Origin: Clostridiales bacterium
GTDB taxonomy: Bacteria; Bacillota; Clostridia; TANB77; CAG-508
Direction of reading: 5' to 3'
Assembly: GCA_003525075.1 (NCBI GenBank)
Contig: DQFO01000021.1
Span: 48,255 to 112,254 of the forward strand
DNA length: 64,000 nt
In this document: positions 1 through 64,000 of the stretch, piece after piece
How positions within the stretch are numbered: the first letter of the stretch is position 1
How the letters are laid out: each line of letters opens with the position of its first letter
Position numbers and translations under genes: made by a program
Notes under the pieces: model-generated
Seen by the model: the letters and a program-made list of their open reading frames with translations, nothing else
What the model was told of the DNA's origin: nothing
Databases searched by the model: none

Positions 1-634
1 TTTTATCAATTATTTTTGCAGCCTTTACATTATTTTCATCATATCTTTCCTTTTGACTTTGAGACATATCATTAGTTTTTTGTGTTGATCTTGTTAGCCA
101 ATCTCTTATTGTATGAACATTTGAAGAAAGTAATTGTAAAGTATTTTCTGATACAACATTAGAACTTACAAATCCAGTTTGTGATAAATTGCTAAATTTT
201 GTTAATAAATCGTTTTTTCTTGTTGAAATCTTTTTCATATTAGTATTTGTTATTGGCGAATTGTTTGGAAATAAGTAATCATATGATGATGATTCTTCTA
301 TATGAAATGATGTCCATCTACTATCTGTTTTTGACATTTCAAATGAAATGTTTAACTGTATTTCCTCATAGCCTTCATTTGCATTTTGCGTAACCCAAGT
401 ATTATAATCAACAACAGAATTTATAACAGAAAGCATTTCATTTCCACGTATTGTTTTTCCATCATAATTTGTAAATTTCTTATTTAATTCGACAATTTGT
501 CTTAAGCTTAAATTGTCACTCTGTTGTTGATAATAATTAGAAATTTGATTATATCCTAATAACAACATTGATAATATTATAATTCCTATTAAAACACCAG
601 CTGCTATCAACAATGCTTTTGTTGCATTTTCCAT
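1..634 (-). CDS. membrane-anchored protein, 3'-truncated by the window edge. Begins with a hydrophobic segment (MENATKALLIAAGVLIGIIILSMLL...). Possibly a pseudopilin/minor-pilin-like component downstream of the Tad-like genes.
   Basis: Reverse-complement translation from the ATG at complement(632..634). An AGGAG RBS lies about 7 nt upstream. The frame stays open to position 1. No class-III signal motif is recognisable. Confidence 0.3.
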   Translation of the reverse strand, partial: MENATKALLIAAGVLIGIIILSMLLLGYNQISNYYQQQSDNLSLRQIVELNKKFTNYDGKTIRGNEMLSVINSVVDYNTWVTQNANEGYEEIQLNISFEMSKTDSRWTSFHIEESSSYDYLFPNNSPITNTNMKKISTRKNDLLTKFSNLSQTGFVSSNVVSENTLQLLSSNVHTIRDWLTRSTQKTNDMSQSQKERYDENNVKAAKIIDK

Positions 635-655
635 ATAATCAAACTCCTTTCTTTA

Positions 656-2722
656 TTATTGTAATCCTGCAAATGCACTTCCCATACTTGATAGACCAAT
701 AAATACTAATGGTATTATCAAATATCCAACGAATAAGCAAATCATTGGTGCAAAGCCTACAAATTTTCCTATTATTCCTTTTTTAGAAATAAATTGATCA
801 TTTGTTGCTTTACGTTTTTCTCTATGATAATCTTTATCTGCATCTAATTCATCAAATGCTTCTCTAATTGGTATTTTTTCTACTGCTGATTGTAAACTTT
901 CTACAATCCTAATCATATCATGATTGCTTACTGATTGTTTTAATTCCTCAAGTGCTTCCCAAGCACCTGCTTCATAGTTGTTTACACATCTTGCTATCGG
1001 CTCTTTGAAAATATTTGAATAACGTTCTAGCCATTCAAGGATCATTTCAACACTTATTCTTTCTATTTTCATAAGCATTAAAATAATTGTTTGGAATTGC
1101 ATTACTTCATTTTCCATTTCCATTTGTCTCATTTTCTTTTGGAATATCATTAACCAAACTGGAGCCATATATCCCATAACAGCTATTCCCATAGCAATTA
1201 ATTCTTCAAACCATTTCATTTGTTCTGAATTTATAATTTTTAATTTCTTCAAAATTCTTTCAGAGTCTGTTGTTAGGTTTTCGTCTGATTCTGTATAATA
1301 GTCTGATTTTATCATTGCTTTTTTAATATCATCTACTGTTACATCTAATTTTCCTTTAAATTTATTTAAGAAATAATTATCTTGTTCTGTTAAGTTTTCT
1401 GCTTTTTTCTTTTCTTTATCTGATAATGTTCCTAAAACTGTAGTTCTAGTTGTTGGCTCTGTATATACATAATTTATTGCTATTTTATGTAGCTGTGTTG
1501 TAAGAATTATTGTTGCCACAAAGCTTATAACTGCTAAAATAATTCTATTTACATATATCCATTCCATTTTTGATTTTGATGCTGAATCTTTTAATAATTG
1601 TTGCATCTTTTTGTAATCTTTTGTTCCCTTTTTAGGGATAAACATATTAACAATTTTTTTTACTAAAGGAATATTATACAATTTTTCTTGCCAAGGATGA
1701 TCTGTATGAGAAACTTCTGTTTGAACCCCTCCGTTATCTTTTAGCTTTCTTGTTAATATATAAGAAACAATTGTTATAACTACTATTATTATTTGGGCTA
1801 ATAGCCCCATCTTTCCATTATAAAACTCTCCTGTAAAAGAGAAGTTTGAAAGACACCAATTTTTTAATGGTTCTAGTAATAATACTGGTAATATTGATAT
1901 TATTGACAAACTTTGAAATACATAATTTAATTTATCTCTTTTTAAAATTTCAATTTGCATTTCTTGTGTAATATTATCTACGTTTTTCAAAAATAATGAT
2001 GAACCATCTTTGTCTTTTCTATCACCAAATTCCTTGGTCAAATATGATATACCAGCAAATTCTTTTAAATAACTATTTGGTGCTGTATCATAATATTTTT
2101 CTAGTTCTGTTTCTGGATCATCTGAAATTAATATTTCATAAATTTTTTCACCTTGTTTTGAAACATTTTTTTCATCATCCAAAGAAACTTGATATATAGC
2201 TTCTTCAACCATATTAAACTCATGATAAGCATGTCTAATTTCAGCGAAAAAGTCTATTTGTTCTTTTAATAATTTATTGTCAATTTTGTCAACCATTCCC
2301 TCTGTCATTGAATCTACAACAAACAATTCGAAGATTAACAAAATTGACATAAGTAATATATTTTGTTTTGTGATTATAATTGTTATAAATACAATAGGTA
2401 TAAGTATTAATATTGCATTCATTAAAATTTTTGCTGAATCTCTTCTTGTACTATATTCATCGTCAATATTTAAAATTTCAAGCCTTCTACGAAGTTTAAA
2501 TAAATATCTTTTGATGAAAGGTATTTTAATAAATGTTATATATAATCTCTGGTATAAAACATCCATTGAAAAGCCACTTGTTTTAGTTCCTTGTTGTAAC
2601 TTCTTTATTCTTGCATATTCTGATTTTCCCATTTGTTTTGCTAAAGCAAAATATGCAATTCCAGCAATTACTAATAAACCAATAGAACCAAATATTATAT
2701 ATTTTAGCACACTAGCATCCAT
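656..2722 (-). CDS. polytopic membrane protein, GspF/TadB-TadC-like platform protein (apparent two-repeat fusion, 688 aa)
   Basis: Cytoplasmic helical segments alternate with clusters of 2-3 TM helices, twice over. It sits immediately downstream of the CpaF-like ATPase, as tadB/tadC do in tad loci. The call rests on architecture and context, not on a clear motif. Confidence 0.45.
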   Translation of the reverse strand: MDASVLKYIIFGSIGLLVIAGIAYFALAKQMGKSEYARIKKLQQGTKTSGFSMDVLYQRLYITFIKIPFIKRYLFKLRRRLEILNIDDEYSTRRDSAKILMNAILILIPIVFITIIITKQNILLMSILLIFELFVVDSMTEGMVDKIDNKLLKEQIDFFAEIRHAYHEFNMVEEAIYQVSLDDEKNVSKQGEKIYEILISDDPETELEKYYDTAPNSYLKEFAGISYLTKEFGDRKDKDGSSLFLKNVDNITQEMQIEILKRDKLNYVFQSLSIISILPVLLLEPLKNWCLSNFSFTGEFYNGKMGLLAQIIIVVITIVSYILTRKLKDNGGVQTEVSHTDHPWQEKLYNIPLVKKIVNMFIPKKGTKDYKKMQQLLKDSASKSKMEWIYVNRIILAVISFVATIILTTQLHKIAINYVYTEPTTRTTVLGTLSDKEKKKAENLTEQDNYFLNKFKGKLDVTVDDIKKAMIKSDYYTESDENLTTDSERILKKLKIINSEQMKWFEELIAMGIAVMGYMAPVWLMIFQKKMRQMEMENEVMQFQTIILMLMKIERISVEMILEWLERYSNIFKEPIARCVNNYEAGAWEALEELKQSVSNHDMIRIVESLQSAVEKIPIREAFDELDADKDYHREKRKATNDQFISKKGIIGKFVGFAPMICLFVGYLIIPLVFIGLSSMGSAFAGLQ

Positions 2723-2751
2723 TTAATAACAACTCTCCTTTCATCTATGTT

Positions 2752-4641
2752 TTATACTTTTTTAGTTTTTCCCCAATATTTTTCAATAAATTTGTCAAAT
2801 TCAACTGCATCTGTTTCATCCATATTTGCTCTCATATCATGAATATTTTGATCTGTTATTTTATTTGTCAATTGATATTCTCCATCAACATATTCTAAAA
2901 CATTTTGATATGTATATAAATTTTGTTCTGTTACTTTTGAAAAATATGTTGTTGCATTTTCAAAGAATTTTGTAACTTTTGAATCCATATCATGTTCTTT
3001 TTTATATTCAAAGTCATAAGTCTTTGAATCTTTAACAGGTATACATTCTGTTACTCTCTCAATATATCTTCTACCTCTAAAGTCTTTTTGTAAATGTATA
3101 TCAAAATTTAATACTTGTACAACTTGTTCCTCAGCTGTTTTTTCATTTTTAAACACTCCTGCTCTTAACATTGAGTTTCTTAATGCTGTAACTAAATCTG
3201 GGAATGTTTTAGCATGGTGAGTAAATAATGTAAATTTGGAAGCAACCTGTGCTGATTGAATCATCCAAGATGCTACTGGGTCTGTTGCAACCTCACCGAT
3301 GATATTAACAGAACCATCTGTCTTTTTCTGAACGTCCAAACACTCTTGTCCAGAAATTGTATCAGTCTCACGCATTGATAAAATGTTTCTTGTTGGATAA
3401 ACTTTTCTTAAATGCAACTCGAATGCCATTTCAGTGATACGTAAGTTCATTGTTTCATAAATATTTTCAATCAATCCCATAAGTAGTGTTGTTTTACCAC
3501 AACCTTGTTCACCAGTTATTGATGTTATTCTTGCACCTTTTACAAGATATTTTAATAATTCAATTGCTTTTTCTTTTCCAGCCATATCTCCTGTCCATTG
3601 TTCAACAGTAGCACGTTTTACGTCGAACTTTCTTACGAAGAATGCCCATGTTTCTGACATACTTGGTCTTACAACAACAACACGAGATCCGTCTTTCATT
3701 TCATTTACTTTATAACCATTTGTGTCTGATAATTGTCCTGGGTTATTATATTTATAAATATTTTGACATACTCTTTTTAATTCTGCTTCTGTTCCAAATG
3801 ATAAAAATGCTAAACGAATTGATTTACCTTGGAAAAATATCCAAATACTATCACATGCTCTTGGAACTTTATGTTCAGATACTTGTTCAATATAATCTGT
3901 TGTTCCTGTTTGTGCAACTTGGCTTATAAAACTTTCTGGTAAACCAGATACACCACCAGATACACCATCTATATTCATATCTCTTATTTCGTCAATTGAA
4001 CTATATCCTTTATAATGTTGATATATTCTTTGAACAACAATTTCTAGTTTATCTTTAAATGATAATACTAATTTTTCTTTTTCATAAATATCTGAAATTT
4101 CATCTTCTGTTATTACATAAGATGGCTTACTTTCACCTTGAAGATATTTTAATGTTGCTAAATTATATCTTTTTATAAGTTCTGTTAATGCTTCATATCC
4201 AAATTCTTTTTTATACATATATATGATAATATCAAATTTGTCTTGTGCAGTTAACAATGATGGAACATCAAAAGGAATTGCCTTTGATATATTTGTTTCA
4301 TCAACACCATATTCCTTTGATAATAAATCTGATATTAATTCTTTTACATATCTTTTATCATTAACATCTCCATATGTACAACCTTTTAAGGCTTTCTTTA
4401 ATGCATATTTTTTATTTTTTCTTCTTTTTAATTCTTCTTCTGATAATCCTATATCATAAAGATTTATTTTTGTAATTTCATCAAGTCTCTTTTTTACATA
4501 ATCTCTCATTTTTTCAAGAGTATATGTTTTATCATCTTTCTCAATTTCTTGTACGACTTCTGCATTTTGTTTATTTTTAAGCCAAAATATTAATGCTACT
4601 CCACCAATAATCAAAACGACAATACACAATAAAATTGCCAT
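2752..4641 (-). CDS. CpaF/TadA-like type II/IV secretion-family ATPase with an N-terminal transmembrane anchor and a long N-terminal extension
   Basis: Walker A box ITGEQGCGKTTLL. EIRDMNIDGVSGGV is a VirB11/CpaF-like 'I-D-I-NG' motif. NIIGEVATD...FTLFTHHAKT resembles the His-box region of CpaF. Confidence 0.65.
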   Translation of the reverse strand: MAILLCIVVLIIGGVALIFWLKNKQNAEVVQEIEKDDKTYTLEKMRDYVKKRLDEITKINLYDIGLSEEELKRRKNKKYALKKALKGCTYGDVNDKRYVKELISDLLSKEYGVDETNISKAIPFDVPSLLTAQDKFDIIIYMYKKEFGYEALTELIKRYNLATLKYLQGESKPSYVITEDEISDIYEKEKLVLSFKDKLEIVVQRIYQHYKGYSSIDEIRDMNIDGVSGGVSGLPESFISQVAQTGTTDYIEQVSEHKVPRACDSIWIFFQGKSIRLAFLSFGTEAELKRVCQNIYKYNNPGQLSDTNGYKVNEMKDGSRVVVVRPSMSETWAFFVRKFDVKRATVEQWTGDMAGKEKAIELLKYLVKGARITSITGEQGCGKTTLLMGLIENIYETMNLRITEMAFELHLRKVYPTRNILSMRETDTISGQECLDVQKKTDGSVNIIGEVATDPVASWMIQSAQVASKFTLFTHHAKTFPDLVTALRNSMLRAGVFKNEKTAEEQVVQVLNFDIHLQKDFRGRRYIERVTECIPVKDSKTYDFEYKKEHDMDSKVTKFFENATTYFSKVTEQNLYTYQNVLEYVDGEYQLTNKITDQNIHDMRANMDETDAVEFDKFIEKYWGKTKKV

Positions 4642-4648
4642 CTTATTC

Positions 4649-5512
4649 TCACCTCATTCTCATTTGCAATTCTTTTATTTTTTCTATAATTTTTTCTACT
4701 AATTTATCAAGTTCTTTCATAAAAATATAATTTGAATCTGTTGTATCTTTTATTTTGCTTAGTCTATAAAATAAATCTACAACTCCTACTTCTTCAGCTG
4801 CTTCATATAATAAAATATTAAATGGAATAACTGATAATTCTTTTTTTTCTCTTAAATATTTTTGCAAATTACTTTTATTGTATTTTGAATAATGACTATA
4901 TTTGCCTATAACGATAATATTTTTTGGTTCTGCTACAATCGGATTATCCATTTTTAATTGTATATAGTAGTCTAAACTTCTTAATTTTTGACCTGCAATA
5001 TAAAGATTTATAGTAGCCATTTTTAAGATTTCATTTCTTACGCCCTCATCTAGTTCTCTACTTAAATCTACTAAAACCATATCATAGTATTGATTTGCTA
5101 CATTTAGTATTGCAGGATAAACTGCTGATATTGTTTTATAGTCTCGTAGATTTTCTTCTTTTGTCTTTGTAGGATTTTCCATATATCCATCTAGAACTTC
5201 TAATGTGTCTTTAAAAATAACATGTGTATAATCTGTTATATTTTCTGGTTCTATCTTATTACTTGCTATTAATCTAGATAATCCTTCAACACCATTCTCT
5301 ATTGCAATGCTTGATGATCTATCAGCCATAATTTGTTTTCTTACAGCATTTTCTTTCCAAAAGCAATTTTTTATTGTTGAATCATTATATGCTGCTGAAA
5401 CAATCAAAACTTTTAAGTTACGCTCGATAGCCATTTTTGTTGCAACAGCAACTGTTGATATTGAAACTCCTGATTGTTCTCTATCTGCATTCCAAAATGT
5501 TACAATTGACAT
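4649..5512 (-). CDS. ParA/MinD-like protein with a degenerate Walker A (TadZ/CpaE-like pseudo-ATPase)
   Basis: The N-terminus IVTFWNADREQSGVS aligns to a deviant Walker A that has lost the GK[ST]. YDMVLVDL is Walker-B-like. Position matches tadZ in tad operons. Confidence 0.4.
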   Translation of the reverse strand: MSIVTFWNADREQSGVSISTVAVATKMAIERNLKVLIVSAAYNDSTIKNCFWKENAVRKQIMADRSSSIAIENGVEGLSRLIASNKIEPENITDYTHVIFKDTLEVLDGYMENPTKTKEENLRDYKTISAVYPAILNVANQYYDMVLVDLSRELDEGVRNEILKMATINLYIAGQKLRSLDYYIQLKMDNPIVAEPKNIIVIGKYSHYSKYNKSNLQKYLREKKELSVIPFNILLYEAAEEVGVVDLFYRLSKIKDTTDSNYIFMKELDKLVEKIIEKIKELQMRMR

Positions 5513-5528
5513 CTTATTCTCTCCTTTT

Positions 5529-6215
5529 TTATATTTCCTTAGTCATTTTTCTAAGCATTTTTTCATCTAATCCACTACATAATTCTCTTACAATATATAC
5601 AATGTTTTCTCTATATTCATTACTTAAGTTTTTTAATTTTATACACTGCAATCTGTGGTTTTCCATGTGTACTGCTAAATCTCCGTTTTCTAATAAGAAG
5701 TATAATTTATTGTCTGTCCATTCTTCTTTTAATTCAAGTGTTAAATAATTAAAGTATTCATCTTCTTCTTTTAACATTTCTTTTGTAAAAAATAATCTTG
5801 TCATTTTTAATGGTAAATTTATTTCTTTTAGAAGTTCAATTCCTTTTCTTAGTGAATATCCATCAAATGATGTTACATAATATAATTTGTCAAAACTTAG
5901 AGCTTCAAAATCTCTAACTCCATCAAAATTATCAGTATCAAGAAATATATATTCATATTCGAATTCATTTTCAGTGTCAACACCTAAATAATGGGCTATT
6001 TGTTCTATATTTTCAAAACCTATAGCAACATCAATGTCTTCAAATGTTGTTACATAAGATACTGTAGGTAATATATTAGGAACTATATATTTTGCTTTTT
6101 GATCCTTTGTAGAATCTATGAATAAAACTTTTTTTCCATTTCTTGTTAATAATTTGGATATATCCAAAATTAGATCTGTTTTATCATATACCCCTATAAA
6201 TCCAACTTTCTTCAT
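5529..6215 (-). CDS. second ParA/MinD-like protein with a degenerate P-loop (TadZ-like)
   Basis: Start taken as MKKVGFIGVYDK at position 6215, which has an AAAGGA RBS 8 nt upstream. The listed ORF extends 14 codons further. Overall MinD-fold layout but no canonical KGGxGKT. Confidence 0.4.
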   Translation of the reverse strand: MKKVGFIGVYDKTDLILDISKLLTRNGKKVLFIDSTKDQKAKYIVPNILPTVSYVTTFEDIDVAIGFENIEQIAHYLGVDTENEFEYEYIFLDTDNFDGVRDFEALSFDKLYYVTSFDGYSLRKGIELLKEINLPLKMTRLFFTKEMLKEEDEYFNYLTLELKEEWTDNKLYFLLENGDLAVHMENHRLQCIKLKNLSNEYRENIVYIVRELCSGLDEKMLRKMTKEI

Positions 6216-6279
6216 GTTATTATCCTTTCTATATAATAATTCATATAGTAAGGGCATAATATGCCCTTACTATAACTAA

Positions 6280-7383
6280 TTATTCTCCTAGTGAATCTAA
6301 ATATTTTTGTCTTGCATCTTGTGCATTAGAAATACTTTCTTCCATTGAATTTTTTACATTTGTATCATAGTCAGCTCCAATTTGTTGTTCTAAGTATCTT
6401 CTTGCATTTGTTGCTGATGTTGTATATCTCTTCTTTAATTCTTCTACTGCACTTGATACTATATTTGGATTTGATACATTTCCGTTTGAATCTGTTATTA
6501 ATGCTGTTACAGAATCATTTGGTCTATATGTTGGTACAGCTGCATCTTGTATTCCTGCTTCTTTGTATTTTGTTGCATATAATTTTGCACCATTAATTCC
6601 GGCAGCTTCTACTATTGCACTAGACATTGCTAAAATTTCATCTTCTCTTAATGTCATTCTTATTGTATCTGCTAAACGTCCTTCTGCTCCCATTGGTATT
6701 TCAACTATTTTTTTTGAAACAACTATGTAATTTTGTCCATTTGGTAGCATTAATCTTATATCAACATAATCTCCATCTGTTAAATCTACTGGTAAAGATA
6801 CAACATTATATTCCTCTACTCTTACATCATTTGAAACAATATTATCAGTTTGTTGAACCATATTTGGTGTTACTACTGTATTTTTTTTCATATCTAATTT
6901 TGCTACTACTGGTACATTGTTTAATTCAATATATTGTTTTGTTGTTGATGTAGGTTTTATATAATAATTTTCCGTTGTGTCTTCTTTGTAAACTCTTACT
7001 ATGCTATCTGATCCATTAGCATCTGTTTGTGTATAATAAAGACCTTCTTCATCTCTATTTAACATAGTTCCATCTTTTGTTTGCATATACCAACTTTCAA
7101 TAACTGATATTACTGATGTTGCATTTGCTGGTATTGTTGTTTGATCTACTGCTTTTAGGGCAAACATATCTTCTGTTATTTCTTCTCCTGATTTTACGTC
7201 TTGACTTAATACGTAAACCTTCTTTCTATTTGCATTTAATGTAGAAATCTCTGTATTCAATTTATTTACATAAAACAATAATAATGCTATTACAATTCCT
7301 GTTAATAATAGTGTTATTACTACTCCTAATATAAATGATGTTCTTGCTTTTTTTTGCATTGGGTTCATTGCCATTTTTTCCAC
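6280..7383 (-). CDS. CpaB/RcpC-like Flp-pilus assembly protein (N-terminal TM plus SAF-like domain) with a C-terminal extension
   Basis: An N-terminal TM segment is followed by VYVLSQDVKSGEEITEDMFALKAVD..IPANA. This matches the SAF/CpaB pattern of a hydrophobic beta-strand, charged turn and '..P..A'. GTG start with an AGGGAAGG RBS. First gene of the minus-strand cluster. Confidence 0.5.
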   Translation of the reverse strand: MEKMAMNPMQKKARTSFILGVVITLLLTGIVIALLLFYVNKLNTEISTLNANRKKVYVLSQDVKSGEEITEDMFALKAVDQTTIPANATSVISVIESWYMQTKDGTMLNRDEEGLYYTQTDANGSDSIVRVYKEDTTENYYIKPTSTTKQYIELNNVPVVAKLDMKKNTVVTPNMVQQTDNIVSNDVRVEEYNVVSLPVDLTDGDYVDIRLMLPNGQNYIVVSKKIVEIPMGAEGRLADTIRMTLREDEILAMSSAIVEAAGINGAKLYATKYKEAGIQDAAVPTYRPNDSVTALITDSNGNVSNPNIVSSAVEELKKRYTTSATNARRYLEQQIGADYDTNVKNSMEESISNAQDARQKYLDSLGE

Positions 7384-7529
7384 GTTCCTTCCCTATTTTT
7401 TAATTTATTTCTATTTTATTTTACAATATTTTTATACTAAAATCAACAAAATATTTCTATTGTAATATAAAATTAATGCTTTTGTAATATTAATGTAATA
7501 TTTCTTTAAAGCCTTTAGTTTACTACTAT

Positions 7530-8408
7530 TTACAAGTTTAAATCAAATATTTTATTAAGAATTATTGCTACTCCATCTTCATCATTTGTTGGTGCAATTA
7601 TATCTGCTGATTGTTTTACATATGGGGCACTTTCCCCCATTGCAACACCAAGTCCAGCATTTGTTATCATTTTTAAGTCATTGGCATTATCTCCAATTGT
7701 TACAACTTCCTCTTTTGATATATTCATTAAACCTATTATTTCTTCTAATGCATTCCATTTATCTACATCTTTAGCTGATACTTCTGTATAAAAGTATTCT
7801 AATGCTATTTCGTCTGTTCCCTGTTTTATTATTTTTCTAGACATGTGAGATACTTCTAATACTTCAATTTCAGATAATTCTTTTAGTTTTCTTACAATAG
7901 AATTAAATACAGTTTTATGTTCATCACAAATCATTATTTTTAGAATTTTTTCTTCTCTTTGTTCAAAATAATCATAAACATTTTCAACAATATTTATATG
8001 TGTCCTATTTTCATCTGGTTTTGTTAAATTATCTTTATAATAATATAATGTGTTATAGCTTAAGTTTTTGGCTATTATTCCATTTTCAGTATAAACATTA
8101 TAATAAATACTGTTTTCTTCACAAATTTTTATGATTTTCAATGCTTTTGTTTTGGATAAAATATTTTCGTATAATATTTTATTATTTTTTATATCATATG
8201 TAATAGCTCCATTTCCTGAAATGAAGTATTTATTACTATTAATTTCTTTTGAAAACCTTTTTACAGATGTGATTGCTCTTCCTGATGCAATCATTACTTC
8301 AACACCTTTTTCTTGTGCTTTTGATATTGCTTTCTTTGTTTTTTCAGTAATTATTCCATATTGGTTCAGCATTGTTCCATCAAGATCTATTGCTACTAAC
8401 TTATACAT
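7530..8408 (-). CDS. Cof-type HAD-IIB family hydrolase
   Basis: Motif I VAIDLDGTML, ASGR motif, and a C-terminal GDNANDLKM...GVAMG typical of Cof/YidA phosphatases. Confidence 0.8.
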   Translation of the reverse strand: MYKLVAIDLDGTMLNQYGIITEKTKKAISKAQEKGVEVMIASGRAITSVKRFSKEINSNKYFISGNGAITYDIKNNKILYENILSKTKALKIIKICEENSIYYNVYTENGIIAKNLSYNTLYYYKDNLTKPDENRTHINIVENVYDYFEQREEKILKIMICDEHKTVFNSIVRKLKELSEIEVLEVSHMSRKIIKQGTDEIALEYFYTEVSAKDVDKWNALEEIIGLMNISKEEVVTIGDNANDLKMITNAGLGVAMGESAPYVKQSADIIAPTNDEDGVAIILNKIFDLNL

Positions 8409-8614
8409 ATCTTTCTCCTATCTTTTGTTTTAATTTTCAAACATATTTAATTTTAATAAATTTATCTGTTTTTTTCAAGATATTTTTGTAATTTATTTGT
8501 TTTTTCCAAAAACTTCTTGTTTATTTTATTAAAAATTGCACATTCTATTCTTAGAAAAGTTTTTACTTTTCAAAAAGAAATTAAATGATGTTATATATGA
8601 CGGAGGTGAATACA

Positions 8615-8815
8615 ATGGCAAATTCAAACAGCAATAAGAAATTAGTACCAGAAGCAATGAGCGCTTTAGACAAATTCAAATATGAAGTAGCTTCTGAAAT
8701 TGGTGTTACTTTAAAAGATGGTTATAATGGTGATATATCAGCAAAAGATGCTGGTAAAATAGGTGGAAACATGGTTAGAAAAATGATCCAACAAGTTGAA
8801 AACAACATGAAATAG
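8615..8815 (+). CDS. small acid-soluble spore protein, alpha/beta type
   Basis: LVPEAMSALDKFKYEVASEIGV...GDISAKDAGKIGGNMVRKMI is the SASP alpha/beta signature. GGAGGTG RBS at 8602-8608. The listed ORF begins at an upstream in-frame ATG (8585). Confidence 0.85.
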   Translation: MANSNSNKKLVPEAMSALDKFKYEVASEIGVTLKDGYNGDISAKDAGKIGGNMVRKMIQQVENNMK

Positions 8816-8900
8816 TTTTTTTAATAATGTATTCATAATATATTTATTAGGCAGAAGTATTATTCTTGGTTTTAGATATGTTTTGGTTTAAACATACATA

Positions 8901-8932
8901 AAGGCAGGAGTTGTGCTCCTGCCTTTATTTTA
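8901..8932. terminator. bidirectional Rho-independent terminator between sspA (+) and the cpsB-like gene (-)
   Basis: Perfect 10-bp stem aaggcaggag/ctcctgcctt with a 5-nt loop, followed by a T-rich tract. Confidence 0.7.
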
Positions 8933-9638
8933 TAATATCTTCATTATTTAAAACTTTTTGAGGATTAATTTCTGTAAATTCAATAAATTCTTCGTCTGAA
9001 ATAACTTTTTTTAATTTTTTAATAATTTTAGGAATTTTATTATATACTTGTTCTGGTTTATGGACATCTGATCCAAAAAAACTAATCAAATTATTTTTCA
9101 ATAAAATTTTTAATGTTTTTTTAGCTTTGCCACCATACATTCCTATTATACTACCAAAATTTGCTTGAAAAAGAGCTCCCATTTCTTCTAATTCAAATAA
9201 ATAATCTGGATTTTCTTGAACAAATGGATATCTTTCTGGATGAGCAATAATTGGTATATATCCATTTTCAATTAATCTATATATAACTTCTTTATCATTC
9301 ATAGGTTTTGTATTAATTAATGGAAATTCAAAAAGAACATATCTTGTATTATTTATAGATGATGCCTGTCCATTTTTTAATAAATCTATCATATTATTAG
9401 TAATATATATTTCATTTCCAAGGTATAATTCAATTCCATCAACAGAATCTTGTACCTCTTTTAATAATCGTTTTCTTTCTTGCTCATTACATTCATAATA
9501 ATTTTCCATATAATGTGATGTTGATATAATTTTGGTAAAACCTACATTTTTTGCTTCATTTACCATATAAATTGATTGTTCTAAATTTCTAGAACCATCA
9601 TCAATTCCTGGTAATATATGTGAATGAAAATCTATCAT
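8925..9638 (-). CDS. CpsB/YwqE-type PHP-domain protein-tyrosine phosphatase
   Basis: MIDFHSHILPGIDDGS N-terminus and conserved His/Asp pattern of Mn-dependent CpsB phosphatases. Lies downstream of the BY-kinase gene. Confidence 0.85.
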   Translation of the reverse strand: MIDFHSHILPGIDDGSRNLEQSIYMVNEAKNVGFTKIISTSHYMENYYECNEQERKRLLKEVQDSVDGIELYLGNEIYITNNMIDLLKNGQASSINNTRYVLFEFPLINTKPMNDKEVIYRLIENGYIPIIAHPERYPFVQENPDYLFELEEMGALFQANFGSIIGMYGGKAKKTLKILLKNNLISFFGSDVHKPEQVYNKIPKIIKKLKKVISDEEFIEFTEINPQKVLNNEDIIK

Positions 9639-9659
9639 AAAATCCTTCCTTTAAATCAT

Positions 9660-10583
9660 TTAAAAGTCTTTCTTTTCTTCCTCTATTATTTTTTTCCAAT
9701 TATCTTTATCAATATTATTTCTTAACGCTTTTGGAACTTGTGTATTTTCTTGTCTTGTATTTTGTGAATTTCTATTGTTTGTTTCACTATGATTTCCATT
9801 TCTTTTTGAATTTTGTGATAAAGCATTTTGCGTTCTTTGTTGCAATTTTCTTCTTTCTGCTTCATAATCTGGTTGATTATTTTTTTGAACTGTTACATTT
9901 GAAGAATAATAATATGTTTGATTATATTTTTTACTGCTTACTGGAATTTTATTATAAACAACTCCTGCAACATTTCCACCAACATTTCTTACGTCTTTTA
10001 TTACTCTTTCTAAATCATCTTTTCTAGTTTGATTATGTGCTGATACTATTAGTGTAGAATCAACTATTCTTGATAATATAACAGAATCTGTTACAAGTTT
10101 TGATGGTGTTCCATCAATTATAACTAAATCAACTTGATTTTTTAATTGTTCTAATAAATTTCTCATTTGACGTCTTACAAGTAATTCTGATGGGTTTGGT
10201 GGAATATTTCCAGCTGGAATTATATATAAATTATTTACATCTGTTTGTTTCAAATATTTATCTATATTTACAGATTCTTGATTTTCATAATATCCTGACA
10301 AATAATTTGATAATCCCGGTCTTGGTTCAACTCCAAATATAGAATACAATCTTCCTTTTCTCATATCTGCATCTATTAATGCTACTCTTTTCCCTGCTTG
10401 TGCAAATGTTACTGCTAAATTTGAAGCAACCCAACTTTTGCCTTCTCCTGGCATTGTAGATGTAACTAACAAGCTTCTTAATCTTCTATTAGAATTCATA
10501 AATTGTATATTTGTTCTTAATGTTCTAAATGTTTCAGAAACAGGTGATTTTGGATCTAGATGTGTAACTAATTCTTTTCTCAT
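9660..10583 (-). CDS. CpsD/YwqD-type BY tyrosine kinase (cytoplasmic ATPase module), long low-complexity C-terminal tail
   Basis: Walker A' and A region SLLVTSTMPGEGKSWVASNLAVTFAQAGKRVALIDADMRKG. Walker B VIIDGTP. Y-rich tail YNQTYYYSS. Confidence 0.85.
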   Translation of the reverse strand: MRKELVTHLDPKSPVSETFRTLRTNIQFMNSNRRLRSLLVTSTMPGEGKSWVASNLAVTFAQAGKRVALIDADMRKGRLYSIFGVEPRPGLSNYLSGYYENQESVNIDKYLKQTDVNNLYIIPAGNIPPNPSELLVRRQMRNLLEQLKNQVDLVIIDGTPSKLVTDSVILSRIVDSTLIVSAHNQTRKDDLERVIKDVRNVGGNVAGVVYNKIPVSSKKYNQTYYYSSNVTVQKNNQPDYEAERRKLQQRTQNALSQNSKRNGNHSETNNRNSQNTRQENTQVPKALRNNIDKDNWKKIIEEEKKDF

Positions 10584-11299
10584 TATCTTTTTCCTCCTCT
10601 TCTACCTTTTGACTTTGTTTCTGCTAAATCATATATTGGAATACTAGCTAATACTGTAACTCCTGATATTTTTTCAATGTCTTGTGCAGATTTTATTGTT
10701 GTATCTAACATATTTAGTATTAATACATATCCAAATGCAATTACTATACCAATTACAGCGAATATTAAAACATCTTTTTTATGATTAATATTATATGGTT
10801 CATTTTCAACTTCTGCTTCATCATAAATATATAAGTTTTCTATTTTATAATATTGTTTTACATTTTCTATAAATACTTTTGCTGTTTCATTAGCAATTTT
10901 TTGAGCTACTACAGGATCATCATTTTTTACTATTATATCTATCATGTCTGCATTATCTCTTGCTTTTACACTAATACTTTTTTTAACATCATCTTCTTGA
11001 AGATTCATTCCTAAATTTTTTATTACTTCTCTGATTATTTTATTTCCACTAACCATATCACTATATGTAGAAACAAGTTTTGAGTTTAATGTAAGGTCAT
11101 TTGTAGTTATTCCATTTGCATTAGATTGGCTTGATGAATTTGTTGCTAATAAAAGACTTGTTTTTGATTGATATTTTGGTTTTACAAATCCAACAGTATA
11201 AATTATTCCTAAAACTATAAAAATTGCTGTTATTAATAAAATTTGTATTCTTTTTTCCCAAAATATTTGAATTAGCTCTTTTAAATCTAGTTCTTCCAT
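10583..11299 (-). CDS. Wzz/CpsC/YwqC-type polysaccharide chain-length determinant (kinase modulator)
   Basis: Two TM helices flank a periplasmic domain. A C-terminal basic tail follows the second TM. Its stop overlaps the kinase start. Confidence 0.8.
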   Translation of the reverse strand: MEELDLKELIQIFWEKRIQILLITAIFIVLGIIYTVGFVKPKYQSKTSLLLATNSSSQSNANGITTNDLTLNSKLVSTYSDMVSGNKIIREVIKNLGMNLQEDDVKKSISVKARDNADMIDIIVKNDDPVVAQKIANETAKVFIENVKQYYKIENLYIYDEAEVENEPYNINHKKDVLIFAVIGIVIAFGYVLILNMLDTTIKSAQDIEKISGVTVLASIPIYDLAETKSKGRRGGKR

Positions 11300-11334
11300 T
11301 TTTTTGTTTTAATCCCTTCTTTTTATGTTTCAAA

Positions 11335-12174
11335 TTAATTATTTTGATTTTCTTCTTTTTTCTGTGAAAGTATAATAATTGCATAAATTACTACTAATAT
11401 AAAGTAAACTATAATAAATTTTCCTGCAATTATATTTATTTTACTTAATATGTCTTTGATTATTGTTACTACAATATTTGAAAATGCGTCATTAAAAATT
11501 TTTATTCCATCTATATTTACTTTTGATTTTATTACAGTTGTTATTGCTAATTGCATAACTGCTGAAGATAAAACAGCTGATTCTGTCCAAAATAATAGTT
11601 TTAAAATATCTTTAACATTTAATGCAATTACTCCAATAATACTTATTATTATTGCAATTATCAATATGTTTTGAACTTTTGTTATTTTTTGTGTTATTTT
11701 ACTATATTTTTCATTTATTGTGTTTTCATAGCTTGTACTTATTATTGTGTCTTTATATGATTGACAGATATGTTCTACAAATTCATCAATAGCTTTACTA
11801 TTACTTGATGTTCTAACGTTTTCTTTATCAATATTAGAATTTAAGTTATTTGATATTTCTGATGTATCAATCTTTTCATTTGTTCCTTCGTAAATATTTG
11901 ATAATATTATATTAATATCATTTTTTATTTTATCTTCTGTACATATATTTTTTATTACTTCTTCGTCAAGTCCTGATTGTCCTATGTAATTTTCAAAACC
12001 TGATTCTACAAGTTTATATGTTTCAGAATAAAAATTATTGTTTTCCATTTGTTCTAATACATATTCTTTGTTAAATATTGTTTTAAAAACAACACTTTTA
12101 ACTCCTATAAATGTGAAACTTAATGCAATAACTAGAACAAATATAAAATTTAAAATTTTCTTTCCTACTTTCAT
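11335..12174 (-). CDS. membrane protein of unknown function (N-terminal TM, extracellular domain, about 3 C-terminal TM helices)
   Basis: Hydropathy only. No recognisable family. Confidence 0.35.
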   Translation of the reverse strand: MKVGKKILNFIFVLVIALSFTFIGVKSVVFKTIFNKEYVLEQMENNNFYSETYKLVESGFENYIGQSGLDEEVIKNICTEDKIKNDINIILSNIYEGTNEKIDTSEISNNLNSNIDKENVRTSSNSKAIDEFVEHICQSYKDTIISTSYENTINEKYSKITQKITKVQNILIIAIIISIIGVIALNVKDILKLLFWTESAVLSSAVMQLAITTVIKSKVNIDGIKIFNDAFSNIVVTIIKDILSKINIIAGKFIIVYFILVVIYAIIILSQKKEENQNN

Positions 12175-12188
12175 CTTTTTATTCCTTT

Positions 12189-12815
12189 CTATTTTTCTAA
12201 TTTGGCATATACTACATATCTTTGTGTTGCATATCCAACATTGTTAAATGGATAACAAGTATACACCATTAGTATTTCTTCATCTCTTTGTATTGGAACT
12301 TTGTCCAAATCTGTTTCTTTTATTAATTGCATATCATAAATTTTGTAGTTATATTCTCCATATGTTGTTGTTACCTTTATTTCATCTCCAATTTGCAATT
12401 CAGAGAATCTTCTAAATACTTTTTTGGAATTGTGTCCCATGTATAATATAGAACCACCTTCACCTGGAAAATAACTTCCGCTTGAGTGTCCTACACCTTT
12501 CTTTAGTATTTCTAGTGTATCTCCAAAGTACACTGGTAAATTTGCTCCTATTCTCGGAATTTCAATTGTTGCATATTGGGTTCCATATTCTGGATAACTA
12601 TCAAGTGATTTTTTTTCTTCATCTATTGTTATTGGTTGTTGTTCTTTGTCTTTATTTATATTTATTGAGACTTTATTTGCTAACATAAATATATTTTCTA
12701 TTTCTGTCCCCCAACATATTTTTATAGCAAGAAATACTCCTATCACTATAAATATTGCAATTAAAATTGTTCCTATAGTTGATTTACATGCTTTTACCAC
12801 TTTTTCTTTTTGCAT
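12189..12815 (-). CDS. sortase (class A/D-like transpeptidase)
   Basis: N-terminal TM anchor. Catalytic His (LYMGHN), TLxTC-type Cys (LMVYTCYPF), and Arg 13 residues downstream (TQRYVV). Confidence 0.75.
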   Translation of the reverse strand: MQKEKVVKACKSTIGTILIAIFIVIGVFLAIKICWGTEIENIFMLANKVSININKDKEQQPITIDEEKKSLDSYPEYGTQYATIEIPRIGANLPVYFGDTLEILKKGVGHSSGSYFPGEGGSILYMGHNSKKVFRRFSELQIGDEIKVTTTYGEYNYKIYDMQLIKETDLDKVPIQRDEEILMVYTCYPFNNVGYATQRYVVYAKLEK

Positions 12816-12896
12816 ATGTAATACTCCTTTTTAATTCATAAAAAAATTATAACATTTTAGAACGTTTTATGCAAGAGTTTTTGCGTTCAAAATAAA

Positions 12897-12935
12897 AAAA
12901 TCTCCTGATTATTCAGAAGATTTTTATTTTACTAA
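12897..12935. terminator. bidirectional hairpin terminator downstream of the LAYTG-protein gene
   Basis: 9-bp stem with one mismatch (atctcctga/tcagaagat), flanked by A and T runs. Confidence 0.5.
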
Positions 12936-13462
12936 GCATTTACAATTCTTTTTCTTGCAACTACTGCTGATACAGCAACTAATGCTACTACTGTTGTAGC
13001 TAAAACTACTACGTTTACAACATTTCCTGTATAAGCTAATTTTCCATTAGTATTTGAAACTGTTTCTACTAATTTTCCATCATTGTTGTAAATAGCAACT
13101 GATTTTTTGTTGAAAACTAATTTTAAGTCAACAATTTTTGCTGCTTCTGTTGCAATTGATTTTACTTCATTTTTTTGAGCCTTTGTTAATTTGTCATAAT
13201 TTGTTACTCCAGCTTTTTCCATTACAGCTATTGCTTCATCAGCTTTTGTTAATATTTCATTTGCTTGAGCATCTGTTACTGGATTTTCTTTTAAATATCT
13301 TTCGATTTTTACTTTATCTGCTGAAGTCATTCCATATTTTGATCCTTTTGCATATAATTCATCAGCTAATGTTGATGATGTAGCAGCATTTACGCCTGTT
13401 GCTAAAGCCATTATTGTTATTATAGCTAATAAAGCTATTGTTAATGTCTTTTTCATTTTCAT
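12932..13462 (-). CDS. secreted, sortase-anchored protein with a C-terminal LAYTG sorting signal. Mostly helical, function unknown.
   Basis: Signal peptide. The C-terminus carries LAYTG, a hydrophobic stretch and a basic tail (ARKR). Confidence 0.6.
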   Translation of the reverse strand: MKMKKTLTIALLAIITIMALATGVNAATSSTLADELYAKGSKYGMTSADKVKIERYLKENPVTDAQANEILTKADEAIAVMEKAGVTNYDKLTKAQKNEVKSIATEAAKIVDLKLVFNKKSVAIYNNDGKLVETVSNTNGKLAYTGNVVNVVVLATTVVALVAVSAVVARKRIVNA

Positions 13463-13540
13463 TCTCCCTTTCTTCTTTTAAAATTTTCTTCTTCATTATA
13501 GCATTATATGTTTTTTTATGCAATACTTTTTTTGATTTTT

Positions 13541-14371
13541 TTATTTAATTTCGATATTTTTATATCTTATTAAACTTATTGTTCCAATAGCAACTGCTAC
13601 TAATACAATTAATGCTACTGTTGTTGCACCTGTTTTTGGTAATTCTTTTTCTTGTGATACTGTTGTGTCTTGTGTTGTTTTTTCTGTTGTATTATCTGTT
13701 TTTGCTGTATTTGTTATTATTTCTAATTCATCTTTTTTGTTATCATCTTTCGTTGTTTCTGTATTTTTTTGATCATCTTTCGTTGTTTCTGTATTTTTTT
13801 GTTCATCTTTTGTTTCTTCTGTTTTGTCTGCCTTTGGAACAACAGCTACTTGTGTTACTAATTTAGGTGTGTCATATTCATTTTTTCCATCTGTAAGTTC
13901 TTCAACTTTTAAAACAACTCCTGTTGTTGTTACATTTTCCAATCCTTCTTTGAATGTAAGTGTTATTTCTGCAACATCTTCACCATCTTTTGGTGTTCTA
14001 TTTGCTTCTACAAGAAGTCTACCAGATTCTTCACTAAATTGTACTGTATAACCGTTTAAAGCTTTTATATCATTTTGTGTTAATTGATTAAAATATACAT
14101 CACTATATTCAAAAATTCCCTTAAACATACATATTCCACTTGTATCTATTGACTCTAATTTATCATATCCTATTACTACTTTTACCTCTTTTGTTACATC
14201 TTCTACTTCAACTTTTTCTGTTGTCTTTAGTGTTATACTTGAGTCTTTTGAAGTTGATTCACTTGTTGTTTGTGTTGTTTGTTCTGTACTTTTTGTTTCG
14301 TCTGCAAATACATTAACTCCTACACTTATTAGCATCATTGCTATAATTATACTTGCTAATATTTTTTTCAT
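13541..14371 (-). CDS. LPKTG cell-wall-anchored protein carrying a cohesin-like domain and a Thr/Lys/Asp-rich repeat linker
   Basis: Signal peptide. GICMFKGIFEYSDVYFN and VQFSEESGRLL...TPKDGEDVAEITLTFK resemble the cohesin motifs GIANCDFVYSYDPNVLE and FLFAEDSG...ITKDGVFATIVAKVK. The C-terminus carries LPKTG, a TM segment and RYK. Confidence 0.6.
   Translation of the reverse strand: MKKILASIIIAMMLISVGVNVFADETKSTEQTTQTTSESTSKDSSITLKTTEKVEVEDVTKEVKVVIGYDKLESIDTSGICMFKGIFEYSDVYFNQLTQNDIKALNGYTVQFSEESGRLLVEANRTPKDGEDVAEITLTFKEGLENVTTTGVVLKVEELTDGKNEYDTPKLVTQVAVVPKADKTEETKDEQKNTETTKDDQKNTETTKDDNKKDELEIITNTAKTDNTTEKTTQDTTVSQEKELPKTGATTVALIVLVAVAIGTISLIRYKNIEIK
13741..13830. repeat. tandem ~30-bp direct repeats (about 3 copies, the third degenerate) inside the cohesin-protein gene. 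They encode TKD(E/D)QKNTET repeats.
   Basis: gatcatctttcgttgtttctgtattttttt occurs twice in tandem, followed by a diverged third copy. Confidence 0.8.
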
Positions 14372-14489
14372 TTTTCTTTTGCCTCCTTCTTTTTATTTAT
14401 CCATTAAATTGTAACATTTTTTGCCGTATTCGACAATATTTTTTTGTTTAAGTTTTTGTTACATTTGTGTTACAAAATTATTACAAAAA

Positions 14490-14535
14490 ATAAAACTTAG
14501 AATTGTCATTTTAAAACAATCAATTCTAAGTTTTT
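14490..14535 (-). terminator. Rho-independent terminator after the RloB-like gene
   Basis: Perfect 10-bp inverted repeat cttagaattg/caattctaag, followed on the minus strand by a U-run. Confidence 0.65.
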
Positions 14536-14537
14536 TC

Positions 14538-15197
14538 TTATAATATCTCACAATCATTTAGTATTTTTTCAATACTTTCATTTATTTCTAAATCTGGATT
14601 TTCTTTATAATAAATATATTTTCCATATTTTATTTGTTTGTTATATTCTTTGTTATGATCTCTTATTTTTTCAGCTCTTTTTATTGCATTTATAATATCT
14701 TCCAATGTAATTTGTTCAACTACTCTCTTAAAGTTTTTTTCTTCTTTATATTCATCAAGACTTTTAAAATCTTCATCAAATATTTCATTTATATATTTTA
14801 AATATTGTTTTTTATCTGTTAATGGTCCTTTTAAATCTTTTTTGTGCAAAATTATCCAAAGTTCAAATGTAAAATTACTATATCCTAATTTATATTTTAA
14901 ACTATTATTAATTTTCGAAACTTCTTTCATATCATCTAAAATCTTATGAAATTTTTTTACATCATCTTCTGAATCACTTTCATAATCACATAAATGATAT
15001 ACCTCTTCTTCAGTTATATTTGCTAATGTTTTGGCATATCTTGTTGGCATTAATTTTTTATGTTTTAATTTTACTGTACAAGTTGCTTTAGAACAGTTAT
15101 TAATTAATTTTTGTAAATAGTCTAAATACCAGCCTTCTGTATCTCCTTCAACAGAAAAATAATAATTTTTATTTGTTTTTAATTTTTTTGCACACAT
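14538..15197 (-). CDS. RloB-family protein (AbiLii-like, OLD/Toprim-related putative nuclease)
   Basis: The N-terminus YYFSVEGDTEGWYL matches the RloB motif hhhVCEGxxTExxYh. Immediately downstream of the AAA_21 ATPase gene with a 9-bp gap. Confidence 0.6.
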   Translation of the reverse strand: MCAKKLKTNKNYYFSVEGDTEGWYLDYLQKLINNCSKATCTVKLKHKKLMPTRYAKTLANITEEEVYHLCDYESDSEDDVKKFHKILDDMKEVSKINNSLKYKLGYSNFTFELWIILHKKDLKGPLTDKKQYLKYINEIFDEDFKSLDEYKEEKNFKRVVEQITLEDIINAIKRAEKIRDHNKEYNKQIKYGKYIYYKENPDLEINESIEKILNDCEIL

Positions 15198-15206
15198 TTA
15201 TATTTA

Positions 15207-16541
15207 TTACTTCCTTTCTTGATTCATATATTCTTCAAATATATCTGAAAAGTCAACATCAGTGATTGCACCATATTTGTTTATAAAATAATTTTTTAAA
15301 TAATTTTCTCCATTTCTTACTCCATTTTTTCCACTTGTTCCAAAATCTGATAATGAATATAATATACTTTCTTTTTCTTCTTTTTCTACAAATTTTATTT
15401 CATCTCTTCTAAAAAGATTTTTATTTAAGAAAATTGGATTATGTGTATTAAATATTAATTGAGCTCCATTTTTGTTTATTTCATCATTATGGAAAATTTT
15501 TATAAAACTCATTATTATCATTGGATGCAAAGACGCATCTAACTCATCTACTAATAATGTTGCACCTCTTTTCATTGTTGCCATCATAAGTGGAAAAATA
15601 TCTAATAATCTAAGTGTTCCAAATGACTCAAAAAACTCTGCTGGAACAACTATACCTTTTTCATCTATAGTTTTTATTACAGATACTGGAAATATTAAGT
15701 CTTTTTTATCTGTTATTGGATATGCTATTTTTTCAGATGTTAATCCAATTTCTTTTACAGCTTCATTTATTTGTGGATTAGAGAATAATTTTTTATTTGA
15801 ATTTTTTATATCTATTCTTGATTCTAAGTTTGGTGCATAATGTATTTTATCTGCATGATATATAATTCTTAGTTTATCTTGAAACCAATTTGTTATAATT
15901 TCATAAATCTTTTTACTATATAATGTTTTAAACATTACATTTAATAGTAATTCTTGTGGCTCTATATTTGAATTTATAATATCTTTTGCCACTTCTTCAT
16001 GAAAGTTTTCTATTAATAATTCTTTTTCTTTTAAATATTCTAAATTTTCTATTTGAATTTTTTCATTTCTTATATAAATATTATTTCCATCGATTTTAAG
16101 TTTTTCTTCTAATATTTTTCTTTTATCCTTTTCTTTAGATAATAATTTTTCTGTTAAAAAAGTTATACTATATTCAATTATCATATTATTAGTTAAAAAT
16201 TTTATATAAAAATATGTTGGTTCATTTTCTTTGCTGTCTATATGTGGTATAAAATCTAATTTTTCTGTTGCTATATTAATACTTGTTAAATCATCTGCAT
16301 CTTTTATATTTCCTCTTAATACGATTGCTTTAAATACTTGTAATCCACCTATTAAGTTTGTTTTTCCTGATGAGTTTGGTCCATATATAACAGATGATGA
16401 TAATGCTTTCTCTTCTTTGTTATTTGCTTTTTCTTTTAACAAACTATATTCTAAGTCTTTTATTTTTTGAGCTGGCGTCATTTTAAATTCAACTAAATTT
16501 CTAAATGATTTGAAATTTTTCATTTTAAATTCTAATAACAT
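15207..16541 (-). CDS. AAA_21/ABC-like ATPase (AbiLi/RloA-like)
   Basis: N-terminus MKNFKSFRNL. Walker A GPNSSGKTNL. Walker B and D-loop LLVDELDASLHP. Confidence 0.65.
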   Translation of the reverse strand: MLLEFKMKNFKSFRNLVEFKMTPAQKIKDLEYSLLKEKANNKEEKALSSSVIYGPNSSGKTNLIGGLQVFKAIVLRGNIKDADDLTSINIATEKLDFIPHIDSKENEPTYFYIKFLTNNMIIEYSITFLTEKLLSKEKDKRKILEEKLKIDGNNIYIRNEKIQIENLEYLKEKELLIENFHEEVAKDIINSNIEPQELLLNVMFKTLYSKKIYEIITNWFQDKLRIIYHADKIHYAPNLESRIDIKNSNKKLFSNPQINEAVKEIGLTSEKIAYPITDKKDLIFPVSVIKTIDEKGIVVPAEFFESFGTLRLLDIFPLMMATMKRGATLLVDELDASLHPMIIMSFIKIFHNDEINKNGAQLIFNTHNPIFLNKNLFRRDEIKFVEKEEKESILYSLSDFGTSGKNGVRNGENYLKNYFINKYGAITDVDFSDIFEEYMNQERK

Positions 16542-16723
16542 ATTTTACCCTTCTTTCGATTTTGCGAGTTTTTTGCAAAATCTATTATCATTTTACTATT
16601 ATTTTATGACATTGTCAATAAATTATTGCACATTTTATGTAAATTATAATATTTATTGTTACTAATTTTGTAAAATTATGTCACATCAATACTAAGCATT
16701 AGCGTAAATAAATATTTTTTAAT

Positions 16724-17860
16724 TTATTCAAAAATATCCTCTGTTATTATATCCCATAATAATTGCATTAAAACAGCTGTATCTCCTAAACACAAATAAT
16801 CAGAACTTTCATTATTAATGTGTGCAATATTATTTCTCATATTTAATTCGTTTGGATCAAATATTAAATTAAACAACTTTGTATATTGTTTTTTTATTAA
16901 AGAATTCGCATATGGTGAAACTATAACACTTCCAAGTGTTAATTTATTTTTTATCTTTTTATTATCTTTTTTATTAATATATTCATGCAAAATCAATAGT
17001 TTTATATCTTCATCTTCTTCATTGATAATACGATATTTTATAAACATTTTATAGATATTTGCTCTAATAAATTTTTCACTTGCAAATATTGTTTTATCTC
17101 CTTTTTCAGTAATAATATTATAATATTGTTTTTCTTCATCAGTTAATTTTATATTTTCTTTTTCAATTTTATCTTTTAATTCTTTCATTAAGTTTTTTAG
17201 GATTTTTGAATCTAATTGAATTATAAGAAATCTTTCTATTAATGTTGGTAATATGAATGCTGTTCCATATGCATGTTCATCTCTTATACATTCAATTTTA
17301 TTATTTGTTAATGGCTCTGCCATTGGAAATACTACACCTCTATATTCAATCATTCTTATAATTTGTAAATTTTGTTGTTTTTTAGGTGGATTTTCAAATA
17401 TTCCTTTATATTCATTTCCTTTTAATGTTTCAAAATATTCGTTTAATGCTCTTATATATATTTCATTAAATTTTATTGTTGCTTCATTTGTAATTATTGG
17501 TACTCTTTCTCTATATTCTTTTGCTATTAATTTTTTATGATAATTTATACATATATTTCCTAAATAATAAACTAAATCATTTATTTTTATTTTCTTTTTT
17601 ATAAGTTCGTCTTTTTCTTCTTTTGTTTCAAAGTGTCCTAATGGTTCTGGACATATTGTGTTTTTTGCATCATATTTTAGTATTTTATAAAATTCATCTA
17701 ATATTTCTAATTTTATATTTATTTCTTCGTTCTTACTTTTGGCTTTTATTAGTTTTTCTACTTTTTCATCAATGTATTTTAACATGGGTTCTGGATTGCT
17801 TAAATGTAATTGCATATTATTTAACATTACATATTCTTTTTGATATAAATATTCTTCCAT
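16724..17860 (-). CDS. hypothetical protein with a C-terminal HEPN-like Rx4H motif (possible Abi-type RNase)
   Basis: The C-terminus NMRNNIAHINNES fits the R[NHQ]xxxH HEPN motif. No other family signature. Has its own AGGAGG RBS. Confidence 0.35.
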   Translation of the reverse strand: MEEYLYQKEYVMLNNMQLHLSNPEPMLKYIDEKVEKLIKAKSKNEEINIKLEILDEFYKILKYDAKNTICPEPLGHFETKEEKDELIKKKIKINDLVYYLGNICINYHKKLIAKEYRERVPIITNEATIKFNEIYIRALNEYFETLKGNEYKGIFENPPKKQQNLQIIRMIEYRGVVFPMAEPLTNNKIECIRDEHAYGTAFILPTLIERFLIIQLDSKILKNLMKELKDKIEKENIKLTDEEKQYYNIITEKGDKTIFASEKFIRANIYKMFIKYRIINEEDEDIKLLILHEYINKKDNKKIKNKLTLGSVIVSPYANSLIKKQYTKLFNLIFDPNELNMRNNIAHINNESSDYLCLGDTAVLMQLLWDIITEDIFE

Positions 17861-17875
17861 ATTTTTCCTCCTATT

Positions 17876-17903
17876 TTAAAAGATGCAACATTATTTTGTT
17901 GCA
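17876..17903 (-). terminator. hairpin (terminator/attenuator) between the GH39-like gene and the HEPN-like gene
   Basis: Perfect 10-bp stem aagatgcaac/gttgcatctt with an 8-nt loop. It overlaps the GH gene stop and sits directly upstream of the RBS of the next gene. Confidence 0.5.
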
Positions 17904-20900
17904 TCTTGGTTTAATAACATTAATCTCATTTTTACTAAGTCTTTTAAATTAATTTTTCCGTCAAAATTGCAGTCTGCAGCTAGCATTTCATTTTCATCTA
18001 AATTATTTCCATCTAAGAAATACTTTCTTATTTTTACTAAGTCTTTTAAATTTAATTTTCCGTCTTTATTCAAGTCTCCTGTAACTATGAGTGTATATTT
18101 ATCTCCTGCTGATGTTGTTAATATATCTCCTGTTGCAATACTATCTGTATTAGAAATTTCTTTTTCATTTCTTGCTATTTTATATGTTATTCCTAATTTT
18201 AGTTTATTATCAAAATCTGATTTTATAGTTTGTTCTGATATGTTTTTTATTATATTGTCTTGAATAATATAATTTTGATTATTGTTTTCCATTATTTGGA
18301 ATGATATTTGTGTTTTGTTTCCTGCTTTGTCTATTACAGTTAATGTGTAAAAGCCTTCTTCTGTTAATGTTGTTCCTGATTTAAAGTTCTTTACTTCTTC
18401 ACCATTTAAAATTAGTTTTATAGTATCTATGTTTTCATCTGTTATTGTTGGTGTTATTTTGCTTGTGTATAGTTTTCCGTCTACTACTCCATTTATTATT
18501 GGTGATGTTTTGTCAATGTTTGTTACTTTTGCTGTTATTTGTTTTGCTTGTCCTTTTATTGTATATTCAAATGTAAAGCTTCCGTTTTGATCAAATACGT
18601 ATTCTTTACTATTTGAGTTGTTTGTTATTTGTATTTCTGCATTTGTTTTTATTGTTGCTTTTACAGATTTATTTGTTATGTTTGTTTCTGAATATTCTAT
18701 TGTTACTGGATTTTGAGCAATATATTCATTTATATTATTGTTTATTTGAATACTTGCAAATTTATTAGCCCAATTTGCTAATAATTGTGCATGTAAATTA
18801 TTGCTTATTATTAAACCTGCTTTGATGTCATTTTGTTCTTCTAAACTGTTTATATAATCGGATTTTTCATAACACTCTTTACTGAATTGCAATATTTTTG
18901 TTGGATATATTATTTCTACATCTGTATTAGTATTTATTAAATTTTCTGTTTCATCTATTTTTTGTTTTGTTGTTGTTAATTCTGATGAATCAACATTTGC
19001 TTCATCTAATGTTTTCATTACACTATTTATTGTATTGTTCACACTAACTGTTACTAGATCTTCATATGAATTTCCTATATCATTTATCATATCTAGCATT
19101 GAACTTATTTTTACTGGTTCTGCTTTTAATTGTCCTTCTTCATATGCTTTTAATATTATATCTCCTAGTTCGTAATGTCTTTTCATTGCTGTTATTGCTG
19201 TATTTTGCATTAATTTTTGTGTGTTTGCTACTGATTGACTATAATTTTGTCTTTGGTTTATTTTCTCTTCAAAACCTGAAATTTGTAATATTTCTGTTGC
19301 GAATTTTTCTTTGAATTCATCATATTTACTTGTTGCAACATTTGATATTGCTTTATAAAAATAATTATAGTCTACATCATACAAATAGACTGGAGATGTT
19401 GTTATTGTTAATTTTCCGTTTTCGTCTGGTTGTATGTCTTTTCCATATAGGTCTTTTGCAGTAAAATCTTTATAATCTATTTGTATATTATTTGTACTGT
19501 TTTCTGACCATGTTATTATTATTGGCTTTCCGCCTTTGTCATATACATGTCCTTCTAGTCCTTCTGCTATGTTTACTGTTCCTATGTATTCAGCTCCATT
19601 TGTATTTTGAAGATAATTTTTCATTGCATAGTATGTTTTTTTGGGTAAATTTTTCTTATCTATTAAACCATACTGAGAATTATCAAAATCATCAATAAAA
19701 TTATAAAGAAATGAATAATCTATTCCTTGTTTTTCATTAGTTATTGTCTGCTCTATTATTCTTTCACCCCTAATATCTTCATTCTCAACAACTCTACTAT
19801 TTATTCCATACTCTGTTATATACAGTCTTTGAAATCCTCCAAGTTCATTAATTATACTTTTATGACTATTATTCTTATCCTTTAGCCATTTCATATTTTC
19901 AGAAGACGAATATACATGATACGAAAAAGCCTTTGAATTTACATATGCCCCATTATTGGCAATTTCTTGTATATATTGTTCAGATTTTTCAGTCTGATAT
20001 GGAGTTGCAGTTGCCCCTGAAACAACATTATTAAAATTCAAACAATTTACCTTTTGAACCATTAATGAATACCAATTCATTGCTTGATTAGAAAACCACT
20101 TTACATTAGGCTCATTCCAAATCTCAACTCCTATAATTTTATTTCCATAATATTTTTTTACTTCATTTGCATACTCTAAAAAATTTTTAAGTTCATTTTC
20201 ATTTGAAATCTGGTAATCATTTCCTAACCTTTTAGATGTATTATCAAATAAAATAACCAGAATGTTAATTCCACTACTTTTAATCTTTTCAAACCAATTG
20301 TCAATTTTTTCAAAATTATATTTTTTATTATTTTCTATTTGATTCCATTGAATCGAATTTCGTATATTTTTTATTCCTAAATTTCTTAACAATTCAAAAC
20401 TATTATTAATATCATCATATCCTTCAATATAATGTGTTCCTATTCCTATACATGATAATTCATCTAAAAACTGCTTTTCATATGGTTTAATAATATAAAC
20501 ATTTCGTAGAAACTCTACTTTTTTTTCATTATTCATATAAATATATATCTTTAGTTCTTTTTTTCCTTCATCGCTTTCTAAAATTTTAAATTGATTTTTG
20601 ACTTTTTTCAATTCTATTTCTTCTTTTAATGTTTCATCAAGAAATATTTTTGCCATATAACTATTTTCTGAATTATAGTTTTCTATGCTTATATAACCAT
20701 TAATTTCATTATTATATATTACTTCTTTTGTAGTTAACTCTATTGTATATATTATTTCCTCTGAAACAGTTTGATATAACTCAAAAATATTATAAACTTT
20801 TATTTTTTTTTCTTCATTTCCTTCCTCAATTGAAATATGTCCATTTAACACAAAGAAAAATAATGTTGGAAAAAACCAAACTATAGCAAATAGTATTATA

Positions 20901-21019
20901 ATTACTTTTATCATTTGTTTCTTATTTATCTTTCCTATTCCTAGTAAATCCATTTTTTTCCCTTCAATTAATAAAACTATCTTTGATATTATTATATATA
21001 TTTTTTTTATTTTTTTCAA
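17891..21019 (-). CDS. large secreted/membrane-anchored glycoside hydrolase (clan GH-A, GH39/PslG-like) with beta-rich middle domains and a C-terminal type-I dockerin
   Basis: The IGVEIWNEPNVKWF motif carries the clan GH-A acid/base 'NEP'. N-terminal TM. The C-terminus has two Ca-binding repeats, DLNKDGKLNLKD and DCNFDGKINLKD, typical of dockerin. Confidence 0.6.
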   Translation of the reverse strand: MKKIKKIYIIISKIVLLIEGKKMDLLGIGKINKKQMIKVIIILFAIVWFFPTLFFFVLNGHISIEEGNEEKKIKVYNIFELYQTVSEEIIYTIELTTKEVIYNNEINGYISIENYNSENSYMAKIFLDETLKEEIELKKVKNQFKILESDEGKKELKIYIYMNNEKKVEFLRNVYIIKPYEKQFLDELSCIGIGTHYIEGYDDINNSFELLRNLGIKNIRNSIQWNQIENNKKYNFEKIDNWFEKIKSSGINILVILFDNTSKRLGNDYQISNENELKNFLEYANEVKKYYGNKIIGVEIWNEPNVKWFSNQAMNWYSLMVQKVNCLNFNNVVSGATATPYQTEKSEQYIQEIANNGAYVNSKAFSYHVYSSSENMKWLKDKNNSHKSIINELGGFQRLYITEYGINSRVVENEDIRGERIIEQTITNEKQGIDYSFLYNFIDDFDNSQYGLIDKKNLPKKTYYAMKNYLQNTNGAEYIGTVNIAEGLEGHVYDKGGKPIIITWSENSTNNIQIDYKDFTAKDLYGKDIQPDENGKLTITTSPVYLYDVDYNYFYKAISNVATSKYDEFKEKFATEILQISGFEEKINQRQNYSQSVANTQKLMQNTAITAMKRHYELGDIILKAYEEGQLKAEPVKISSMLDMINDIGNSYEDLVTVSVNNTINSVMKTLDEANVDSSELTTTKQKIDETENLINTNTDVEIIYPTKILQFSKECYEKSDYINSLEEQNDIKAGLIISNNLHAQLLANWANKFASIQINNNINEYIAQNPVTIEYSETNITNKSVKATIKTNAEIQITNNSNSKEYVFDQNGSFTFEYTIKGQAKQITAKVTNIDKTSPIINGVVDGKLYTSKITPTITDENIDTIKLILNGEEVKNFKSGTTLTEEGFYTLTVIDKAGNKTQISFQIMENNNQNYIIQDNIIKNISEQTIKSDFDNKLKLGITYKIARNEKEISNTDSIATGDILTTSAGDKYTLIVTGDLNKDGKLNLKDLVKIRKYFLDGNNLDENEMLAADCNFDGKINLKDLVKMRLMLLNQDATK

Positions 21020-21027
21020 TACATGTT

Positions 21028-22440
21028 TTAATTTATATTTTTTACTTTTTTGCCTATAACTTTTTTAAATTCTATTAACAATTCTTTATTTACAATAATT
21101 GCATACAATATACATAAAAGCAAATTAATTACATTTAGGGCTATATTGTTGTATAAATATAATACTACTACTAATATAAATATAATAGAATTTACTACTA
21201 TATTTTTTATAGGAATTTTCACTTTCACATACTTTTGAACATCAATATATCTATATATAGCTAACAACATATAAGATACTAATGTTGATATTGCTGCTGC
21301 ATAAATACCAATAACTTTTATCAATGCTATATCTATAGTTAAATTTATTATTGCTGCTATCATTGTGGTTTTCGCTACTTCTTTTGTCATTTTCTTTGCA
21401 ACATAGATTGATCCTATTAATCCAATTAATACACTAAAAATATTGGCTAACAACAATATTGGTACATATTTATAGGCTTCTCGATATGAATCTTTTATTA
21501 AAAGTTCAAATACAAATGGTAAACATGCAAGTATTCCTATACAAAAACAAATAAATAGGTTAAAAACTTTATTTATTACATTCGAAAAAAATTCATCCTT
21601 ATCTGTATCATTAATATGTAATGCTGCTGATTCTTGCCATGATAAGTTAAATATATTAAATATACTTGATAATATATTTGAAAATTTACACGATACAGAA
21701 TATATTCCATTTGCTGCAACACCTAAAGCATACGAAATTATAGTTCTATCTGATACATGTACAATCCACCAAGATAACTCATTCGGTATCATAGGTATTG
21801 AATATTTTAGCAAATCCTTTATGAGTTTCTTATCTATATATTTTATCTTTACATTTTTTAAAATTTTATTAACTATTAATAAATATATTGTACAAATAAT
21901 ATTAGAAATTAAACTAGCTATTAAAACATATTTACCATTTTTATGAAATCCCACCAAGAAAATCAAGTTTAATACAATAGTAACAATTGCTGCAATTATG
22001 CTAGAAAATGAATATTGCTTATTTTTTCCTATTCCTCTAACTATTTGTAATAAAAATGTTAATACACTTAAAGAAATTAAATTCATTACAATTAATATAC
22101 TATACTTTATCGAAAATATCTTTACTGCAACCGCAAATAATATAGTTGATATTATAAGTTCTACAAACATTATAAATATACCATTTGTTATAATTTTATT
22201 TTTTTCTTCTTCGCTTTTTCTTGCATCTATTAAAAACCTAAATATCCCAGCATCAATTTTTAGTAAAATTAATGGAATAAAGAAAGTTAAATATGTTTGT
22301 ATTAAATCAATATATCCATAATCTTCTGTTGACAAAAAATGTGTATATAATGGCAATAACAATAATGTTATAAATTGCGTACAAAATTTTCCTATAAATA
22401 TAATTATTGTATTTTTCACTAATTCTTTATTTTTATTCAA
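21028..22440 (-). CDS. Wzx-type oligosaccharide flippase (MOP/PST family)
   Basis: About 12-14 TM helices with a PST-family N-terminus. Confidence 0.7.
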   Translation of the reverse strand: MNKNKELVKNTIIIFIGKFCTQFITLLLLPLYTHFLSTEDYGYIDLIQTYLTFFIPLILLKIDAGIFRFLIDARKSEEEKNKIITNGIFIMFVELIISTILFAVAVKIFSIKYSILIVMNLISLSVLTFLLQIVRGIGKNKQYSFSSIIAAIVTIVLNLIFLVGFHKNGKYVLIASLISNIICTIYLLIVNKILKNVKIKYIDKKLIKDLLKYSIPMIPNELSWWIVHVSDRTIISYALGVAANGIYSVSCKFSNILSSIFNIFNLSWQESAALHINDTDKDEFFSNVINKVFNLFICFCIGILACLPFVFELLIKDSYREAYKYVPILLLANIFSVLIGLIGSIYVAKKMTKEVAKTTMIAAIINLTIDIALIKVIGIYAAAISTLVSYMLLAIYRYIDVQKYVKVKIPIKNIVVNSIIFILVVVLYLYNNIALNVINLLLCILYAIIVNKELLIEFKKVIGKKVKNIN

Positions 22441-22450
22441 TTTATCTCTC

Positions 22451-23632
22451 CTACTTTTTATCTCTAATTTTTATTAATTTTTCTCTTATTTCTTTAGGAA
22501 ATATCCATGCAGTATCATTAAAAATTAAAGAAATCTTTCTTTTTAGTGGCATATTTTTTTCTCTAATATATTTCTTAACTGTATCATCATAACCAGCCAG
22601 AAAATAATTTTTCCAAAATTCATTATATAATTTATTTTTTTGAAAAGGTTTTCTCAAGCATTGATTACCTTTTGCCGCTTCTTCAAATGTTTTTTCAATA
22701 TAAACAATTCTTTCTTTTATTTTATAAAAATACTCTTCTCCAACCTTTGTATTTACCATAACCAATGATATTCCTTTTTCTGTATTTCTATTTTTAAAGC
22801 TTTCTGATATATATCCCCAAAAATCTGCTAATGTAATATCACTAACTCTATCTTTACCAGTATATTTACATTCACAACAAACCTCATTAGTAATATAGTC
22901 TTCTAAAAATGCTCTAATATACTCATCTTTGTATGTGGTATTAGAATATGAACTTCCATTTTTATAATCTATTTTCATACTAAATATTGTCCAACTTGGC
23001 TTTTTATATCTAAATTTTATGTTTGATATTTCATTACCATTATGCCTTTTCTTATACTCCTCAAATATCATTGGTGATGGAACTCCATGACACAAAACAT
23101 CCACTGTTATCAAATTATTATATTTTTTATTCAAAAAATTTTTTAATCCTGCTATTTGACATGCCACTCCACTAAATAAAACTTTTCTTCCTTCATCTAA
23201 ATATTTCTTTACTATTTTAAATGAATCACCAATATAACTTTGTACATATTTTGATCCTCTTGTTTTTTGTAAATCTTCTTTATTAGTTAATATTCCATGT
23301 ACAACCTTAAAATTTTCATCATATATAGCTCCTACTACAATTCCATCTTCTTCCAAAACTTTCTTTGCAATCTCTGAAAAAATACCTCCTGAAGTGCTTT
23401 CTTCTCTTTCTATTTCAGAATTACTCCAAGCAGCATATACTACTTTGTTTTCTTTTTTTTCAGCTAAATTATTCTGTGGACATGTTATAACACATTTCTT
23501 ACATTTTTTACATTTTTCTTCAATAATATGTGGTTCATAAAAACCTTTCTCATTTTGTATTATTTCTATTGCATTAAATGGACAAGCATTATAGCAAGCC
23601 ATACAACCTGTACATTTTTCAGTTATATTCAT
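22451..23632 (-). CDS. coenzyme F420 hydrogenase/dehydrogenase beta-subunit-like protein with 2x[4Fe-4S] ferredoxin domain (partner of a polysaccharide pyruvyl transferase)
   Basis: CxxCxxC...CP and CKKCKKCVITCP cluster motifs, followed by FrhB-like N- and C-terminal domains. Confidence 0.7.
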   Translation of the reverse strand: MNITEKCTGCMACYNACPFNAIEIIQNEKGFYEPHIIEEKCKKCKKCVITCPQNNLAEKKENKVVYAAWSNSEIEREESTSGGIFSEIAKKVLEEDGIVVGAIYDENFKVVHGILTNKEDLQKTRGSKYVQSYIGDSFKIVKKYLDEGRKVLFSGVACQIAGLKNFLNKKYNNLITVDVLCHGVPSPMIFEEYKKRHNGNEISNIKFRYKKPSWTIFSMKIDYKNGSSYSNTTYKDEYIRAFLEDYITNEVCCECKYTGKDRVSDITLADFWGYISESFKNRNTEKGISLVMVNTKVGEEYFYKIKERIVYIEKTFEEAAKGNQCLRKPFQKNKLYNEFWKNYFLAGYDDTVKKYIREKNMPLKRKISLIFNDTAWIFPKEIREKLIKIRDKK

Positions 23633-23643
23633 ATAATAATCAC

Positions 23644-24786
23644 CTATATTTCTTCAAATTTTTCTTTTAGTTTATCATAATAATGTGTTCTAAAATATTC
23701 TGGTAAAACTTTGTAATCTTTTTTGTTTCTATAAATATCTTCTGCTAATTTCTGAGCTTCTTCTAAAGATTGAGCAAAAAATATATATCCTTTAAATTCT
23801 TCCTTATCTTTAAACCAATCCACTCCTGAAGATAACTTATGATCTGTTGAATTAATTACAATAGTTGGTGTATTAGAAGCTAAACTAAATATCGTTCCAT
23901 GATATCGGTCGGTAATTACTACTTTATACTTAGAAAATTGTTCTATTGTATTTTCTATAATTGATTTTAACTCTTTCTTTAATTCTGTATATTTTGTTGA
24001 AATTGTTGTATCTATTCTATCAACTTTAGTAATCTTCTTTAATTCTGACATCATTTTATCTATATCTTCATTCTCATATAATTTTTCGCCATCTCTTCTC
24101 ATACAACATAAAATTCCTTCTCTTGGTGAATTAAATTGGTATGTTCCTATTAGTGATGTAACTATATCTGGATATAATTCCACACAATTATTCACGTAAC
24201 TTTTCTTAGCCATTTCATATGATTTTTTATCTCTCGCTAAAAATAACAGTCTTTTTCCTAATTTATATGCCTCCTTAGATTCTTCTAATTCTTTATCAGA
24301 TTTAAAATTAATTGTCTGTGGAAAAACCAATATTTTATTTTCAGAAAACATTTTTATTATTTTTCTGTGTGCATATTCTCCTTTTATATTAGCTACATCT
24401 GTTGTTCTATATCCACTTTGAAAAATGATTATATCTTCTTTATTTATAATTTTTTTTATAACTTTATTAATATTTAGAAAGTTAGAATTTATTAAAATAT
24501 CAGGCATTTCAATTACTTTAAAATTTGAATAGTTATTTGATAGCCACTTTGATATACAATAATATTGTGCTTGATCTCCTAAATTTGAATGTAATGGAAT
24601 TCCTACATATAATACCTTAGAATCTTCAGCTTTAACTGTCTTTAACTGTTTTTTTATTTTTTTATATTCTCTAAACTTTATTGGTATTCTTTTAATATAA
24701 CTCCATACACTTCCTATTTTTTTTAATATATTATATATCCATTCATTTTTCTGTTTTATTTTTCTTTTTATTTCATAAACTTCCAT
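23644..24786 (-). CDS. polysaccharide pyruvyl transferase family protein (CsaB/WcaK-like)
   Basis: LGDQAQYYCISKWL matches the PS_pyruv_trans N-terminal motif. Adjacent to the FrhB-like gene. Confidence 0.7.
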   Translation of the reverse strand: MEVYEIKRKIKQKNEWIYNILKKIGSVWSYIKRIPIKFREYKKIKKQLKTVKAEDSKVLYVGIPLHSNLGDQAQYYCISKWLSNNYSNFKVIEMPDILINSNFLNINKVIKKIINKEDIIIFQSGYRTTDVANIKGEYAHRKIIKMFSENKILVFPQTINFKSDKELEESKEAYKLGKRLLFLARDKKSYEMAKKSYVNNCVELYPDIVTSLIGTYQFNSPREGILCCMRRDGEKLYENEDIDKMMSELKKITKVDRIDTTISTKYTELKKELKSIIENTIEQFSKYKVVITDRYHGTIFSLASNTPTIVINSTDHKLSSGVDWFKDKEEFKGYIFFAQSLEEAQKLAEDIYRNKKDYKVLPEYFRTHYYDKLKEKFEEI

Positions 24787-24817
24787 TTTTATTTTATCCT
24801 TTCTAATTAAAGTACTT

Positions 24818-25879
24818 TTATAAATTCATAATCTTATATGGTACAACACCATACCACTCTGGTCTATATATCATTAATAATAACCAATACATAAAGAATC
24901 CTGTTGCAAATACAATTTTAAATTCATTTCTATTTTTTTTCATTGCTTTTAGCATATTTGGAATCCAAATAATTTGAAAAATAGAAAAATATGCTATAAA
25001 TCTATAAAAAATTCCTACTCTTATTGAGAGTACTGCAAAAATTATATTTATAATTATAATTTTTCTAAAAAAATCCATTCCACTAATTTCTTTATTTTTT
25101 AAAACATCGTTCCCAAAATATAACATTATAATTGGAATCATAGCCATAACTAATGAACCAAAGTAGTTAGAAACATCATACATTCCTCCCATATATTCCA
25201 ATATACGTGGTGAAAACTTTGCAATTAAAACTAAAATCTTTCTTCCCATTATAAACACTATTATAAATAATGGTAGTAAAAATTTATTATATTTCTTTTT
25301 ATATTTAAATCTACTTGCAAATAAATATAATATTCCTAAAATAGCTGAACCATGAAAACTCATTGCTAATAATATTTCCAAAAAATATTTTACATATTTT
25401 TTGGATTTTAAATTTTCAAATGCTAACAGTAGAAATCCTATTGCCACAGCTTGTCTCATAATGTTCATATATGAAAAATAAAAATTTAAAGTAATATATA
25501 AATATACACTATATACTAAATTATTTGAATTTCTATATATAAATCTTAATACACAAAAATTAATAAATGCAGATGTAATGAATATCAATATTTGTGGATC
25601 AGAACTTATTTTATTTAGCCCATAACATAATATTACAAATCCTTTTTCATAACGTTCATTAAATGCACTGTTTATAGAAGTGTATGTTCCTATTCTTTTA
25701 TATGCTCGATAGTATTGTTCTGTGTCTGTTCCTACATCTTTTGTTCTTATTCCAGCAACTATTGTAAGAATAACAAAGGTTATAATTATAAATATTTTTT
25801 TTGAATTTTCCTTTTTGTTCACACTTAGTAATAATCCAAATATTATTTCAAAAATAAGTACTATTATATAAATTGCCAT
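24818..25879 (-). CDS. EpsG-family / Wzy-type polysaccharide polymerase (polytopic membrane protein)
   Basis: About 10-11 TM helices. EpsG-like composition. Sits between a GT and a pyruvyl transferase. Confidence 0.55.
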   Translation of the reverse strand: MAIYIIVLIFEIIFGLLLSVNKKENSKKIFIIITFVILTIVAGIRTKDVGTDTEQYYRAYKRIGTYTSINSAFNERYEKGFVILCYGLNKISSDPQILIFITSAFINFCVLRFIYRNSNNLVYSVYLYITLNFYFSYMNIMRQAVAIGFLLLAFENLKSKKYVKYFLEILLAMSFHGSAILGILYLFASRFKYKKKYNKFLLPLFIIVFIMGRKILVLIAKFSPRILEYMGGMYDVSNYFGSLVMAMIPIIMLYFGNDVLKNKEISGMDFFRKIIIINIIFAVLSIRVGIFYRFIAYFSIFQIIWIPNMLKAMKKNRNEFKIVFATGFFMYWLLLMIYRPEWYGVVPYKIMNL

Positions 25880-26995
25880 TTATTCCTCCAAATTTACTAA
25901 ATCATTATATATTTTTTCTAACTTAATTGTTGCTTCTTCAATCTTATATCCTTTTTCTATCATTTCTGAAATTCTACTTTTTCTCTCTTTATTTTTTTGT
26001 TTCAATATTTCTTCTATCCAAATTTCTTTATTATCTATACTCAAAAAATTGGTAGTTTCTAATATCTTTGCTTCTTCTGTTACTTCATTAGAAAAAATAC
26101 ATGGTAAGTCTGCACACTGTGCTTCAACTCCAACAACTGGCAATCCTTCATATAATGAAGGTAGTACAAATAAATCTGAAGCATGCATATATTCATTTAC
26201 ATTTGTTATATTTTTCTTCATTATAATATTCTTTTCAATACCATAAGTTTTTATTTTTTCTCTTATTTTTTCCTCTAATGGTCCAGATCCAATTAATAAT
26301 AATTTATATTTATCACTTTTTTTCAATATTTCATTAAAAATATCTATTAAAAAGAATAAATTCTTTTGAGGAGCAAATCTTGCAACATTAATCAATAATA
26401 TCTCATTATCTTCTATTTTTTCTTGTTCCCTAATTTTTACTCTATTTGATAAATTAAATGTGAATTTTTCAACATCTATAGAATTAGAAATTATTGTATA
26501 TTTTTTATTTTTAAACATAAAATCACCAGCTAATTTAGAACACGCAAAATATGTATTTGCAAATTTTTTTGAGAATACTGAAAATATCGTATTTCTTATA
26601 TTATTTATGAATTTATCAGCATATTTTGTTGCATGACTATGCAATATCCTTGTTTTTATGCCATATTTTTTAGCATAATATAAATAAAATGCTCCCATAT
26701 TTAATACATGACAATGAATAATATCATATTTTGTTGCATTTTCTTTCAAAAAATTCTTTATTTTTCTTCTTACTTCAATAATATTTTTTATTCCCATTTT
26801 AGGAATATAATATATTTGACTTCCAGCATTTTTTATTTCATCATAATATACACTTTCTTCATTTGCTCCTGTTATAAAATCTATATGAAACTTATTTTTG
26901 TCTATATTTCTGAAATAATTCATAGCGTAACTCGCTACGCCATTACATAATCTTAATGATGGAACAATATATAGAATTCTTATTTTATCACTCAT
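25880..26995 (-). CDS. glycosyltransferase family 4 (GT-B, retaining)
   Basis: C-terminal EX7E region LPSLYEGLPVVGVEAQCADLPCIFSNEVTEE. Confidence 0.8.
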   Translation of the reverse strand: MSDKIRILYIVPSLRLCNGVASYAMNYFRNIDKNKFHIDFITGANEESVYYDEIKNAGSQIYYIPKMGIKNIIEVRRKIKNFLKENATKYDIIHCHVLNMGAFYLYYAKKYGIKTRILHSHATKYADKFINNIRNTIFSVFSKKFANTYFACSKLAGDFMFKNKKYTIISNSIDVEKFTFNLSNRVKIREQEKIEDNEILLINVARFAPQKNLFFLIDIFNEILKKSDKYKLLLIGSGPLEEKIREKIKTYGIEKNIIMKKNITNVNEYMHASDLFVLPSLYEGLPVVGVEAQCADLPCIFSNEVTEEAKILETTNFLSIDNKEIWIEEILKQKNKERKSRISEMIEKGYKIEEATIKLEKIYNDLVNLEE

Positions 26996-28194
26996 TTCTT
27001 CACCTGCTTAAAATATTTTTTATATAATACTTTTATTTGTTTCGGCATTATGTCTTTCAAAACATATTTTAGTTTGTTTTTATTTGCCAAATATTTTTTA
27101 GAATATTCCTCAAATGACATTTCATCTAATTGTTTATATATAATTTCTCTATTTTGTGGTCTTGTTGTAGGATGTTTTAAATTTCCGTTAAATTTAGTTA
27201 CTTGTTGTTCATTATATTGTCTATATTCAACAAGATTTTTTACTTTATTAAAAATTTTTTCACCTTTTATAGTATTAACAATTGCTAAAGATACTCCATT
27301 TTTGTCATAGAAGTCATAATCAAATTGTTCTATTCCCCATAAATCTCCTAAAGTAATGTCTCCAATTCTATCTAAATTTGCATATTTACATTCATAACAA
27401 CATTCTCTATTTACTTTTCCTTTTAAAAATGCCGTATAATATGGATCAAAATCTGCTTTCTTATATTTTATTTTGTTTTTAGTTTTTATTTCTGCACAAT
27501 ATCCCATTCCCCATGCAACTTTGCTCTTACTTCTAGCAGTATAACTAATTATTTTTTCTCTTAATTTTTTTTCTTCATTTTCTAAATATTTTTTAAATAT
27601 TTTCTGACTTGGTACACCATGGCATATAATATCTATTGTATAAAGATTTTCATAGTCTTTTTTTAAAAATTTTTTTAATCCTCCAATTTGACATGGTACA
27701 CCTATATATAATATTTTCTTTCCTTCTTCTAAAAATTCTTTTACTTGAGAAAATGTTTTTTTAGTATCACTTGTAACATATTTTGAGCCTCTTAATTGTT
27801 GCAATTCTTTTTTATCTTTTACGTATTTTTGATATGGCATTAAATTTTCATCATATGCACTTCCAAACACAATCCCATTTTCTTCTATAACCATTTTCGA
27901 TATAAGATATGCTATACCACCTGAAGTACTATTTTTTGCTATCTCTTTTTCTTTTGGTCTTACACCTAAGAATTTTCTTTCTTCTAAATTATTTTTATTA
28001 TAAAATCTATCAATTTGTCCACATGTTTTTTTACATAAACCACATTTTATGCATCTTTCTTCATCAACTTTTGGAGTTATAAATCCCTCATCATCTTCCT
28101 TCATACTAATTGCTTTTACTGGGCAAATTTGTTCACATGCTCTACAACCAGTACAGTCCTTTTTATTTAATATTTTTATAAATTTTTCTTCCAT
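26992..28194 (-). CDS. second F420H2-dehydrogenase beta-subunit-like 2x[4Fe-4S] protein
   Basis: CTGCRACEQICP and CIKCGLCKKTC motifs plus an FrhB-like body. Paralogous to 22451..23632. Confidence 0.7.
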   Translation of the reverse strand: MEEKFIKILNKKDCTGCRACEQICPVKAISMKEDDEGFITPKVDEERCIKCGLCKKTCGQIDRFYNKNNLEERKFLGVRPKEKEIAKNSTSGGIAYLISKMVIEENGIVFGSAYDENLMPYQKYVKDKKELQQLRGSKYVTSDTKKTFSQVKEFLEEGKKILYIGVPCQIGGLKKFLKKDYENLYTIDIICHGVPSQKIFKKYLENEEKKLREKIISYTARSKSKVAWGMGYCAEIKTKNKIKYKKADFDPYYTAFLKGKVNRECCYECKYANLDRIGDITLGDLWGIEQFDYDFYDKNGVSLAIVNTIKGEKIFNKVKNLVEYRQYNEQQVTKFNGNLKHPTTRPQNREIIYKQLDEMSFEEYSKKYLANKNKLKYVLKDIMPKQIKVLYKKYFKQVKK

Positions 28195-28206
28195 GTTTCC
28201 TCCATT

Positions 28207-29319
28207 TTAATCATTTAGTGCTTTATCTAAATATTCTGAAGCTTTTTTTCTTTCATCTTCTAACACTTTGTTTGCATGTTCAAAATTTATTGTTTTATCT
28301 GCTAGTTTTATATCATTATAATCTTCAACAATTCTGTCTTGTAAACCTGTTACTTCTAATATACTAGCTAATCTTGTACTAAACTTTTCTGGAAATATTA
28401 TCATAAATGGTGTATTAAAATTTATTGAAAAAGCTGTTGCGTGAAAAGAATCTGTAACAACATAACTTGCATTCGCTATTAAAGATAAAAAGTCTTCAAC
28501 TTTTACATTACATTTCATTTTACCTTTTTTGAAGCATTCATGTAAATTATAACTAATATAGTATATATCCAAATTTTTTTCTCTTGCTAGTTTTTCAACA
28601 TACTTATCAATTTTTTTATTTCTATTTAAATTGTACATTAATACATAATTTTTGCTATTATATTTTGATGAAGCTATCTTTAACCATTCTTTTTTATTTA
28701 GTAATAGTGTTGGGTCTAAAACATTTATTCCATCATTTCTTCCTAATTTTTTTAAAATATCTACTCCAGATATTTCTCTCATAGAAAGATATTGATATTT
28801 ATTAACTAATCTTCTTGTTTCTTCAACTTCTTCTGGAACAAGTGATTTTTTTCCAAAACTTGCAGCATAAGATATTCTTTTTTTATCATCTGGAACAAAA
28901 TCTAAGAAGAATGGATATTCTATTTTTTCATTCCATTCACTATTCCAAACTTGGTCACTTCCTGTACAATAGATATCTGCTTGTGGTATATTTTTTTCTA
29001 ACTCTTCTTTATTGTAATATGTTTTGTCTGTCATTTTTATATATTTTTTCAAGAATTTTTTAAACATTGAAAATCTTTGAACATATGACGGAAATATAAC
29101 ACATTGTGCTCCAAATCTCACAATTGGATTTTTTCTTAATATCTCTTTTTTATTTTTTAATCTTTTTAGCATTCCAAATAAATGTAATCTTTCAGGATAA
29201 TAATCTATTGTCTCAACTTCAAATCCTTTTTCTTTTATTTTTTCTTGTAATGCATATGTTTGTAAAACAGAACCATAATTTACAACCCTATGTAATGTGA
29301 TTATATCTACTTTTTTCAT
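28207..29319 (-). CDS. second polysaccharide pyruvyl transferase family protein
   Basis: HRVVNYGSVLQTYAL N-terminal motif of the PS_pyruv_trans family. Confidence 0.7.
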   Translation of the reverse strand: MKKVDIITLHRVVNYGSVLQTYALQEKIKEKGFEVETIDYYPERLHLFGMLKRLKNKKEILRKNPIVRFGAQCVIFPSYVQRFSMFKKFLKKYIKMTDKTYYNKEELEKNIPQADIYCTGSDQVWNSEWNEKIEYPFFLDFVPDDKKRISYAASFGKKSLVPEEVEETRRLVNKYQYLSMREISGVDILKKLGRNDGINVLDPTLLLNKKEWLKIASSKYNSKNYVLMYNLNRNKKIDKYVEKLAREKNLDIYYISYNLHECFKKGKMKCNVKVEDFLSLIANASYVVTDSFHATAFSINFNTPFMIIFPEKFSTRLASILEVTGLQDRIVEDYNDIKLADKTINFEHANKVLEDERKKASEYLDKALND

Positions 29320-29328
29320 TTTTTTCTC

Positions 29329-30390
29329 CTATCTTTTATTTTTTAATGAGTTAAATAATTTAGGTAATTTTTTCTTACAAAAAGCCAATCCTTTTCCCAT
29401 AATCATAGCTAATAACACTGATTTTATCCTATATGGTATTAATAATATTTTTACTTTTTTACTTTGAGGTTTCATTTTTTTGAGTTCTTCTCTTGTTGTT
29501 TCATCATATATAATTTGTTTTATTTTTTTGTATTTCTCTTTAAATGACATATTACATTCTTCATTAAATAAATTTTCGATACAACCTAATGTCCTTTCAA
29601 TATGTCTTCTAGCACAAAACTCTTCATAATTTGATTTTTCTATGCCGAATTTATCAAAATATTCTTTAAATTCTTGGTTTTCTTTTAATCTTATCTCATA
29701 CAAGTTTTTTATATATTTTCCTGTAATTGTAGTTCCTCTTCCTCTTATATAATGATAAAAACATTTTTGCATGTTAAAAAGAGTATTGACTTGTAATAAA
29801 TACTCTCTATTAAATTCAATATCTTCTCCCCAATTATAATCTGGAAATTTTATATTGTGTTTTTCTATAATTTCTCTTTTATACATTTTATTCCATATAT
29901 TGTATAGCAAATGTTTGTCCCATAAAGTCACAAAATCCTTTTTTATTTCTTCAATATTGGGATAATTTTTGTCATCGCAATATATCTCATCCATTTGTAC
30001 TTTTCCATCAATATCTTCTACTTCTGAGAAAAAACCAGAAACAATTAAATCAGGTTTATATTTTATATATATATCCATATAGGAATTCAGCATATCTTTT
30101 TCAATATAATCATCTGAATCTACAAAACATATAAACTCTCCAGTTGCTTTTTCAATCCCCATATTCCTTGCATTTGATACGCCCTTTTTGCTTTGAATAT
30201 AAAATTTTACTCTTTTATCTTTTTCTTGATACTTTTTACAAATTTCAGCAGAATTATCCGTTGACCCATTATCAATAAGTATTAATTCATAATTATTGTA
30301 CGTTTGCTCTAATATAGATTTTATTGTTTTTTCCAAATATTTTTCTGAATTGTATACTGGTATAATTACTGTTATTATATTTTTTTTCAT
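29329..30390 (-). CDS. glycosyltransferase family 2
   Basis: VIIPVYNSEKYLEKTIKSILEQTYNNYELILIDNGSTDNS and DSDD (DXD) motif. Confidence 0.8.
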   Translation of the reverse strand: MKKNIITVIIPVYNSEKYLEKTIKSILEQTYNNYELILIDNGSTDNSAEICKKYQEKDKRVKFYIQSKKGVSNARNMGIEKATGEFICFVDSDDYIEKDMLNSYMDIYIKYKPDLIVSGFFSEVEDIDGKVQMDEIYCDDKNYPNIEEIKKDFVTLWDKHLLYNIWNKMYKREIIEKHNIKFPDYNWGEDIEFNREYLLQVNTLFNMQKCFYHYIRGRGTTITGKYIKNLYEIRLKENQEFKEYFDKFGIEKSNYEEFCARRHIERTLGCIENLFNEECNMSFKEKYKKIKQIIYDETTREELKKMKPQSKKVKILLIPYRIKSVLLAMIMGKGLAFCKKKLPKLFNSLKNKR

Positions 30391-30406
30391 AAAAGCTCCT
30401 CTTTTA

Positions 30407-31477
30407 TTATACTGTTATTTTTTCATGTTCTTTTAAATCTTCATTTTTCTTTTTATTTATCCATTTATCTTTCAAGTAATGTGCAAATTTCACTTCAATA
30501 ATTTCATATGCAAAATTTGCTATAACCAAGCTAATAATAATAGCCAAACAAGCACATAAAATTGAAATAATATTAATTTCATTCATTGGATTAACAAACT
30601 TCTTAAAAACTAAAATCACATAATAATGTATCAAATAAAAAGAATAACTAATATTTCCTATTCTTAATAGTACATTAGGTGCTTTCAAGCTTTTAAAAAA
30701 TGCCGTTAAAAAGAATAGTACTACTATTCCTGATAATATAGCTCTTATAATTGGGTTAATCTTAGTAAAAACTACCATAAAAGAAATAATTCCTAATGCT
30801 ATTAGTATTTTTGATACAGCTATATTTTTTGTCATATTGAATGAATTATATTCAAAAAGTTTTTTAGCAATATAAAATAAAATTATTCCTATTATAAAGT
30901 CAATCATTCTAATGCTAGTCCAAACTCTAAGAGTTGCATAAGCTGATACATCAAAGAAATTTCCAATTAATATTAAAATCATTAATATTCCACAAGTAAT
31001 TTGTCCTCTTTTTTTATGATTAATTTTTGCAGAGATCCAAAATACTAAATAAAAAAACATTTCATTTAATAAAGTATGAGCTGGTCCAACTATTGGTCTA
31101 GTAACATCTATCGCTCTTATTGCATCTCTTGAATATGGTATAAAAAATAATGATTTCAATAATTCAATGCCATTTGGTCTATATGGAACTATTCCATCAA
31201 CAATATATGCTGCTCCAAAAGTTAAAATTGTTAAAATCCAGTATAATGGTACAATTTTTATTATTCTTTTTTTAGCATAATTATCCAAATTACTTTGGGT
31301 TGTATACATTATTATAAATCCACTAATAACGAAGAAAATATCTACTCCTATTGCTGTATTAATTTTTAAATTATAAATGAAATCAATATGATATAATGCC
31401 ACCATCAATGCCGAAATTGCTCTTAAAATTTGAATTCCATCAAATTTTATTCCAGAAAATTCTTTTGCGTTATTCAT
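30407..31477 (-). CDS. acyltransferase family 3 membrane protein (probable polysaccharide O-acetyltransferase)
   Basis: N-terminus GIQILRAISALMVALYHI plus about 10 TM helices. Confidence 0.75.
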   Translation of the reverse strand: MNNAKEFSGIKFDGIQILRAISALMVALYHIDFIYNLKINTAIGVDIFFVISGFIIMYTTQSNLDNYAKKRIIKIVPLYWILTILTFGAAYIVDGIVPYRPNGIELLKSLFFIPYSRDAIRAIDVTRPIVGPAHTLLNEMFFYLVFWISAKINHKKRGQITCGILMILILIGNFFDVSAYATLRVWTSIRMIDFIIGIILFYIAKKLFEYNSFNMTKNIAVSKILIALGIISFMVVFTKINPIIRAILSGIVVLFFLTAFFKSLKAPNVLLRIGNISYSFYLIHYYVILVFKKFVNPMNEINIISILCACLAIIISLVIANFAYEIIEVKFAHYLKDKWINKKKNEDLKEHEKITV

Positions 31478-31478
31478 T

Positions 31479-32171
31479 TTATCTAGCTCCTTCTTTCTTT
31501 AAAACTGACAATATAGTCTTGAAAAACACTTTTATATCCATTTTCAAAGATAAATTATCTATGTAATACAATTCCATTTCCATTCTTTGTTCATATGTAG
31601 TATTACTTCTACCATTGGCAGCCCAATATCCTGTTAATCCAGGAGTAACACTTAAAAATTTATCTTTATTTACTCCATATTTTTCCAACTCATCTGCCAC
31701 TACTGGTCTAGGTCCAATTATTGATAAATCCCCATTAATTATATTTATAAGTTGTGGCAATTCATCCAAACTTGTTTTTCTTAGAAATTTACCAACTTTA
31801 GTTATTCTTGGATCATTTGTCAATTTATAGTTTTCCTTATATTCTCTCATTTGTTCTGGTGTAAATGATTTTATTAATTCTTCTGCATTTATTACCATAG
31901 ATCTAAATTTATATAATTTTATAATCTTTCCATTTTTTCCAATTCTTTTATGTGCAAAAAAAACTGGTCCCTTTGAATCTATTTTTATTGCTATTGCAAT
32001 TATAGCAAATAATGGTGATAATAATATAAGTGCTACACTCGCCAAAATTACATCAATCACTCTTTTTATTTTTATATATACTTTTTTACTAATTTTTGTT
32101 TTAACATCGCTTTGGGTTCTTAAGCTTGTTGTTTCTATATTTTCTGTTGTTTCACCAGTTATAATATTCAT
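31479..32171 (-). CDS. bacterial sugar transferase (PF02397-type undecaprenyl-phosphate sugar-1-phosphate transferase, short form)
   Basis: KIDSKGPVFFAHKRIGKNGKIIKLYKFRSM...DELPQLINIINGDLSIIGPRP. Confidence 0.85.
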   Translation of the reverse strand: MNIITGETTENIETTSLRTQSDVKTKISKKVYIKIKRVIDVILASVALILLSPLFAIIAIAIKIDSKGPVFFAHKRIGKNGKIIKLYKFRSMVINAEELIKSFTPEQMREYKENYKLTNDPRITKVGKFLRKTSLDELPQLINIINGDLSIIGPRPVVADELEKYGVNKDKFLSVTPGLTGYWAANGRSNTTYEQRMEMELYYIDNLSLKMDIKVFFKTILSVLKKEGAR

Positions 32172-32198
32172 TCTTATCCCCCTTATAAAATAAATATT

Positions 32199-32726
32199 TT
32201 AAATTTCTCTTACTTCTCTATTTTCTCCTCTTTTTCTCTCCATCACTTTTCTTGCAATCCACAATACAAAAATCACAATACATATACCAAGGCAAACACC
32301 TGCTGAATCAATCATAACATCAAAAACTCTAGCAGACCTTCCTGGCACAAAATATTGATGTATTTCATCAGAACTTGCATACAATACACCAACTATTAAA
32401 CTTATCCATATTCTTTTACTTTGCTTTAACTTATATGTATTCATAAGTGACATCATTAGTAATCCAACTACTGTATATATTGAAAAATGTGCTAATTTTC
32501 TTATTATTTTTTCTGTATGCTCTAAAAAGAGCTCTTTCTCACTTTTAGGCATATTTTGTACTTTTTTGATATTACTTGTAACTATTTCTGTAAATTTTCT
32601 ACTTACTCCACTTGATTTTGTTCCATTTTGGTTTGAAAAACAGAATATTCGTACAAATGTTGCAAGTAATAATATTATTAATATTGCTCTTATTATATTT
32701 ATTTTGCTAATCTTATTTTTTTTCAT
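32199..32726 (-). CDS. VanZ-family membrane protein
   Basis: Four TM segments and a VanZ-like core (HFSIYTVVGLL...DEIHQYFVPGRSARVFDVMIDSAG). Confidence 0.6.
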   Translation of the reverse strand: MKKNKISKINIIRAILIILLLATFVRIFCFSNQNGTKSSGVSRKFTEIVTSNIKKVQNMPKSEKELFLEHTEKIIRKLAHFSIYTVVGLLMMSLMNTYKLKQSKRIWISLIVGVLYASSDEIHQYFVPGRSARVFDVMIDSAGVCLGICIVIFVLWIARKVMERKRGENREVREI

Positions 32727-32852
32727 TTTTGTTCCTCTGTTTCTATCTATATAATTTTAATATTATATTAAGATTTTGTCAATATACAATGTGCTATTTT
32801 TCAACAAAAGTCTACACTAATTTTAGGATTTTTTTACTATTTTCTCCATAAA

Positions 32853-32880
32853 TAAAGAAGCCAGATTAATCTAGCTTCTT
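32853..32880 (-). terminator. possible hairpin terminator or internal attenuator downstream of the LCP gene, in the 259-bp gap
   Basis: 7-bp stem aagaagc/gcttctt with a 12-nt loop, followed by a U-rich tract on the minus strand. Confidence 0.3.
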
Positions 32881-32985
32881 TGCATACGAATAATATATAT
32901 TATATTTTTTATACCATGTCAAGCCTTTTAAAACTTTTCGATTTAAGTATTAACGTTAAGATATTATTCTTATATTATGTCTTTT

Positions 32986-34023
32986 CTATTCCCCATAAAT
33001 AATATTTTTCATACTCTTACTAGCCTTTTGTAGATCACAAACATAATAATATATACCATTTATATTATCACCTTTTCCACCATCATCTTCTGAAGGAATT
33101 TGTTTTGATACAATATTATTCAAATATGAACTTGTATTTCCTAATACATCTGAAGCAATTCCCATACATTCAGAAACATTCAAATTTGTTTTTACCTCTG
33201 ATAATACACTATCACTCAAGCTCCAAAGTTGTGTTATACTCATTGTAGAAACCTTATTCATTACAGCTGTAAGAACATCTCTTTGACGTTCCTCTCTAGT
33301 AAAATCATTTCCAATAGTTCTATTTCTAGAATGTGTTAATGCTTGTTCACCTGTTAATTTTACTTTTCCATAACTTGACAATAATTGTACAGGTTTTTTA
33401 GTCAATTCATAAGATTCATGAACAAACTCATTTATATAATCTTTTTCTGCTTTACTTATATTTAATTCAATACCACCAATTTTATTTATAACATTTATTA
33501 ATCCTTTAAAATTAATAGTTACATATTCAGATATATTTAATCCAAAATTAGAATTAATTGTCTTTAATGCTAATTGTTCTTTTCCATATGCATAAGCATG
33601 ATTTATTTTTGTTTTTCCATGTCCTGCAACAGAAACATATGTATCTCTTGGAATACTTATTAATTTTATTGTTTTATCAACTTGATTTATTGATGCAATC
33701 ATTATTGCATCACTTCTACCACCATCTATTCCAAATAATGCTACATTTTTTATTTTTTCAAATTCTTCTTTACTTACATTATCAGATACTTCAGTATATA
33801 AATCTTCATTTACATCCAAATCACCTTTATCTAATTTATCAAAATTTATTTTTGATATTTTTCCAGCAACCATTCCAGTTCCAACACCTAATAATATTAC
33901 TAATAATATTAAAATTATTGCTACTATAATTCCAGCTATTTTTCCTTTTTTACCTTTTTGCTTTTTTTGATATCTTTTTCCACCTTTTGTTTTTCTTGTT
34001 TGTCCATTTTCTTCATCAATCAT
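32986..34023 (-). CDS. LytR-CpsA-Psr (LCP) family phosphotransferase
   Basis: N-terminal TM. VALFGIDGGRSDAIMIASINQVDKTIKLISIPRDTYV is the LCP core. Confidence 0.8.
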   Translation of the reverse strand: MIDEENGQTRKTKGGKRYQKKQKGKKGKIAGIIVAIILILLVILLGVGTGMVAGKISKINFDKLDKGDLDVNEDLYTEVSDNVSKEEFEKIKNVALFGIDGGRSDAIMIASINQVDKTIKLISIPRDTYVSVAGHGKTKINHAYAYGKEQLALKTINSNFGLNISEYVTINFKGLINVINKIGGIELNISKAEKDYINEFVHESYELTKKPVQLLSSYGKVKLTGEQALTHSRNRTIGNDFTREERQRDVLTAVMNKVSTMSITQLWSLSDSVLSEVKTNLNVSECMGIASDVLGNTSSYLNNIVSKQIPSEDDGGKGDNINGIYYYVCDLQKASKSMKNIIYGE

Positions 34024-35555
34024 TGTTTTACCTCCTTTTTTCTGAATAGTATATTTTTTATTATATTTATATAATATTTATATTCTTCTGTTCTCCCAGA
34101 TACTAATGTTATTATTATAACTGGTATTATTATAGCTACTACAACACTCAATACTTGTTCAGCAAATATATTACTTACTCTTATTAATTGATTTACTCCC
34201 ATTGTAATTCCAATTATAACTGTTGCATACAATATTGTTTTAATAAATTCTAAATAATAATCTTTTAATCTTTTATTAAATATTGGTCTATATACATATT
34301 TTGGATAACTATATAATAGTATTACTAAAGAACTTACTGCTGTACCTAAAAATATTCCTGCTAATCCACATATTTTTAATAATATTATTGACGCAACTAG
34401 ATTAACTACTGATTCTAATATTGGTACAAATCTATCTACATAAAATATGCCTGCTGCTTCTTTAAATGCCATAAGTGGTCTTCTCATTCCTTGAATGAAG
34501 AATTTTAATATTAATGAGATTAATATAAATTTTGATAATATATATTGTTCTCCAAAGAAAATCGTTATAAATGGTTCTATTGCACATGCCATTCCTGTTG
34601 CACCTATTATAAATATTACAAAATTAAGAAAATTTAGTTTTTTATAAATTTCATAATTTCTTTCTTTATTATTTTCTGTTAATAAATCACCTATACTTGC
34701 CGTAGCTGATAATAAAAATTGATTTAATATTGTTGTAATTGCTGAAAGTACTAAATTGTAATTTGAATAATAGGCAACTGTAACTAGTCCTTCAAAAAAT
34801 ACTGAAATCAATATTGTATCTGTACTACTTACAACAAATCCAGCTATCTTATGGAAAAATAAAGCTTTTATATTTTTTATAATATCATCTTTTGTTTCTT
34901 TATCTAATTCTTTTACATCTTTTTCATTTATATATGGATATTTTTTATCTGCAATTATATTTATCAGTACATTTTCTAATATTCTGCAACCTAGTTTAAT
35001 TAACAAAAATACACAATAATTATGTGTTAAATATAAAAATACTATTTGCAATCCATTCATTACTACTAAATAAATTAAATGAACTATATTTGTAAGATAT
35101 TCTTCTTGGTTTGCATATATTATTGATCTTTTATATGCTATTGTATATGAAAATATTACATCTGTTAAAAATAAGAAATATAGTAAGTATAAGTTTTGAA
35201 TTGTCTGTGTTTCTCCTACAATTTGTTTTAAAAATATACTAACAATAAGACCTATAGCCAGCATTACTATTATTATAATGCTATAACACTTTTTGTAAAA
35301 TTTCATTAATGATTTTATTTTTTCTTTATCTTTATTGGCTATTGGTTTATACATATTATATATGATTGCTGAACCTAATCCTAGTTCAGCAATTGATAAC
35401 ATTGACAATATACTTGTTAATACTGTGTTTAATCCTAAATATTCTTCCCCTAATGTTTTTAAAAATATTGATTGTACTACTACTCCTAATACTATATTTA
35501 GAGCATTACTTATTAGTGCAACTATAATATTTTTTGCCGATTTTTGTGCTCTCAT
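34020..35555 (-). CDS. second Wzx/MOP-family polysaccharide flippase
   Basis: 14 predicted TM helices and a PST-family N-terminus (KNIIVALISNALNIVLGVVVQSIFLKTLGEEYLGL). Confidence 0.7.
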   Translation of the reverse strand: MRAQKSAKNIIVALISNALNIVLGVVVQSIFLKTLGEEYLGLNTVLTSILSMLSIAELGLGSAIIYNMYKPIANKDKEKIKSLMKFYKKCYSIIIIVMLAIGLIVSIFLKQIVGETQTIQNLYLLYFLFLTDVIFSYTIAYKRSIIYANQEEYLTNIVHLIYLVVMNGLQIVFLYLTHNYCVFLLIKLGCRILENVLINIIADKKYPYINEKDVKELDKETKDDIIKNIKALFFHKIAGFVVSSTDTILISVFFEGLVTVAYYSNYNLVLSAITTILNQFLLSATASIGDLLTENNKERNYEIYKKLNFLNFVIFIIGATGMACAIEPFITIFFGEQYILSKFILISLILKFFIQGMRRPLMAFKEAAGIFYVDRFVPILESVVNLVASIILLKICGLAGIFLGTAVSSLVILLYSYPKYVYRPIFNKRLKDYYLEFIKTILYATVIIGITMGVNQLIRVSNIFAEQVLSVVVAIIIPVIIITLVSGRTEEYKYYINIIKNILFRKKEVKQ

Positions 35556-38167
35556 TAATTTTTCCTCATTTCATATTTGTTTATAATTATTTTTACTACT
35601 TGGTATCCACATATACACATAATCCATGCACCCCAAAACTGTGGTGTTATTATAAATTGCAAAAATTGTAATGCTTCTGCTCTTGGAATTATAAATATAT
35701 TTAATGTACTTATTAATACTATTGATGCTATAAAGGTGTTCTTTTTTAATAGTCTTGGAATTGCCATTAATAAATATCCTAAAATCAGGCTATATACAAT
35801 TACACCAATATATCCAAAGTCTGTATATGTTTCCAGTATAAATGATGATCCCCATCCATGTCCTTCTAAATAATCTTTTCTTGTTAAATATGATATTATA
35901 TGTGAATAACTACTTGATTCAAGTGCTTTTGTTACATTATTTCCTGTTGGTAATGGCTTTGTTTTAAATATTTTTTGTGATATTGTACTATATTTAAAAT
36001 AGTCAATAAAAGGCCCAAATGTATAATTATGGTTTGTTGTTGTTTTTATCTTATCTTTTATCTCATATCCTATGTTCAATACATCATAAGATACTCCTTG
36101 TGTATAGAAAAAGTCTCCAAATAAAGATATTATATTAGTTGTTGGTACTTCTTCATCTACTCTTGAATAATTATAAATTGCAAGTCCTATTATTGCTACT
36201 GGTATAAGTAATATTAAAGCTATTTTTTCGAATTTTCCTATCCATCTTTCTTTGTTATTCAAATAATCTCTTATTACAAAATATGAAAATATAAACAATG
36301 CTGATATAACAATAGGTGTTCTTTGCCCTATTAAAAATGTTGGGATATTATATATCATAAAAATTCCAACTGGTATTATTGCTTTCTTCTTACTTGGCAT
36401 ACATGCAAGGAATATACATAACATTATATCTGACATTCCTGCTAATAGTGTTATTATTGGATTAAATGTATTTTCATATGTTAGATAATATTCTACATAG
36501 TCTTTTCCATTCATATATATTAATTTATCATATTCTGTTATTATTGAAAAAATAGCACAAACCAAAAATAATACTAAAGCTATATTAGTAAATATTTTCT
36601 TATCTTTACATTTTGATTCGTTTGTATTTTCTTTTATATTTTCTGTAATTTTATTTTTCTTTTCAGAAATTCTACTTCCAATATATATTGAAAATGTTGC
36701 TATAAAAACTAATAAAAATACATGCTGTTGTGAATCTATTGAGAACTTTTCTATCCAGTTTATAGCTTTAAATATGCTTATAACTGGCTTGGCTAATAAA
36801 AATGTAAACATTGCTATATTAAATATTAATAAATATATTCTTTGACTTATATTTTTACTTGAATATATTATATTTAATATTACTCCTATTACATCTGTAA
36901 TTAATAATAAATACAAATTTTTAGTAAAAAAGCTTATTATAAATGCAATTACTGTAATTAACCAAACTGAATCTATATTATGCTTTTCAACTGGCAATTT
37001 TTCAATTTCTTCATATGTTCTCTTTGAATTTTCTGTATCTGTATAAATATAAAAATCTTTTGTTTTATTTTTATATTTTTCATTCATTTCAAAGTTACAA
37101 TTTACACTTTCTATTAGTTTGTTAATACATTCATCAACAGTATGTGTTACTTCTCCAAAACCATCTTCATAATTCCAATATCCTTCTGGTATATGATTTT
37201 TTCTAAATTCTTCATAATCAAATTGAAAATATTGTAATGGCTTTTTCATATATGCAAAATCAAATGCTACACTTGAATAGTCTGTTATTAAATATTTGCA
37301 CTCTCTTAATAGTTCTTGTATACTCTTTTCTGTTTTGTCAACTATCTTTATTCTTGAATTTGTAGTTATAAATTTATCTTTGTATGGAATCATATTATCA
37401 TGTAAACACATATATAATTCTAAATTTTCTTTTTCTAATAAGTCTGACAGTCTTGTATCTTTTATTAAATCTTGTATAGTTGAATAGTATTTTGAATCTA
37501 AAAATGCTTTTTCATCATTTTCAAATTGCTTTCTCCATGTAAACATCATTAAGATTTTATTGCTATTTTTTGACTCGTCTTTTAATAAATCATATCTGCA
37601 AAATCCTGTTTTTTTGGCATTTTCTTCATTATATCCTAACTCGTTTATTACAAAATCATATTCTTTGTTTCCTGCACAACAAAATAAGTCTACTTTACTC
37701 TCGTTTTTTAATAAACATTGCACTTTATTTTGTGTTATCCCATGTTGCAAAAATATTGATTTAAATCTATATATAAATGTTCCTTGAAAATTAAATACTA
37801 ATTCTGGAAATGGTAATCCAGAACCTATTTGCGAGCTTATATATTTTGTTGATGCTATTGTATATATATTGTGTTTTAAACTATTTTTATATAATAGATT
37901 TTTATTGTATTTTTTTAATTTATCATAATATATTGATTTTTTTGTTATTACATAATATATATCTTTTTTACTTTTATTTTCCATTGCATATTTAAAGAAT
38001 GCATATCCATTGTCTTTGGCATCATCACCATTTTCTGCTACTATCCATATATCCCTTTTTATCAGTCTTAATATCATTCCAGGTATAAAAGATATTAAAA
38101 TAACAAGCATTTCCAAGATATGTTTTGGTTTTATTTTTTTCAATTTGTTTAGCATTTGTCCCTCCAT
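35555..38167 (-). CDS. fusion protein: N-terminal TagB/TagF-like CDP-glycerol glycerophosphotransferase plus C-terminal polytopic Wzy_C/O-antigen-ligase-like domain
   Basis: LITDYSSVAFDFAYMKKP matches the TagF family signature. The C-terminal half has about 11 TM helices, and its extracytoplasmic loop YLEGHGWGSSF resembles the Wzy_C H..GxGxG motif. Confidence 0.6.
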   Translation of the reverse strand: MEGQMLNKLKKIKPKHILEMLVILISFIPGMILRLIKRDIWIVAENGDDAKDNGYAFFKYAMENKSKKDIYYVITKKSIYYDKLKKYNKNLLYKNSLKHNIYTIASTKYISSQIGSGLPFPELVFNFQGTFIYRFKSIFLQHGITQNKVQCLLKNESKVDLFCCAGNKEYDFVINELGYNEENAKKTGFCRYDLLKDESKNSNKILMMFTWRKQFENDEKAFLDSKYYSTIQDLIKDTRLSDLLEKENLELYMCLHDNMIPYKDKFITTNSRIKIVDKTEKSIQELLRECKYLITDYSSVAFDFAYMKKPLQYFQFDYEEFRKNHIPEGYWNYEDGFGEVTHTVDECINKLIESVNCNFEMNEKYKNKTKDFYIYTDTENSKRTYEEIEKLPVEKHNIDSVWLITVIAFIISFFTKNLYLLLITDVIGVILNIIYSSKNISQRIYLLIFNIAMFTFLLAKPVISIFKAINWIEKFSIDSQQHVFLLVFIATFSIYIGSRISEKKNKITENIKENTNESKCKDKKIFTNIALVLFLVCAIFSIITEYDKLIYMNGKDYVEYYLTYENTFNPIITLLAGMSDIMLCIFLACMPSKKKAIIPVGIFMIYNIPTFLIGQRTPIVISALFIFSYFVIRDYLNNKERWIGKFEKIALILLIPVAIIGLAIYNYSRVDEEVPTTNIISLFGDFFYTQGVSYDVLNIGYEIKDKIKTTTNHNYTFGPFIDYFKYSTISQKIFKTKPLPTGNNVTKALESSSYSHIISYLTRKDYLEGHGWGSSFILETYTDFGYIGVIVYSLILGYLLMAIPRLLKKNTFIASIVLISTLNIFIIPRAEALQFLQFIITPQFWGAWIMCICGYQVVKIIINKYEMRKN

Positions 38168-38409
38168 TAATAGAATATTTCATCATAATTATAATTCATA
38201 AAAAATTCTCTTGCATTTGAGAAATATTCCTTATAATTGTCTTTATTTAATAACTTTGATTCCCTTTTCATTTTTTCTGCTATATACTCATTTATTTTTT
38301 CTAAATAATGTGAATAATCTTTATAATTATCTAATTTTATTCTCCTATCATTTTTTGTTGTAATGCTACATATAATTTCAATGGAAATACAAATTTTGCC
38401 AATGCACAT
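38167..38409 (-). CDS. small hypothetical ORF. May be only a frame-shifted overlap with the GT2 gene 3' end.
   Basis: Its stop overlaps the start of the TagF-like gene (coupling-like). Its 5' portion overlaps GT2 38337..39302 in another frame. No homology recognised. Confidence 0.2.
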   Translation of the reverse strand: MCIGKICISIEIICSITTKNDRRIKLDNYKDYSHYLEKINEYIAEKMKRESKLLNKDNYKEYFSNAREFFMNYNYDEIFY

Positions 38410-39302
38410 TTTATAAAAATTCTCTTGCGCACAGGGAATTGTTTTAATATTGTATTAATATCTTGTCCATCCAAATTTTTTTTACATTTATTAATATTTT
38501 CTATTATTTCTTTTTTCAAATGTTTTTCTTTTATCAAACTATATGTTTTACTATATAGCAAATGCTCTACCATTCTTATATTTATTGATTTTTTATATTC
38601 TTGTGGTAATTGATTTTTAAATTTTTCATATGTTATATCATAAAAACTCAAATCTTCTAATCTATGGTTAGACGCTGAGTTTTCTCTTTGAAAATAGTTA
38701 TATAAACATTCATCTATATATACTATTTTTTGTGCATAAAATCCTGCAACAGGTATAACTGGCAATTCTTCACAGTTCTTTATTCCTACAGGATATTTTA
38801 TATTGTGTTCTACTAAAATTGATTTTTTTATTAATTTTGCCCAAGATGTTATTGGTAAATATGAAATACATGTTTCTTTGGTTATTTCTATATTATTAAA
38901 AGTATTATATTTTGCTTCTATTTTTCTTCCATCTTTATATGTTATATAATAACCTACAAATACAAAATCTGCACCATCTTCAACTTTTTCCATCATTTTT
39001 TTAGTTGCTTGCTTTTCATACCAATCATCTGAGTCACAAAACATTATATATTCAGACTTTGTATTTTCTATTCCTCTATTTCTTGAATATGATACTCCCA
39101 TATTTTTTTCATTTTCAAGAAGAATAATATTATTATATTTTTTTGTATATTCTTTTACAATTTTAGTTGATTCGTCTGTAGAACAATCATCTACTACTAT
39201 TATTTCATTTACTCTATATTCTTGTTCTAATAGTGAATCTAAACATCTTTTTATATATATTCCTGAGTTGTAATTAGGTATTATAACTCCAATTGTTTTC
39301 AT
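38337..39302 (-). CDS. glycosyltransferase family 2
   Basis: GVIIPNYNSGIYIKRCLDSLLEQEYRVNEIIVVDDCSTDES. DSDD motif. Confidence 0.8.
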   Translation of the reverse strand: MKTIGVIIPNYNSGIYIKRCLDSLLEQEYRVNEIIVVDDCSTDESTKIVKEYTKKYNNIILLENEKNMGVSYSRNRGIENTKSEYIMFCDSDDWYEKQATKKMMEKVEDGADFVFVGYYITYKDGRKIEAKYNTFNNIEITKETCISYLPITSWAKLIKKSILVEHNIKYPVGIKNCEELPVIPVAGFYAQKIVYIDECLYNYFQRENSASNHRLEDLSFYDITYEKFKNQLPQEYKKSINIRMVEHLLYSKTYSLIKEKHLKKEIIENINKCKKNLDGQDINTILKQFPVRKRIFIKCALAKFVFPLKLYVALQQKMIGE

Positions 39303-40304
39303 CTATTTTCTCTTCCTTTTCATAAAAAATCCCTTTACTATTCCCACAACAGTACCTATTCCATAAGCACAATGCAATACAAAGAAAATAAATGGGAGTA
39401 ATAAATAGCTAATACTAAATCCATTTTTTATTGTTATTAGTATAATATTTAATATATTAAATAACAAATATGCACTTGTTAATAAATATACAAATATTGG
39501 AACATTAACAAATGCCATTATTACAGAAAATAAAATTCCTAACACAAATAAAAATGGTACTAAATGATATATTGAAAAACATTTTGGACAATAATGTAAT
39601 GTTATTCCAATCCATTTTCCATTACCATATTTTTGTTTTATCATTCCTTTCAAATCACTTCTTGCATATCTATATGATTTAATATTGGGTGAAAGTAAAA
39701 ACTTATATCCTTTTTGTTTCATTCTATAATGCATTTCATTATCTTCTGTTCTTGCTAAATTTTCATTATATGGTCCAACATCATCAAATACTTTTTTTCT
39801 GTACATTGCAAATGCCAATGTACTTACATATTCTTTACTTTCTTTTCTTCTAAAATCTGCAATTCCACATCCAAATATAGATTCTTCTGCTATTAATAAT
39901 AATTTTTCTTTCCAATCATTATTTTGTGTTACACTTATACATTTTCCCCCAACAATGTTTTCTCCATTTTCAATCTCTTTAACATTGTTCCAAATAAAAT
40001 CTTTGTCAAAAAACGTATGTGCATCAACTCTTAGTACAACTTCTCCTGTAACTTCTTTTAATGCTACATTCCATCCTTTAGGTAAAGTTTTTCCTTTGTT
40101 TGTAAGTATTTTTATTTGATAAAAATCTTTTTCATTTTCTTTTTTAAATTCCTCAAAAACTTTTCTTGTTCCATCTGTTGATATACTATCAACTAATATT
40201 ACTTCTATATCTTTATGTGGATAATCTTGTTTTTTTAATGATTCTAAACTTTTATCCAAAAATTTTTCTGCATTATATGCTATTATTATAAAAGATACTA
40301 ACAT
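39303..40304 (-). CDS. glycosyltransferase family 2 with C-terminal TM helices (polyprenyl-phosphate glycosyltransferase-like)
   Basis: SFIIIAYNAEKFLDKSLESLKKQDY...VILVDSISTDGT, plus three C-terminal TM segments. Confidence 0.75.
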   Translation of the reverse strand: MLVSFIIIAYNAEKFLDKSLESLKKQDYPHKDIEVILVDSISTDGTRKVFEEFKKENEKDFYQIKILTNKGKTLPKGWNVALKEVTGEVVLRVDAHTFFDKDFIWNNVKEIENGENIVGGKCISVTQNNDWKEKLLLIAEESIFGCGIADFRRKESKEYVSTLAFAMYRKKVFDDVGPYNENLARTEDNEMHYRMKQKGYKFLLSPNIKSYRYARSDLKGMIKQKYGNGKWIGITLHYCPKCFSIYHLVPFLFVLGILFSVIMAFVNVPIFVYLLTSAYLLFNILNIILITIKNGFSISYLLLPFIFFVLHCAYGIGTVVGIVKGFFMKRKRK

Positions 40305-40313
40305 CTATTTCTC

Positions 40314-41012
40314 CTATCTTAATACTCCTATTACTGTATCTATACAAATTTTCAAATCATGTAAAACAGAAAACTGTTTTAAATATTCTAAATTATATTT
40401 CATTTTACCTGGTAAAACATCTTCAACATATGCCACATCTGTATCTTTACCAGCCTTTACTGCTTTGTCTAATATTTCATCTTCATCTTTATATTTTATA
40501 CTTGCAATTGATGTAACACCAGCAGGCATAAGTAATGTTGCCATCATTTCATCTGTATATTTGTCAACATATTTTTTTACTTCTGGTCTTGTTCCAACAA
40601 ATGTCATCTCACCTTTTAAAATATTTATTAATTGTGGTATTTCATCAAGTCTAACTTTTCTAATTACTTTTCCCACTCTTGTTATTCTAGCATCATTTCC
40701 AACTGTTACTAATGATCCTATTTTGTCTGCATTTTGTACCATTGTTCTGAACTTAAATATTTTAAATATTTTTCCATTTGTTGTAACTCTTTCTTGTCTA
40801 TAAAATACTGGTCCTTTTGAGTCTATCTTTATTAATATTGCTAATATTAATAAAATTGGTGAAAGTATTATTAATAAGACTAATGAAAAGAATATGTCAA
40901 ATATTCTTTTCATTACTAAACTAATTTTCTTTTTTGATATTATATCATAATATTCTTTCACTTTTTCATTTTTCATTTTTTCTGGTAATTTTTCATAATC
41001 TTTTAATATCAT
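40314..41012 (-). CDS. second bacterial sugar transferase (PF02397; PglC/WecP-like initiating phosphoglycosyltransferase)
   Basis: KIDSKGPVFYRQERVTTNGKIFKIFKFRTM...DEIPQLINILKGEMTFVGTRPE. Confidence 0.85.
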   Translation of the reverse strand: MILKDYEKLPEKMKNEKVKEYYDIISKKKISLVMKRIFDIFFSLVLLIILSPILLILAILIKIDSKGPVFYRQERVTTNGKIFKIFKFRTMVQNADKIGSLVTVGNDARITRVGKVIRKVRLDEIPQLINILKGEMTFVGTRPEVKKYVDKYTDEMMATLLMPAGVTSIASIKYKDEDEILDKAVKAGKDTDVAYVEDVLPGKMKYNLEYLKQFSVLHDLKICIDTVIGVLR

Positions 41013-41027
41013 TTTAAATTTTCCTTT

Positions 41028-42251
41028 TTATTTACCATATTCTTTTAAAATATCAACAAAATTTGTTATTACATATTTTGCTTCTTCATCTGTTAATAAT
41101 GAATATAATGGTAATGTTATTTCACATTTATAATAATCAAATGCATTTGGATAATTTTTTATATCAAATCCCAAATTTTTATATGCTGTAAGCATTGGTA
41201 ATGGCTTATAATGTACATTTGTTGCAATTCCTCTTTCTGCCATTTTTATTATTATTTCATTTCTTGTTTTTTCATCAATTCCTTCTACTCTTGTTATAAA
41301 TAGATGTCCTGATGATTTTGAATTTGTTTTTTCATCTTCATGATTTAATGTTTTTACTTGATGTCCTTTTAATGCATCTTCATATATTTTTATTATTTCA
41401 TGTCTTCTTGCTACTAATTGTGGATATCTTTTTATTTGTGCTAATCCCATTCCTGCCATTATATCTGTCATATTACATTTGTAAGCTGGTTCTACTATAT
41501 CATATTCCCATGCTCCTAATTGATTTTTATGTAATGCGTCTTTTGTTTGACCATGTAATGATAATAATTGGTATCTTTTATAAATTGCTTCATTATCAAA
41601 TTTATCATTTTTCTTCCATGTAACAGCTCCACCTTCTGCTGTTGTTAAATTCTTTACTGCATGGAATGAGAAACATGTAAAGTCTGCATATTCTCCTGCC
41701 ATTTTACCATTTCTCATTGCTCCAATAGCATGTGAACTATCTGCCATTATTGCAATTCTTCCTAATTTTTCTTGTAATTCTGATGATGGTTTAAATATGT
41801 TTGCTTTTTTCTCTACTATTTTTTGTATTCTATCATAATCACACATTACTCCACCAATATCTACTGGTATAATTACTTTTGTTTTTTCTGTTATTGCTTG
41901 TTCTAATTTGTCATAATCCATTTCGAAATTATCTTTTTGAATGTCTACTAATACTGGTGTTGCTCCAACATGGCATATTACACTACATGATGCTGTATAT
42001 GTATATGCTGATGTTATTACTTCATCACCAGGTCCAACTCCTAATACTCTTAATGTCATTTCCATTGCTGCTGTTGATGAATTTAAACATACTGTTTTTT
42101 CTGTTTTGCATAATTCTGTTATTTTTTGCTCAAATAATTTTGTTTTTGGTCCTGTTGTAATCCATCCTGATTTTATTGCGTCTATAACTTCCTCAATTTC
42201 TGCTTCACCTACATCTGGTGGTGAAAATCTAATGTTCATTTTATTTTCCAT
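41028..42251 (-). CDS. DegT/DnrJ/EryC1/StrS-family PLP-dependent sugar aminotransferase (PglE-like)
   Basis: LNSSTAAMEMTLRVLGVGPGDEVITSAYTYTAS plus the Lys-containing SFHAVKNLTTAEGG region. Confidence 0.85.
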   Translation of the reverse strand: MENKMNIRFSPPDVGEAEIEEVIDAIKSGWITTGPKTKLFEQKITELCKTEKTVCLNSSTAAMEMTLRVLGVGPGDEVITSAYTYTASCSVICHVGATPVLVDIQKDNFEMDYDKLEQAITEKTKVIIPVDIGGVMCDYDRIQKIVEKKANIFKPSSELQEKLGRIAIMADSSHAIGAMRNGKMAGEYADFTCFSFHAVKNLTTAEGGAVTWKKNDKFDNEAIYKRYQLLSLHGQTKDALHKNQLGAWEYDIVEPAYKCNMTDIMAGMGLAQIKRYPQLVARRHEIIKIYEDALKGHQVKTLNHEDEKTNSKSSGHLFITRVEGIDEKTRNEIIIKMAERGIATNVHYKPLPMLTAYKNLGFDIKNYPNAFDYYKCEITLPLYSLLTDEEAKYVITNFVDILKEYGK

Positions 42252-42282
42252 ATTTCAACATTCCTTCCTTCATTACAATTTC

Positions 42283-42322
42283 TTATTTATAATGAATAAA
42301 TTCTAATTATTGATTTAACTAG
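42283..42322 (-). terminator. intergenic hairpin (attenuator or terminator) between the dehydratase and aminotransferase genes
   Basis: 11-bp perfect stem aataaattcta/tagaatttatt with a ~16-nt loop. Confidence 0.35.
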
Positions 42323-42343
42323 AATTTATTCAATTATTGGTAT

Positions 42344-44284
42344 TTAAGTATTTGCTGTTGCTTCTACTTTTTGTGTGTTTTCATTTGTTTCCTTTTTTTC
42401 GTTAACAATCTTTTTATTAACTTCATCTGGCTCTTTATATGTTGGAACAACTTGTTTCATTACTTGTTTTACTTCTTCTTCAAGATTCATGTCATTATCT
42501 TTTATTTTACTTAATTTGTTTAGTTTACTTTCTAATTCTTCCATTCCTAAGTTCATTGGTTGTGATACAAAGATTTTATTATGTTTTGTTGCTGTTAATC
42601 CTTCTTCTGCCATTAATAATTCTTCATATAATTTTTCTCCTTCTCTTAGTCCTGTGAATTGAATTGGAATATCTACTCCTGGCTCATATCCAGATAATTT
42701 TATTAGGCTTACTGCTAAATCATAAATTTTTACTGGTTTTCCCATATCTAATACAAATATTTCTCCACCTTCTGCATATGTTATTGCTTGTAATATTAAT
42801 CCAACTGCTTCTGGTATTGTCATGAAAAATCTTGTTATATCTTTATGTGTTACTGTTACAGGTCCGCCTTCTGCTATTTGTTTTTTGAATAATGGTATTA
42901 CTGATCCATTGCTTCCTAATACGTTTCCAAATCTTACTGCAACATAGTCTGTTTTACTTACTTTATTTTTTGCTTGTATTATCATTTCACAAACTCTTTT
43001 TGATGCTCCCATTATATTTGTTGGGTTTACTGCTTTGTCTGTTGATATTAATACAAATCTTTCTACTCCAAATTCATCTGCACAATTTGCTACATTATAT
43101 GTTCCAAATATATTGTTTTTTATTGCTTCTAATGGGCTATTTTCCATTAATGGTACATGTTTATGTGCTGCTGCATGGAATACTAGTTTTGGTGAATATT
43201 TTTCAAAAACTTTTCTTAGTCTTTCTTTATCTCTTACACTTCCAACTATTGCTTCTATTTTTGTTTTTGGATAATGTGCATCTAATTCCATTTGAATGTC
43301 ATATAAATTATTTTCATATATGTCAAATATTATTAATTTTGCTGGATTGTATTTCATTATTTGTCTACAAAGTTCAGATCCTATTGATCCTCCTCCACCT
43401 GTAACTAATACATTTTTTCCTTTTATTAGGTCTGTAATGTTTTTATTATCAAGTTTTATTGTGTCTCTTCCAAGTAAGTCTTCTATTTCTACATCTCTTA
43501 AGTTATTCATTACTCCACCTTTTTTCATCATTTCTTCTGTACTTGGTAATACTCTTGTTCTTACTCCTGTTGTTTGACATATTTCTATTATATTTTTTCT
43601 TGATCTTTGTGTTATATTATCTATTGCTAAATAAATAATGTTTACATTTTTTTCTTTTACTATATCTGGAATATCATATCTTGTTCCTAATACTTTTACT
43701 CCTAGTATGCTTTTATTTAGTTTATTTTTATTGTCATCTATCATTCCAACAATATTATACTTATCTTTCATTGTGTTGTTAACAGCTAATATTATTTCTT
43801 TAGCTCCCATTCCTGCTCCAATTATTAATAAGTTTTCTATTTTGTTTGGTTCTTTTTCTGCATTTTTTGGTCTTTTTACATTTGACATTCTTGATAATAT
43901 TGATCTTCCAGCAATTCTATATAATACGAATATTCCTGATATGAATATTCCTGACAATATGTTTATTCTTGCTCCAAAATAATCGAATTTTAACATATTG
44001 CTTATTACTATCATTAATATTGTTGATAAAAATCCACTAATTAGATATTTAATGTAATCTTCTCCTATTTCATATCTTATCATATCCCTATACATTTGAA
44101 AAACATTTAAAAACACTTCATATACTAATACTGCAATACACATTTCTTTTGTAAATTCTAATAAATCTGTTATTTGTGTATTTAGGAATAATAATGATGT
44201 TACATAGCTTCCAATTACTACTATTACATCTATTAATACTAATGCTAAATGTCTATATTTTTTTGCTAAATTTATAATTTTCAT
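42344..44284 (-). CDS. membrane-anchored CapD/PglF/WbpM-type UDP-N-acetylglucosamine 4,6-dehydratase
   Basis: Four N-terminal TM helices. Rossmann motifs VLVTGGGGSIGSELCRQI and IIGAGMGAKE. SDR catalytic region. Confidence 0.85.
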   Translation of the reverse strand: MKIINLAKKYRHLALVLIDVIVVIGSYVTSLLFLNTQITDLLEFTKEMCIAVLVYEVFLNVFQMYRDMIRYEIGEDYIKYLISGFLSTILMIVISNMLKFDYFGARINILSGIFISGIFVLYRIAGRSILSRMSNVKRPKNAEKEPNKIENLLIIGAGMGAKEIILAVNNTMKDKYNIVGMIDDNKNKLNKSILGVKVLGTRYDIPDIVKEKNVNIIYLAIDNITQRSRKNIIEICQTTGVRTRVLPSTEEMMKKGGVMNNLRDVEIEDLLGRDTIKLDNKNITDLIKGKNVLVTGGGGSIGSELCRQIMKYNPAKLIIFDIYENNLYDIQMELDAHYPKTKIEAIVGSVRDKERLRKVFEKYSPKLVFHAAAHKHVPLMENSPLEAIKNNIFGTYNVANCADEFGVERFVLISTDKAVNPTNIMGASKRVCEMIIQAKNKVSKTDYVAVRFGNVLGSNGSVIPLFKKQIAEGGPVTVTHKDITRFFMTIPEAVGLILQAITYAEGGEIFVLDMGKPVKIYDLAVSLIKLSGYEPGVDIPIQFTGLREGEKLYEELLMAEEGLTATKHNKIFVSQPMNLGMEELESKLNKLSKIKDNDMNLEEEVKQVMKQVVPTYKEPDEVNKKIVNEKKETNENTQKVEATANT

Positions 44285-44440
44285 CTTTTCCCCCTCTTTG
44301 ACATTTTTTTATCTTTTCATACTATATCACTTATCATTTTATTTGACAAGATTTTTCGTACATTTTTTCTTGGTAATTTATGCTTAGCCAATTGTTTTTT
44401 TATTGAATAACTTTATTTATAATATTTTTTTATGCTGGGG

Positions 44441-44470
44441 TTGAATATTTTTATTTGTTACTGTATAATA
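44441..44470 (+). promoter_or_regulatory. sigma-A-type promoter of ssrA
   Basis: -35 TTGAAT (44441-44446), 18-nt spacer, -10 TATAAT (44465-44470) preceded by TG. The ssrA 5' GGGG lies 10 nt downstream. Confidence 0.5.
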
Positions 44471-44480
44471 TATGTTATAT

Positions 44481-44830
44481 GGGGATGTAATGGTTTCGAC
44501 ATTATATCTGAAGCATGAATAGCGAGTAGTGGATTCTCGTTTGCCACTATAAAAACGGGAAATTAAATATAAACGCTGATAATACAGAATTAGCATACGC
44601 TGCTTAGTTGCAACGTCGCCTCTAAAAGTATCCCCACATATTTTTAGTTGGTGTCATTTAGTGGGAAACAAAGCTATTTTTTCTATGGAAATAGTGGGTA
44701 TTTAATAGATATATTTTTTAATCGCTTGTTTGTTTGTGGTTATTAGATGAATATTAAAAATAAACTGCACTCGGAGAAGTTTGTGTGAATCTTATAGTGG
44801 ACAGGGGTTCGACTCCCCTCATCTCCACCA
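44481..44830 (+). ncRNA. ssrA: tmRNA (transfer-messenger RNA)
   Basis: The 5' end GGGGATGTAATGGTTTCGACA and the 3' end GGACAGGGGTTCGACTCCCCTCATCTCCACCA form a tRNA-Ala-like acceptor/T-arm with encoded CCA. The internal tag ORF ends ...GCATACGCTGCTTAG (..AYAA*). Confidence 0.85.
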
Positions 44831-45120
44831 AAAATACTCTATTTCAGGGTATTTTTTTTTTATCTGTCAATATCAAAAATGGCTATTTTTCAATGTTTTT
44901 TATTTGAAGTTATTTAAGTTTAATTAAAAATATTTCTGCTATTGCATTAACTATTGCATTATTTTTATTTGTTGTAAAATCCCTTGCATTTTCTTGAAAA
45001 CCATTATATAATACTATGCATGTGAACTAAGTTTTCACTAATTAGTAAGAGGTTTTCCTCTGACTTTTTAGTTTTACATATATAACCATTTACATCAATA
45101 AAAGTTATAAGGAGGAAATT

Positions 45121-45396
45121 ATGTTAAAAATTTTTGAAACTTTGATTAATCTCTTAGCCGTATTAGCAATAGCTACTTTTGCACTTACACTTTTTTGCCA
45201 ACGATTATCAAAAAAATCAAATTGGCAAACATCTCGGATAATTTCAAATTCATATTTGATTGTTTACGAATTAATTTACATTACAATTCACTATTTTTCT
45301 AACAAATCTTTTATTATAGATCTTGTTACTTTGGCAATTTGGGTTATCAATTTTGCAGTTAGCTATTATTTTTGGCAAGACAGAAAAAATCAATAA
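45121..45396 (+). CDS. small membrane protein (3 TM), unknown function
   Basis: AAGGAGG RBS 6 nt upstream. Hydropathy only. Confidence 0.35.
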   Translation: MLKIFETLINLLAVLAIATFALTLFCQRLSKKSNWQTSRIISNSYLIVYELIYITIHYFSNKSFIIDLVTLAIWVINFAVSYYFWQDRKNQ

Positions 45397-45445
45397 GAAC
45401 AAAGTGATATAGTTGCTATCTGTTCTCACATAATTTAAGCACAAA

Positions 45446-45483
45446 AAGATGAAGTTGATAAATATCAGCTTCATCTTTTCTTT
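45446..45483. terminator. bidirectional terminator between the small membrane-protein gene (+) and the deaminase gene (-)
   Basis: 14-bp stem with one G-U pair (aagatgaagttgat/atcagcttcatctt) and an aaat loop, flanked by A and T runs. Confidence 0.65.
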
Positions 45484-45945
45484 TTAATATATTGTTCCAT
45501 TATTTTTACTATATTCATTAAATGCTTCTATACATTCATCTCTATCCATTTGTTTTAAATTTATTAAATCTTTATTTTTTCCTTCAAGATATTTATAAAT
45601 TATATCATCTCTAAATCCAATATTTCCAGCATCTTCTTTAGTACATCCATAATATACTTCTTTTATATTTGACCAAATTATTGCTGATAAACACATTGGG
45701 CATGGTTCACATGATGTATATAAAATATAATTTGATAAATCATATGTTCTTAATTTTTTACAAGCTTCTCTTATTGTTGTTACTTCAGCATGTGCTGTTG
45801 GGTCTAAATCACATAAAACTCTATTATTTCCTTCTGCGATTACATTTCCTTCTTTATCTACTATTACTGCTCCAAATGGTCCACCTTCATGATTTCTGCA
45901 TCCATTTATTGATCTTTCTTTTGCTATTTTCATAAATTTATTCAT
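45484..45945 (-). CDS. CDA-fold nucleoside deaminase (guanine deaminase GuaD / TadA-like)
   Basis: HAEVTTIREA ... CEPCPMC zinc-binding motifs. Start taken as MNKFMKIAKE (45945, GAAAGGA RBS). The listed ORF extends 23 codons further. Confidence 0.7.
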   Translation of the reverse strand: MNKFMKIAKERSINGCRNHEGGPFGAVIVDKEGNVIAEGNNRVLCDLDPTAHAEVTTIREACKKLRTYDLSNYILYTSCEPCPMCLSAIIWSNIKEVYYGCTKEDAGNIGFRDDIIYKYLEGKNKDLINLKQMDRDECIEAFNEYSKNNGTIY

Positions 45946-46065
45946 AATTTTTCTTTCCTTTCTTTTTGTTGAAGTTTTCATTATTTTTATATCATATTTT
46001 TGCTTATTTGTCACTAAATTTATTTGTTTTCATATTATAAGTATATATATTAGAATGGGGGTTTT

Positions 46066-47002
46066 ATGAATTATTTTAGACAAGATTCTATTATTTCTAC
46101 AAATGTTAATTATAGTTACAATGTTTTTATTAAGGATTTGCACAAATTGACAAGCTTATATCCATTTATTTCTGTTGGCAGTATTGGAAAATCTATTATG
46201 GGAAAGGATATTCCTTTTATAAAAATCGGTAATGGTTCTAATGAAGTTTTTTATTCCGCTTCATATCATGCAAACGAATGGATCACAAGCATTGTTTTAA
46301 TGAAATTTTTAGCTGATTATTGTTATTGCTATTCTAATAATTTAACTATTTTCGGATATCCCGCTCGTTGGCTTTTTAATGTTTCTACTATTTATCTTGT
46401 TCCTATGGTTAATCCTGATGGTGTTGATTTGGTTACAGGTACTCTTCCTACAAGTTCTCCATCATATACTCAAGCTTCAAAAATTGCTTATGGCTTTGCT
46501 ACTATTCCTTTTCCAAATGGCTGGAAAGCAAACATTAGAGGTGTGGATTTAAACTTACAATTTCCAGCTGGTTGGCAACAAGCACGTGCAACAAAATATT
46601 CGCAAGGTTTTACTCGGTCCAGCTCCTCGTGATTTCGTTGGATATGGTCCTCTTACAGAACCAGAATCACTTGCAGTTTATAATTTTACTCTTCAACATA
46701 ATTTTAGGCTTATTCTTGCATATCATTCTCAGGGTGAAGTAATTTATTGGCAATTCCAGAATTATAATCCTCCTTACAGCTTTGAAATTGGAACTCAATT
46801 TGCTAATGTTAGTGGGTATTCTTTAGAATCAACTCCTTATAATTCTAGCTTTGCTGGTTATAAAGATTGGTTTATTCAAAACTATAATAGACCTGGATAT
46901 ACTATTGAAGTTGGTCTTGGTACTAGTCCACTTCCTCTTTCTCAATTTGATAAAATCTATTCAGATAATTTGGGTATTTTAGTTTTAGGTTCAATTATAT
47001 AA
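46066..47002 (+). pseudogene. M14-family zinc carboxypeptidase (gamma-D-glutamyl-L-diamino-acid endopeptidase-like) split by a frameshift near 46590-46630
   Basis: ORF 46066..46632 carries HANEW (the HxxE zinc site). ORF 46586..47002 continues the M14 fold in another frame (GYGPLTEPES..LAYHSQGEVIYW). The two overlap by about 45 nt. Confidence 0.6.
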
Positions 47003-47006
47003 AAAA

Positions 47007-47059
47007 GCGAGTCTAAGATTTTCTATCAAATGAAAATTTTAAGAAAATCTAAGACTCGC
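47007..47059. terminator. long hairpin (17-bp stem, one mismatch) downstream of the M14 gene
   Basis: gcgagtctaagattttc ... gaaaatctaagactcgc. Confidence 0.45.
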
Positions 47060-47117
47060 CATATTTATCTAGTACAGAAAGTTCTCCTACAAGGAGAACT
47101 TTACTACTATATAAAAA

Positions 47118-47137
47118 AGAGTATCAATTGATACTCT
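47118..47137 (-). terminator. 20-nt perfect palindrome hairpin with a U-run, terminator of the AIM24-family gene
   Basis: agagtatcaattgatactct, followed by tttt on the minus strand. Confidence 0.55.
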
Positions 47138-47142
47138 TTTCT

Positions 47143-47835
47143 CTAATTATTATTTGTTGTTCTTGGCATATATGGAATCAATCTTCCTGCAAAATCTTTA
47201 AAGTTTTGAGATTGTAAAATTACTTTACCAGGTCCTACTAATTTTGTTAAGAATAAACCTTCTCCTCCTAAGAAAATGTTTCCTAATCCGCTTATTGTCT
47301 CAATACCATATGATACACTTGGCTCAAATGCAACAACATTTCCTGTATTAACTTTTATAATTTCTCCTGGTGCTAAATCTTTTTGGATTATATCTCCATC
47401 AACTTCCAAAAAGATTTTTCCATTTCCTGTAGCTTTTTGAAGCACAAATCCTTCTCCTCCAAATAATCCAGCTGAGAATTTTTTTGTAAATGCAACACTT
47501 GTTTCTACATTTGATTCGGCACATAAAAATGATCCTTTTTGAATCATCATTCCACCTGGCAATGTTGCTAAGTCTAAGTCAATAATTCCTCCTGGTACTG
47601 TTGACGCAAATGCTACCATTGCTCCATCTTTTTGTGCTGTATAATTTGCCATAAATATTGATTCGCCTGTAAACATTCTTCCTAAACTTTTCATTATTCC
47701 ACCACGAGCATTTGTTGCCATTGATATTCCATCTGATTGGTATGCCATTCCCCCTGATTGTGTATATACTGTTTCTCCTACTCTTAATTTCATTTCAACT
47801 ACTGGTACTGTTTCTCCTATAATTTTATAATCCAT
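47143..47835 (-). CDS. TIGR00266 / AIM24-family protein
   Basis: Gly-rich repeated beta pattern (GGEGFVLQKATGNGKIFLE...GEGLFLTKLVGPGKVILQS) typical of the DUF124/AIM24 family. Confidence 0.7.
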   Translation of the reverse strand: MDYKIIGETVPVVEMKLRVGETVYTQSGGMAYQSDGISMATNARGGIMKSLGRMFTGESIFMANYTAQKDGAMVAFASTVPGGIIDLDLATLPGGMMIQKGSFLCAESNVETSVAFTKKFSAGLFGGEGFVLQKATGNGKIFLEVDGDIIQKDLAPGEIIKVNTGNVVAFEPSVSYGIETISGLGNIFLGGEGLFLTKLVGPGKVILQSQNFKDFAGRLIPYMPRTTNNN

Positions 47836-47901
47836 TTTATCCTCCTCTATTTGGGTATTTATCCTTAAATATATTATATGTATTTATAATTTTCTATATT
47901 T

Positions 47902-48462
47902 TTAAATATTTTTATTTTTTATAAAATCTCCTGTAAATTCTTCTGCTAATATGTCCATACTTATACTATCATAATATTTTCCGTTAATAAATTTGCATTT
48001 TCTTCTTCTTCCATTTTCTTGGAATCCACATTTTTTATAACATTTTAATGCTCTTTCATTAAATTCCATTAAATCTAGTTTTATATTATGTAGATTTAAA
48101 TATCTAAATCCATATTCTAATATAAGTCTTATTGCTTCTGCTCCATATCCATTATCTCTATAATCTTTATCTCCTATAAATATTCCTAGTGTTGCATTTC
48201 TATTTATATCATCTATTTGTTCTAATGATACTGTTCCTATCATTTTATTATCTTCTAATGTGACTATTACAAATGTTGCTGTGTCTTTACTTACTCTTGA
48301 TAAGTATTCTTTTTCTGTATCTAATGTTACACTTGCTCCACTTCTTCCGATATAATCTGTTGTGTTAAAGTCATTTAACCATTCTGTGAATTGTTCTACA
48401 TCTTCACTATTTCTTGGTGATAGATATATTCTTTCTCCTACTAATTTCTTGAAATATTTCAT
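47902..48462 (-). CDS. GNAT-family N-acetyltransferase (RimJ/RimL-like)
   Basis: Acetyl-CoA-binding region RDNGYGAEAIRLILEYGF. Confidence 0.75.
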   Translation of the reverse strand: MKYFKKLVGERIYLSPRNSEDVEQFTEWLNDFNTTDYIGRSGASVTLDTEKEYLSRVSKDTATFVIVTLEDNKMIGTVSLEQIDDINRNATLGIFIGDKDYRDNGYGAEAIRLILEYGFRYLNLHNIKLDLMEFNERALKCYKKCGFQENGRRRKCKFINGKYYDSISMDILAEEFTGDFIKNKNI

Positions 48463-48549
48463 ATTGTGCCCTCCTATTTTACAATTTTCTATATATTAAC
48501 AAAAAAAGAGATAATTATCAATCTTTTTTGTTAATTATCTGCTTTTTCT

Positions 48550-49224
48550 TTATTTACAAAATCTATGTTTTCCTATTGTTACAGTCATTGGTCTTGACCA
48601 AATCCATTTATTTGTAGCTGTACTAGGATTAAAATAATATATTGCCCCATAAGATGGATCCCATCCATTTAAGGCATCTTGTGCTGCCTTTTTTGCAGTT
48701 GTATCTGGTGTCATATTTATTTGTCCATCAGCTACTGCATCAAATGCTCCACTTTGATATACTACTCCTGATATAGTGTTTGGGAATTTACTACTTTTAA
48801 CTCTATTAAGAACTACTGCAGCTACTGCAACTTGCCCTGTATATGGTTCGCCTCTTGCTTCTCCATAAACAACTCTTGCTAGTAAATTTACATTTGATGA
48901 ATTATTTGAAGAAGATGATGATGATGAACTAGATGTTATTCCCATAGCTTTAAGTGTTTGCGTTCCTGCAATTCCATCAACTGTTAATCCATTTTTCTTT
49001 TGGAAACTCTTTACTGCTGAAACTGTTTGACTTCCATATATTCCATCTACAGAACCACTATAATATCCCCATCTTTTCAATTTTTCTTGTATTGTTCTTA
49101 CTTCTGTTCCTCTTGAACCATATTTAGATAATGCTTCAACTTCTGAATTCCAACTCATTAATACAACATCAAAAGTTACTACTAAACCTAATAAAAGTAT
49201 AATAAATATAATTTTCTTTTTCAT
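48550..49224 (-). CDS. sleB: spore cortex-lytic enzyme, SleB-family cell-wall hydrolase with a PG-binding domain and a poly-Ser linker
   Basis: Signal/TM. PG_binding_1 region YGSRGTEVRTIQEKLKRWGYY..GIYGSQTVSAVKSFQKKNGLTVDG. Hydrolase_2 motif LARVVYGEARGEPYTGQVAVAAVVLNRV. Confidence 0.8.
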   Translation of the reverse strand: MKKKIIFIILLLGLVVTFDVVLMSWNSEVEALSKYGSRGTEVRTIQEKLKRWGYYSGSVDGIYGSQTVSAVKSFQKKNGLTVDGIAGTQTLKAMGITSSSSSSSSSNNSSNVNLLARVVYGEARGEPYTGQVAVAAVVLNRVKSSKFPNTISGVVYQSGAFDAVADGQINMTPDTTAKKAAQDALNGWDPSYGAIYYFNPSTATNKWIWSRPMTVTIGKHRFCK

Positions 49225-49289
49225 AACAATTTTCCTCTCTTTAATGTTTTTGTTATTATTTCCAAAAATTAAATTTATTATACTTTCTT

Positions 49290-49727
49290 TTATAATGATT
49301 TTATCGCATTTCTTGCTAGTTCATCACATCTATTATTATATTCATTATCAGCATGTCCTTTTACTTTTATAAATTCAACATTATGTTTTTGGGTTAAACT
49401 ATATAGTTCTTGCCATAGTTCTTTATTTTTTACAGGATCTCCACCTGCTGTTTTCCAGCCTTTTTTTATCCAGCCATATATCCATTTTTGATTAAACGCA
49501 TTTACAGTATATGCACTATCACTATATACTTGTACATCACTTTTTACTTTTAGGCATTTTAATGCTTCTATTACGGCTGTAACTTCCATTATATTATTTG
49601 TTGTATCTTTCTTTCCTCCAGATATTTCTTTTTTTACACCTTTGTACATTAAAATTGCTCCCCAACCACCAGGTCCTGGATTTCCTGAACAAGCACCATC
49701 TGTATATATAATAACTTTTTCTTCCAT
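49290..49727 (-). CDS. rnhA: ribonuclease HI
   Basis: [20 protein letters not shown]...[14 protein letters not shown]...[16 protein letters not shown]. Confidence 0.85.
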
Positions 49728-49856
49728 TTGTTAATATCCTTTCATACCATTGTATAAATTTCTAAAATTTTCTTGTATATCTATCTTTTTTGTGATAAGA
49801 TTATATCAATAATTTTTAGAAATTACAAGGGAAATTTAAAGAAAGGAAATTTTATT

Positions 49857-51095
49857 ATGAGCAATATACTGGGAATAATTTGTGAATATAACCCATTTCA
49901 TAATGGTCACTTATATCACTTAAATGAAGCAAAAAGACTTACAAATTCAGACTATTCTGTTGCTGTAATTTCAGGTAATTTTTCTCAAAGAGGAGATCCA
50001 GCAATTGTTAGTAAATGGGTAAAAACTGAAATGGCTTTAAAATGTGGTGTTGACTTAGTATTAGAGTTACCTACTATATATTCAATTTCTAGTGCTGAAA
50101 ATTTTGCATATGGTGCAATAAAAATTCTTGATTCACTTAACCTTGTTGATTATTTGTGTTTTGGAAGTGAATGTGGAGATATTTCTATTTTAGATGATAT
50201 TGTTCAAGTTCTTGTTGAAGAACCAAAAGCATATAGAACATTGCTTTCTCATGAATTATCTACTGGTGTTTCCTTTCCTAAAGCTAGAGAAAAGGCTTTA
50301 ATGATGTATCTTGGTAATATGAGAAGATTTGCTAATGTACTCTCTTCTCCAAATAATATTTTGGGAATTGAATATTTAAAGGCCTTGAAAAAACAGGATT
50401 CTTTCATTCAACCTGTTACTATAAAAAGACAAGAAGCTGAACATAATAACAACATGTTTTCTTCTTCATCACGTTTTGCAAGTGGTTCAGCAATCCGTTC
50501 TGCTTGTATTTCTCCTAATATTGACCAATTACAAAAATATATGCCTGAAGATTCTTTTTATTTATTGGAAGATTGTTTGAAAAAAGGAAATTATGTTAAA
50601 GATTTATCTGCTTTTGATAAGGAAATCTTATATACATTAAGACGTATGACTATTGCTGATATTGCTAATTTACCTGATGTTTCTGAAGGTTTGGAATATG
50701 CAATTAAAGATGCTGCAAATTCATGTAATAGTGTTGTTGAATTATTAACTTTAATTGATACTAAAAGATATACTAAAACTAGACTTCAAAGAATTCTTTT
50801 ATATGCAATTCTTGGTATTACAAAAGATGATATGCAACTTTCCAAAAAGGTTGCTCCATATATAAGAATTCTGGGTTTTAATGAAAATGGTAAAAAAATC
50901 ATTAGTGAAGCTTCAAGAAGAAATCCAAAATTAAATCTAATTACTTCTCCAAAAAAGTTTATGGATGGTTCTTCTAATAAAAATTTGAAGCATTTACTTC
51001 AAAAAGATATTTGGGCTTCTAATGTTTATACTTTGGGATTTGAATATGAATCTAAATCTAATTTGGACTATACTCATAAGTTAATAATAGTTTAA
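49857..51095 (+). CDS. tmcAL: tRNA(Met) cytidine acetate ligase TmcAL (YlbM/DUF795 nucleotidyltransferase)
   Basis: GIICEYNPFHNGHLYHL HIGH-like motif. Start at MSNILG with a GAAAGGA RBS. The listed ORF begins at an upstream in-frame codon (49773). Confidence 0.75.
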   Translation: MSNILGIICEYNPFHNGHLYHLNEAKRLTNSDYSVAVISGNFSQRGDPAIVSKWVKTEMALKCGVDLVLELPTIYSISSAENFAYGAIKILDSLNLVDYLCFGSECGDISILDDIVQVLVEEPKAYRTLLSHELSTGVSFPKAREKALMMYLGNMRRFANVLSSPNNILGIEYLKALKKQDSFIQPVTIKRQEAEHNNNMFSSSSRFASGSAIRSACISPNIDQLQKYMPEDSFYLLEDCLKKGNYVKDLSAFDKEILYTLRRMTIADIANLPDVSEGLEYAIKDAANSCNSVVELLTLIDTKRYTKTRLQRILLYAILGITKDDMQLSKKVAPYIRILGFNENGKKIISEASRRNPKLNLITSPKKFMDGSSNKNLKHLLQKDIWASNVYTLGFEYESKSNLDYTHKLIIV

Positions 51096-51133
51096 AAGAG
51101 ATGAATTTTTTCTAATTCATCTCTTCTTTTTTT
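51096..51133. terminator. bidirectional terminator between tmcAL (+) and glgP (-)
   Basis: 12-bp perfect stem aagagatgaatt/aattcatctctt with a 6-nt loop, followed by a T-run. Confidence 0.7.
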
Positions 51134-53699
51134 ATTTTTCAACCCATTTTATTAAGTCTAAATTTGCACTTTCTAATAACATTTCATGTTTTGGCATAAC
51201 TCTAAATGAGTATCCATAATTTCCACCTGATATTAAATCTATTTTTGCTGAATAATAATATTTTTTATTTTCATCATCTTTTCCATCAAGTTTCATTGGT
51301 ATAATTTTTACATCTTGAACAGATCCATCATCTAAAAATTTTCCATAATATACTTGTGCTTCAATATGTCTTACATCAATATTTGGTAATGTTACAACAC
51401 ATTTTACTTCTATTTGATTTCCTGCATCTAATGTAATATTATCTGCATTTCCTTCAATTTGTTCTATTTGAACATCTTTCCAATTTGTTGTAATATCTTT
51501 CTTCCATACACTATATTCTGTAACTGATTCTAAATTTGTATAATATTTCTTTGTTAAATTACATAATGGAATATATAATTGATTTGTATAATCTACTACC
51601 ATTCTTGCTGTACTATATTTTCCACCTGTTGACATGATTGAGTTCTTCATGTATTGCATCCATTTTTTAGATATTCCATTTTCATCTTTTGCATAATATG
51701 CTGGTATTATCTTATTTTCTAATGTATAATACATGCTTTGGCTATCTGCAATATCTTGTTCTTCATATGATGGATATTCTGCATTTGTTCCAATTGTCCA
51801 ACCATTTTTTTGGTTATACCCTTCTGCCCACCAACCATCTAAAACGCTAAAGTTTACAACTCCATTTACAGATGCTTTTTGTCCACTTGTTCCAGATGCT
51901 TCCATTGGTCTTCTTGGATTATTTAGCCAAACATCTACACCACTTACTAAATATCTTGAGATTTCTATACTATAATTTTCTAATATAAATATTTTTCCTT
52001 TGAATTGTGGCATCATTGATACTTCATGTATTTGTTTTATTAAATCAGCACCATATCTATCTGCTGGATGTGCTTTTCCTGCAAATACTAATACCACTGG
52101 TTTATCTGTATTATTTAATATTTGTGTTATTCTTTCTAAATCTTTAAATATTAATGTTGCTCTTTTATATGTTGCAAATCTTCTTGCAAAACCTATCATT
52201 AATGTGTCTGGATGTAAGTTTGCCAATGCTTCTCCTATTGCATCATAACTAACACCTTCTCTTCTTAATCTATTTATTAGATTTTGTTTTATTACATTAA
52301 TTAATTTTTGTTTTCTTTCCATATGAACTTCCCATAATTTATCATCTGGAATTGTGTCTATTTTTTTCCATACATCATCTTCATGTATATTGTCTTGCCA
52401 ATATGGTATTAAATATTTGTTATATAAGTCTTTTAATTTTGGTGCTAACCATGTGCATGTATGAATTCCGTTTGTTACATATGTTATAGGAGATTCATTT
52501 GGTGCTATATGTGGCCATACTTCTGAGAATAGTTCTCTTGATACCTCACCATGTAATTTACTTACACCATTTTTCTTTCCTGCTATTTTTAATGCTAGTA
52601 TTCCCATATTAAATCCTTGCTCAAGATTATCACATGGTTTCATTCCTAGTTTTAGGAATTCTTCTCTTGTTAATCCTAAACGTGGCCAGAAATCTTTAAA
52701 ATATTTTTCTACTAATTCTATTGGGAATATATCATTTCCTGCTGGAACTGGTGTATGTGTTGTAAATACTGTTTTTGATGATGCTATATCTCTTGCTATA
52801 TCAAATGATACTTGTTTATCTCTTATTGTATTTTTTATTAATTCTAAGTTTAAGAATGCTGAATGTCCTTCATTCATATGGTATACAGTTGGTGTTAATC
52901 CTAATTTTTTTAATGTGTTAACTCCTCCCATTCCAAGTATGATTTCTTGACGAATTCTCATTTCTTGGTCTCCACCATATAATTTTGCTGTTGTTCCTCT
53001 GTCTTCTTCTGCATTTATATCTATGTCTGAATCTAATAAATATAATTTTATTCTTCCTACATTAATTTGCCATACTTTTAAATATATTCTTCTTGCTGGG
53101 AATTTTACATATGTTATAAAATCTTTTCCATCTTTGTCTTTAACAGGATGTATTGGTAAATCTGCTAGATTTAAGTCTTTATATTCTGGATGTTGTATTC
53201 CATCTTTGTCTATTCTTTGATGGAAATATCCATTTTTGTACATTAAACCAACTGCTACTAATGGAATACCTAAGTCACTTGCTGATTTTAAATGATCTCC
53301 TGATAATATTCCTAATCCTCCTGAATATATTGCTATTGTTTGATCTAATCCATATTCTGCTGAGAAATATGCAATTAAATCATTTTTGTTTTCTGGATAT
53401 TTTTGTGCAAACCATGTATTTCTACTTGCCATATATGAATCAAAATTCTCAACTATTTTGTCATAATCTTTTACAAATTGTGCATTGTTTTCTGCTTCTT
53501 CTAATTTTTCTTGTGATATATGTTTTAAAAATTTAACTGGATTTTTATCACATTTTTCCCACAAGTCTCCGTCCATTGTTTTTAATAATCTTAAAAATTC
53601 AGTATTCCATGCCCACCATAGATTATTTGCTATTTCATTTAATCTATTTATTCTTTTTGGTAGTTGTGGATTTACTGTAATCCTATTAAATATGTACAT
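51132..53699 (-). CDS. glgP: alpha-glucan (glycogen/maltodextrin) phosphorylase, GT35, with an N-terminal DUF3417-type extension
   Basis: Conserved phosphorylase segments, e.g. GGLGILSGDHLKSASDLGIPLVAVGLMY and GTSGQKASVNGVVNFSVLDGWW with the PLP-lysine region. Confidence 0.85.
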   Translation of the reverse strand: MYIFNRITVNPQLPKRINRLNEIANNLWWAWNTEFLRLLKTMDGDLWEKCDKNPVKFLKHISQEKLEEAENNAQFVKDYDKIVENFDSYMASRNTWFAQKYPENKNDLIAYFSAEYGLDQTIAIYSGGLGILSGDHLKSASDLGIPLVAVGLMYKNGYFHQRIDKDGIQHPEYKDLNLADLPIHPVKDKDGKDFITYVKFPARRIYLKVWQINVGRIKLYLLDSDIDINAEEDRGTTAKLYGGDQEMRIRQEIILGMGGVNTLKKLGLTPTVYHMNEGHSAFLNLELIKNTIRDKQVSFDIARDIASSKTVFTTHTPVPAGNDIFPIELVEKYFKDFWPRLGLTREEFLKLGMKPCDNLEQGFNMGILALKIAGKKNGVSKLHGEVSRELFSEVWPHIAPNESPITYVTNGIHTCTWLAPKLKDLYNKYLIPYWQDNIHEDDVWKKIDTIPDDKLWEVHMERKQKLINVIKQNLINRLRREGVSYDAIGEALANLHPDTLMIGFARRFATYKRATLIFKDLERITQILNNTDKPVVLVFAGKAHPADRYGADLIKQIHEVSMMPQFKGKIFILENYSIEISRYLVSGVDVWLNNPRRPMEASGTSGQKASVNGVVNFSVLDGWWAEGYNQKNGWTIGTNAEYPSYEEQDIADSQSMYYTLENKIIPAYYAKDENGISKKWMQYMKNSIMSTGGKYSTARMVVDYTNQLYIPLCNLTKKYYTNLESVTEYSVWKKDITTNWKDVQIEQIEGNADNITLDAGNQIEVKCVVTLPNIDVRHIEAQVYYGKFLDDGSVQDVKIIPMKLDGKDDENKKYYYSAKIDLISGGNYGYSFRVMPKHEMLLESANLDLIKWVEK

Positions 53700-53794
53700 T
53701 ATTTATTTCCTCCTAAGTTATTTTCTTTTCATTTTTCTTTTCGTAATCGTCTATATTATCTACTAAAAAAATTTTTTTGTCAATAATTCCTATC

Positions 53795-53821
53795 AAAAAA
53801 GCGAAAATTTAATTTCGCTTA
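53795..53821 (-). terminator. Rho-independent terminator after the small alarmone synthetase gene
   Basis: 8-bp stem aagcgaaa/tttcgctt, followed by a U-run on the minus strand. Confidence 0.6.
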
Positions 53822-54493
53822 TTTATAATTTATCATTTTGGTATCAAATTTATTTATCATTTTTGCACAACTTACTAGTTCTTTTGACATTTTAGGATTT
53901 ACATCATTTTTTGTTTTATATTTTACTTTATGTTCAAAGCTTGCCCAAAAGTCCATTGCTAATGTTCTTATTTGAATTTCACATTTTACATATATTGTTT
54001 TTTGTGTTAGTTTTACTGGTACTTCTACAATCATGTGATAACTTGAATATCCACTTTCTTTTGGATTTGTTACATAATCTTTTTCTTTTAATACATGTAT
54101 GTCTGGTATTTGTTTTACTAAATCTCTAATAAAAAATATGTCATCTTTTAGTGTACATACAATTCTTATTCCTGCAATATCATTTATTTTTTCTATTAAA
54201 TTTAAATATGTTTTGTCATATTTTTTCTTTTCCATTTTCTTTACAATACTTTTTGGCTCTTTTATTCTTGTGTCTATATGGTCTATTAAATCATAATTAT
54301 ATATTAATTTGAATTCATCTTTTATTATATTCATTTGTAATTCTAATTGCTTTAATGCTGACTTGTAAAAAAACATTAATTTTTCAAATGGTTCTTCTTT
54401 CACATCTAATTTTTCATTTTTGTTTTCTATACATCTTTCTATTATCATTAAATCATTTTCTCTCATAAATTCCTCCATTTTAGTTATATTCAT
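53819..54493 (-). CDS. small alarmone synthetase (RelQ/RelP, YjbM/YwaC-like GTP pyrophosphokinase)
   Basis: RelA/SpoT synthetase core DIAGIRIVCTLKDD...GYSSYHMIVEV. Confidence 0.8.
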   Translation of the reverse strand: MNITKMEEFMRENDLMIIERCIENKNEKLDVKEEPFEKLMFFYKSALKQLELQMNIIKDEFKLIYNYDLIDHIDTRIKEPKSIVKKMEKKKYDKTYLNLIEKINDIAGIRIVCTLKDDIFFIRDLVKQIPDIHVLKEKDYVTNPKESGYSSYHMIVEVPVKLTQKTIYVKCEIQIRTLAMDFWASFEHKVKYKTKNDVNPKMSKELVSCAKMINKFDTKMINYK

Positions 54494-54595
54494 TTGTTTT
54501 GGATATATAACTTAACTTCCGTTTTCATGATATGATTTTATACATATTTTGTTGCCAAATTATTTCTTATTTGTGTTCTTGATGTGAATTAATTC

Positions 54596-55300
54596 TTATA
54601 TTTTTATTAACTTAAAATCTAGTCCGTCTGCACTTACTAATTTTAATTCTATTCCTTGTATTTTTCCTTCAACTGCATCATATATTGAATTTCCATGTAA
54701 ATGTCCATAATAACATCTTTTTACATTATATTTTTTCATTAATTCTATAAATTTCATTTCTTCTTCTGATAAAATTTTGTTTTTTGTAATTGGTGGATAG
54801 TGCATAAATACTATTATTTCTTTGTTCTCTCCTGCTTTTTTTGCTCCATCTTGTAATGATAATTCTAGTCTTCCTAATTCTCTATTTATTAATTTTTCGT
54901 CTATTTCTTCATCTACTAGACTCCATCCTCTTGTACCACATAAAATTTTGTTTTCATATTCAAAACTGTTATTATATAAAAAGTCTATATTCTGAAAATT
55001 ATTTTCTTTTAGAAATTTTCTCATACTTGTAACTGTTGTCCACCAATAATCATGATTTCCTTTTAACATAATTTTCTTTCCTGGTAAACTGTTTAAATAT
55101 TCAAAATCTGGTATTGTATCTTCAATATATGTTGCCCATGAAAAATCTCCTGGTAATACTACCAAATCTTCTTCTTTTACTTTTTCATTCCAATCTTTTT
55201 TTATTTTTTCTTCGTGTTTTGTCCAATTATCTCCAAATATATCCATTGGTTTTGGATTTTTGAATGATAAATGTAAATCGGCAATTACGAATATTGACAT
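54596..55300 (-). CDS. calcineurin-like metallophosphoesterase
   Basis: Motifs DLH (IADLHLS), GDFS, GNHD and GHLH of the MPP superfamily. Confidence 0.7.
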   Translation of the reverse strand: MSIFVIADLHLSFKNPKPMDIFGDNWTKHEEKIKKDWNEKVKEEDLVVLPGDFSWATYIEDTIPDFEYLNSLPGKKIMLKGNHDYWWTTVTSMRKFLKENNFQNIDFLYNNSFEYENKILCGTRGWSLVDEEIDEKLINRELGRLELSLQDGAKKAGENKEIIVFMHYPPITKNKILSEEEMKFIELMKKYNVKRCYYGHLHGNSIYDAVEGKIQGIELKLVSADGLDFKLIKI

Positions 55301-55341
55301 TCTTTTATTTTCCCTTCTAAAGTTTCTTCTTGAAACTGTAA

Positions 55342-56337
55342 TTATTCACCTATTTTTAAATTTGGAACTGCATTAAGTGTATTGTCTGATATGTCTCCAT
55401 GTAAATATCTATAATATCCTGCTGATCCTATCATTGCTGCATTGTCTGTACATAGTTTTAAATCTGGTTTATATATTTGTACATTTAATTTTTGACCTAA
55501 TTTTTCGAATTCTTCTCTTATATGTGTATTTGCAGATACTCCTCCTGCTAATACTACTTTTTTTATTCCTGTTTGTTTTATTGCTTTTTCTATATTTTCT
55601 GTTAATACTTCTGTTACTGCTTTTTCAAAGCTCATACATAAATCTGCTTTGTTTACTTCTGGATTTTTGTGATGTAAGTTTATTACTGCTGTTTTTATTC
55701 CACTAAAACTGAAATCTAAATTTTCGAAATGCGTTTTTGGAAAATTGATTGTTGCTTTTCCTTGCTCAGCTAATTTATCAATCTTTGGTCCTCCTGGATA
55801 TGTTAATCCAATTACTCTTGCAACTTTGTCAAATGCTTCTCCAATTGCATCATCTCTTGTTCTTCCCAATACTTCCATATCACAATAATCTTTTACATAT
55901 ACAATTTGTGTATTTCCTCCAGATGTTAACATACATAAAAATGGTGGTTCTAAGTCTGGATGTGTTATATAATTAGCTGATATATGTCCTTCTAGGTGGT
56001 TTACTCCTACAAGTGGTTTGTTTAATGCATATGCTAAACCTCTTCCATATGAAACTCCTACTAATAATGCTCCTACTAAACCTGGTCCATATGTTGGTAC
56101 TATTACATCTATATCTTCTAATTTTACATTTGCTTGTTCTAATGCTAATTTTGTTACTCTTGAAATTGCTTCTATATGATTTCTTGATGCAATTTCTGGT
56201 ACAACTCCTCCAAATTGTTCATGTATTTTTATTTGTGTATCTATTACATTTGACAAAACCTCTCTGCCGTTTTTTACAACGGCTACAGAGGTTTCATCAC
56301 AGCTTGATTCTATTCCTAATACTAATGTTTCTTTCAA
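55342..56337 (-). CDS. tsaD: tRNA N6-adenosine threonylcarbamoyltransferase
   Basis: [15 protein letters not shown] plus the Kae1/Gcp core. Confidence 0.9.
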
Positions 56338-56371
56338 TTTAGTTCTGTCCTTTCATTTTCTATTAGTTTAT

Positions 56372-57109
56372 CTATGCTAATCCAAATATTTTTAATGCTA
56401 TTCCTAATATTGCACTTGTCATTTTACTTATTAATGGTGAAATCATATTTCCTGCAATTCCTGATATCCATATAACTAAAAATATTATATAAAATATTCT
56501 TTCATTTTCTATAAACCATGTTTTTGCTCCTCTTGGCAATATTGGAAGAAATATTTTTGATCCATCTAGTGGTGGTAATGGTATTAAATTAAATACTCCA
56601 AGTCCTATATTCATTGTTATTATATATGCAACCATTGTCATTATAACACTTCCTACAGTTGTTGTTATAAATGTTATTTTAGCAAATTTTATTATTGCAC
56701 AATATATTAGTGCAAATATTAATGCTGTTATAAAATTCATTAATGGTCCTGCAAATGATACTATTGCATCTGCTTTTTCTACAGATATGTTTCTATTATA
56801 ATTTCTTGGGTCTATTTCTACTGGTTTTCCCCATCCAATATGTGCAAATAATAACATTGCTATTCCTAATGGATCTATATGATCAAATGGGTTTAAGCTT
56901 AATCTTCCTTGTCTTACTGGTGTGTCATCTCCTAATTTATATGCTGCAAATGCGTGTCCAAATTCATGAACTGTTATTGCTATTAATACTGCTGGAACTG
57001 ATAATAATAAATCTATTATTCCGTCTGTTCCATAGCTAAATAATGATATTATTACTAATATTCCTGCTACTATATATAGTGTTTTCTTGTCTATACCGTA
57101 TCCAAACAT
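56372..57109 (-). CDS. site-2 protease (peptidase M50) family membrane metalloprotease
   Basis: HExxH (TVHEFGHAF) inside a TM helix. LDG motif (LIPLPPLDGSK). Confidence 0.7.
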   Translation of the reverse strand: MFGYGIDKKTLYIVAGILVIISLFSYGTDGIIDLLLSVPAVLIAITVHEFGHAFAAYKLGDDTPVRQGRLSLNPFDHIDPLGIAMLLFAHIGWGKPVEIDPRNYNRNISVEKADAIVSFAGPLMNFITALIFALIYCAIIKFAKITFITTTVGSVIMTMVAYIITMNIGLGVFNLIPLPPLDGSKIFLPILPRGAKTWFIENERIFYIIFLVIWISGIAGNMISPLISKMTSAILGIALKIFGLA

Positions 57110-57191
57110 AAATCTTTCTCCTATCTTACTTTTTTACTTTATATAATATATCATATTTGATTTTAAATTTCAATTGAATTGTATAAATTTA

Positions 57192-57223
57192 CAAAAGGGA
57201 CACACTTCATATAAAGTGTGTCC
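57192..57223 (-). terminator. Rho-independent terminator of lysS
   Basis: 9-bp stem ggacacact/agtgtgtcc with an 8-nt loop, followed by a U-rich tract on the minus strand. Confidence 0.65.
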
Positions 57224-57233
57224 ATAATTTATA

Positions 57234-58736
57234 TTAATTTAATGGTTTCATTGTTGGGAATAATAATACATCTCTAATTGATGCTGAATCTGTTAATAAC
57301 ATAACTAATCTATCAATTCCTATTCCTAATCCTCCTGTTGGTGCCATACCGTATTCAAGAGCATTAATATAGTCTTCATCCATCATTCCTGCTTCATCAT
57401 CTCCATTTTCTCTTGCTGCAATTTCATCTTTGAATCTTTCATATTGGTCTATTGGATCATTTAATTCTGAGAATGCGTTTCCATATTCTCTACCATCTAT
57501 GAATATTTCAAATCTTTCTGTTAATCTTGGATCTTTTGGTGATTTTTTAGCTAATGGTGATATTTCTACTGGATAGTCATATACAAATGTTGGTTGTACA
57601 ATAGTTTTTTCAACATATTCATCAAAGAATAAACTGATAATGTTTCCTCTTTTTTCTTTTCCTACTGGAATTTCAATTTTTCTTTCTTTTGCCAATGCTA
57701 CAGCTTCTTCATCTGTATTTATTTCATTGAAATCTACTCCACAAGCTTCTTTTATAGCATCTATCATTGTGATTCTTTTCCATTCTCCGCCTAAGTCTAT
57801 TTCTTTTCCTTGATATGTTATTTTTGTTGTTCCACATACTTTCATTGCACATTTTTTGAATATTTCTTCTGTTATATCCATCATGTCATGATAATTTTCA
57901 TATGCTGAATATAATTCTATTGATGTAAATTCTGGGTTATGTCTAATGTCCATTCCTTCATTTCTGAATATTCTTCCCATTTCATATACTTTGTCATATC
58001 CACCTACAATTAATCTTTTTAAGTTTAATTCTGTTGCTATTCTTAAATACATATCTATGTCTAATGTATTATGATGTGTTATGAATGGTCTTGCTGTTGC
58101 TCCACCTGATATTGTATTTAATATTGGTGTTTCAACTTCTAGATATCCTTTTTCATCTAATATTCTTCTTATTTCTGCTATAATTTGGCTTCTTTTTCTG
58201 AATGTTTCTTTTACTTCTGGATTCATTATTAAGTCAACATATCTTTGTCTATATCTTAAATCTACATCTTTTAGTCCATGGAATTTTTCTGGTAATGGTC
58301 TTAATGATTTTGAAAGTAATACTACTTCTTTAGCATGTACAGATATTTCTTCTGTTCTTGTTTTAAATACAAATCCTGTTATTCCAATTATATCTCCAAT
58401 ATCAAATGTTTTGAATGCTTTATAACTTTCTTCTCCTAAATCATTTATACTTACATAACTTTGAATTTTTTCATCACTATCTAATATTGTGCAGAATGAT
58501 GCTTTTCCCATTATTCTTTTTGCTATTATTCTTCCTGCTACAGATACATCTTTTTGTTCAAATTTTTCGTAGTTTGCTTTTATTTCTCCTGCTGAGTTTG
58601 TTCTATTATATTTTGTTATTTCAAATGGGTTTTTTCCTTGTTCTTGTAATTCTTTTAATTTATCTTTTCTTATTTGTATTAAGTGGTTTTCATCTACTTC
58701 TATTTCTTGATTTTGGTTATTTTGATTTTCTTGCAT
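57234..58736 (-). CDS. lysS: lysine--tRNA ligase (class II)
   Basis: Class II motifs 1-3 (e.g. [34 protein letters not shown]). N-terminal OB anticodon-binding domain. Confidence 0.9.
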
Positions 58737-58942
58737 TTTACTCTCTCCTCTTTTTTATTACTAACATCAATAATTATAATGTATTTTTAGCTAAAAATCA
58801 AGTTTTCTATGTAAAGAATTTTGATTTCTTACCACATTTGTGACATAATATTTTTTTGCTAATCTAATATTGTTGTTTTTTGTTTAATTATGGAAAACTT
58901 TGTTATATAATAACAGAAAATAAAAGATGAAAGGAAAATAAA

Positions 58943-59064
58943 ATGGGTAAATCAAAAGAAAATCAAGAAGTAGTTGTTCTTATCTAAGAAATAGCAAAAT
59001 TTCAATTAACATAAGTGATGCTAAGGCTAAAGGTTATACAGCTTGCTCTAGATGTAATCCATAA
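58943..59064 (+). pseudogene. frameshifted small ORF encoding the C-terminal half of an Ada-type zinc-binding domain
   Basis: Frame 2 reads ..SSCSYLRNSKISINISDAKAKGYTACSRCNP*. This resembles the Ada N-terminal domain end ..PSCRAR..FYANASEALAAGFRPCKRCQP. The only ATG (MGKSKENQEVVVLI*) is in the adjacent frame. Confidence 0.3.
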
Positions 59065-59070
59065 TAATAT

Positions 59071-59109
59071 AAAAAAAACAGCTAAATTCATAAAATAGCT
59101 GTTTTTTTA
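59071..59109. terminator. bidirectional Rho-independent terminator
   Basis: An A-run, an 8-bp stem aacagcta/tagctgtt with an 11-nt loop, then a T-run. Confidence 0.7.
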
Positions 59110-59268
59110 TGGAGCGGTTAAGCAACAGCTTACGAACCATAACGCTCTCTTTCTAAAAATATTATATATGAATTCTTATTAAATTTCAATGGGAGTATGG
59201 AGAATTTTGTTATTTTATAGTATAATATATTCAAAATTAAACTTGATTCTATATAAGGAGGAAGTATA

Positions 59269-59736
59269 ATGGATATAAGATATGCGGTAAGAGTATTTGC
59301 TTTTAAAGATAACAAGGTTGCCTGTATTAAATATAAGAATATTAACAAAGATTATTTTGATATACCTGGTGGAAAGATTGAAGATGGTGAAACTGAAATA
59401 CAGACTTGTATAAGAGAATTTAAAGAAGAAACCGGAATGGATATTAATGATTTAAAATGTATTGGAAATGTTGAAATTATATATCCAGGTAAAAATAAAA
59501 AATTTGTTATGAAAACATATATCGCAAATAAAGTGAATGGTAACCCATTGGATTTAGATGATAACTATGCTTATTGGTTACCTATAAATGAATTAACTAA
59601 GAATGAAAAAAGATTTGCAATAACTCATTTGTTAGATGATGATTTAATTAATTATTTTGAATCAGAGAAAATCAATATTTTATTTACTTGCGATGATAAT
59701 CATAATATTACTAATATGGAAATAAAGGAGGCATAA
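59269..59736 (+). CDS. NUDIX hydrolase
   Basis: Nudix box GGKIEDGETEIQTCIREFKEETG. AAGGAGG RBS. Confidence 0.8.
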   Translation: MDIRYAVRVFAFKDNKVACIKYKNINKDYFDIPGGKIEDGETEIQTCIREFKEETGMDINDLKCIGNVEIIYPGKNKKFVMKTYIANKVNGNPLDLDDNYAYWLPINELTKNEKRFAITHLLDDDLINYFESEKINILFTCDDNHNITNMEIKEA

Positions 59737-59737
59737 A

Positions 59738-60154
59738 ATGAATGCAAATTTGTGGACACAATTACTTATAGCAATAGTTCCTGCACTTATTACTGGTGTT
59801 GGAAGTTTAATAATTGCTATTAAGAAATGTAAGAATGAAATTAATACACTTGAAACTAATAATAAACACGAAATAGAAAAATTAATGAAACAACATAAAA
59901 TAGATATTGAAGCATTAAATGAAAAACATAGACTTGATATAGAAACTAAAGAAAAAGAACATCAATTAAAAATTGAAGAGATAAAAGTTCAAAATGAACA
60001 AGAAATATTAAAAAGAGAGAAAGAATTATCTAATTCTGCAATGTATTCAATGATGGGAGATGCAACTAAGGATTTATTTGCAGGAATATTTAACTCACCT
60101 GAATTTAAAGAAGAAATGAGTAAAAAAATTAAAGAAGGATTTAATAAGAAATAA
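59738..60154 (+). CDS. membrane-anchored coiled-coil protein, unknown function
   Basis: N-terminal TM followed by a Lys/Glu-rich heptad-like region. Start overlaps the NUDIX stop. Confidence 0.4.
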   Translation: MNANLWTQLLIAIVPALITGVGSLIIAIKKCKNEINTLETNNKHEIEKLMKQHKIDIEALNEKHRLDIETKEKEHQLKIEEIKVQNEQEILKREKELSNSAMYSMMGDATKDLFAGIFNSPEFKEEMSKKIKEGFNKK

Positions 60155-60172
60155 TTATTATGGAGATACAAA

Positions 60173-60817
60173 ATGGGATTTAATGAAAAGGAAAATTCCT
60201 TAGAATATTGGGATAATATACATAGTAAATATGAACGAAATGAAATAAAATTAGACGACTGGTTGGATAAGTTTGAAACTATAATAGATAGTTGCTCAAC
60301 TCCTATTTTGGATTTAGGGTGCGGAAGTGGTAATGATACTTTGTATTTAATTAACAAAAATAAACAAGTTATATCTTGTGATCAATCTAGCAATGCAATT
60401 AATAATATTAAAAAAAACTTTCCAGAAGTGTATGATACTAAGTGTTTTAATATGCTTGATGGAATGCCATTTGATAATAATTCGTTTGAACTAATAATTG
60501 CTGATTTATGTTTGCATTATTTTAAAGAAAAAGATACATTTGAATTATTAAATGAAATAAGACGCATTCTTACTGTTGGAGGACGCTTAATTTTTCAAGT
60601 TAATTCAGTAAATGATGTAAATCACGGTGCTGGTCAAGGTAATGAAATAGAACATCATTTATATGAAACATCGGATAAAAGATTAAAAAGATTTTTTGAT
60701 GAAAAAGACATTAAGTTTTTCTTTAAAGATTTTGATATCGAATATCTAAATGAAGAAATAATGACAAGATATAAATTAGAAAAAAGATTATATAGAGTTT
60801 GTGTTAGAAAAAAGTAA
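60173..60817 (+). CDS. class I SAM-dependent methyltransferase
   Basis: Motif I ILDLGCGSGNDTLYL. Post-I acidic residue (SCDQS). Motif II/III region LIIADLCLHY, RILTVGGRLIFQ. Confidence 0.75.
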   Translation: MGFNEKENSLEYWDNIHSKYERNEIKLDDWLDKFETIIDSCSTPILDLGCGSGNDTLYLINKNKQVISCDQSSNAINNIKKNFPEVYDTKCFNMLDGMPFDNNSFELIIADLCLHYFKEKDTFELLNEIRRILTVGGRLIFQVNSVNDVNHGAGQGNEIEHHLYETSDKRLKRFFDEKDIKFFFKDFDIEYLNEEIMTRYKLEKRLYRVCVRKK

Positions 60818-60900
60818 AGGGTATGGGAATTCCCATAGTAGAATTTATGCGGGAGTATAAATTCAGTGCTGGCTAGACACGACTTTTACTCCCATACTCT
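60818..60900. repeat. structured inverted-repeat element: a 16-bp perfect palindrome centred on GAATTC plus nested 7-10-bp inverted repeats
   Basis: tatgggaattcccata (60822-60837). gggagta (60851-57) pairs with tactccc (60887-93). gggtatggga pairs with tcccatactc. Confidence 0.6.
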
Positions 60901-60910
60901 AAAAAATATA

Positions 60911-60954
60911 AAAAGAGGATTAAATTATTTTGATAATTTTTTCCTCTTTTTTAA
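60911..60954. terminator. bidirectional terminator between the methyltransferase gene (+) and the 118-aa gene (-)
   Basis: 7-bp stem aagagga/tcctctt with a long loop, flanked by A and T runs. Confidence 0.4.
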
Positions 60955-60961
60955 AGATTAT

Positions 60962-61318
60962 TTACACAAAAACATATTCATTTAAGACAATTTCTTCAGC
61001 CATATTCTTGTAATTATTCATTAACTTTGTCCATTCTAATGGATTTAATTCTTTATTTTTTTCAGGCAATCTTTCATCATTTTTAATATAATCATCCATT
61101 AGTATTTTGTATAAACTTTCGCAAGAATCACTGACTAAAAGAAGATGATGAGTAAGTTTATTTGTCATTAAAAGTGTTTCATAAAGTGCTTGTTTATTTT
61201 GAGCAATAAAGTGTAATCTTGATATTCCATATTTGCCAATTCTTCCACATTCTTCATCCTTTTCTAAATATAAATTTGGTATTAAATAATCTCCTTGCCT
61301 TGTATATTTTATTTCCAT
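60962..61318 (-). CDS. hypothetical protein, co-oriented with and immediately downstream of the serine recombinase gene (candidate accessory/directionality factor)
   Basis: 25-bp gap to the recombinase stop. No recognisable family. Confidence 0.35.
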   Translation of the reverse strand: MEIKYTRQGDYLIPNLYLEKDEECGRIGKYGISRLHFIAQNKQALYETLLMTNKLTHHLLLVSDSCESLYKILMDDYIKNDERLPEKNKELNPLEWTKLMNNYKNMAEEIVLNEYVFV

Positions 61319-61343
61319 ATTTTTATCATTCCTTTCTTAATTT

Positions 61344-63125
61344 TTAAACATTTATTAGTTCAGTTTTTGGTATTAGAATTAAAGTATCAACTATATTATT
61401 GCCTTCAATATAGGGACAATTTATTATTCCATCTACATAGAAATGTTCTTTCATCAAGTCAAAATAATTGTTTAATTCTTCTTCGGTATATTGATTGTTT
61501 TCCATTTTTACTAATGACATAATTGTATAATCATTTTCTAATTCTAATAATTTTTCTTTATTAATTTGTTCTTTATAGGTTATGCCAATGTTGTTATCAG
61601 CCAGTAATTCATTTAAATAATCAATATAATCTTGTGTACTTTTTGAGATAAATTCTTCTGTAAATTTGATGCTTTTTATCTCAATATTGAATTTATTATC
61701 TCTTGTTATTTCTATTGAAGATATTAATCTATTAATTAATTCTTTTTGTGCTTTTCTATTTAAACTATCAAACAAATAAGTAAAACTTAAATTGTTTTTA
61801 AAGATAAAATCTCCATTATCTTCTTCATAATCTAACTTTTTAAGAAGTTCTACTGTGTATTCTTTAAAGTCATTATCTGGATCAAGAGTAGTTTTCTTTT
61901 TAGTTAGTTTATCAATTTCTTTTTTAATAACATCATTTTTATGATTAATTGTTTCTACATCTAAAGTAGAACTTAAATATAAATCTACTAATCTTTTTTC
62001 TTGAACTTTTAACTTTTCAATGGCTTTTTCTATTTCTTTTACTTCTTTACTTTTAGTAGAACTACAAGTAATTATTTCATTAGAATTATCATACATAAAT
62101 CTAGTTAATTCATTTAAAATTCTTTTTAATTTATCTTCAATTTTATCTGAATTATAATGATAACCATAGCCTTTGCAACTAGTATTTTTACATCTTAAAT
62201 GGTAGTAAACTTTGGTATTACCTTTATAAGTTTTAAATGATTCACTAGCAGCAAGTATCTCATTACATATTGGACATTTTACTAATCCTGCAAATAAATG
62301 AATATGCTCTCCGTAGTTTGGATGTTTATTCTTTTCTAGATTTGCTCTTGTCGTGTTCCAAGTATTTATATCAATGATTGACTCACAATAATTTTCAACT
62401 CTTAAAACATCTTGTGGCTTTCTTTTATACTTTCCATACTCAAATACACCAATATAAATAGAATTAGTTAGTATCTTATAAACTCTATCTGATGCCCATT
62501 TTCCTCGTTTTAAATAAGCGTTATTATCTTTCATAATGGTTGCAATATTTCTAGTTAATTGTCCTTTTTTACATAGTTCAAATATCTCTTTTACAACTTG
62601 TGCTTCAATAGGTTCTACTTCTAAATGACCAGTATCTTTATTTCTAATATAGCCATAAGGTGCCTTACTAGGGTGTATTTTTTCTAAAGCCATTTCTTCC
62701 ATAGCACGTTTAGTTCTCGCTCCAATTTCTTTTCTTTCACGTTGACCAAATACTAAATTCATACCAAATATCATTTCGCCATTAGCAGTAGATACATCGT
62801 AAGGTTCAAGTATTAATTCAATCTTAACATCGTGTTCTTCACAGTAATTAAGTAGCCAAAATCCATCATAGTTGTTTCTAGTTAATCTATCTACCTTTAT
62901 TGCAACTAACTTATCAATTTTCTTTGATTTAATATCTTTAAGTAGTCTTTGCATTTCAGGTCTCATTAAATCCTTTCCAGAATGCCCTGCGTCATTATAA
63001 ATATCTACTATATCATAATCATTCTTTTCACAATATTCTTTAATCATTCTAAGTTGTGAATCAATAGAATAACCATTATCTCTTTGGTCATCAGTAGACA
63101 CTCTTACATAAACTCCACATCTCAT
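61344..63125 (-). CDS. large serine recombinase (resolvase/invertase catalytic domain, recombinase domain and zinc-ribbon/coiled-coil C-terminus)
   Basis: The N-terminus CGVYVRVSTDDQRDNGYSIDSQ carries the catalytic Ser of the resolvase fold. VDRLTRN motif. Cys cluster CPICNE...CKNTSC. Length 593 aa. Confidence 0.85.
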   Translation of the reverse strand: MRCGVYVRVSTDDQRDNGYSIDSQLRMIKEYCEKNDYDIVDIYNDAGHSGKDLMRPEMQRLLKDIKSKKIDKLVAIKVDRLTRNNYDGFWLLNYCEEHDVKIELILEPYDVSTANGEMIFGMNLVFGQRERKEIGARTKRAMEEMALEKIHPSKAPYGYIRNKDTGHLEVEPIEAQVVKEIFELCKKGQLTRNIATIMKDNNAYLKRGKWASDRVYKILTNSIYIGVFEYGKYKRKPQDVLRVENYCESIIDINTWNTTRANLEKNKHPNYGEHIHLFAGLVKCPICNEILAASESFKTYKGNTKVYYHLRCKNTSCKGYGYHYNSDKIEDKLKRILNELTRFMYDNSNEIITCSSTKSKEVKEIEKAIEKLKVQEKRLVDLYLSSTLDVETINHKNDVIKKEIDKLTKKKTTLDPDNDFKEYTVELLKKLDYEEDNGDFIFKNNLSFTYLFDSLNRKAQKELINRLISSIEITRDNKFNIEIKSIKFTEEFISKSTQDYIDYLNELLADNNIGITYKEQINKEKLLELENDYTIMSLVKMENNQYTEEELNNYFDLMKEHFYVDGIINCPYIEGNNIVDTLILIPKTELINV

Positions 63126-63165
63126 AATTTTCCTCCTTTCCTTAAATTTTGAGAAATACTAAATA

Positions 63166-63313
63166 CCTCTCATATGTTTCCTCACTCAAACGCCAAAAGT
63201 AAACCCTAAATTTGAAAAAAATTTAATTTTTTTTAATATTTCTCATTAGTTTCTTCAAATAAAGTGGGTTTTACGAAGTCAAATTTAATATATTTCTCTA
63301 TATGTTTCCTCAC
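63166..63313. repeat. pair of ~14-18-bp direct repeats upstream of the recombinase gene
   Basis: atatgtttcctcac appears at 63172-63185 and again at 63300-63313. The flanking tctc extends the match. Confidence 0.7.
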
Positions 63314-63339
63314 AAATAAGCAAAATGTATAGTCTAAAA

Positions 63340-63618
63340 TTAAAATTTTTTCAAAAATTGTGCAATTTCTTTAAAATTATACTTTTTATTATGTTCTTTA
63401 ATATAAAAAGGCTTATTTGATATTTCATTAACTTTGTATTCAAGTATTGTAAGAGTAGTAGGATATGTAATCTGGTATTCAGTAGGTATTACTACTTGTA
63501 AGTTGGTGTGTAAAATAGTTTTAATTTGTCCTAATTTAACCTTATATTTAAATTCTTTTAAAATGTTGGTTAAATCTTTATTAGCTTTTAAATTTGCAAT
63601 TACTTTAAATTCAAGCAT
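63340..63618 (-). CDS. hypothetical small protein
   Basis: ORF only, no homology recognised. Confidence 0.3.
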   Translation of the reverse strand: MLEFKVIANLKANKDLTNILKEFKYKVKLGQIKTILHTNLQVVIPTEYQITYPTTLTILEYKVNEISNKPFYIKEHNKKYNFKEIAQFLKKF

Positions 63619-63709
63619 GAAAAAAGTCCTCCTTTCTAGAAAGAGAACTTTTAAAGTTTTATATAAAATAAAAACTCACGAACTTTTAAGTCCGTAAGTT
63701 GATTTCAAA

Positions 63710-63785
63710 TGGAGCTTACAACGGGAATCGAACCCGTGACCTCAGCCTTACCAAGGCTGCACTCTACCAACTGAGCTATGAAAGC
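63710..63785 (-). tRNA. tRNA-Thr (anticodon GGU), CCA encoded
   Basis: The reverse-complement folds as a cloverleaf. Acceptor GCTTTCA/TGTAAGC. Anticodon stem CAGCC/GGCTG with loop TTGGTAA. T-arm GGGTTCGATTCCC. Confidence 0.8.
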
Positions 63786-63894
63786 ATCTATTATGTATTA
63801 TACTATATCTTTTTTCTAATATCAATATATATTATATTATTATTTCATAAAAGCCAGTCAAAAGCTTTTGACTGACTTTTATAGTATTTCTTAT

Positions 63895-64000
63895 ATTATT
63901 GTTCAATTTGTTTTTTAAACAATGATTTAGCAATTTCACCTATACCAGATATTTCTGGTTCTTCATTATCATTACAAGCTTTTACTATTCCTATTATACT
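63895..64000 (-). CDS. C-terminal end of a gene whose 5' end lies beyond the window; product not identified
   Basis: Open minus-strand frame ending ...EIAKSLFKKQIEQ*, with stop at complement(63895..63897). Confidence 0.25.

Follow-up and report, generated by a model that had tools for sequence, protein, structure and literature searches.

A probable Tad-type filament operon with leaderless-looking pilin-like genes in an uncultured gut Clostridia bacterium

Layout, extent and conservation of the operon

The window (the whole 64-kb stretch of DNA that was analysed) begins with six minus-strand genes in a single tight operon (Table 1). ORF gaps of 7-29 nt in the ORF list of the window confirmed the co-directional, tightly spaced arrangement described in an earlier note. 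The operon was followed beyond the window edge on contigs carrying an identical ATPase, where five pilin-like genes lie directly downstream of the machinery genes in the same operon. The full cluster comprises 12 genes, and the window covers its first half, the machinery part. Genes 1-11 were found together in 74-85 of 85 related loci (gene 1 in 74, gene 2 in 75), which bears out the synteny proposed for checking in relatives. These loci are all from MAGs of uncultured gut Clostridia, CAG:575 and CAG:389 among them. Their hosts have small genomes, and contigs with the cluster reach 1.62 Mb.

The initial ATPase homology search returned near-identical sequences only. A profile search of genome contigs, with a narrower alignment, matched only relatives with 61-85% identity; for distant taxa, synteny therefore rests on locus L085 and two plasmids. 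Full-length homologous clusters were found on the Bacillales plasmids pTHECO01 and pBsph, and the system is therefore not exclusive to TANB77.

Table 1. Features of the operon within the window.
Feature	Position	Strand	Description
Spacer upstream of the operon	7375..7529	-	AT-rich, presumed promoter region; no credible small ORF
Gene 1	6280..7374	-	Bitopic SAF-domain CpaB/RcpC-like protein, 364 aa (Pfam SAF)
Hairpin between gene 1 and gene 2	6244..6274	-	Perfect, 14 bp
Gene 2	5529..6215	-	Weakly MinD/ParA-like (TadZ-like) protein, 228 aa; degenerate P-loop GxYDKTD
Gene 3	4649..5512	-	Weakly ParA/MinD-like (CpaE-like) protein, 287 aa (profile A4)
Gene 4	2752..4641	-	CpaF/TadA-like secretion ATPase, 629 aa (PDB CpaF match, motifs)
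Gene 5	656..2722	-	Putative polytopic inner-membrane platform, 688 aa, ~7-8 TM helices; predicted GspF/PilC-type cytoplasmic helical bundle(s)
Gene 6	1..634	-	Pilin-like gene, the first of five; truncated at the window edge, with 211 of 297 codons present; N-terminus MENATKALLIAAGVLIGIIILS

Counted from the GTG at 7383, the upstream spacer (7384-7529) is 146 bp long, not 147 bp as first given. The claim that it lacks a small ORF held in substance, as the only small ORFs there are of 22 and 28 aa, on the plus strand, and overlap the gene start. A promoter scan of the spacer gave only weak sigma-70-like matches, fewer than in shuffled sequence. The hairpin between genes 1 and 2 is found at the matching position in close relatives, with stem sequences that differ in a compensating manner; it is probably an intra-operon attenuator or mRNA stabiliser.

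[quoted passage not shown] The published Foldseek-based annotation gave the counterpart of gene 1 structural homology to CpaB and assigned those of genes 2 and 3 to TadZ and CpaE, followed by TadA, TadC+TadB and pilin-like 932-938 (PMC11680825). Matched on the order and sizes in Table 1 of that paper, gene order is the same, with products of 358/231/280/640/693 aa published and 364/228/287/629/688 aa here. Both clusters come from uncultured gut Clostridia with small genomes, and both have one TM helix on the ATPase, a platform of ~690 aa with ~8 TM helices, and then single-TM pilin-like genes, the first of which encodes 297 aa here and 165 aa in the published cluster. The cluster is thus already known, with the same annotation obtained from predicted structures, and the earlier reading, reached independently of that paper's Table 1 but in agreement with it, was correct in substance without being new: its core, a divergent Gram-positive Tad-type machine, is supported.

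Products of the machinery genes

The ORF of gene 1 extends to the GTG at 7383 (6280-7383, 367 aa), and the ATG at 7374 is the start used by gene callers and in orthologues. The protein has a TM helix at residues 15-33. Pfam SAF was matched at 24.2 bits (gathering cut-off 21, E 5e-5), which bears out a SAF-domain CpaB-like protein, and TIGR03177 (CpaB) at E 1.1e-5 and 24.9 bits, under its cut-off of 71, so that the protein matches CpaB as a domain and not as an equivalog.

Genes 2 and 3 appear from their profiles to encode weak relatives of MinD/ParA (TadZ/CpaE-like). Gene 2 was listed as an ORF of 242 aa (5529-6257); its real start is the ATG at 6215, which has the Shine-Dalgarno sequence GAAAGGA, and the ATG at 6257 sits within the loop of the 14-bp hairpin. 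The best PDB match of the gene 2 family profile (A3) was MinD (4v02, E 0.17), with the alignment falling on the deviant Walker A and Walker B segments. The gene 3 profile matched the ParA-family protein 3ea0 (E 1e-3), then Get3, Soj and CooC. Scans of Pfam, NCBIfam and PHROGs gave zero matches for either protein. Both had been described as lacking the Walker A lysine. This applies to the 287-aa protein, in this species only (SGVS; most orthologues keep TGKT), but the 228-aa protein keeps a lysine in its degenerate loop (YDKTD).

The product of gene 4 is, as judged from its sequence, a membrane-anchored, CpaF-like ATPase. The TM anchor is at N-terminal residues 1-19, and Walker A (GEQGCGKT at residue 377) and the His box (THHA at residue 474) are intact, with IIGEV as Walker B/catalytic Glu. 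CpaF was the sole family matched in the PDB at E ≤ 0.01 (8rkd, E 1.6e-7, residues 270-537), and the best NCBIfam match was TIGR03819, ‘TadA family conjugal transfer-associated ATPase’ (E 2e-10). Pfam T2SSE scored 18.8 bits, under the cut-off of 24.9, and ComGA was matched weakly (E 2e-4). The CpaF likeness and the anchor were as first described, but not the N-terminal extension of ~300 aa: the region before the core is ~268 aa, against ~173 aa in Caulobacter CpaF, so the true extension is ~95 aa, TM helix included.

The 688-aa product of gene 5 had been called a double-GspF protein (TadB and TadC fused). No match to GspF/T2SSF (PF00482) was found in Pfam, NCBIfam or PHROGs scans, nor was there a transitive T2SSF link in 62 diverse platform homologues scanned singly. 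The family profile had no match in the PDB, an internal repeat was not detected by hhalign of the two halves, and hhalign against single Rhizobium TadB and TadC sequences, weak targets as single sequences, was not significant. Foldseek with the full-length platform model against the PDB gave noise only. For the confident AlphaFold model, GspF-type cytoplasmic domains (SpoIIIAB, PilC and EpsF) were the best matches among 48,164 PDB chains. The fold, as sole support, suggests that the protein corresponds to a fused TadC+TadB platform. The expected match to GspF profiles thus fails at sequence level, and the assignment survives through fold evidence and the published annotation. Among the profile families proposed for checking, SAF was matched, T2SSE remained below cut-off, T2SSF gave nothing and ParA had no Pfam match. 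At 50% identity the platform family divides into at least 1,113 clusters, with members both in TANB77 and on plasmids of Bacillales.

SpoIIIAB was the top fold match, and in the TANB77 loci examined the cluster lies between a HAD hydrolase upstream and SpoIVB downstream, as might be expected of a sporulation-linked envelope channel related to SpoIIIA. That reading was rejected as extremely unlikely: that search placed PilC and EpsF beside SpoIIIAB, which indicates a GspF-type fold in general, and the plasmid copies have no sporulation context.

Pilin-like genes and subunit maturation

The pilin-like subunits are encoded by genes 6, 7, 9, 10 and 11 and are 140-300 aa long. The earlier note had seen no obvious pilin and had proposed that one might be encoded elsewhere. 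This was an artefact of the window edge: the truncated gene at 1-634, traced to its full 297 codons, is the first of the five, so a pilin candidate is partly visible within the window. Shine-Dalgarno-supported starts place M-E-N-A-S/T-K-A-L directly ahead of the hydrophobic stretch. This leaderless-looking N-terminus, MENA[S/T]KAL, is conserved across paralogues and species, with M1, E2, N3, A4, K6 and A7 invariant and ~20 hydrophobic residues following. The proteins have no class III signal peptide, no cleavage position yielding E/D at +5, and no match to Flp, TadE or any other pilin family in Pfam, NCBIfam or PHROGs.

The pilin-like proteins were modelled with AF2 using database matches. The gene 9 product (~140 aa) is predicted to form a helix at residues 2-40, followed by two helices and four strands that make up a small alpha/beta head (pLDDT 80); the head showed no likeness to solved pilins or pseudopilins. 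Gene 9 is duplicated in relatives, with three copies in locus L079, and its product is therefore the likely major subunit.

No A24 (TadV) prepilin peptidase was found in the operon or the window, in agreement with what had been noted at first; the window has a single small polytopic protein (56372-57109), and this is an M50 peptidase. A crude motif test covering 1.8 Mb of the related loci, out to 10 kb from the cluster, gave no polytopic ORF containing GxGD-K. The cluster and the upstream spacer also have no ORF of the Flp type (40-80 aa, with a leader ending in G and a mature XXXXEY). These absences from the window and the loci would fit a canonical Tad/Flp pilus whose genes for Flp pilin and TadV lie at another place in the genome and in which the proteins encoded downstream are only minor TadE/TadF-type pseudopilins, and some type IV filament loci, such as MSH, do borrow the peptidase of another system (PMC6668835). 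We consider this unlikely, since the operon has five pilin-like genes of its own, conserved in 74-85 loci, one of them present in extra copies in relatives, as could be the case for a major subunit; none of the five proteins has a G/XXXXEY or TadE motif; and the plasmid copies have the same gene set, with no Flp or TadV gene annotated in or adjoining them.

A tentative possibility is that the pilin-like subunits never carry a cleavable leader. In that case the M-E-N-A-S/T-K-A-L start would already be the mature N-terminus, E2 and K6 would replace E5 and the N-terminal amine, and the type IV filament would have no need for a prepilin peptidase. With its membrane-anchored ATPase and fused platform, such a system could form a branch of its own within the type IV filament superfamily, spread across the Bacillota and overlooked by current profile-based surveys. 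In the literature searched on leaderless or peptidase-independent pilins, and on Tad-like loci of pXO16/pBsph, no description was found.

Relation to known systems and probable function

Of a 12-gene operon that probably builds a divergent Tad-type (type IVc-like) filament in a single-membrane Clostridia bacterium, the window contains the half that encodes the assembly machinery. Like the Tad/Flp systems (type IVc; Caulobacter Cpa, Aggregatibacter Tad), the cluster combines in one operon an ATPase of the CpaF type, a CpaB/RcpC-like protein with a SAF domain, two proteins that appear weakly MinD-like (TadZ/CpaE-like), a platform of predicted GspF fold and several pilin-like genes. It differs from them in that the platform would be one fused protein missed by T2SSF profiles, the ATPase is membrane-anchored, and there are two small TadZ-like proteins. 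It has no Flp pilin, TadE/F motif or TadV; a secretin and TadD are missing too, which fits a monoderm. Its subunits, of 140-300 aa, start with MENASKAL and not with a leader ending in G before XXXXEY. Gram-positive tad-like loci without a prepilin motif have been reported in C. kluyveri, C. cellulolyticum, C. bolteae and D. hafniense (Imam et al., 2011; PMC3244431). By description these are likewise clostridial and Tad-like, with no recognisable prepilin signal peptide, and their genes have only a remote relationship to other tad genes. They keep a recognisable tadC and tadV; in the present cluster sequence comparison identifies neither, and a peptidase is lacking.

The ComG competence pilus resembles the present system in its single-membrane host, one ATPase, one platform and five pilin-like proteins. 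A short pseudopilus machine, either a piston for T2SS-like secretion or a fibre that takes up DNA through the thick wall as in ComG, would agree with five different proteins of minor-pilin size, recalling GspG-K or ComGC-GG, with the weak ComGA match and with a machine that has no retraction ATPase. We regard it as rather unlikely in comparison with a long adhesive pilus. The ATPase is nearest to CpaF/TadA, with a much weaker match to ComGA, and not to ComGA or GspE; ComG lacks CpaB-like and TadZ-like partners, which are restricted to Tad systems; ComG pilins, unlike the proteins here, carry E5 and a leader that ComC cleaves; the called genes of the loci include neither ComEA/ComEC nor any obvious secreted cargo; and the plasmid contexts are rich in adhesins, the cluster being followed there by S-layer-homology (SLH), DUF5704, FN3 giant and GGDEF/HD proteins.

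The plasmid copies could also be read as part of a mating apparatus, for example a pilus that stabilises mating pairs, since fixed in the TANB77 chromosome. The name of the best NCBIfam match points that way, as do full-length clusters on large Bacillales and Clostridium plasmids, a replication-relaxation gene nearby on pTHECO01, and the conjugative nature of pBsph-type plasmids (PMC13239906). This lead is weakened because pBsph is reported to have a separate T4SS of its own. In addition, no relaxase, coupling protein or VirB4 adjoins the cluster, which in TANB77 is chromosomal, is present in ~95% of species and keeps the constant neighbourhood given above in the loci examined. We therefore hold a conjugative role to be very unlikely.

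For the divergent Tad-type filament, the following mechanism may be proposed. A hexameric CpaF-like ATPase, which its N-terminal helix holds at the membrane, would turn the single 688-aa platform that replaces the TadB/TadC pair. The platform would lift pilin-like subunits from the membrane and stack them as a fibre by means of the hydrophobic helices at their N-termini; genes 6, 7, 9, 10 and 11 would supply these subunits, with the gene 9 product as the likely major one. The bitopic SAF/CpaB-like protein could serve as an envelope ring or conduit, and the two degenerate MinD/ParA-like proteins could scaffold the machine or fix its position. It most likely serves in adhesion or surface interaction, in keeping with the plasmid neighbourhoods. 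Filament formation, the major subunit, adhesion and subunit maturation are inferred, and the TANB77 hosts are uncultured.

Three features go beyond the published description: the MENA[S/T]KAL N-terminus together with the absence of an A24 peptidase in or near the cluster, the copies on Bacillales plasmids, and the replacement of ‘pilin 938’. ‘Pilin 938’ is the terminal, single-TM protein of ~620 aa that was tested for TLR4 activation (PMC11680825). Its orthologue was found in 57 loci and is absent from this species and its closest relatives; in eight loci of this clade, that of this species (L003) included, a 600-aa polytopic membrane protein occupies the position.

TANB77 is among the gut-microbiome groups most consistently correlated with response to checkpoint immunotherapy, an effect credited in part to a protein of this cluster (PMC11680825), which makes it of practical importance to learn what the machine builds. 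In pilus biology the question is whether a type IV filament can assemble from subunits without a leader and without a prepilin peptidase, and for the rotary model of assembly, what a membrane-tethered CpaF and a single-chain TadB/C platform would mean. The homologous plasmid clusters in cultivable Lysinibacillus, Paenibacillus and Thermobacillus, unlike those of uncultured TANB77, are systems in which this can be tested.

Gene order and the machine proteins

The gene cluster described in the earlier note is real. Six co-directional minus-strand open reading frames, spaced by 7-29 nt, occupy positions 1-7383 of the window in DNA of ~26% G+C. Translation of gene 2 was assigned to the ATG at 6215, which is preceded by the Shine-Dalgarno sequence GAAAGGA; the ATG at 6257 falls inside the loop of a hairpin between genes 1 and 2. 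Hairpins at the same site were found in related loci (L005-L011, L015-L019 and L022), where the stems differ with compensating changes and the minimum free energies are -16 to -24 kcal/mol. Distant loci have merely a 19-25 nt spacer between the two genes. The hairpin may be an intra-operon attenuator or an mRNA stabiliser, setting how much CpaB-like protein is made relative to the other machine proteins.

Features of the locus and its surroundings (positions in the window unless the species' own locus on another contig, L003, is named)
Feature	Position	Strand	Remarks
Gene 1 ORF	6280-7383	-	True start ATG 7374, giving 364 aa; start used by gene callers and orthologues
Hairpin, genes 1/2	6244-6274	-	In transcript; perfect 14-bp, GC-rich
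Gene 2 ORF	5529-6257	-	Called as 242 aa; 228 aa from ATG 6215
Gene 3	4649-5512	-	287 aa
Gene 4, ATPase	2752-4641	-	629 aa
Gene 5, platform	656-2722	-	688 aa
Gene 6	Start at 634, leaves window at its edge	-	Pilin-like
Last cluster gene	L003 17758-19560		600 aa, ~13 TM helices, soluble C-terminal domain, no Pfam match; just past left edge of window
spoIVB	L003 19615-20823		Immediately downstream of cluster
Small acid-soluble spore protein gene	8585-8815	+	Upstream of cluster
CpsB-like phosphatase, tyrosine-kinase-like ParA/CbiA protein, Wzz chain-length protein, then sortase and two further genes	8925-14371	-
Sortase	12189-12815	-
Two signal-peptide proteins	12932-14371	-	No Pfam match
RloB-like protein beside AAA_21/AbiEii-type ATPase	14538-16541	-	219 aa and 444 aa
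Dockerin protein	17891-21019	-	1,042 aa; C-terminal type I dockerin domain (E 6e-8)
Long gene run	~21 to 44 kb	-	Resembles polysaccharide biosynthesis locus (by reading alone)
tmRNA gene	44481-44830	+	Tag ADNTELAYAA
Large serine recombinase	61344-63125	-	Resolvase and Recombinase domains
tRNA-Thr gene	63710-63785	-	Adjoins recombinase

CpaF was the only match of the ATPase among solved structures (8rkd, E 1.6e-7, residues 270-537). The protein also matched TIGR03819 TadA (E 2e-10), and scored 18.8 bits against Pfam T2SSE, below the threshold of 24.9. It carries the Walker A sequence GEQGCGKT, the motif IIGEV and the His box THHA. Residues 1-19 are predicted to form a strong TM helix, which is kept in the examined relatives except the annotated Thermobacillus copy. 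A CpaF-like ATPase with an N-terminal TM anchor was as the earlier note had it; where it proposed a ~300-aa extension, ~268 residues lie ahead of the core, compared with ~173 in Caulobacter CpaF.

The 688-aa protein had been read as a fused TadB-TadC platform with two GspF domains, and the GspF assignment failed in every sequence test. No match was obtained in Pfam or NCBIfam, or in the PDB with either the single sequence or a 62-sequence profile, and T2SSF was matched by none of 62 diverse platform homologues. With hhalign, the platform showed neither an internal repeat nor a match with TadB or TadC of Rhizobium (single-sequence targets, a weak comparison). The family comprises at least 1,113 clusters at 50% identity (E <= 1e-3), nearly all of ~680 aa.

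Gene 1 was retained as a SAF-domain CpaB-like protein, with SAF just over the Pfam cut-off and the CpaB match sub-threshold. The 228- and 287-aa proteins had no match in Pfam. The profile of the 287-aa family matched the ParA-family structure 3ea0 (E 1e-3), and also Get3 and Soj; that of the 228-aa family aligned with MinD at the deviant Walker A and the Walker B regions (E 0.17). The two profiles align mutually at Walker B (E 4e-4). Loss of the Walker A lysine, originally claimed for both proteins, applies to the 287-aa protein of this species only: its orthologues mostly carry TGKT, and the 228-aa family carries YDKTD.

Pilin-like genes and the peptidase search

The 629-aa ATPase sequence recurs identically on >1,000 metagenomic contigs, the longest of 1.62 Mb, and the locus was extended with four of them (L001-L004). 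Downstream of the 688-aa gene lie genes of 297, 167, 141, 142, 240 and 179 aa and the 600-aa gene, then SpoIVB and a tRNA synthetase; the small acid-soluble spore protein gene is on the upstream side. Five products (297, 167, 142, 240 and 179 aa) have a short polar tip followed by a ~20-residue hydrophobic stretch at the N-terminus, and correctly spaced Shine-Dalgarno sequences precede their ATGs. Since the truncated gene at 1-634 is the first of these five pilin-like genes, the reported absence of a pilin was an artefact of the window cut.

The 297-, 167- and 142-aa proteins begin MENATKALL..., the 240-aa protein MENAVDSLKIAFGVL... and the 179-aa protein MEESTTDIIGIFAAV... An invariant N-terminal motif is common to three of the paralogues: M1, E2, N3, A4, K6 and A7 are unchanged in 60-76 pilin-like sequences of 30-40% overall identity. 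Gene 10 products start MENA[A/V][D/E]ALKMA and gene 11 products M[G/S/E]D[S/T]LITIIAI. Gene 9 is triplicated in one related locus (L079). The conserved N-terminus looks leaderless and lacks a class III signal peptide.

No A24 peptidase was found in the operon or the 64-kb window, as the earlier note had stated for a prepilin peptidase; within the window, just one small protein is polytopic, and it is an M50 peptidase. The related loci, screened with a crude motif scan to 10 kb from the cluster, yielded none either, and Kim et al. (2024; Nat Commun 15:10726, PMC11680825) mention neither a prepilin peptidase nor a leader for the cluster. An Flp pilin and a TadV peptidase encoded remotely are a less likely explanation than polymerisation of the local pilin-like proteins.

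The published TANB77 cluster and its distribution

Table 1 of Kim et al. (2024) lists a cluster of 12 genes, 927-938: CpaB (927, 358 aa, one TM helix), TadZ (928, 231 aa), CpaE (929, 280 aa), TadA/CpaF (930, 640 aa, one TM helix), a 693-aa protein with eight TM helices (931; Foldseek placed TadC in the first half and TadB in the second), six pilin-like proteins for which homology search was empty (932-937), and a 621-aa protein with a TadE/PilV-resembling N-terminus (938). The cluster was present in 122 of 129 TANB77 species (absent from 7), and recombinant 938 activated dendritic cells via TLR4 (Kim et al., 2024). Gene order, sizes and topology are those of the present locus and its relatives, all uncultured gut Clostridia MAGs (e.g. 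CAG:575, CAG:389). The Gram-positive Tad-type interpretation was largely right and is in substance the published one; the cluster itself had already been described.

Orthologues of 938 were found in 57 loci; unlike the cluster of Kim et al., this species and its closest relatives have none. In eight loci of its clade, including its own, 938 is replaced by the 600-aa polytopic membrane protein, possibly a GT-C-type glycosyltransferase.

Thermobacillus pTHECO01 and Lysinibacillus pBsph both carry genes 1-5 as full-length homologues with the gene order preserved (ATPase identity 56% and 39%, platform identity 36% and 28%, respectively); pTHECO01 also has full-length homologues of genes 9 and 11. 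A metagenomic contig with 46% G+C (L085) carries the cluster in this order. On these sequence comparisons, the cluster is not exclusive to TANB77. S-layer-homology (SLH) and DUF5704 proteins come after it on large Bacillales plasmids (pTHECO01, L086; pBsph, L088; and L089), joined on pTHECO01 by GGDEF and HD-domain genes and a giant FN3 protein. Ahead of the pBsph copy lies a gene for a 483-aa protein, the N-terminus of which resembles, by eye, a receiver domain. A pilus linked to conjugation is less likely than a Tad-type filament. What is added to the published description is the N-terminal motif, the lack of a nearby A24 peptidase, the occurrence outside TANB77 and the lineage without 938.

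Gene neighbourhood and proposed machine

The two signal-peptide proteins beside the sortase may be its substrates. The RloB-like protein and the adjacent ATPase lie side by side, as is typical of OLD/Rlo-type defence or toxin modules. The C-terminal type I dockerin suggests that this gut bacterium, whose genome is small, assembles surface complexes by cohesin-dockerin pairing. GC skew switches sign at 58-62 kb, and the serine recombinase region may be an integrated element. The cluster is flanked by a small acid-soluble spore protein gene on its upstream side and by spoIVB downstream, so spore formation is probable in this uncultured lineage of small genome size. A sporulation channel is a less likely role for the cluster than a filament machine.

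The evidence best supports a model in which a monoderm builds a Tad-type filament machine. In it, a CpaF-like hexamer tethered to the membrane would power a single-chain TadB/C-like platform, which would polymerise the pilin-like subunits; the CpaB-like protein would make an envelope ring and the two degenerate MinD-like proteins would serve as scaffolds. We infer a fibre, with the gene 9 product as its major subunit, and an adhesive role. A short pseudopilus serving secretion or DNA uptake is less likely. Remaining points of interest are that the subunits look leaderless, that no peptidase is visible, that the ATPase and platform are unusual, and that plasmid-borne homologues in cultivable hosts would permit tests.

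Follow-up and report, generated by a model that had tools for sequence, protein, structure and literature searches.

A secreted protein with a single cohesin domain and a sorting signal, and a modular glycosidase that ends in a dockerin, are encoded in the same polysaccharide locus of an uncultured gut Clostridia bacterium (~25% GC). From the sequences, it is probable that a predicted wall-anchored cohesin and the dockerin hold a polysaccharide-trimming glycosidase at the cell surface. Among related loci, the catalytic head of this glycosidase is exchanged together with the flippase Wzx, while the stalk and the dockerin remain constant.

Organization of the polysaccharide locus

The stretch of DNA that was analysed (the window, 64 kb) contains a Wzx/Wzy-type capsule/EPS polysaccharide locus, as had been proposed in an earlier note, and the ORFs named there for a sortase, an LPKTG protein and a hydrolase are all present on the minus strand.

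21028..38167, minus strand: upstream biosynthetic part, with Wzx, two pyruvyl transferases and an FrhB-like protein, EpsG, GT4, GT2, an acyltransferase, a priming transferase, VanZ, an LCP ligase, a 511-aa unknown protein and a TagF-like/Wzy fusion
17891..21019, minus strand: modular glycosidase with C-terminal dockerin (ORF of 1042 aa from TTG)
14538..17860, minus strand: insertion parting the hydrolase and cohesin genes (378-aa unknown protein, AbiLi and AbiLii)
15207..16541, minus strand: AbiLi (PADLOC, 234.5 bits)
14538..15197, minus strand: AbiLii (PADLOC, 46.7 bits)
13541..14371, minus strand: secreted single-cohesin protein with sorting signal, 276 aa (ORF; signal peptide aa 1-23, ...NVFA/DE)
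12932..13462, minus strand: 176-aa secreted protein (own sorting signal, LAYTG at 13025..13039, followed by TM and RKR)
12189..12815, minus strand: sortase, class-D-like, 208 aa (TM helix, H128, VYTC with C187; Pfam Sortase 97.1 bits)
11335..12174, minus strand: 279-aa membrane protein
10583..11299, minus strand: Wzz, in the conserved 3' end of the locus
9660..10583, minus strand: CpsD tyrosine kinase, conserved 3' end
8925..9638, minus strand: CpsB phosphatase, conserved 3' end

On the transcribed strand, the hydrolase gene is followed by the genes for the 378-aa protein, AbiLi, AbiLii, the cohesin protein, the 176-aa LAYTG protein and the sortase. It lies directly after the flippase gene, with Wzz/CpsD/CpsB on its other side, and the synteny of this last block (8925..11299) is kept across related loci. 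The sortase had been described as lying between the hydrolase and cohesin genes, but it is downstream of both, and it is the AbiL defence insertion that stands between them. This insertion is outside the cohesin-dockerin system and is missing in locus L001 and in most other related loci.

Domains of the hydrolase

The probable true start of the hydrolase is M23 (ATG 20951..20953), which is used by gene callers and by the main homologue cluster and gives a protein of 1020 aa. In total, 137 homologue clusters of ~1000-1200 aa were found, nearly all with PF00404. The AF2 model (pLDDT 86, pTM 0.71) gives the domain order membrane helix, beta-sandwich, GH39 barrel, beta-sandwich, helical bundle, three Ig-like domains and type-I dockerin.

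20849..20923, minus strand: N-terminal hydrophobic helix, aa 33-57 (25 residues long in the AF2 model)
20492..20839, minus strand: N-terminal beta-sandwich, aa 61-176 (secondary structure of the AF2 model)
19601..20464, minus strand: PslG-like GH39 (beta/alpha)8 catalytic barrel, aa 186-473 (profile against PDB, and Foldseek)
20105..20119, minus strand: WNEPN, aa 301-305, with E303 as acid/base (motif reading)
19805..19819, minus strand: ITEYG, with E403 as nucleophile (motif reading)
19379..19591, minus strand: post-barrel beta-sandwich, aa 477-547 (AF2 model and family alignment)
18713..19366, minus strand: helical bundle/stalk, aa 552-769 (seven long helices, pLDDT >90)
18083..18703, minus strand: three small beta (Ig-like) domains, aa 773-979, constant stalk (AF2 model)
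17897..18079, minus strand: type-I dockerin, aa 981-1041 (Pfam, PDB matches and model)
18041..18076, minus strand: dockerin Ca-binding loop 1, DLNKDGKLNLKD, aa 982-993, 12 residues
17939..17974, minus strand: dockerin Ca-binding loop 2, DCNFDGKINLKD, aa 1016-1027, 12 residues

The WNEPN motif is present as had been claimed, and 25 sequences show no variation at N302, E303 or E403. The proposed GH39/PslG-like nature of the barrel is recovered by the family profile, which finds PslG (5bx9/4zn2, E 3.5e-24) and the GH39 enzymes 5jvk (1.4e-15) and 1px8 (1.5e-8) in the PDB; the PslG match spans the whole barrel, with NEPN and TE aligned. It is also recovered by Foldseek, with 5jvk and PslG as the top three matches of the model (TMt 0.69-0.71; 5jvk at 3.3e-21). 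However, the Pfam GH39 model matches neither the window hydrolase (E<=1) nor any of 25 relatives (E<=0.01). The co-alignment with 5jvk covers 520 columns and includes the N-terminal sandwich, and the post-barrel beta-sandwich holds the block that is best conserved in the family (NTNGAEYIG...HVYDKDGKP).

The C-terminal two-repeat dockerin that had been read from the sequence is confirmed by Pfam Dockerin_1 (33.2 bits, cut-off 22.9) and by matches to the PDB dockerins 6kg9 and 3ul4 (E ~2e-4). The region forms three helices in the AF2 model, and PF00404 is found in 22 of the 25 hydrolase family members. Dockerin-less paralogues carry a C-terminal [LI]PLAG motif, TM and K/R tail, which may provide an alternative anchoring, and have no cohesin neighbor. 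This absence (0/3) is weak evidence, because the three loci belong to one clade and lie in another genomic context, one without Wzz/CpsD/CpsB.

The cohesin protein

13838..14242, minus strand: divergent cohesin domain, aa 44-178
13734..13822, minus strand: 30-bp x 3.0 tandem repeat, T/K/D/E-rich stalk from cohesin to LPKTG (TRF score 136)
13628..13642, minus strand: LPKTG sorting motif, aa 244-248, then a 20-residue hydrophobic segment and RYKNIEIK

This architecture is common to a family of 102 representatives, and strain variants of 256, 266, 276 and 286 aa occur. Among 69 relatives, at least 90% retain P245 and G248 of the sorting motif, and the Gram_pos_anchor (16.9 bits) and TIGR01167 (14.9 bits) scores are both slightly below cut-off.

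The cohesin assignment stands by way of the family and the fold, but not by a direct search, as Pfam Cohesin gives no match at E<=1 on the window protein itself and mostly fails in the closest subclade too. The family profile of the domain has only cohesins as its top matches in the PDB (1g1k, E 9.6e-5; 2vn5; 3ul4; C. perfringens NagJ). In addition, PF00963 was matched in 15 of 23 domain-only relatives, each related to the window domain at E<1e-3 (database size 1.8e9); one of these, P0257, scores 26.0 against a gathering threshold of 24.1 and reaches E 7e-6 with the window domain (database 1.8e9). The motif correspondences pointed out earlier were reproduced by the profile alignments to cohesin structures, in which the LEYD..F block corresponds to L.YD..LE, and IA.ITL.LK to FA.I.FK.K. 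A chance resemblance was rejected in view of the relatives that match Pfam Cohesin and the specific fold match.

Predicted pairing of the cohesin and the dockerin

Conserved adjacency was studied in 29 species-representative loci from gut Clostridia MAGs. A cohesin-LPxTG ORF follows the dockerin hydrolase in 20 of the 21 loci with enough downstream sequence, although the hydrolases of these loci are only ~40% identical. In 15 of the 20, among them L001 and other loci without the AbiL insertion, the ORF (measured stop-to-stop) starts 19-184 bp past the hydrolase stop; where other genes are inserted, the distance reaches ~6 kb. Cohesin and dockerin divergence are correlated pairwise (r = 0.876), also when the hydrolase central region is controlled for (partial r 0.77, p = 0.0002), and the two dockerin sequence classes, N-[LIV]-K-D and T-[TVA]-[YF]-D, each have their own counterpart among two cohesin classes. 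Adjacency and correlated divergence could come partly from tight physical linkage and shared ancestry, and in most loci ~100 bp separate the dockerin codons from the cohesin gene. These patterns support the prediction that the hydrolase and the LPKTG protein form a functional cohesin-dockerin pair.

It is improbable that there is no partnership and that the LPKTG protein is an independent surface protein with a cohesin fold, such as an adhesin or variable antigen. The dockerin would then bind another partner in the genome or act as a Ca2+-binding stabilising module, and adjacency would reflect locus architecture alone. The missing direct Pfam cohesin match fits this explanation, as does the low identity of the cohesin to that of L001 (42%, against dockerin and stalk identities of 76% and 95%), since fast evolution is expected for an exposed antigen. 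Locus L021 has a dockerin hydrolase with no cohesin within 10 kb, and orphan dockerins are reportedly common outside cellulosomes. However, an independent protein does not account well for the adjacency in 20 of 21 loci, the correlation beyond the hydrolase's own stalk and the one-to-one classes. Moreover, the 64-kb window holds a single cohesin ORF and a single dockerin ORF, although further ones could lie beyond it, elsewhere in the genome, and the best structural neighbors of the domain are the dockerin-binding cohesins of C. perfringens glycosidases.

The sortase and its neighbors

The locus sortase scores 135.6 bits with the NCBIfam model sortase_SrtD (cut-off 140) and 122.4 bits with class_D. 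It co-occurs with the 176-aa protein in 13/13 loci, always adjoining, and KLAYTGN of the latter is invariant in 12 of these 13. The 279-aa membrane protein is the third member of this triad by co-occurrence in the 13 loci. No Pfam, NCBIfam or PDB match was found for the 176-aa protein, and no Pfam or NCBIfam family match for the membrane protein. Judged by its sorting signal and this co-occurrence, the 176-aa protein is likely the cognate substrate of the adjoining sortase.

The sortase had been called dedicated to the anchoring of the cohesin protein, which now seems doubtful. Its gene is two genes downstream of the cohesin gene, and the cohesin sorting signals are LPK[TA]G, LPATG, LPSTG and IPK[TA]G in triad loci and mostly LPQTG in loci without the triad, which favors the assignment; however, the K versus Q difference coincides with two clades. 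The sortase instead tracks the KLAYTGN protein, it is missing in eight loci that retain the cohesin-LPxTG gene, and L021 has the triad without a cohesin.

Exchange of the catalytic head

The identity of the hydrolase stalk tracks the conserved downstream genes, and that of the catalytic domain tracks Wzx (catalytic domain/Wzx: L001 91/97%, L003 58/73%, L004 57/82%, L002 33/25%). L033 has an identical cohesin protein, and its hydrolase is ~99% identical over the last ~320 aa, which take in the three Ig-like domains, while the head is an unrelated GH42-like/DUF4832 module beside a different Wzx.

This co-variation of the head with Wzx, and its replacement along with the serotype region, argue against a nutrient-harvesting mini-'cellulosome', in which the tethered glycosidase would degrade dietary or host glycans, as in amylosomes and cellulosomes. 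Such harvesting is the classical use of cohesin-dockerin systems, GH39 and GH42-like heads are found in gut glycan degraders, and the best structural match, 5jvk, is from Bacteroides. Nevertheless, the gene is always located between Wzx and Wzz/CpsD/CpsB, the top match by sequence is PslG, an enzyme of an EPS operon, and the 64-kb window has no transporter and no other dockerin-bearing CAZyme, making this function very unlikely.

Proposed mechanism

In the preferred reading, a sortase would covalently join the cohesin protein to peptidoglycan, and the cohesin would capture the hydrolase dockerin in a Ca2+-dependent manner, so that the hydrolase would be held in the cell envelope. The GH39 head would cut the polysaccharide made by the same locus, possibly for chain trimming, for release or to remove misassembled polymer, in the way that PslG acts on Psl. 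In this reading, the head is serotype-specific and is exchanged by recombination along with Wzx and the glycosyltransferases, and the stalk, dockerin and cohesin serve as a constant anchoring module.

The helix at aa 33-57, a hydrophobic stretch whose position is conserved in the homologues, may be a signal anchor or an uncleaved signal peptide and may keep the hydrolase in the membrane. If real, this retention counts against the proposed role of the dockerin, which would not be needed merely for retention. The contrast drawn earlier with soluble or lipid-anchored EPS hydrolases was overstated, because the hydrolase also bears this membrane helix. As a tentative refinement that does not contradict wall anchoring, the hydrolase might form a membrane-to-wall strut, with an uncleaved signal anchor at one end and, at the other, the cohesin linked to peptidoglycan. 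The helical bundle and Ig-like domains would then span the wall and place the head beside the Wzy/LCP machinery. The 25-residue helix, which has no clear AxA site, is present in all homologues, and a stalk of ~430 residues in the AF2 model separates head and dockerin. The dockerin-less paralogues would be tethered at both ends too, because they have the N-terminal helix and a C-terminal LPLAG and TM anchor. On the other hand, L-N-G/H, which follows the helix, would permit cleavage.

Comparison with known systems

PslG is a GH39 endoglycosidase (PDB 5bx9, 4zn2) encoded in the psl exopolysaccharide operon of Pseudomonas aeruginosa, for which an N-terminal membrane helix has been reported. The window hydrolase shares with it the barrel and C-terminal beta-sandwich, the NEP/TE pair, the gene position in a polysaccharide operon and the N-terminal hydrophobic helix, at an identity of only ~16-17%, and its glycosidase activity is predicted. 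Unlike PslG, it belongs to a Gram-positive host, is ~600 residues longer (helical bundle, Ig-like domains and dockerin), is paired with a predicted wall-anchored cohesin and has a head that is exchangeable between strains. In the literature library that was searched, no paper brings PslG and a dockerin together, and none deals with a dockerin along with Wzx, capsular polysaccharide and glycoside hydrolase.

Depolymerases of Gram-positive polysaccharide operons include Listeria PssZ (GH8) and Bacillus anthracis CapD (gamma-glutamyl transpeptidase). Like these, the window hydrolase would be a biosynthetic-operon enzyme that is retained in the envelope and cuts an extracellular polymer of the producing cell, but their catalytic families differ from GH39 and, to our knowledge, a cohesin-dockerin tether has never been described for them.

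In C. perfringens, the secreted toxins and enzymes that carry cohesins and dockerins assemble with one another; among these modules are the non-cellulosomal cohesins of the GH33 sialidase (2vo8) and of GH84 NagJ (2w1n, 2jh2, 2o4e, 2ozn). In contrast, the window cohesin stands alone on a stalk with a sorting signal, and its putative client is an EPS-locus enzyme. Single-cohesin anchoring scaffoldins that are attached by sortase are also known, such as Ruminococcus flavefaciens ScaE (PDB 2zf9), which anchors a multi-enzyme plant-cell-wall-degrading cellulosome via adaptor scaffoldins. Unlike ScaE, the window protein would be one half of a one-to-one pair encoded in a capsule locus, and neither this locus nor the window contains cellulosomal enzymes. 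Each kind of component is already known, and the novelty lies in joining a non-cellulosomal cohesin-dockerin pair with an EPS-operon glycosidase.

Organization of the polysaccharide locus

The genes of the region are all encoded on the minus strand of the window, which has a GC content of roughly 25%. They belong to a Wzx/Wzy-type polysaccharide locus that runs, along the transcribed strand, from about 38.2 kb to 8.9 kb. The 5' part of this locus encodes, in transcribed order, a TagF-like/Wzy fusion, a 511-aa protein without assignment, an LCP ligase, VanZ, a priming sugar transferase, an acyltransferase and a GT2. These are followed by a pyruvyl transferase with an FrhB-like protein, a GT4, an EpsG-type polymerase and a second pyruvyl transferase/FrhB-like pair. 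The 3' end is formed by Wzz, CpsD and CpsB. The genes for the Wzx flippase, the dockerin-bearing hydrolase, the cohesin protein (LPKTG protein) and the sortase are arranged as follows.

Genes around the hydrolase and the cohesin protein, in transcribed order
21028..22440, minus strand: Wzx flippase, directly preceding the hydrolase gene
17891..21019, minus strand: hydrolase, 1042 aa, after Wzx and before three inserted genes
14538..17860, minus strand: insertion between the hydrolase and cohesin genes, made up of the next three genes
16724..17860, minus strand: 378-aa protein without annotation
15207..16541, minus strand: AbiLi (AAA_21 ATPase; PADLOC 234.5 bits, Pfam AAA_21 105.7 bits)
14538..15197, minus strand: AbiLii (RloB; PADLOC 46.7 bits, Pfam RloB 52.2 bits)
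13541..14371, minus strand: LPKTG protein, 276 aa, after the three inserted genes
12932..13462, minus strand: p176, a secreted 176-aa LAYTG protein, after the LPKTG protein
12189..12815, minus strand: sortase, after p176 and followed by a 279-aa membrane protein

The coordinates and motifs that the earlier note gave for these genes are correct. The sortase gene, which it placed between the hydrolase and cohesin genes, instead follows p176 and is downstream of both. AbiLi and AbiLii form an AbiL abortive-infection system. For p176, the 279-aa membrane protein and the 378-aa protein, no match was found in Pfam, NCBIfam, PADLOC or PDB sequences.

The TagF-like/Wzy fusion (870 aa, 35555..38167, minus strand) joins a CDP-glycerol glycerophosphotransferase (PF04464) to an O-antigen polymerase Wzy (PF14296), and an EpsG-type polymerase is encoded at 24818..25879, so that the locus has two polymerase candidates. 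The two pairs of polysaccharide pyruvyl transferase (PF04230) and FrhB/FdhB-like 4Fe-4S protein (22451..24786 and 26992..29319, minus strand) suggest a repeat unit that is doubly pyruvylated or otherwise ketal-modified. A promoter scan gave no information, the 107 sites found in this AT-rich DNA being about the number expected (106.6). Terminator-like hairpins on the coding strand are found at only two positions, after p176 and after CpsB (8898..8928). The former (12896..12925, minus strand; 13 pairs followed by a T-run) lies directly 3' of the p176 gene and before the sortase gene, and may serve as an attenuator by which much more substrate than sortase is made.

The hydrolase and its dockerin

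The hydrolase probably starts at M23 (ATG at 20953, 1020 aa) and not at the TTG of the 1042-aa version, since M23 is the start given by gene callers and used in the dominant homologue cluster; residues are numbered here from the TTG. Its family numbers 137 or more clusters of proteins about 1000-1200 aa long, almost all of which carry PF00404 at the C-terminus. When a profile of 25 members was compared with the PDB, PslG was matched over the full barrel (E 3.5e-24, 88 bits), followed by the GH39 structures 5jvk (1.4e-15) and 1px8 (1.5e-8), while non-GH39 families of clan GH-A reached E 3e-7 or weaker. N302, E303 and E403 are invariant in the 25 sequences, with the acid/base in the N-E-P of strand 4 and the nucleophile in strand 7, and the NEPN and TE(Y/W)G motifs align with WNEPN and TEWG of PslG. 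Pfam Glyco_hydro_39 (PF01229) matched neither the window hydrolase (E<=1) nor any of the 25 relatives (E<=0.01). The full-length AF2 model (pLDDT 86) has the following parts.

Parts of the hydrolase model
aa 33-57: membrane helix
aa 61-176: beta-sandwich
aa 186-473: (beta/alpha)8 barrel
aa 477-547: beta-sandwich appended to the barrel
aa 552-769: helical bundle
aa 773-979: three small beta domains
aa 981-1041: dockerin

The barrel with its appended beta-sandwich is thus present in the model, and the three best Foldseek matches are 5jvk (E 3.3e-21, TMt 0.70) and PslG (TMt 0.69-0.71). Profile, catalytic residues and fold therefore agree with the GH39/PslG-like nature proposed in the earlier note, and the head is predicted to be a PslG-like member of GH39/clan GH-A by profile and modelled fold, outside the reach of PF01229.

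The hydrolase also ends, as had been proposed, in a canonical two-repeat dockerin, which is of type I by Pfam, by its loops and by its PDB matches. Pfam Dockerin_1 (PF00404) scores 33.2 bits over aa 981-1031, against a gathering score of 22.9, and PDB dockerins are matched as well. The duplicated 12-residue loops follow D-x-N-x-D-G-x-x-N-x-x-D (DLNKDGKLNLKD, aa 982-993, and DCNFDGKINLKD, aa 1016-1027); they are succeeded by helices at 991-1003 and 1025-1041 in the AF2 model, and conservation among homologues is complete or almost complete at their D, N, D, G and D. In one related locus, a second dockerin protein of 512 aa with a signal peptide is encoded a few kb downstream of the locus (L010:18014-19552, plus strand). 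Its C-terminal dockerin is highly symmetric, with DVNKDGKITSSDYVLIKDYIM occurring twice, and by eye its body looks like a cell-wall (glucosaminidase/SH3-type) hydrolase, which suggests that dockerins tether further envelope enzymes in this lineage.

A divergent cohesin domain in the LPKTG protein

Searched alone against Pfam, NCBIfam and PDB sequences, the LPKTG protein returned nothing informative. Pfam Cohesin (PF00963) was matched neither by the full-length protein at E<=1 nor by its domain alone at E<=0.1, and the sole hits, low-complexity matches to interferon-gamma and similar proteins, were rejected as composition artefacts of the T/K/D/E linker. An exhaustive HMMER search delivered 102 representatives of the same layout: a signal peptide, a domain of ~130 aa, a low-complexity linker and LPxTG. 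The domain (aa 44-178) was then cut out so that neither the linker nor the anchor could drive matches, and 23 relatives were still significant (E<1e-3, calibrated to 1.8e9 sequences). Pfam Cohesin is matched by 15 of these 23 isolated domains (best 3.4e-12), and one relative, P0257, scores above the gathering score. The top PDB matches of a profile of the 23 domains are cohesins only, including C. cellulolyticum CipC (1g1k), 2vn5, OlpA (3ul4) and the C. perfringens NagJ cohesins.

Homology to cohesins was thus found through intermediates and by profile, and the domain has the nine-stranded flattened beta-sandwich (jelly-roll) fold of cohesins. Both motif blocks on which the cohesin assignment had originally been based align with PDB cohesins, and the cohesin match on which that assignment was made to depend was obtained by profile and by fold. 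The domain is a cohesin in fold and family, and the subclade of the window is too diverged for the Pfam model. The cohesin alignment holds no conserved stretch of 7-10 columns. No other part of the conserved 3' block evolves nearly as fast as the cohesin domain, whose identity to the related locus L001 is 42% (76% for the dockerin, 95% for the stalk, 83% for Wzz and 87% for CpsD); this would fit diversifying selection acting on a surface-exposed protein.

The N-terminus of the protein is a signal peptide (MKKIL...NVFA/DE), and its C-terminus has LPXTG sorting-signal architecture, LPKTG-ATTVALIVLVAVAIGTISLI-RYKNIEIK, with a hydrophobic segment and then a positive tail. Sorting-signal HMM scores are slightly below their cut-offs (16.9 versus 20 and 14.9 versus 15.9); the P and G of the signal are kept in at least 90% of 69 relatives. 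The TKD(D/E)QKNTET stalk is encoded by a 30-bp tandem repeat (13734..13822, minus strand; 3.0 copies, 89% matches), whose copy number varies, judging from metagenomic variants with lengths of 256, 266, 276 and 286 aa.

Pairing of the cohesin and dockerin genes

Using the hydrolase alignment, 29 related loci were collected, one genome per species, all from MAGs of uncultured gut Clostridia such as Clostridium sp. 26_21 and Clostridium sp. CAG:273. Twenty-one are informative, in that the hydrolase bears a dockerin and the sequence extends 1.8 kb or more downstream of it, and in 20 of these the cohesin-domain HMM detected a same-strand cohesin-LPxTG ORF downstream, even with hydrolases of only about 40% identity to that of the window. 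The ORF (stop-to-stop frame) lies 19-184 bp past the hydrolase stop in 15 of the 20 and 0.6-6 kb away, behind inserted genes, in the remainder. The AbiL insertion is missing from most related loci, which show the 19-184 bp spacing, and from L001, where the cohesin ORF starts about 770 bp past the hydrolase stop; the AbiLi/AbiLii pair is also present in the related locus L002 and in all four same-species contigs (L030-L033). In the exception, L021, flippase-like and mannose-6-phosphate isomerase-like genes occupy the cohesin position. In the 64-kb window itself there is a single cohesin ORF and a single dockerin ORF.

Cohesin and dockerin divergence are correlated (r = 0.876, 18 pairs). Each of the two correlates less strongly with the central region of the hydrolase (0.66 and 0.70) and with its catalytic domain (0.26 and 0.20), and with the central region controlled for, the partial correlation is 0.77 (permutation p = 0.0002). 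Two dockerin classes, one with ...DGK-x-N-[LIV]-K-D-[LI]-[VI]-K and one with ...DGKVT-[TVA]-[YF]-D-L-S-T and a second loop of 13 residues, match two cohesin classes one-to-one. Adjacency and co-variation are supportive of a cohesin-dockerin partnership and fall short of proof, as the two modules lie in close linkage on the DNA and each class corresponds to a clade.

Three paralogues lack the dockerin (L022:7547-11452, L024:9944-13792 and L029:9677-13414). They carry a right-handed beta-helix (PF13229) and then a C-terminal [LI]PLAG, TM segment and K/R-rich tail, which may anchor them directly, by a sortase or in the membrane. They lie at the end of a different polysaccharide locus, and no cohesin, Wzz, CpsD or CpsB was found downstream of them. 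The lack of a cohesin in all three was downgraded as evidence of strong co-variation because all three belong to a single clade and their genomic context differs. These paralogues suggest that anchoring through cohesin and dockerin and direct anchoring are alternative solutions.

Exchange of catalytic heads

In terms of identity to the window, the catalytic domain follows the neighbouring Wzx, and the stalk and dockerin follow the conserved downstream genes.

Identity of related loci to the window
L001: catalytic domain 91%, Wzx 97%
L003: catalytic domain 58%, Wzx 73%
L004: catalytic domain 57%, Wzx 82%
L002: catalytic domain 33%, Wzx 25%, stalk 93%, Wzz 90%

The clearest exchange is seen within the species. 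The metagenomic contig L033 encodes a cohesin protein identical to that of the window and a hydrolase (1305-4481, plus strand) whose last ~320 residues, including the dockerin, are about 99% identical. Its first ~590 residues are unrelated and consist of a Glyco_hydro_42-like barrel and DUF4832, and this head-swapped hydrolase adjoins a different Wzx. The constant tail and unrelated head indicate that the serotype-variable region has its recombination breakpoint within the hydrolase gene.

The head varies with the polysaccharide, and the anchoring module is constant. Because the head co-varies with Wzx, it appears to be matched to the product of its own locus, as PslG is to Psl, and together with its position in the locus this indicates that it probably acts on the locus's own polysaccharide. 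A tethered glycosidase might instead serve nutrient harvesting; this role is argued against by a head that changes with the polysaccharide while its anchoring module stays.

The sortase and its probable substrate

The sortase matches Pfam Sortase with 97.1 bits and contains the catalytic residues H128, C187 (VYTC) and R199. Class-D NCBIfam models fit best, below their cut-offs (135.6 versus 140 and 122.4 versus 165), and the enzyme is class-D-like as far as its sequence tells. The triad of p176, sortase and 279-aa membrane protein (11335..13462, minus strand) is kept in 13 loci, and the end of p176, KLAYTGN followed by a TM segment and RK(R/K), is invariant in 12 of them. A p176 homologue search yielded only unnamed proteins of the same lineage. 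The sortase had been regarded as dedicated to the cohesin protein, a view that the related loci do not support in that form: eight loci have the cohesin-LPxTG gene, mostly with LPQTG, without the triad, and L021 has the triad without a cohesin. Since the triad is conserved and separable from the cohesin, the sortase is more likely dedicated to the LAYTG protein, and the cohesin protein may be anchored by the locus sortase, a housekeeping sortase or both. Signals of the LAxTG type are generally assigned to class E sortases, which makes a class-D-like sortase with a LAYTG substrate an unusual pairing.

Proposed mechanism and comparison with known systems

Module identities, catalytic residues, synteny, co-variation and head swapping are observed, and a mechanism of three steps is proposed. 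In the first, the cohesin protein would be exported by its signal peptide (...NVFA/DE) and linked to peptidoglycan via LPKTG, and the stalk of 10-aa repeats, coded by the 30-bp x 3 repeat, would carry the cohesin through the wall. In the second, the hydrolase would be exported and its dockerin would bind the cohesin with Ca2+. In the third, the tethered PslG-like head would trim or release the LCP-linked, pyruvylated polymer of the locus. If the N-terminal helix is uncleaved, it would tether the other end of the enzyme as well, so that membrane and wall are bridged. As a tentative joint reading, of rather less than even probability, a fixed peptidoglycan-linked cohesin socket would receive a constant stalk/dockerin plug, and recombination within the hydrolase gene would swap serotype-matched heads (GH39-like, GH42-like/DUF4832) along with Wzx and glycosyltransferases; the enzyme, retained by its N-terminal membrane helix and its dockerin, would span the Gram-positive wall and set the length or release of the capsule polymer.

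This is a coherent and widely conserved system, with binding, anchoring and substrate predicted. The one-to-one pair is kept within a capsule/EPS locus in 20 or more species-level lineages of human-gut Clostridia that are abundant and uncultured, and it would thereby have a concrete and testable job, namely holding a PslG-like polysaccharide hydrolase in a Gram-positive envelope. Placing different catalytic heads on one stalk and dockerin as the capsule serotype shifts is also natural modular enzyme engineering, and such head grafting is a useful case when considering how capsules diversify, how phages and the immune system are escaped, and how surface display can be designed. If binding is confirmed, the two predicted matched specificity classes would give synthetic biology new orthogonal pairs of cohesin and dockerin.

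Cohesin-dockerin pairs are best known as components of cellulosomes. Neither a cellulase nor a CBM nor a multi-cohesin scaffoldin was seen in the 64-kb window, and what the window encodes does not correspond to a cellulosome or anchoring scaffoldin system, where a scaffoldin with cohesins assembles several plant-cell-wall-degrading enzymes with dockerins: it has one cohesin and one dockerin, and the client is a GH39-like enzyme of an EPS locus. To our knowledge, non-cellulosomal cohesin-dockerin cases are few and without a clear physiological role. No paper in the searched collection connects PslG with dockerins, or dockerins with hydrolases of EPS/capsule loci. Each component has a precedent: PslG and other operon-encoded EPS hydrolases for the hydrolase, and the C. 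perfringens glycosidases, whose non-cellulosomal cohesin-dockerin pairs are the closest structures, for the pair. No precedent was found for their combination, a conserved one-to-one pair in a capsule/EPS locus, in which the stalk and dockerin are constant and the heads exchangeable. If the tentative socket-and-plug reading is true, this would be the first cohesin-dockerin pair to act in the biogenesis of a cell's own envelope, as opposed to substrate degradation or toxin assembly.

Follow-up and report, generated by a model that had tools for sequence, protein, structure and literature searches.

A gene pair of the AbiL type and a third, HEPN-like gene lie side by side in a capsule region of an uncultured and very prevalent human-gut Clostridia bacterium (~25% G+C), which raises the question of whether the three genes form one defence system or have come to be neighbours for another reason. 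We analyzed these genes in the 64,000-nucleotide stretch of DNA that hosts them, the whole of which is hereafter referred to as the window. All three open reading frames were recovered on the minus strand where the preliminary description had placed them, at 14538..15197 (219 aa), 15207..16541 (444 aa) and 16724..17860 (378 aa; hereafter g3). The gap between the first two is 9 bp, g3 is preceded by its own ribosome binding site (AGGAGG), and the motifs MKNFKSF, GPNSSGKT (Walker A), LLVDELD (Walker B), YYFSVEGDTEGW and RNNIAH can all be read in the sequence. The trio does lie inside the capsule region, but it is not alone in interrupting it: also encoded between the flippase gene and wzz/cpsD/cpsB are a dockerin protein of 1042 aa, a sortase and three proteins of 276, 176 and 279 aa, the first of these three with a weak match, below threshold, to an LPXTG anchor. 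As detailed below, the locus is likely to consist of two independent units with predicted functions, an AbiL operon and a stand-alone g3, which are neighbours by virtue of the site at the end of the capsule (cps) genes.

The pair at 14538..16541 is an ordinary AbiL-type two-gene operon with a predicted role in defence. The product of 15207..16541, AbiLi, is an ABC/Rad50-type ATPase that matches the Pfam AAA_21 family (PF13304) with an E-value of 6.4e-30 and 105.7 bits (gathering score 27), and the PADLOC AbiLi model (PDLC02335) with an E-value of 3.9e-70. Its Walker A motif GPNSSGKT is encoded at 16359..16382 (minus strand, residues 54-61) and its Walker B motif LLVDELD, followed by the D-loop ASLHP, at 15537..15557 (minus strand, residues 329-335). 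In an alignment of four sequences (A4), the Walker A and B motifs, the signature and the H-loop are intact, and conservation extends over G54-K60 of Walker A, S306/T309, E333, LHP338-340, Q361 and T366-H367. The product of 14538..15197, AbiLii, is an RloB-family TOPRIM-like putative nuclease, with 52.2 bits to Pfam RloB (PF13707, gathering score 31.5) and an E-value of 1.3e-12 to the PADLOC AbiLii model (PDLC02337). It carries the TOPRIM-type glutamate motif EGDTE at 15135..15149 (minus strand, residues 17-21). Residues E17, G18, T20, E21, D71, S107, FELW111-114, L117 and H118 are invariant among three sequences (alignment A3), which leaves the TOPRIM Glu and Asp intact. The ATPase and RloB matches are far beyond chance, both genes are under purifying selection, and relatives of the pair on plasmids keep the same order, with the ATPase followed by RloB. 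The AbiLi/AbiLii (RloA/RloB-type) assignment proposed earlier is therefore correct, since the searches with PF13304, PF13707 and the PADLOC models all returned matches.

In its layout, with an AAA_21/Rad50-like ABC ATPase of ~450 aa followed by an RloB protein of ~210 aa, the pair resembles AbiL of Lactococcus lactis plasmid pND861 and RloA/RloB of Campylobacter. As in the L. lactis system, the two genes are adjacent and co-oriented; they match both PADLOC AbiL models and retain the conserved motifs. Unlike AbiL of pND861, the pair described here is chromosomal, resides inside a capsule locus and is fixed in the species, and its plasmid relatives are at most 30% identical. It thus adds a chromosomal, species-fixed example of AbiL from a very prevalent uncultured gut bacterium. 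AbiL has been classed among the systems that combine an ABC ATPase with a TOPRIM protein (PMC11464382, PMC13064643) and falls in the same ATPase tree as PARIS and the OLD family (PMC11464382). PARIS (AriA/AriB) and the OLD-family nucleases (classes 1-4) share with it the association of an ABC ATPase with a TOPRIM nuclease. However, the effector here is an RloB protein rather than the DUF4435 protein of AriB, and the two genes are separate, whereas they are fused in class-1 OLD. When the pair was examined as a possible PARIS system, the effector matched only RloB/AbiLii, and the AriA model was not the best one for the ATPase (2.3e-28, far weaker than the AbiLi model). The PARIS/OLD mechanism, in which a sensor releases an effector, is nevertheless the best available analogy. 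By this analogy, AbiLi would act both as the sensor of infection and as the keeper of AbiLii, a phage trigger would release or activate the TOPRIM-like effector, and the activated AbiLii would cut nucleic acid and so abort the infection.

We also considered whether the pair could be a decaying remnant, or a selfish one of the toxin-antitoxin kind, that brings no current defence benefit. The RloB reading frame is broken in two same-species contigs (L001 and L027), and AbiLi is anomalous in three more (L036, L041 and L048). Both apparent RloB pseudogenes stem from 1-nucleotide changes within A-runs. The names of the two contigs point to long-read or hybrid assembly, and the changes may therefore be sequencing errors, probably in homopolymers. 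The apparent replacements of AbiLi occur on chimeric-looking contigs with 1.6-2.4x coverage, and a further contig (L051) was rejected because of its noisy assembly. With all catalytic motifs intact and a within-species pN/pS of 0.11 for AbiLi, it is extremely improbable that the pair is such a remnant.

Several elements suggest, from their sequence, that the AbiL operon is a separate transcription unit. The 182-bp spacer upstream of AbiLi contains a sigma-70-like promoter, TTGACA-17-TAAAAT (16590..16618, minus strand), with 11 of 12 consensus positions matched; it is a consensus match, in a region that as a whole has no excess of such sites. A palindrome, GATTTTGC-N9-GCAAAATC (16558..16582), lies after the -10 hexamer and before the AbiLi ribosome binding site. 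Its folding energy of -8.2 kcal/mol (z -3.25) was equalled by none of 200 shuffled sequences, and it is possibly an operator or a 5'-UTR hairpin. The operon is closed by an intrinsic-terminator-like hairpin, CTTAGAATTG...CAATTCTAAG, followed by a U-run (14485..14530, minus strand; -16 kcal/mol, z -4.21, again with none of 200 shuffles as good). This hairpin was absent from the first terminator scan because its stem is rich in A+T. No terminator was found between g3 and the AbiL operon, and read-through transcription could therefore couple them. A search of the 12-22 kb interval against Rfam returned no family, with a single sub-threshold chance match to a miRNA.

The third gene, g3 (16724..17860, minus strand), starts 30 bp past the stop codon of the dockerin gene and encodes a large N-terminal region followed by a divergent C-terminal domain, from about residue 198 to residue 378, that is predicted to be a HEPN domain of the DUF4209/C6orf70 type. 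HEPN proteins share an Rx4-6H motif, commonly in the form R-[NHD]-xxx-H. The corresponding RNNIAH motif of g3 (16820..16837, minus strand) was described earlier as the end of the protein; it is present, but occupies residues R342 to H347, 31 residues before the C-terminus. An Rx4H motif appears in 14.5% of shuffled g3 sequences and is thus weak evidence by itself; what sets it apart from a chance occurrence is its conservation throughout the family. Of 51 family members, 48 retain RNxxxH; N340, R342, N343 and H347 are each at least 90% conserved among the 51, and E209 is nearly invariant, as is RNxxxH. In the 13 closest members R342, N343 and H347 are invariant. The match of g3 itself to Pfam DUF4209 (PF13910) scores 17.0 bits, below the gathering score of 22.3, and 36 of the 51 members match the same family at E <= 0.01 (best 2.9e-7). 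The third gene is therefore of HEPN type at the level of the family. To collect these sequences we used a search clustered at 50% identity, as the first homologue search had returned only near-identical proteins of the same species; one alignment (A1) was too diverse to find loci and another (A2) was used. The family is small (~128 clusters at 50% identity) and uncharacterised, and the identical HEPN protein is found on more than 680 contigs. Within the species, g3 has a pN/pS of 0.19. An AF2 model built from the alignment reached a pLDDT of 90.2, while the single-sequence model (pLDDT 42) was of no use.

Anantharaman et al. (2013, PMC3710099) include DUF4209 among the HEPN families for which an active site is predicted, and its bacterial members occur in conflict operons related to restriction-modification (PMC3710099). 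The C-terminal domain of g3, with its conserved RNxxxH, resembles this DUF4209/C6orf70 (ERMARD) family. It differs from it in remaining below the Pfam threshold and in its large N-terminal region, which had no match in family-database or fold searches. The setting is also different: rather than in restriction-modification operons, g3 occupies the 3' end of cps blocks, next to cassettes of the Abi and CBASS types. Like the HEPN Abi toxins (AbiD/AbiF Abi_2, AbiJ, AbiU2, AbiV and RnlA/LsoA), g3 is a stand-alone protein with an Rx4-6H HEPN motif in defence islands; unlike them, it has no sequence match to their models, including Abi_2 (PF07751), AbiD/F and the other Abi HEPN models of PADLOC. Searches of g3 against PADLOC as a whole, NCBIfam and PHROGs gave no match, and PDB was likewise without a match at the level of sequence or profile. 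Nor was a conserved partner seen, be it an antitoxin, an RNA or an MNT protein. Most likely, g3 has a C-terminal domain predicted to be a HEPN RNase, controlled by the large N-terminal region, and works on its own, as a defence or toxin module made of one protein.

If g3, AbiLi and AbiLii were one system, the HEPN protein would work alongside the ATPase and the nuclease, either as a second effector or as a sensor. In favour of this, the three genes are adjacent, co-oriented and found together in ~39 same-species loci, g3 lacks a downstream terminator, and in one lineage (L012) a g3 homologue directly follows a class-1 OLD nuclease, which is itself an ABC-ATPase+TOPRIM protein. The latter adjacency could hint at a functional affinity of g3 with systems of this kind. 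However, AbiL is found beside g3 homologues in none of the other 22 lineages that carry them. Conversely, 88 plasmid records contain relatives of AbiLi and none has a relative of g3; on plasmids the AbiL pairs stand alone, and g3 had no match in phage and plasmid collections. The histories of the two units differ also within the species, where pS is 0.063 for g3 and 0.011 for AbiLi, a roughly six-fold difference with the break falling in the 182-bp spacer that hosts the AbiL promoter-like site, and in one contig (L060) the similarity to the window ends within g3. AbiL has moreover been described as a two-component system (PMC13064643). A three-gene unit, a possibility left open earlier, appears very unlikely, and we favour two independent units.

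It had also been proposed that the three genes may be a defence islet acquired together with the sortase and cohesin genes, but a recent acquisition of this kind is not supported. The trio occurs in each of the 20 long-contig contexts of the species, as well as in every sufficiently extended same-species metagenome contig, for a total of ~39 loci, and it is therefore not a strain-variable islet. Its G+C content is not distinctive and does not mark it as foreign. Whether these could rather be ordinary genes of the polysaccharide locus receives a divided answer: it is partly so for g3, whose relatives are recurrent residents of polysaccharide loci, and not for the AbiL pair.

The 23 lineages with g3 relatives, including that of the window, show the family repeatedly placed behind a cps block, at its 3' end, and followed by changing defence cassettes. 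In at least 10 of the 23 (raw count) cps genes lie upstream of the g3 homologue on the same strand, where the label 'polysaccharide' also takes in generic sugar-nucleotide enzymes. The neighbours of g3 homologues include SMODS+S_4TM (CBASS-like), AbiH, a KAP NTPase (PADLOC PDC-S49) with a reverse transcriptase (RT), AAA-ATPase+PDDEXK, OLD, caspase, FRG and Abi_2, the last lying two genes away from g3 in L021. Even within a single lineage the adjacent defence cassette swaps. In 8 of the 23 lineages only unannotated neighbours are found. Nine recurrent unannotated neighbours of g3 homologues had no match in PADLOC. A conserved two-gene module of AbiH and g3 was also considered, but it occurs in just 2 of the 23 lineages.

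This niche could alternatively mean that g3 is a gene of the capsule locus with no anti-phage function, either an RNA-level regulator of capsule expression, which might for example cleave the transcripts of further polysaccharide loci, or a toxin that guards the serotype block against loss. The recurrent position behind same-strand cps genes fits this possibility, as do wzz-cpsD genes downstream of g3 homologues in three distant lineages, the 30 bp between g3 and the preceding gene of the cps block, which leave no room for a promoter, and a diversity of g3 similar to that of the variable cps side. Six lineages (L013, L014, L016, L019, L021 and L025) argue against it, as they have no cps genes near g3 and transposases or defence genes adjoin instead. 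So do the cassettes that swap directly beside g3, the R/N/H residues of catalytic type, kept as in toxin-type HEPN proteins, and the lack of a conserved cognate antitoxin or regulator partner. On balance, a role confined to the capsule seems unlikely. We give rather little credence to a further reading, in which the family would be a HEPN RNase coupled to the capsule, transcribed at the end of the serotype-specific cps block and tied to the capsule in its activity. Such a protein might link the state of capsule expression to abortive infection, enforce exclusive expression among polysaccharide loci or stabilise the block. In the same reading, the g3 family may also mark a conserved site at which CBASS-like, KAP+RT, AbiH, AbiL and OLD cassettes are exchanged together with capsule types in gut Firmicutes.

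In the favoured scenario of two independent units, g3 would close the serotype-specific cps block and probably be co-transcribed with it. In gut Firmicutes, defence genes would collect at the 3' end of this block, which is why g3 and AbiL would be neighbours. The HEPN family of g3 is uncharacterised and its genomic niche, recurrent at the 3' ends of cps blocks next to swapping defence cassettes, is notable; it is a more useful lead than the AbiL pair. If the association holds, the capsule loci of gut Firmicutes would be combined hot spots of receptor variation and defence, and the g3 family would offer a practical marker for new defence cassettes.

The three minus-strand ORFs of the preliminary description are present exactly where it placed them: AbiLii (219 aa, 14538..15197), AbiLi (444 aa, 15207..16541) and a third gene, hereafter g3 (378 aa, 16724..17860). 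AbiLi and AbiLii are separated by 9 bp, and a spacer of 182 bp lies between the end of g3 and AbiLi. g3 itself starts 30 bp past the stop of a gene for a 1042-aa dockerin-bearing protein and has an AGGAGG ribosome-binding site (RBS). A human-gut metagenome contig (L009) has the same sequence as the window, whose source is an uncultured 'Clostridiales bacterium' with approximately 25% G+C and contigs of up to 1.6 Mb.

HMM searches bore out the AbiLi/AbiLii (RloA/RloB) assignment. AbiLi was recognised by Pfam AAA_21 (6.4e-30) and by the AbiLi model of PADLOC (3.9e-70), with AriA and other ABC-ATPase defence models scoring far more weakly on the 444 residues, and AbiLii is above the Pfam RloB threshold (52.2 bits; threshold 31.5) and matches PADLOC AbiLii (1.3e-12). 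Alignment of AbiLi with plasmid relatives and an OLD ATPase showed intact Walker A, signature-like SxGT, Walker B/D-loop DELDxxLHP, Q361 and T366-H367; in the RloB alignment EGxxTE, D71 and S-x3-FELW-x2-LH are invariant. The order of ATPase followed by RloB also occurs in distant plasmid relatives (identity at most 30%). The pair has candidate signals of its own, namely a TTGACA-17-TAAAAT site in the spacer upstream of AbiLi and a strong hairpin with U-run 3' of AbiLii (-16 kcal/mol, z -4.2). An 8+8 palindrome between the -10 hexamer and the AbiLi RBS (GATTTTGC-N9-GCAAAATC, 16558..16582; z -3.25) may be an autoregulation operator or a 5'-UTR hairpin. A pN/pS of 0.11 within the species indicates purifying selection on AbiLi. 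In the literature AbiL is a two-component system of ABC-ATPase and TOPRIM protein, whose mechanism is presumably, by analogy, PARIS-like (PMC11464382, PMC13064643). On the basis of model matches, motifs, plasmid layout, signals, selection and literature class, AbiLi/AbiLii is a standard AbiL member and an ordinary new example of a known system. By the same analogy, the ATPase AbiLi would act as the sensor and AbiLii as the released nuclease.

The HEPN nature of g3 had been proposed from the motif RNNIAH, which is present at residues 342-347 rather than right at the C-terminus. Since Rx4H arises by chance in 14.5% of shuffles, the motif by itself proves little; moreover, g3 alone matches DUF4209 below threshold (17 bits) and returned no match in PADLOC, NCBIfam, PHROGs or PDB sequences. 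The proposal is instead supported at the level of the family, which is small (128 clusters in a search of 1.8 billion cluster representatives). Among 51 full-length members, conservation is at least 90% at N340, R342, N343, H347 and E209; 48 members keep the motif and 36 match DUF4209 (best 2.9e-7). DUF4209/C6orf70 is listed among the HEPN families, with a predicted active site (PMC3710099). AF2 with the alignment returned a confident model of g3 (pLDDT 90.2, pTM 0.89). We conclude that g3 belongs, as a divergent member, to the DUF4209-type HEPN proteins; its large N-terminal region matches no known family, and RNase activity is predicted.

Whether g3 works with AbiL was assessed in 94 loci encoding g3 relatives, grouped into 23 lineages at 85% identity. 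AbiL adjoins a g3-family gene only in the window's own species. The g3 family had no match on the plasmids or phages searched, and AbiLi relatives occur on 88 plasmids. Synonymous diversity within the species is 0.063 for g3 and 0.053 for the dockerin C-terminus, and 0.011 for AbiLi and around 0.01 for sortase, wzz and cpsD, with the break located in the g3-AbiLi spacer. On contig L060 (2164..2775, corresponding to window 17030..16419) similarity to the window starts only inside g3, around residue 277, and different genes lie upstream, a pattern suggesting that a recombination breakpoint falls inside g3. g3 is therefore an independent gene and not an AbiL partner, although no terminator was found after it and, on contig L012, a class-1 OLD nuclease, likewise an ATPase and TOPRIM system, immediately precedes a g3 homologue. 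This nuclease (AAA_15 and OLD TOPRIM, 637 aa; L012 5904..8987) lies inside another cps locus, and is a second case of such a system adjoining the family.

Each of the 20 long-contig contexts of the species contains the trio, as does every metagenome contig of the same species that reaches far enough (approximately 39 loci in total). It is retained even where the glycosyltransferase block upstream is a different one and similarity breaks off within the dockerin gene, at ~18857 and ~19635. Assembly artefacts are the best explanation for the apparent frameshifts in RloB and disruptions of AbiLi. The G+C content of the trio is not distinctive. In a more distant Clostridia MAG (L011), a g3 homologue with 49% identity follows flippase and acyltransferase genes; AbiL was not found there and tblastn detected no sortase. 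The species-wide trio and the L011 locus indicate that the AbiL pair and g3 arrived separately, and nothing links either of them to the sortase/anchor genes, against the suggestion of an islet acquired together with sortase/cohesin genes. Overall, the original observation is confirmed and its interpretation holds in part.

In at least 10 of the 23 lineages, g3 homologues are preceded by same-strand polysaccharide genes (flippase, glycosyltransferase, FrhB-like, pyruvyl-transferase and acyltransferase genes), and wzz-cpsD(-cpsB) lies downstream in the window, L012 and a further contig, L020. Defence or mobile neighbours include SMODS with S_4TM (16 loci), AAA-ATPase with PDDEXK, DUF2971, FRG, caspase, OLD, Abi_2, SocA, transposases, a KAP NTPase (PADLOC PDC-S49) with reverse transcriptase, and two unrelated AbiH lineages; eight lineages have unannotated neighbours only. 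In one lineage g3 stays in place and the downstream cassette swaps. Given the upstream cps genes and the swapping defence neighbours, counted without a formal background rate, the g3 family marks the 3' end of the serotype-specific cps block, where defence cassettes accumulate. This position is the only unusual aspect of the find.

A SMODS nucleotidyltransferase and S_4TM effector (minimal CBASS-like) lie directly 3' of the g3 homologue, at +1/+2, in L069, L070, L091 and 13 other loci; sister loci of the same g3 lineage carry KAP NTPase with reverse transcriptase, DUF2971 or FRG instead. This swap site is often bordered by PGM/PMM genes. An AbiH-family gene lies directly upstream of g3 homologues in two lineages (L085 591..2806 and L014 6571..9071; gaps of 59 and 131 nt), whose AbiH proteins are almost unrelated and whose g3 partners are 28% identical, and the two genes may form a recurrent arrangement. 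The g3 homologues of an Agathobacter MAG (L016 2682..3662) and a Bacilli MAG (L017 7983..8972) fall in one cluster of at least 85% identity in different contexts (caspase versus flippase upstream). Provided that the MAGs are correctly binned, this suggests a recent horizontal transfer.

The 1042-aa protein upstream of g3 (17891..21019, minus strand) carries a type-I dockerin at its C-terminus (Pfam 6.2e-8) and also contains EIWNEPN, which resembles a clan-A glycoside-hydrolase motif. Its N-terminal part varies with cps type, similarity to two other contigs (L007, L008) breaking at the two positions noted for this gene, and an alternative allele carries DUF4832. These features suggest a candidate serotype-specific polysaccharide hydrolase on the cell surface. 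A 276-aa surface protein (13541..14371, minus strand), with an LPKTG-type anchor (weak LPXTG match) and a TETTKDDQKN-type repeat, has a pN/pS of ~1.2 across strains and occurs in lengths of 273, 276 and 286 aa, suggesting diversifying selection; encoded next to the sortase gene, it may be a cohesin-like protein that partners the dockerin protein. Approximately 200 bp past the polysaccharide region's far end, where the last large ORF is 42344..44284, lies a tmRNA gene (tag ADNTELAYAA; 44481..44830, plus strand); genes of this kind often serve as integration sites.

Follow-up and report, generated by a model that had tools for sequence, protein, structure and literature searches.

A conserved fusion of a TagF-type phosphotransferase with a Wzy-type polymerase in a predicted wall glycopolymer locus of a gut Clostridia bacterium

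The window considered here (the whole stretch of DNA that was analysed, 64 kb) comes from an uncultured human-gut Clostridia bacterium. On its minus strand, positions 32986-44284 hold a compact locus in which stop and start codons overlap and the genes are read in the order dehydratase, DegT, PGT, GT2, GT2, fusion, Wzx-like, LCP. The first gene (42344-44284) encodes a membrane-anchored PglF/CapD-type UDP-HexNAc 4,6-dehydratase (PF02719, E 3e-127). It is followed by a DegT-family sugar 4-aminotransferase (41028-42251; PF01041, E 4e-94), whose top NCBIfam match is PseC-like but lies under the cutoff, and by a small PglC-type initiating phosphoglycosyl transferase of the Bac_transf family (40314-41012; PF02397, E 2e-60). 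Two GT2 glycosyltransferases come next: GT2a, which has a C-terminal membrane segment and is syntenic (39303-40304; PF00535, E 7e-28), and GT2b, which is syntenic in L001-L005 and L056 (38337-39302; PF00535, E 1e-37). Downstream of the fusion gene lies a gene for a divergent Wzx-like (MOP) flippase of 511 residues (34020-35555), whose start codon overlaps the fusion stop codon by 1 nt and which always follows the fusion gene in relatives. The flippase matches NF041503 (WZX_like) over its full length at E 8e-11, but at 42 bits against a curated cutoff of 300, so that the assignment is weak; in BLASTP it matches the Wzx of locus B at E 3e-5. The last gene, joined to the flippase gene by an ATGA overlap, encodes an LCP (LytR-CpsA-Psr) glycopolymer-to-peptidoglycan transferase (32986-34023; PF03816, E 2e-37; TIGR00350, 102 bits against a cutoff of 62).

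The same locus order is found in L001-L005 and around a fusion homolog of 42% identity (P0017), and the genomic company typical of a Wzy protein (initiating PGT, glycosyltransferases and Wzx-like flippase) is conserved in relatives. Taken together, the region comprises a full gene set for a Wzy-dependent teichoic acid, in which the flippase is weakly assigned and the transferase is TagF-type, not LicD-type. The earlier note had placed the fusion in an LCP-containing gene set, which is confirmed, and the presence of the LCP gene in the locus fits a wall-linked polymer with polyol phosphate.

The fusion gene lies within a single unbroken open reading frame (35555-38167) that translates to 870 residues, as the earlier note had described. 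The start codon is placed at the second ATG (M5, nt 38155), because a GGAGG Shine-Dalgarno sequence lies 7 nt upstream of it and every fusion homolog begins there with MLxK; the gene thus spans 35555-38155 and encodes 866 residues plus the stop codon. Nineteen contigs from several samples (ENA and Logan) carry an identical gene, and the architecture is kept in 18 other protein clusters with 86-41% identity, namely P0002-P0018 (852-888 residues, 86-41%) and P0153 (46%), which rules out the falsely joining frameshift that the earlier note had asked about. In the AlphaFold2 model of the full-length protein (pLDDT 92.8, pTM 0.82), the junction between the two halves is confidently modelled. The fusion of a TagF-type transferase with a Wzy polymerase is genuine, rare, and conserved; both of its parts, and the pathway to which they belong, are of kinds already known.

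The N-terminal half consists of a hydrophobic helix and a transferase domain. The helix (residues 14-36, ILEMLVILISFIPGMILRL; 38060-38128, minus strand) has a hydropathy of 2.18, is Lys/Arg-rich on either flank, and contains a near-invariant proline, P29; in the AlphaFold2 model it is one continuous helix with a hydrophobic surface all around. Bifunctional GT2-GPT proteins carry this segment ahead of the transferase (GPT) core, flanked on either side by a cytoplasmic domain; in P0019 it likewise stands ahead of the core and comes after a Wzy domain that ends on the inside. Because the segment is kept in these proteins, in which spanning is impossible, its best interpretation is a monotopic or re-entrant anchor that ties the transferase domain to the membrane without crossing it; the domain would lie on the cytoplasmic side. 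The helix could also be a true span with the N-terminus outside, and the transferase would still be inside.

The Glyphos_transf domain (residues 37-389; 37001-38059, minus strand), a TagF-type CDP-alditol phosphotransferase predicted to be cytoplasmic, matches PF04464 at E 2e-29 over nearly the whole profile (positions 13-366 of 367), scoring 103.1 bits where 22.1 would suffice. Profile searches with this domain match TarL (8VA1) and TagF (3L7I), and Foldseek recovers Cps3D (8QOY), TagF and TarL at E 1e-9 to 4e-9 with a probability of 1.00. Its fold is the TagF-type two-lobe Rossmann (GT-B-like) arrangement, matching TagF, TarL, Cps3D, and Bcs3. In the profile alignment, H256 pairs with TagF H584, the second catalytic histidine, and the nucleotide-binding motif TDYSS of the C-lobe (LITDYSSVAFDF) pairs with TagF LITDYSSVMFDY; H256 and the TDYSS region are invariant in alignments A1 and A4. 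Among 26 diverse homologs, H142, H256, R191, D193, R212, T295, D296, S298, S299, D303, and R383 are invariant in all. Profile searches give no residue-for-residue alignment of the N-lobe with TagF or TarL; H142, which stands in the motif FLQHGIT, is the putative counterpart of the first catalytic histidine (TagF H444/TarL H300). Judged from these alignments, the active-site signature of the transferase is intact. The assignment of the N-terminal half to the TagF family by the earlier note is thereby upheld, and both motifs that it quoted are found, LITDYSSVAFDFAYMKKP at residues 292-309 and YLEGHGWGSSF at residues 766-776. Identity as a TarF orthologue was rejected, as the protein scores 25.4 bits against the TarF equivalog NF041712, which has a cutoff of 550.

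The C-terminal half (residues 398-870; 35558-36976, minus strand) is a Wzy repeat-unit polymerase domain. Residues 403-856 match PF14296 (O-ag_pol_Wzy) at E 2.4e-100 (336.9 bits against a cutoff of 26.6, profile positions 7-462 of 468), and TIGR04370 matches at E 5e-42 (144.3 bits against a cutoff of 40). By hydropathy and in the AlphaFold2 model, this half has 12 transmembrane helices, besides the N-terminal anchor helix, where about 11 had been counted before. Both termini are placed inside by the positive-inside rule. The predicted topology has an extracytoplasmic loop of 120 residues (665-784), and R616, E779, D783, and R829, which are invariant in the Wzy alignment A2, are predicted at the outer face. 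Wzy polymerases have 10-14 transmembrane helices and a large extracytoplasmic loop with conserved charged residues (PMC12004945), a pattern to which this half conforms in its helices, loop, and invariant residues.

The earlier note had assigned the membrane half to Wzy_C, the O-antigen ligase/polymerase-like family; the polytopic, polymerase-type character stands, but the family does not. PF04932 (Wzy_C) has no match in the fusion protein even at E<=10, which, taken literally, is the outcome (no Wzy_C or ligase similarity) that the earlier note had named as refuting its reading, and the Wzy_C/O-antigen-ligase label was rejected in favour of PF14296. The two Pfam families belong to the same clan. 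The loop sequence YLEGHGWGSSF, once likened to the Wzy_C motif, is instead a GHGxGSS signature of a PF14296 subgroup. Modelled alone (pLDDT 91.9, pTM 0.90), the Wzy domain retrieves nothing in Foldseek at E<=1e-3, and WaaL is absent among the structural matches listed for the membrane half. WaaL and the other Wzy_C ligases are polytopic like this half and work at the outer face on glycans linked to undecaprenyl pyrophosphate, as this half would do. On profile evidence, repeat-unit polymerase and not ligase is the appropriate reading of the membrane half.

The donor of the transferase would be made by genes located elsewhere. Pfam scans of all window ORFs of at least 150 residues detect no PF01467 or IspD-type protein, and tblastn of the window with Bacillus subtilis TagD, a probe that itself matches PDB 1COZ at E 1e-85, gives a best E of only 1.9, in agreement with the earlier note, which had seen no tagD in the window. 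Genes for CDP-glycerol or CDP-ribitol synthesis are absent from the 64-kb window and from the 10-kb flanks of all relatives, fused and split alike. From family membership, CDP-glycerol is the most likely donor. The same-family enzymes TarL and Bcs3 use CDP-ribitol, which counts against fixing CDP-glycerol as the donor.

In neighbour-joining trees of the transferase and Wzy domains, built without bootstrap support, the fusions form one clade in each. Closest to this clade are P0154 and the Wzy of L056, separate genes from loci in which the two halves are split. Two such loci, L056 and L033, share with the fusion locus DegT, PGT, GT2, GT2, GPT, Wzy, and Wzx-like genes, with a Wzy of the same PF14296 family, and their GPT (50% identical) and Wzy (38-48%) resemble the two fusion halves. 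Unlike in the fusion, GPT and Wzy are separate genes there, and one or two GT4 genes intervene (frameshifted in L056). Because these nearest relatives have the order GPT-GT4-Wzy, the fusion probably arose after loss of the intervening GT4. Other joinings of GPT to a polymerase-type domain are independent: Wzy-GPT, in reverse order, in P0019 beside dltC/dltD; Wzy_C-GPT in P0029 and P0079; and GPT-Wzy_C-GT2 in P0025, P0036, and P0108. Elsewhere, Wzy is also fused to a pyruvyl transferase or to a GT4.

Built on the domain identities, signatures, architecture, synteny, and origin of the fusion, the reading that we consider probable is that of a bifunctional enzyme in a Wzx/Wzy-dependent, LCP-terminated pathway for a teichoic-acid-like wall glycopolymer. 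With donor, acceptor, step order, and topology as we infer them, the dehydratase and aminotransferase would produce a UDP-4-amino-4,6-dideoxy-HexNAc, whose sugar the small phosphoglycosyl transferase would load onto undecaprenyl phosphate, and the two GT2 enzymes would add two further sugars. The TagF-type domain of the fusion, held at the membrane's cytoplasmic face by the hydrophobic helix and an 8-residue tether to Wzy TM1, would then transfer one polyol phosphate from a CDP-alditol, presumably made by a gene outside the window, to the lipid-linked repeat unit. The unit would be flipped by the adjacent, translationally coupled Wzx-like protein; the Wzy domain, which has 12 TM helices and sits in one polypeptide with the transferase, would polymerise the units at the outer face, and the LCP enzyme would link the polymer to peptidoglycan. 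The idea that such a protein couples cytoplasmic glycerol-phosphate addition to a membrane step survives in its polymerase version and not in its ligase version.

Polyol phosphate transfer in pneumococci is carried out by LicD-family enzymes, not by TagF-type ones, and the same applies to the analogous Enterococcus model. Pneumococcal (type IV) teichoic acid has an AATGal-initiated unit with in-chain ribitol phosphate, the TacF flippase, the TarP polymerase, and LytR (LCP) attachment (PMC12017771). As deduced from its genes, the fusion locus would likewise use an undecaprenyl-pyrophosphate-linked repeat unit begun with a 4-amino-4,6-dideoxy-HexNAc, with cytoplasmic polyol phosphate addition, MOP flipping, block polymerisation outside, and LCP attachment; amino sugar and phosphate together would likewise yield a polyampholyte. 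These functions reside in separate proteins in pneumococci, whereas here the TagF-type transferase is covalently fused to the polymerase. Residues 37-389 share their fold and active-site signature with the TagF/TarL/TagB enzymes and TagF-like capsule polymerases (3L7I, 8VA1, 8QOY, 8A0M), and all of these enzymes, too, are peripheral to the membrane on its cytoplasmic side. They serve ABC-transporter-dependent pathways, in contrast to the fusion, and are joined, if ever, to soluble GT/TPR domains and not to a polytopic polymerase.

Within the same pathway, the polyol phosphate may instead only hang from an internal sugar as a side-group, with Wzy joining sugar to sugar; the fusion would then have no catalytic meaning and would merely keep co-adapted genes together or fix 1:1 expression. 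We regard this as possible, though considerably less probable than the bifunctional reading. Pneumococcal Wzy-dependent capsule loci carry a separate gct and a separate glycerol phosphotransferase gene, wchX (PMC1391919); there, glycerol phosphate is put on the unit before Wzy polymerises it, as proposed here, but transferase and Wzy are separate and gct is in the locus, whereas no synthase gene is linked to the fusion. This precedent serves both readings; the side-group reading is also favoured by the GT4 genes between GPT and Wzy in the split relatives, and the fusions of Wzy to unrelated tailoring enzymes (pyruvyl transferase, GT4) fit a general benefit of linkage or co-inheritance. Against it, GPT is by gene order the final transferase in the fused clade, directly before Wzy, and the four independent architectures of GPT-polymerase fusions suggest a specific relation.

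Far less probable is a processive poly(glycerol-phosphate) polymerase for which the Wzy-like domain would serve as membrane anchor, exporter, or ligase. The closest solved structures (TagF, TarL, Cps3D) are indeed processive polymerases, but Pfam scans of the ORFs find no TagGH-type ABC exporter in the 64-kb window, and the fusion is translationally coupled to a Wzx-like flippase. The membrane half, moreover, matches the PF14296/TIGR04370 polymerases over nearly their full length, conserves residues predicted at the outer face, and lacks Wzy_C or WaaL similarity, and the nearest stand-alone relatives of the transferase are single-domain enzymes of approx. 390 residues in Wzx/Wzy loci. A sequencing or assembly frameshift artefact, or a transferase domain that is a dead structural remnant, can be dismissed as exceedingly improbable, since nothing was found in favour of either except that the split relative L056 has frameshifted genes, and the 19 identical contigs, the 18 clusters that keep the architecture, the confidently modelled junction, and the invariance of every catalytic-signature residue all speak against them.

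In the ancestral unit the polyol phosphate was probably not the terminal residue, because in L033 and L056 GPT is separated from Wzy by one or two GT4 genes; for the fusion, the chances that it is the last residue added to the repeat unit are about even. The recurrence of GPT-polymerase fusions in four independent architectures suggests a specific relation between modification and polymerisation. If the polyol phosphate is added last, it would be the acceptor site for chain transfer by Wzy, giving phosphodiesters in the polymer backbone, and the fusion would keep the polymerase beside the enzyme that makes its acceptor.

The fusion gene, which joins a TagF-type glycerophosphotransferase (GPT) to a Wzy polymerase, lies within an uninterrupted ORF of 870 aa on the minus strand (35555-38167). 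A GGAGG Shine-Dalgarno sequence is located 7 nt ahead of the second ATG, and the methionine encoded there (M5) is the start in every homolog; the true start is therefore placed at nt 38155, which gives a gene of 35555-38155 and a product of 866 aa (residue numbers below follow the 870-aa ORF). Pfam returns two strong matches that do not overlap: Glyphos_transf (PF04464) at aa 37-389 (E 2e-29) and O-ag_pol_Wzy (PF14296) at aa 403-856 (E 2.4e-100, profile positions 7-462 of 468). Moreover, the protein is matched by the NCBIfam model TIGR04370, "oligosaccharide repeat unit polymerase" (E 5e-42). Judged by these profiles, one half belongs to PF04464 and the other to PF14296. Both motifs quoted in the earlier note were found, at aa 292-309 and aa 766-776; its assignment of the membrane half to Wzy_C did not hold, since PF04932 gives no Pfam match in the fusion even at E<=10 and PF14296 takes its place.

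The earlier note had also allowed that a sequencing frameshift might falsely join two genes. Such an artefact, whether of sequencing or assembly, is ruled out: ENA and Logan samples contain 19 contigs that encode the protein (P0001), identical from M5 on, as a single gene each time, and the architecture is kept in 18 other clusters. The P0001 cluster holds 714 member sequences at 90% identity. Seventeen further clusters (P0002-P0018, 86-41% identity) have both domains in the same order, with lengths of 852-888 aa save for the truncated P0010, and P0153 is the sole other representative to match both halves among the 1.84 billion of a library clustered at 50% identity. With so few representatives, kept across such divergence, the GPT-Wzy architecture is therefore rare yet conserved. 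In an AlphaFold2 model of the full-length protein the junction is confident (pLDDT 92.8, pTM 0.82). No member of the family bears a name in the sources searched, and full-text literature searches returned no description of a Wzy-glycerophosphotransferase fusion, the word "fused" in one match referring to cloning constructs only; reporter fusions are the only fusions mentioned in a 2025 review on Wzy enzymes.

The profile of the transferase family matches TarL (8VA1) and TagF (3L7I), and in this family alignment H256 aligns with TagF H584 and LITDYSSVAFDF with the TagF nucleotide-binding motif. These two proteins were reached by profiles only, a single-sequence PDB search giving no match. Foldseek neighbours of the model are Cps3D, TagF, TarL and Bcs3, at E about 1e-9. 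H142, H256, R191, D193, R212, T295, D296, S298, S299, D303 and R383 are invariant in 26 of 26 diverse homologs; H142 presumably corresponds to TagF H444, the broader profile not having aligned the N-lobe cleanly. The invariant catalytic residues rule out a dead transferase domain, and the domain looks catalytically competent.

The membrane half has 12 TM helices with both ends intracellular, according to hydropathy, the positive-inside rule and the models, and a predicted outer loop of 120 aa (aa 665-784). R616, E779, D783, R829 and the glycines of the GHGxGSS loop are invariant in 29 family members and map to the predicted outer face, which is consistent with known Wzy active sites. A confident model of this half alone (pLDDT 91.9, pTM 0.90) gave nothing at E<=1e-3 in a Foldseek search against solved structures, and WaaL was not among the matches listed; this absence of a solved structural relative agrees with the statement of the 2025 review that an experimental structure has been determined for no Wzy. 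Lacking both a PF04932 match and a significant solved relative, the membrane half is rejected as a Wzy_C-type ligase, and the fusion protein is neither a TarF orthologue nor a member of Wzy_C/WaaL.

The catalytic core of the transferase is preceded by a hydrophobic helix (aa 14-36) with basic flanks on both sides and a near-invariant proline, P29. The same segment lies between two nucleotide-dependent domains in bifunctional GT2-GPT proteins, and it follows the inside-facing C-terminus of Wzy in P0019, a fusion of reversed order. In neither setting could it cross the membrane, and we therefore infer that aa 14-36 form a monotopic or re-entrant anchor, which would leave the transferase in the cytoplasm. 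Only about 8 residues tether the transferase to TM1 of Wzy.

The fusion gene belongs to a compact gene set, locus A (32986-44284), that is encoded entirely on the minus strand. It begins with a PglF/CapD-type 4,6-dehydratase (42344-44284), a DegT aminotransferase (41028-42251) and a small PglC-type phosphoglycosyl transferase (PGT; 40314-41012), which are followed by two GT2 glycosyltransferases, GT2a (39303-40304) and GT2b (38337-39302). Downstream of these are the fusion gene itself, a divergent Wzx-like protein of 511 aa (34020-35555; NF041503 over its full length at E 8e-11, BLASTP E 3e-5 to the Wzx of the adjoining locus B) and an LCP transferase (32986-34023). Stop and start codons overlap among these last three genes. 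Locus A has no acetyltransferase, and for this reason the 4-amino sugar may be left unacetylated. Four contigs with the identical protein keep the set, as do five further species-level genomes from uncultured gut Clostridia/Eubacteriales (L001-L005); it is also kept around P0017, whose identity is 42%.

Between GT2b and the ribosome-binding site of the fusion gene lies an AT-rich stretch of 169 nt (38168-38336). It is missing in L001, where the stop codon of GT2b directly abuts ATG GAG GAA, the head of the fusion ORF. A small upstream ORF of 80 aa (38167-38409) overlaps the 3' end of the GT2 gene and this stretch; it was called by no gene caller in four identical loci and is treated as non-coding or a relic. 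The 169 nt, which hold the tail of this spurious ORF, could be a remnant or a short regulatory insert. In L005 (5171-8804), L003, L004 and the neighbours of P0017, a cassette of an MBOAT acyltransferase and two proteins of ~350 aa without a Pfam match is placed between GT2b and the fusion gene or adjoins the locus. The cassette is absent from the window; its presence suggests that the species carrying it O-acylate their polymer (by acetylation or alanylation).

Locus B (21028-32171), a second Wzx/Wzy-type set, adjoins locus A and encodes Bac_transf, an acyltransferase, GT2, GT4, an EpsG-type polymerase and Wzx, together with two pairs of a polysaccharide pyruvyl transferase and an FrhB/FdhB-like Fe-S protein. 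Of the four contigs with the identical fusion protein, one (L049 15985-22601) departs from the others in the gene content of this locus; locus B thus looks strain-variable and locus A conserved. Directly downstream of locus B is the gene for a 1042-aa protein (17891-21019) that has a type I dockerin domain at its C-terminus. About 10 kb beyond the locus is a CpsC(Wzz)/CpsD(tyrosine kinase-like ATPase)/CpsB(phosphatase) regulatory module (8925-11299), near which are a sortase gene (12189-12815) and several ORFs without a Pfam match. An AAA_21 ATPase (444 aa) that adjoins an RloB-like protein (219 aa) at 14538-16541 resembles an abortive-infection or anti-phage module. A tmRNA gene (44481-44830, plus strand) lies immediately upstream of locus A, and near the end of the window a large serine recombinase (61344-63125, minus) adjoins tRNA-Thr (63710-63785, minus); either site could mark a point of integration.

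Relatives in which the two activities are encoded separately bear on the origin of the fusion. Among 42 genomic loci of unfused relatives of the Wzy half, a GPT gene occurs within 10 kb in only one (L033), in the order GPT, GT4, GT4, Wzy. The closest stand-alone GPT (P0154, 51% identity) lies in a split and fully syntenic locus, L056, with the order DegT, PGT, GT2, GT2, GPT, GT4, Wzy, Wzx-like, LCP. In L056 (5211-7680) a frameshift interrupts the GT4 that lies between GPT and Wzy, and the C-terminus of Wzy runs on in another frame; the GT4 split is called alike in a second assembly (L057), and the locus may be decaying or the error may be common to both assemblies. Neighbour-joining trees of each domain place all GPT-Wzy fusions in one clade, with the split-locus genes nearest. 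In the simplest history suggested by these trees and gene orders, the intervening GT4 would have been lost and the genes then joined in frame, in a single event retained since.

Other fusions are of separate origin from the GPT-Wzy clade. They include the Wzy-GPT protein P0019, whose GPT is of another subgroup and which adjoins dltC/dltD, two Wzy_C-GPT proteins (P0029, P0079) and three GPT-Wzy_C-GT2 proteins (P0025, P0036, P0108). The last architecture includes one protein of Candidatus Saccharibacteria; L054 8729-11236 is among the examples of Glyphos_transf-Wzy_C (PF04932) fusions, and about 500 unannotated N-terminal residues precede the GPT domain in P0046 and P0099. PF14296 Wzy is fused C-terminally to a pyruvyl transferase (P0157) and to GT4 (P0209), as well as to several C-terminal domains of 160-380 aa without a Pfam match (the extended set comprises P0157, P0209, P0159, P0172, P0165, P0191, P0205 and P0181). 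These C-terminal fusions are scattered over the Wzy tree, which implies many independent joins with cytoplasmic tailoring enzymes.

For most surface polysaccharides of bacteria, Wzy polymerases play a central part; they are poorly understood, and the proteins they contact are unsettled. The fusion is probably a bifunctional enzyme of the Wzx/Wzy/LCP pathway, in which GPT adds polyol phosphate and Wzy polymerises. The cytoplasmic domain would transfer one polyol phosphate onto a lipid-linked repeat unit, and the membrane domain would polymerise the units once flipped. Members of the Glyphos_transf family use CDP-glycerol or CDP-ribitol, and the donor is therefore not readable from sequence; the group added would probably be glycerol phosphate, with CDP-glycerol supplied by genes located elsewhere. 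The absence of tagD from the window, as proposed earlier, was borne out: a Pfam scan of all ORFs of at least 150 aa identified neither tagD nor tarI/J, and a TagD tblastn probe validated against PDB 1COZ (E 1e-85) gave no match below E 1.9 in the window and none at E<=0.1 in 55 loci (L001-L055). Pneumococcal teichoic-acid synthesis (PMC12017771), the proposed Wzx/Wzy route to teichoic-acid decorations of Enterococcus EPA (PMC7188991) and glycerol-phosphate-bearing pneumococcal capsules (PMC1391919) follow a similar pathway logic, but there the activities reside in separate proteins.

The chances are about even that the phosphate-bearing residue is the acceptor for polymerisation and that the product would be a true teichoic-acid backbone. 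This view is favoured over its main rival, in which the phosphate is pendant and the fusion serves for linkage only, because GPT is the last transferase in the gene order of the fused clade and because GPT-polymerase fusions recur. A processive role like that of TagF is unlikely, as the window has no ABC exporter, the fusion gene is coupled to one for a flippase and, in its membrane half, the protein is a canonical Wzy. It is also conceivable, though we consider it doubtful, that Wzy generally touches the last cytoplasmic enzyme to tailor its substrate and that the Wzy domain of the fusion passes the growing chain to the glycerol-phosphate terminus freshly made by the N-terminal domain of the same protein, forming backbone phosphodiesters in a Wzy-dependent manner. 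If this were true, an unacetylated 4-amino sugar would render the polymer zwitterionic, and a prevalent uncultured lineage of human-gut Clostridia would display it on its surface; the 45-kDa soluble domain would make the fusion the most tractable natural Wzy for cryo-EM.

The components and the pathway logic are all known already, and the finding refines rather than overturns them. From the persistence of the fusion down to 41% identity, and from the independent fusions with other orders and enzymes, one would predict joint action, or co-selection, of the polymerase and the last modifying enzyme in the cytoplasm. The fused soluble domain is a possible handle for purification of Wzy and its study by cryo-EM. 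The fusion suggests that uncultured gut Clostridia make a teichoic-acid-like polymer via Wzx/Wzy and not via TagF/TagGH; this polymer may be zwitterionic and thus relevant to host immune interactions.
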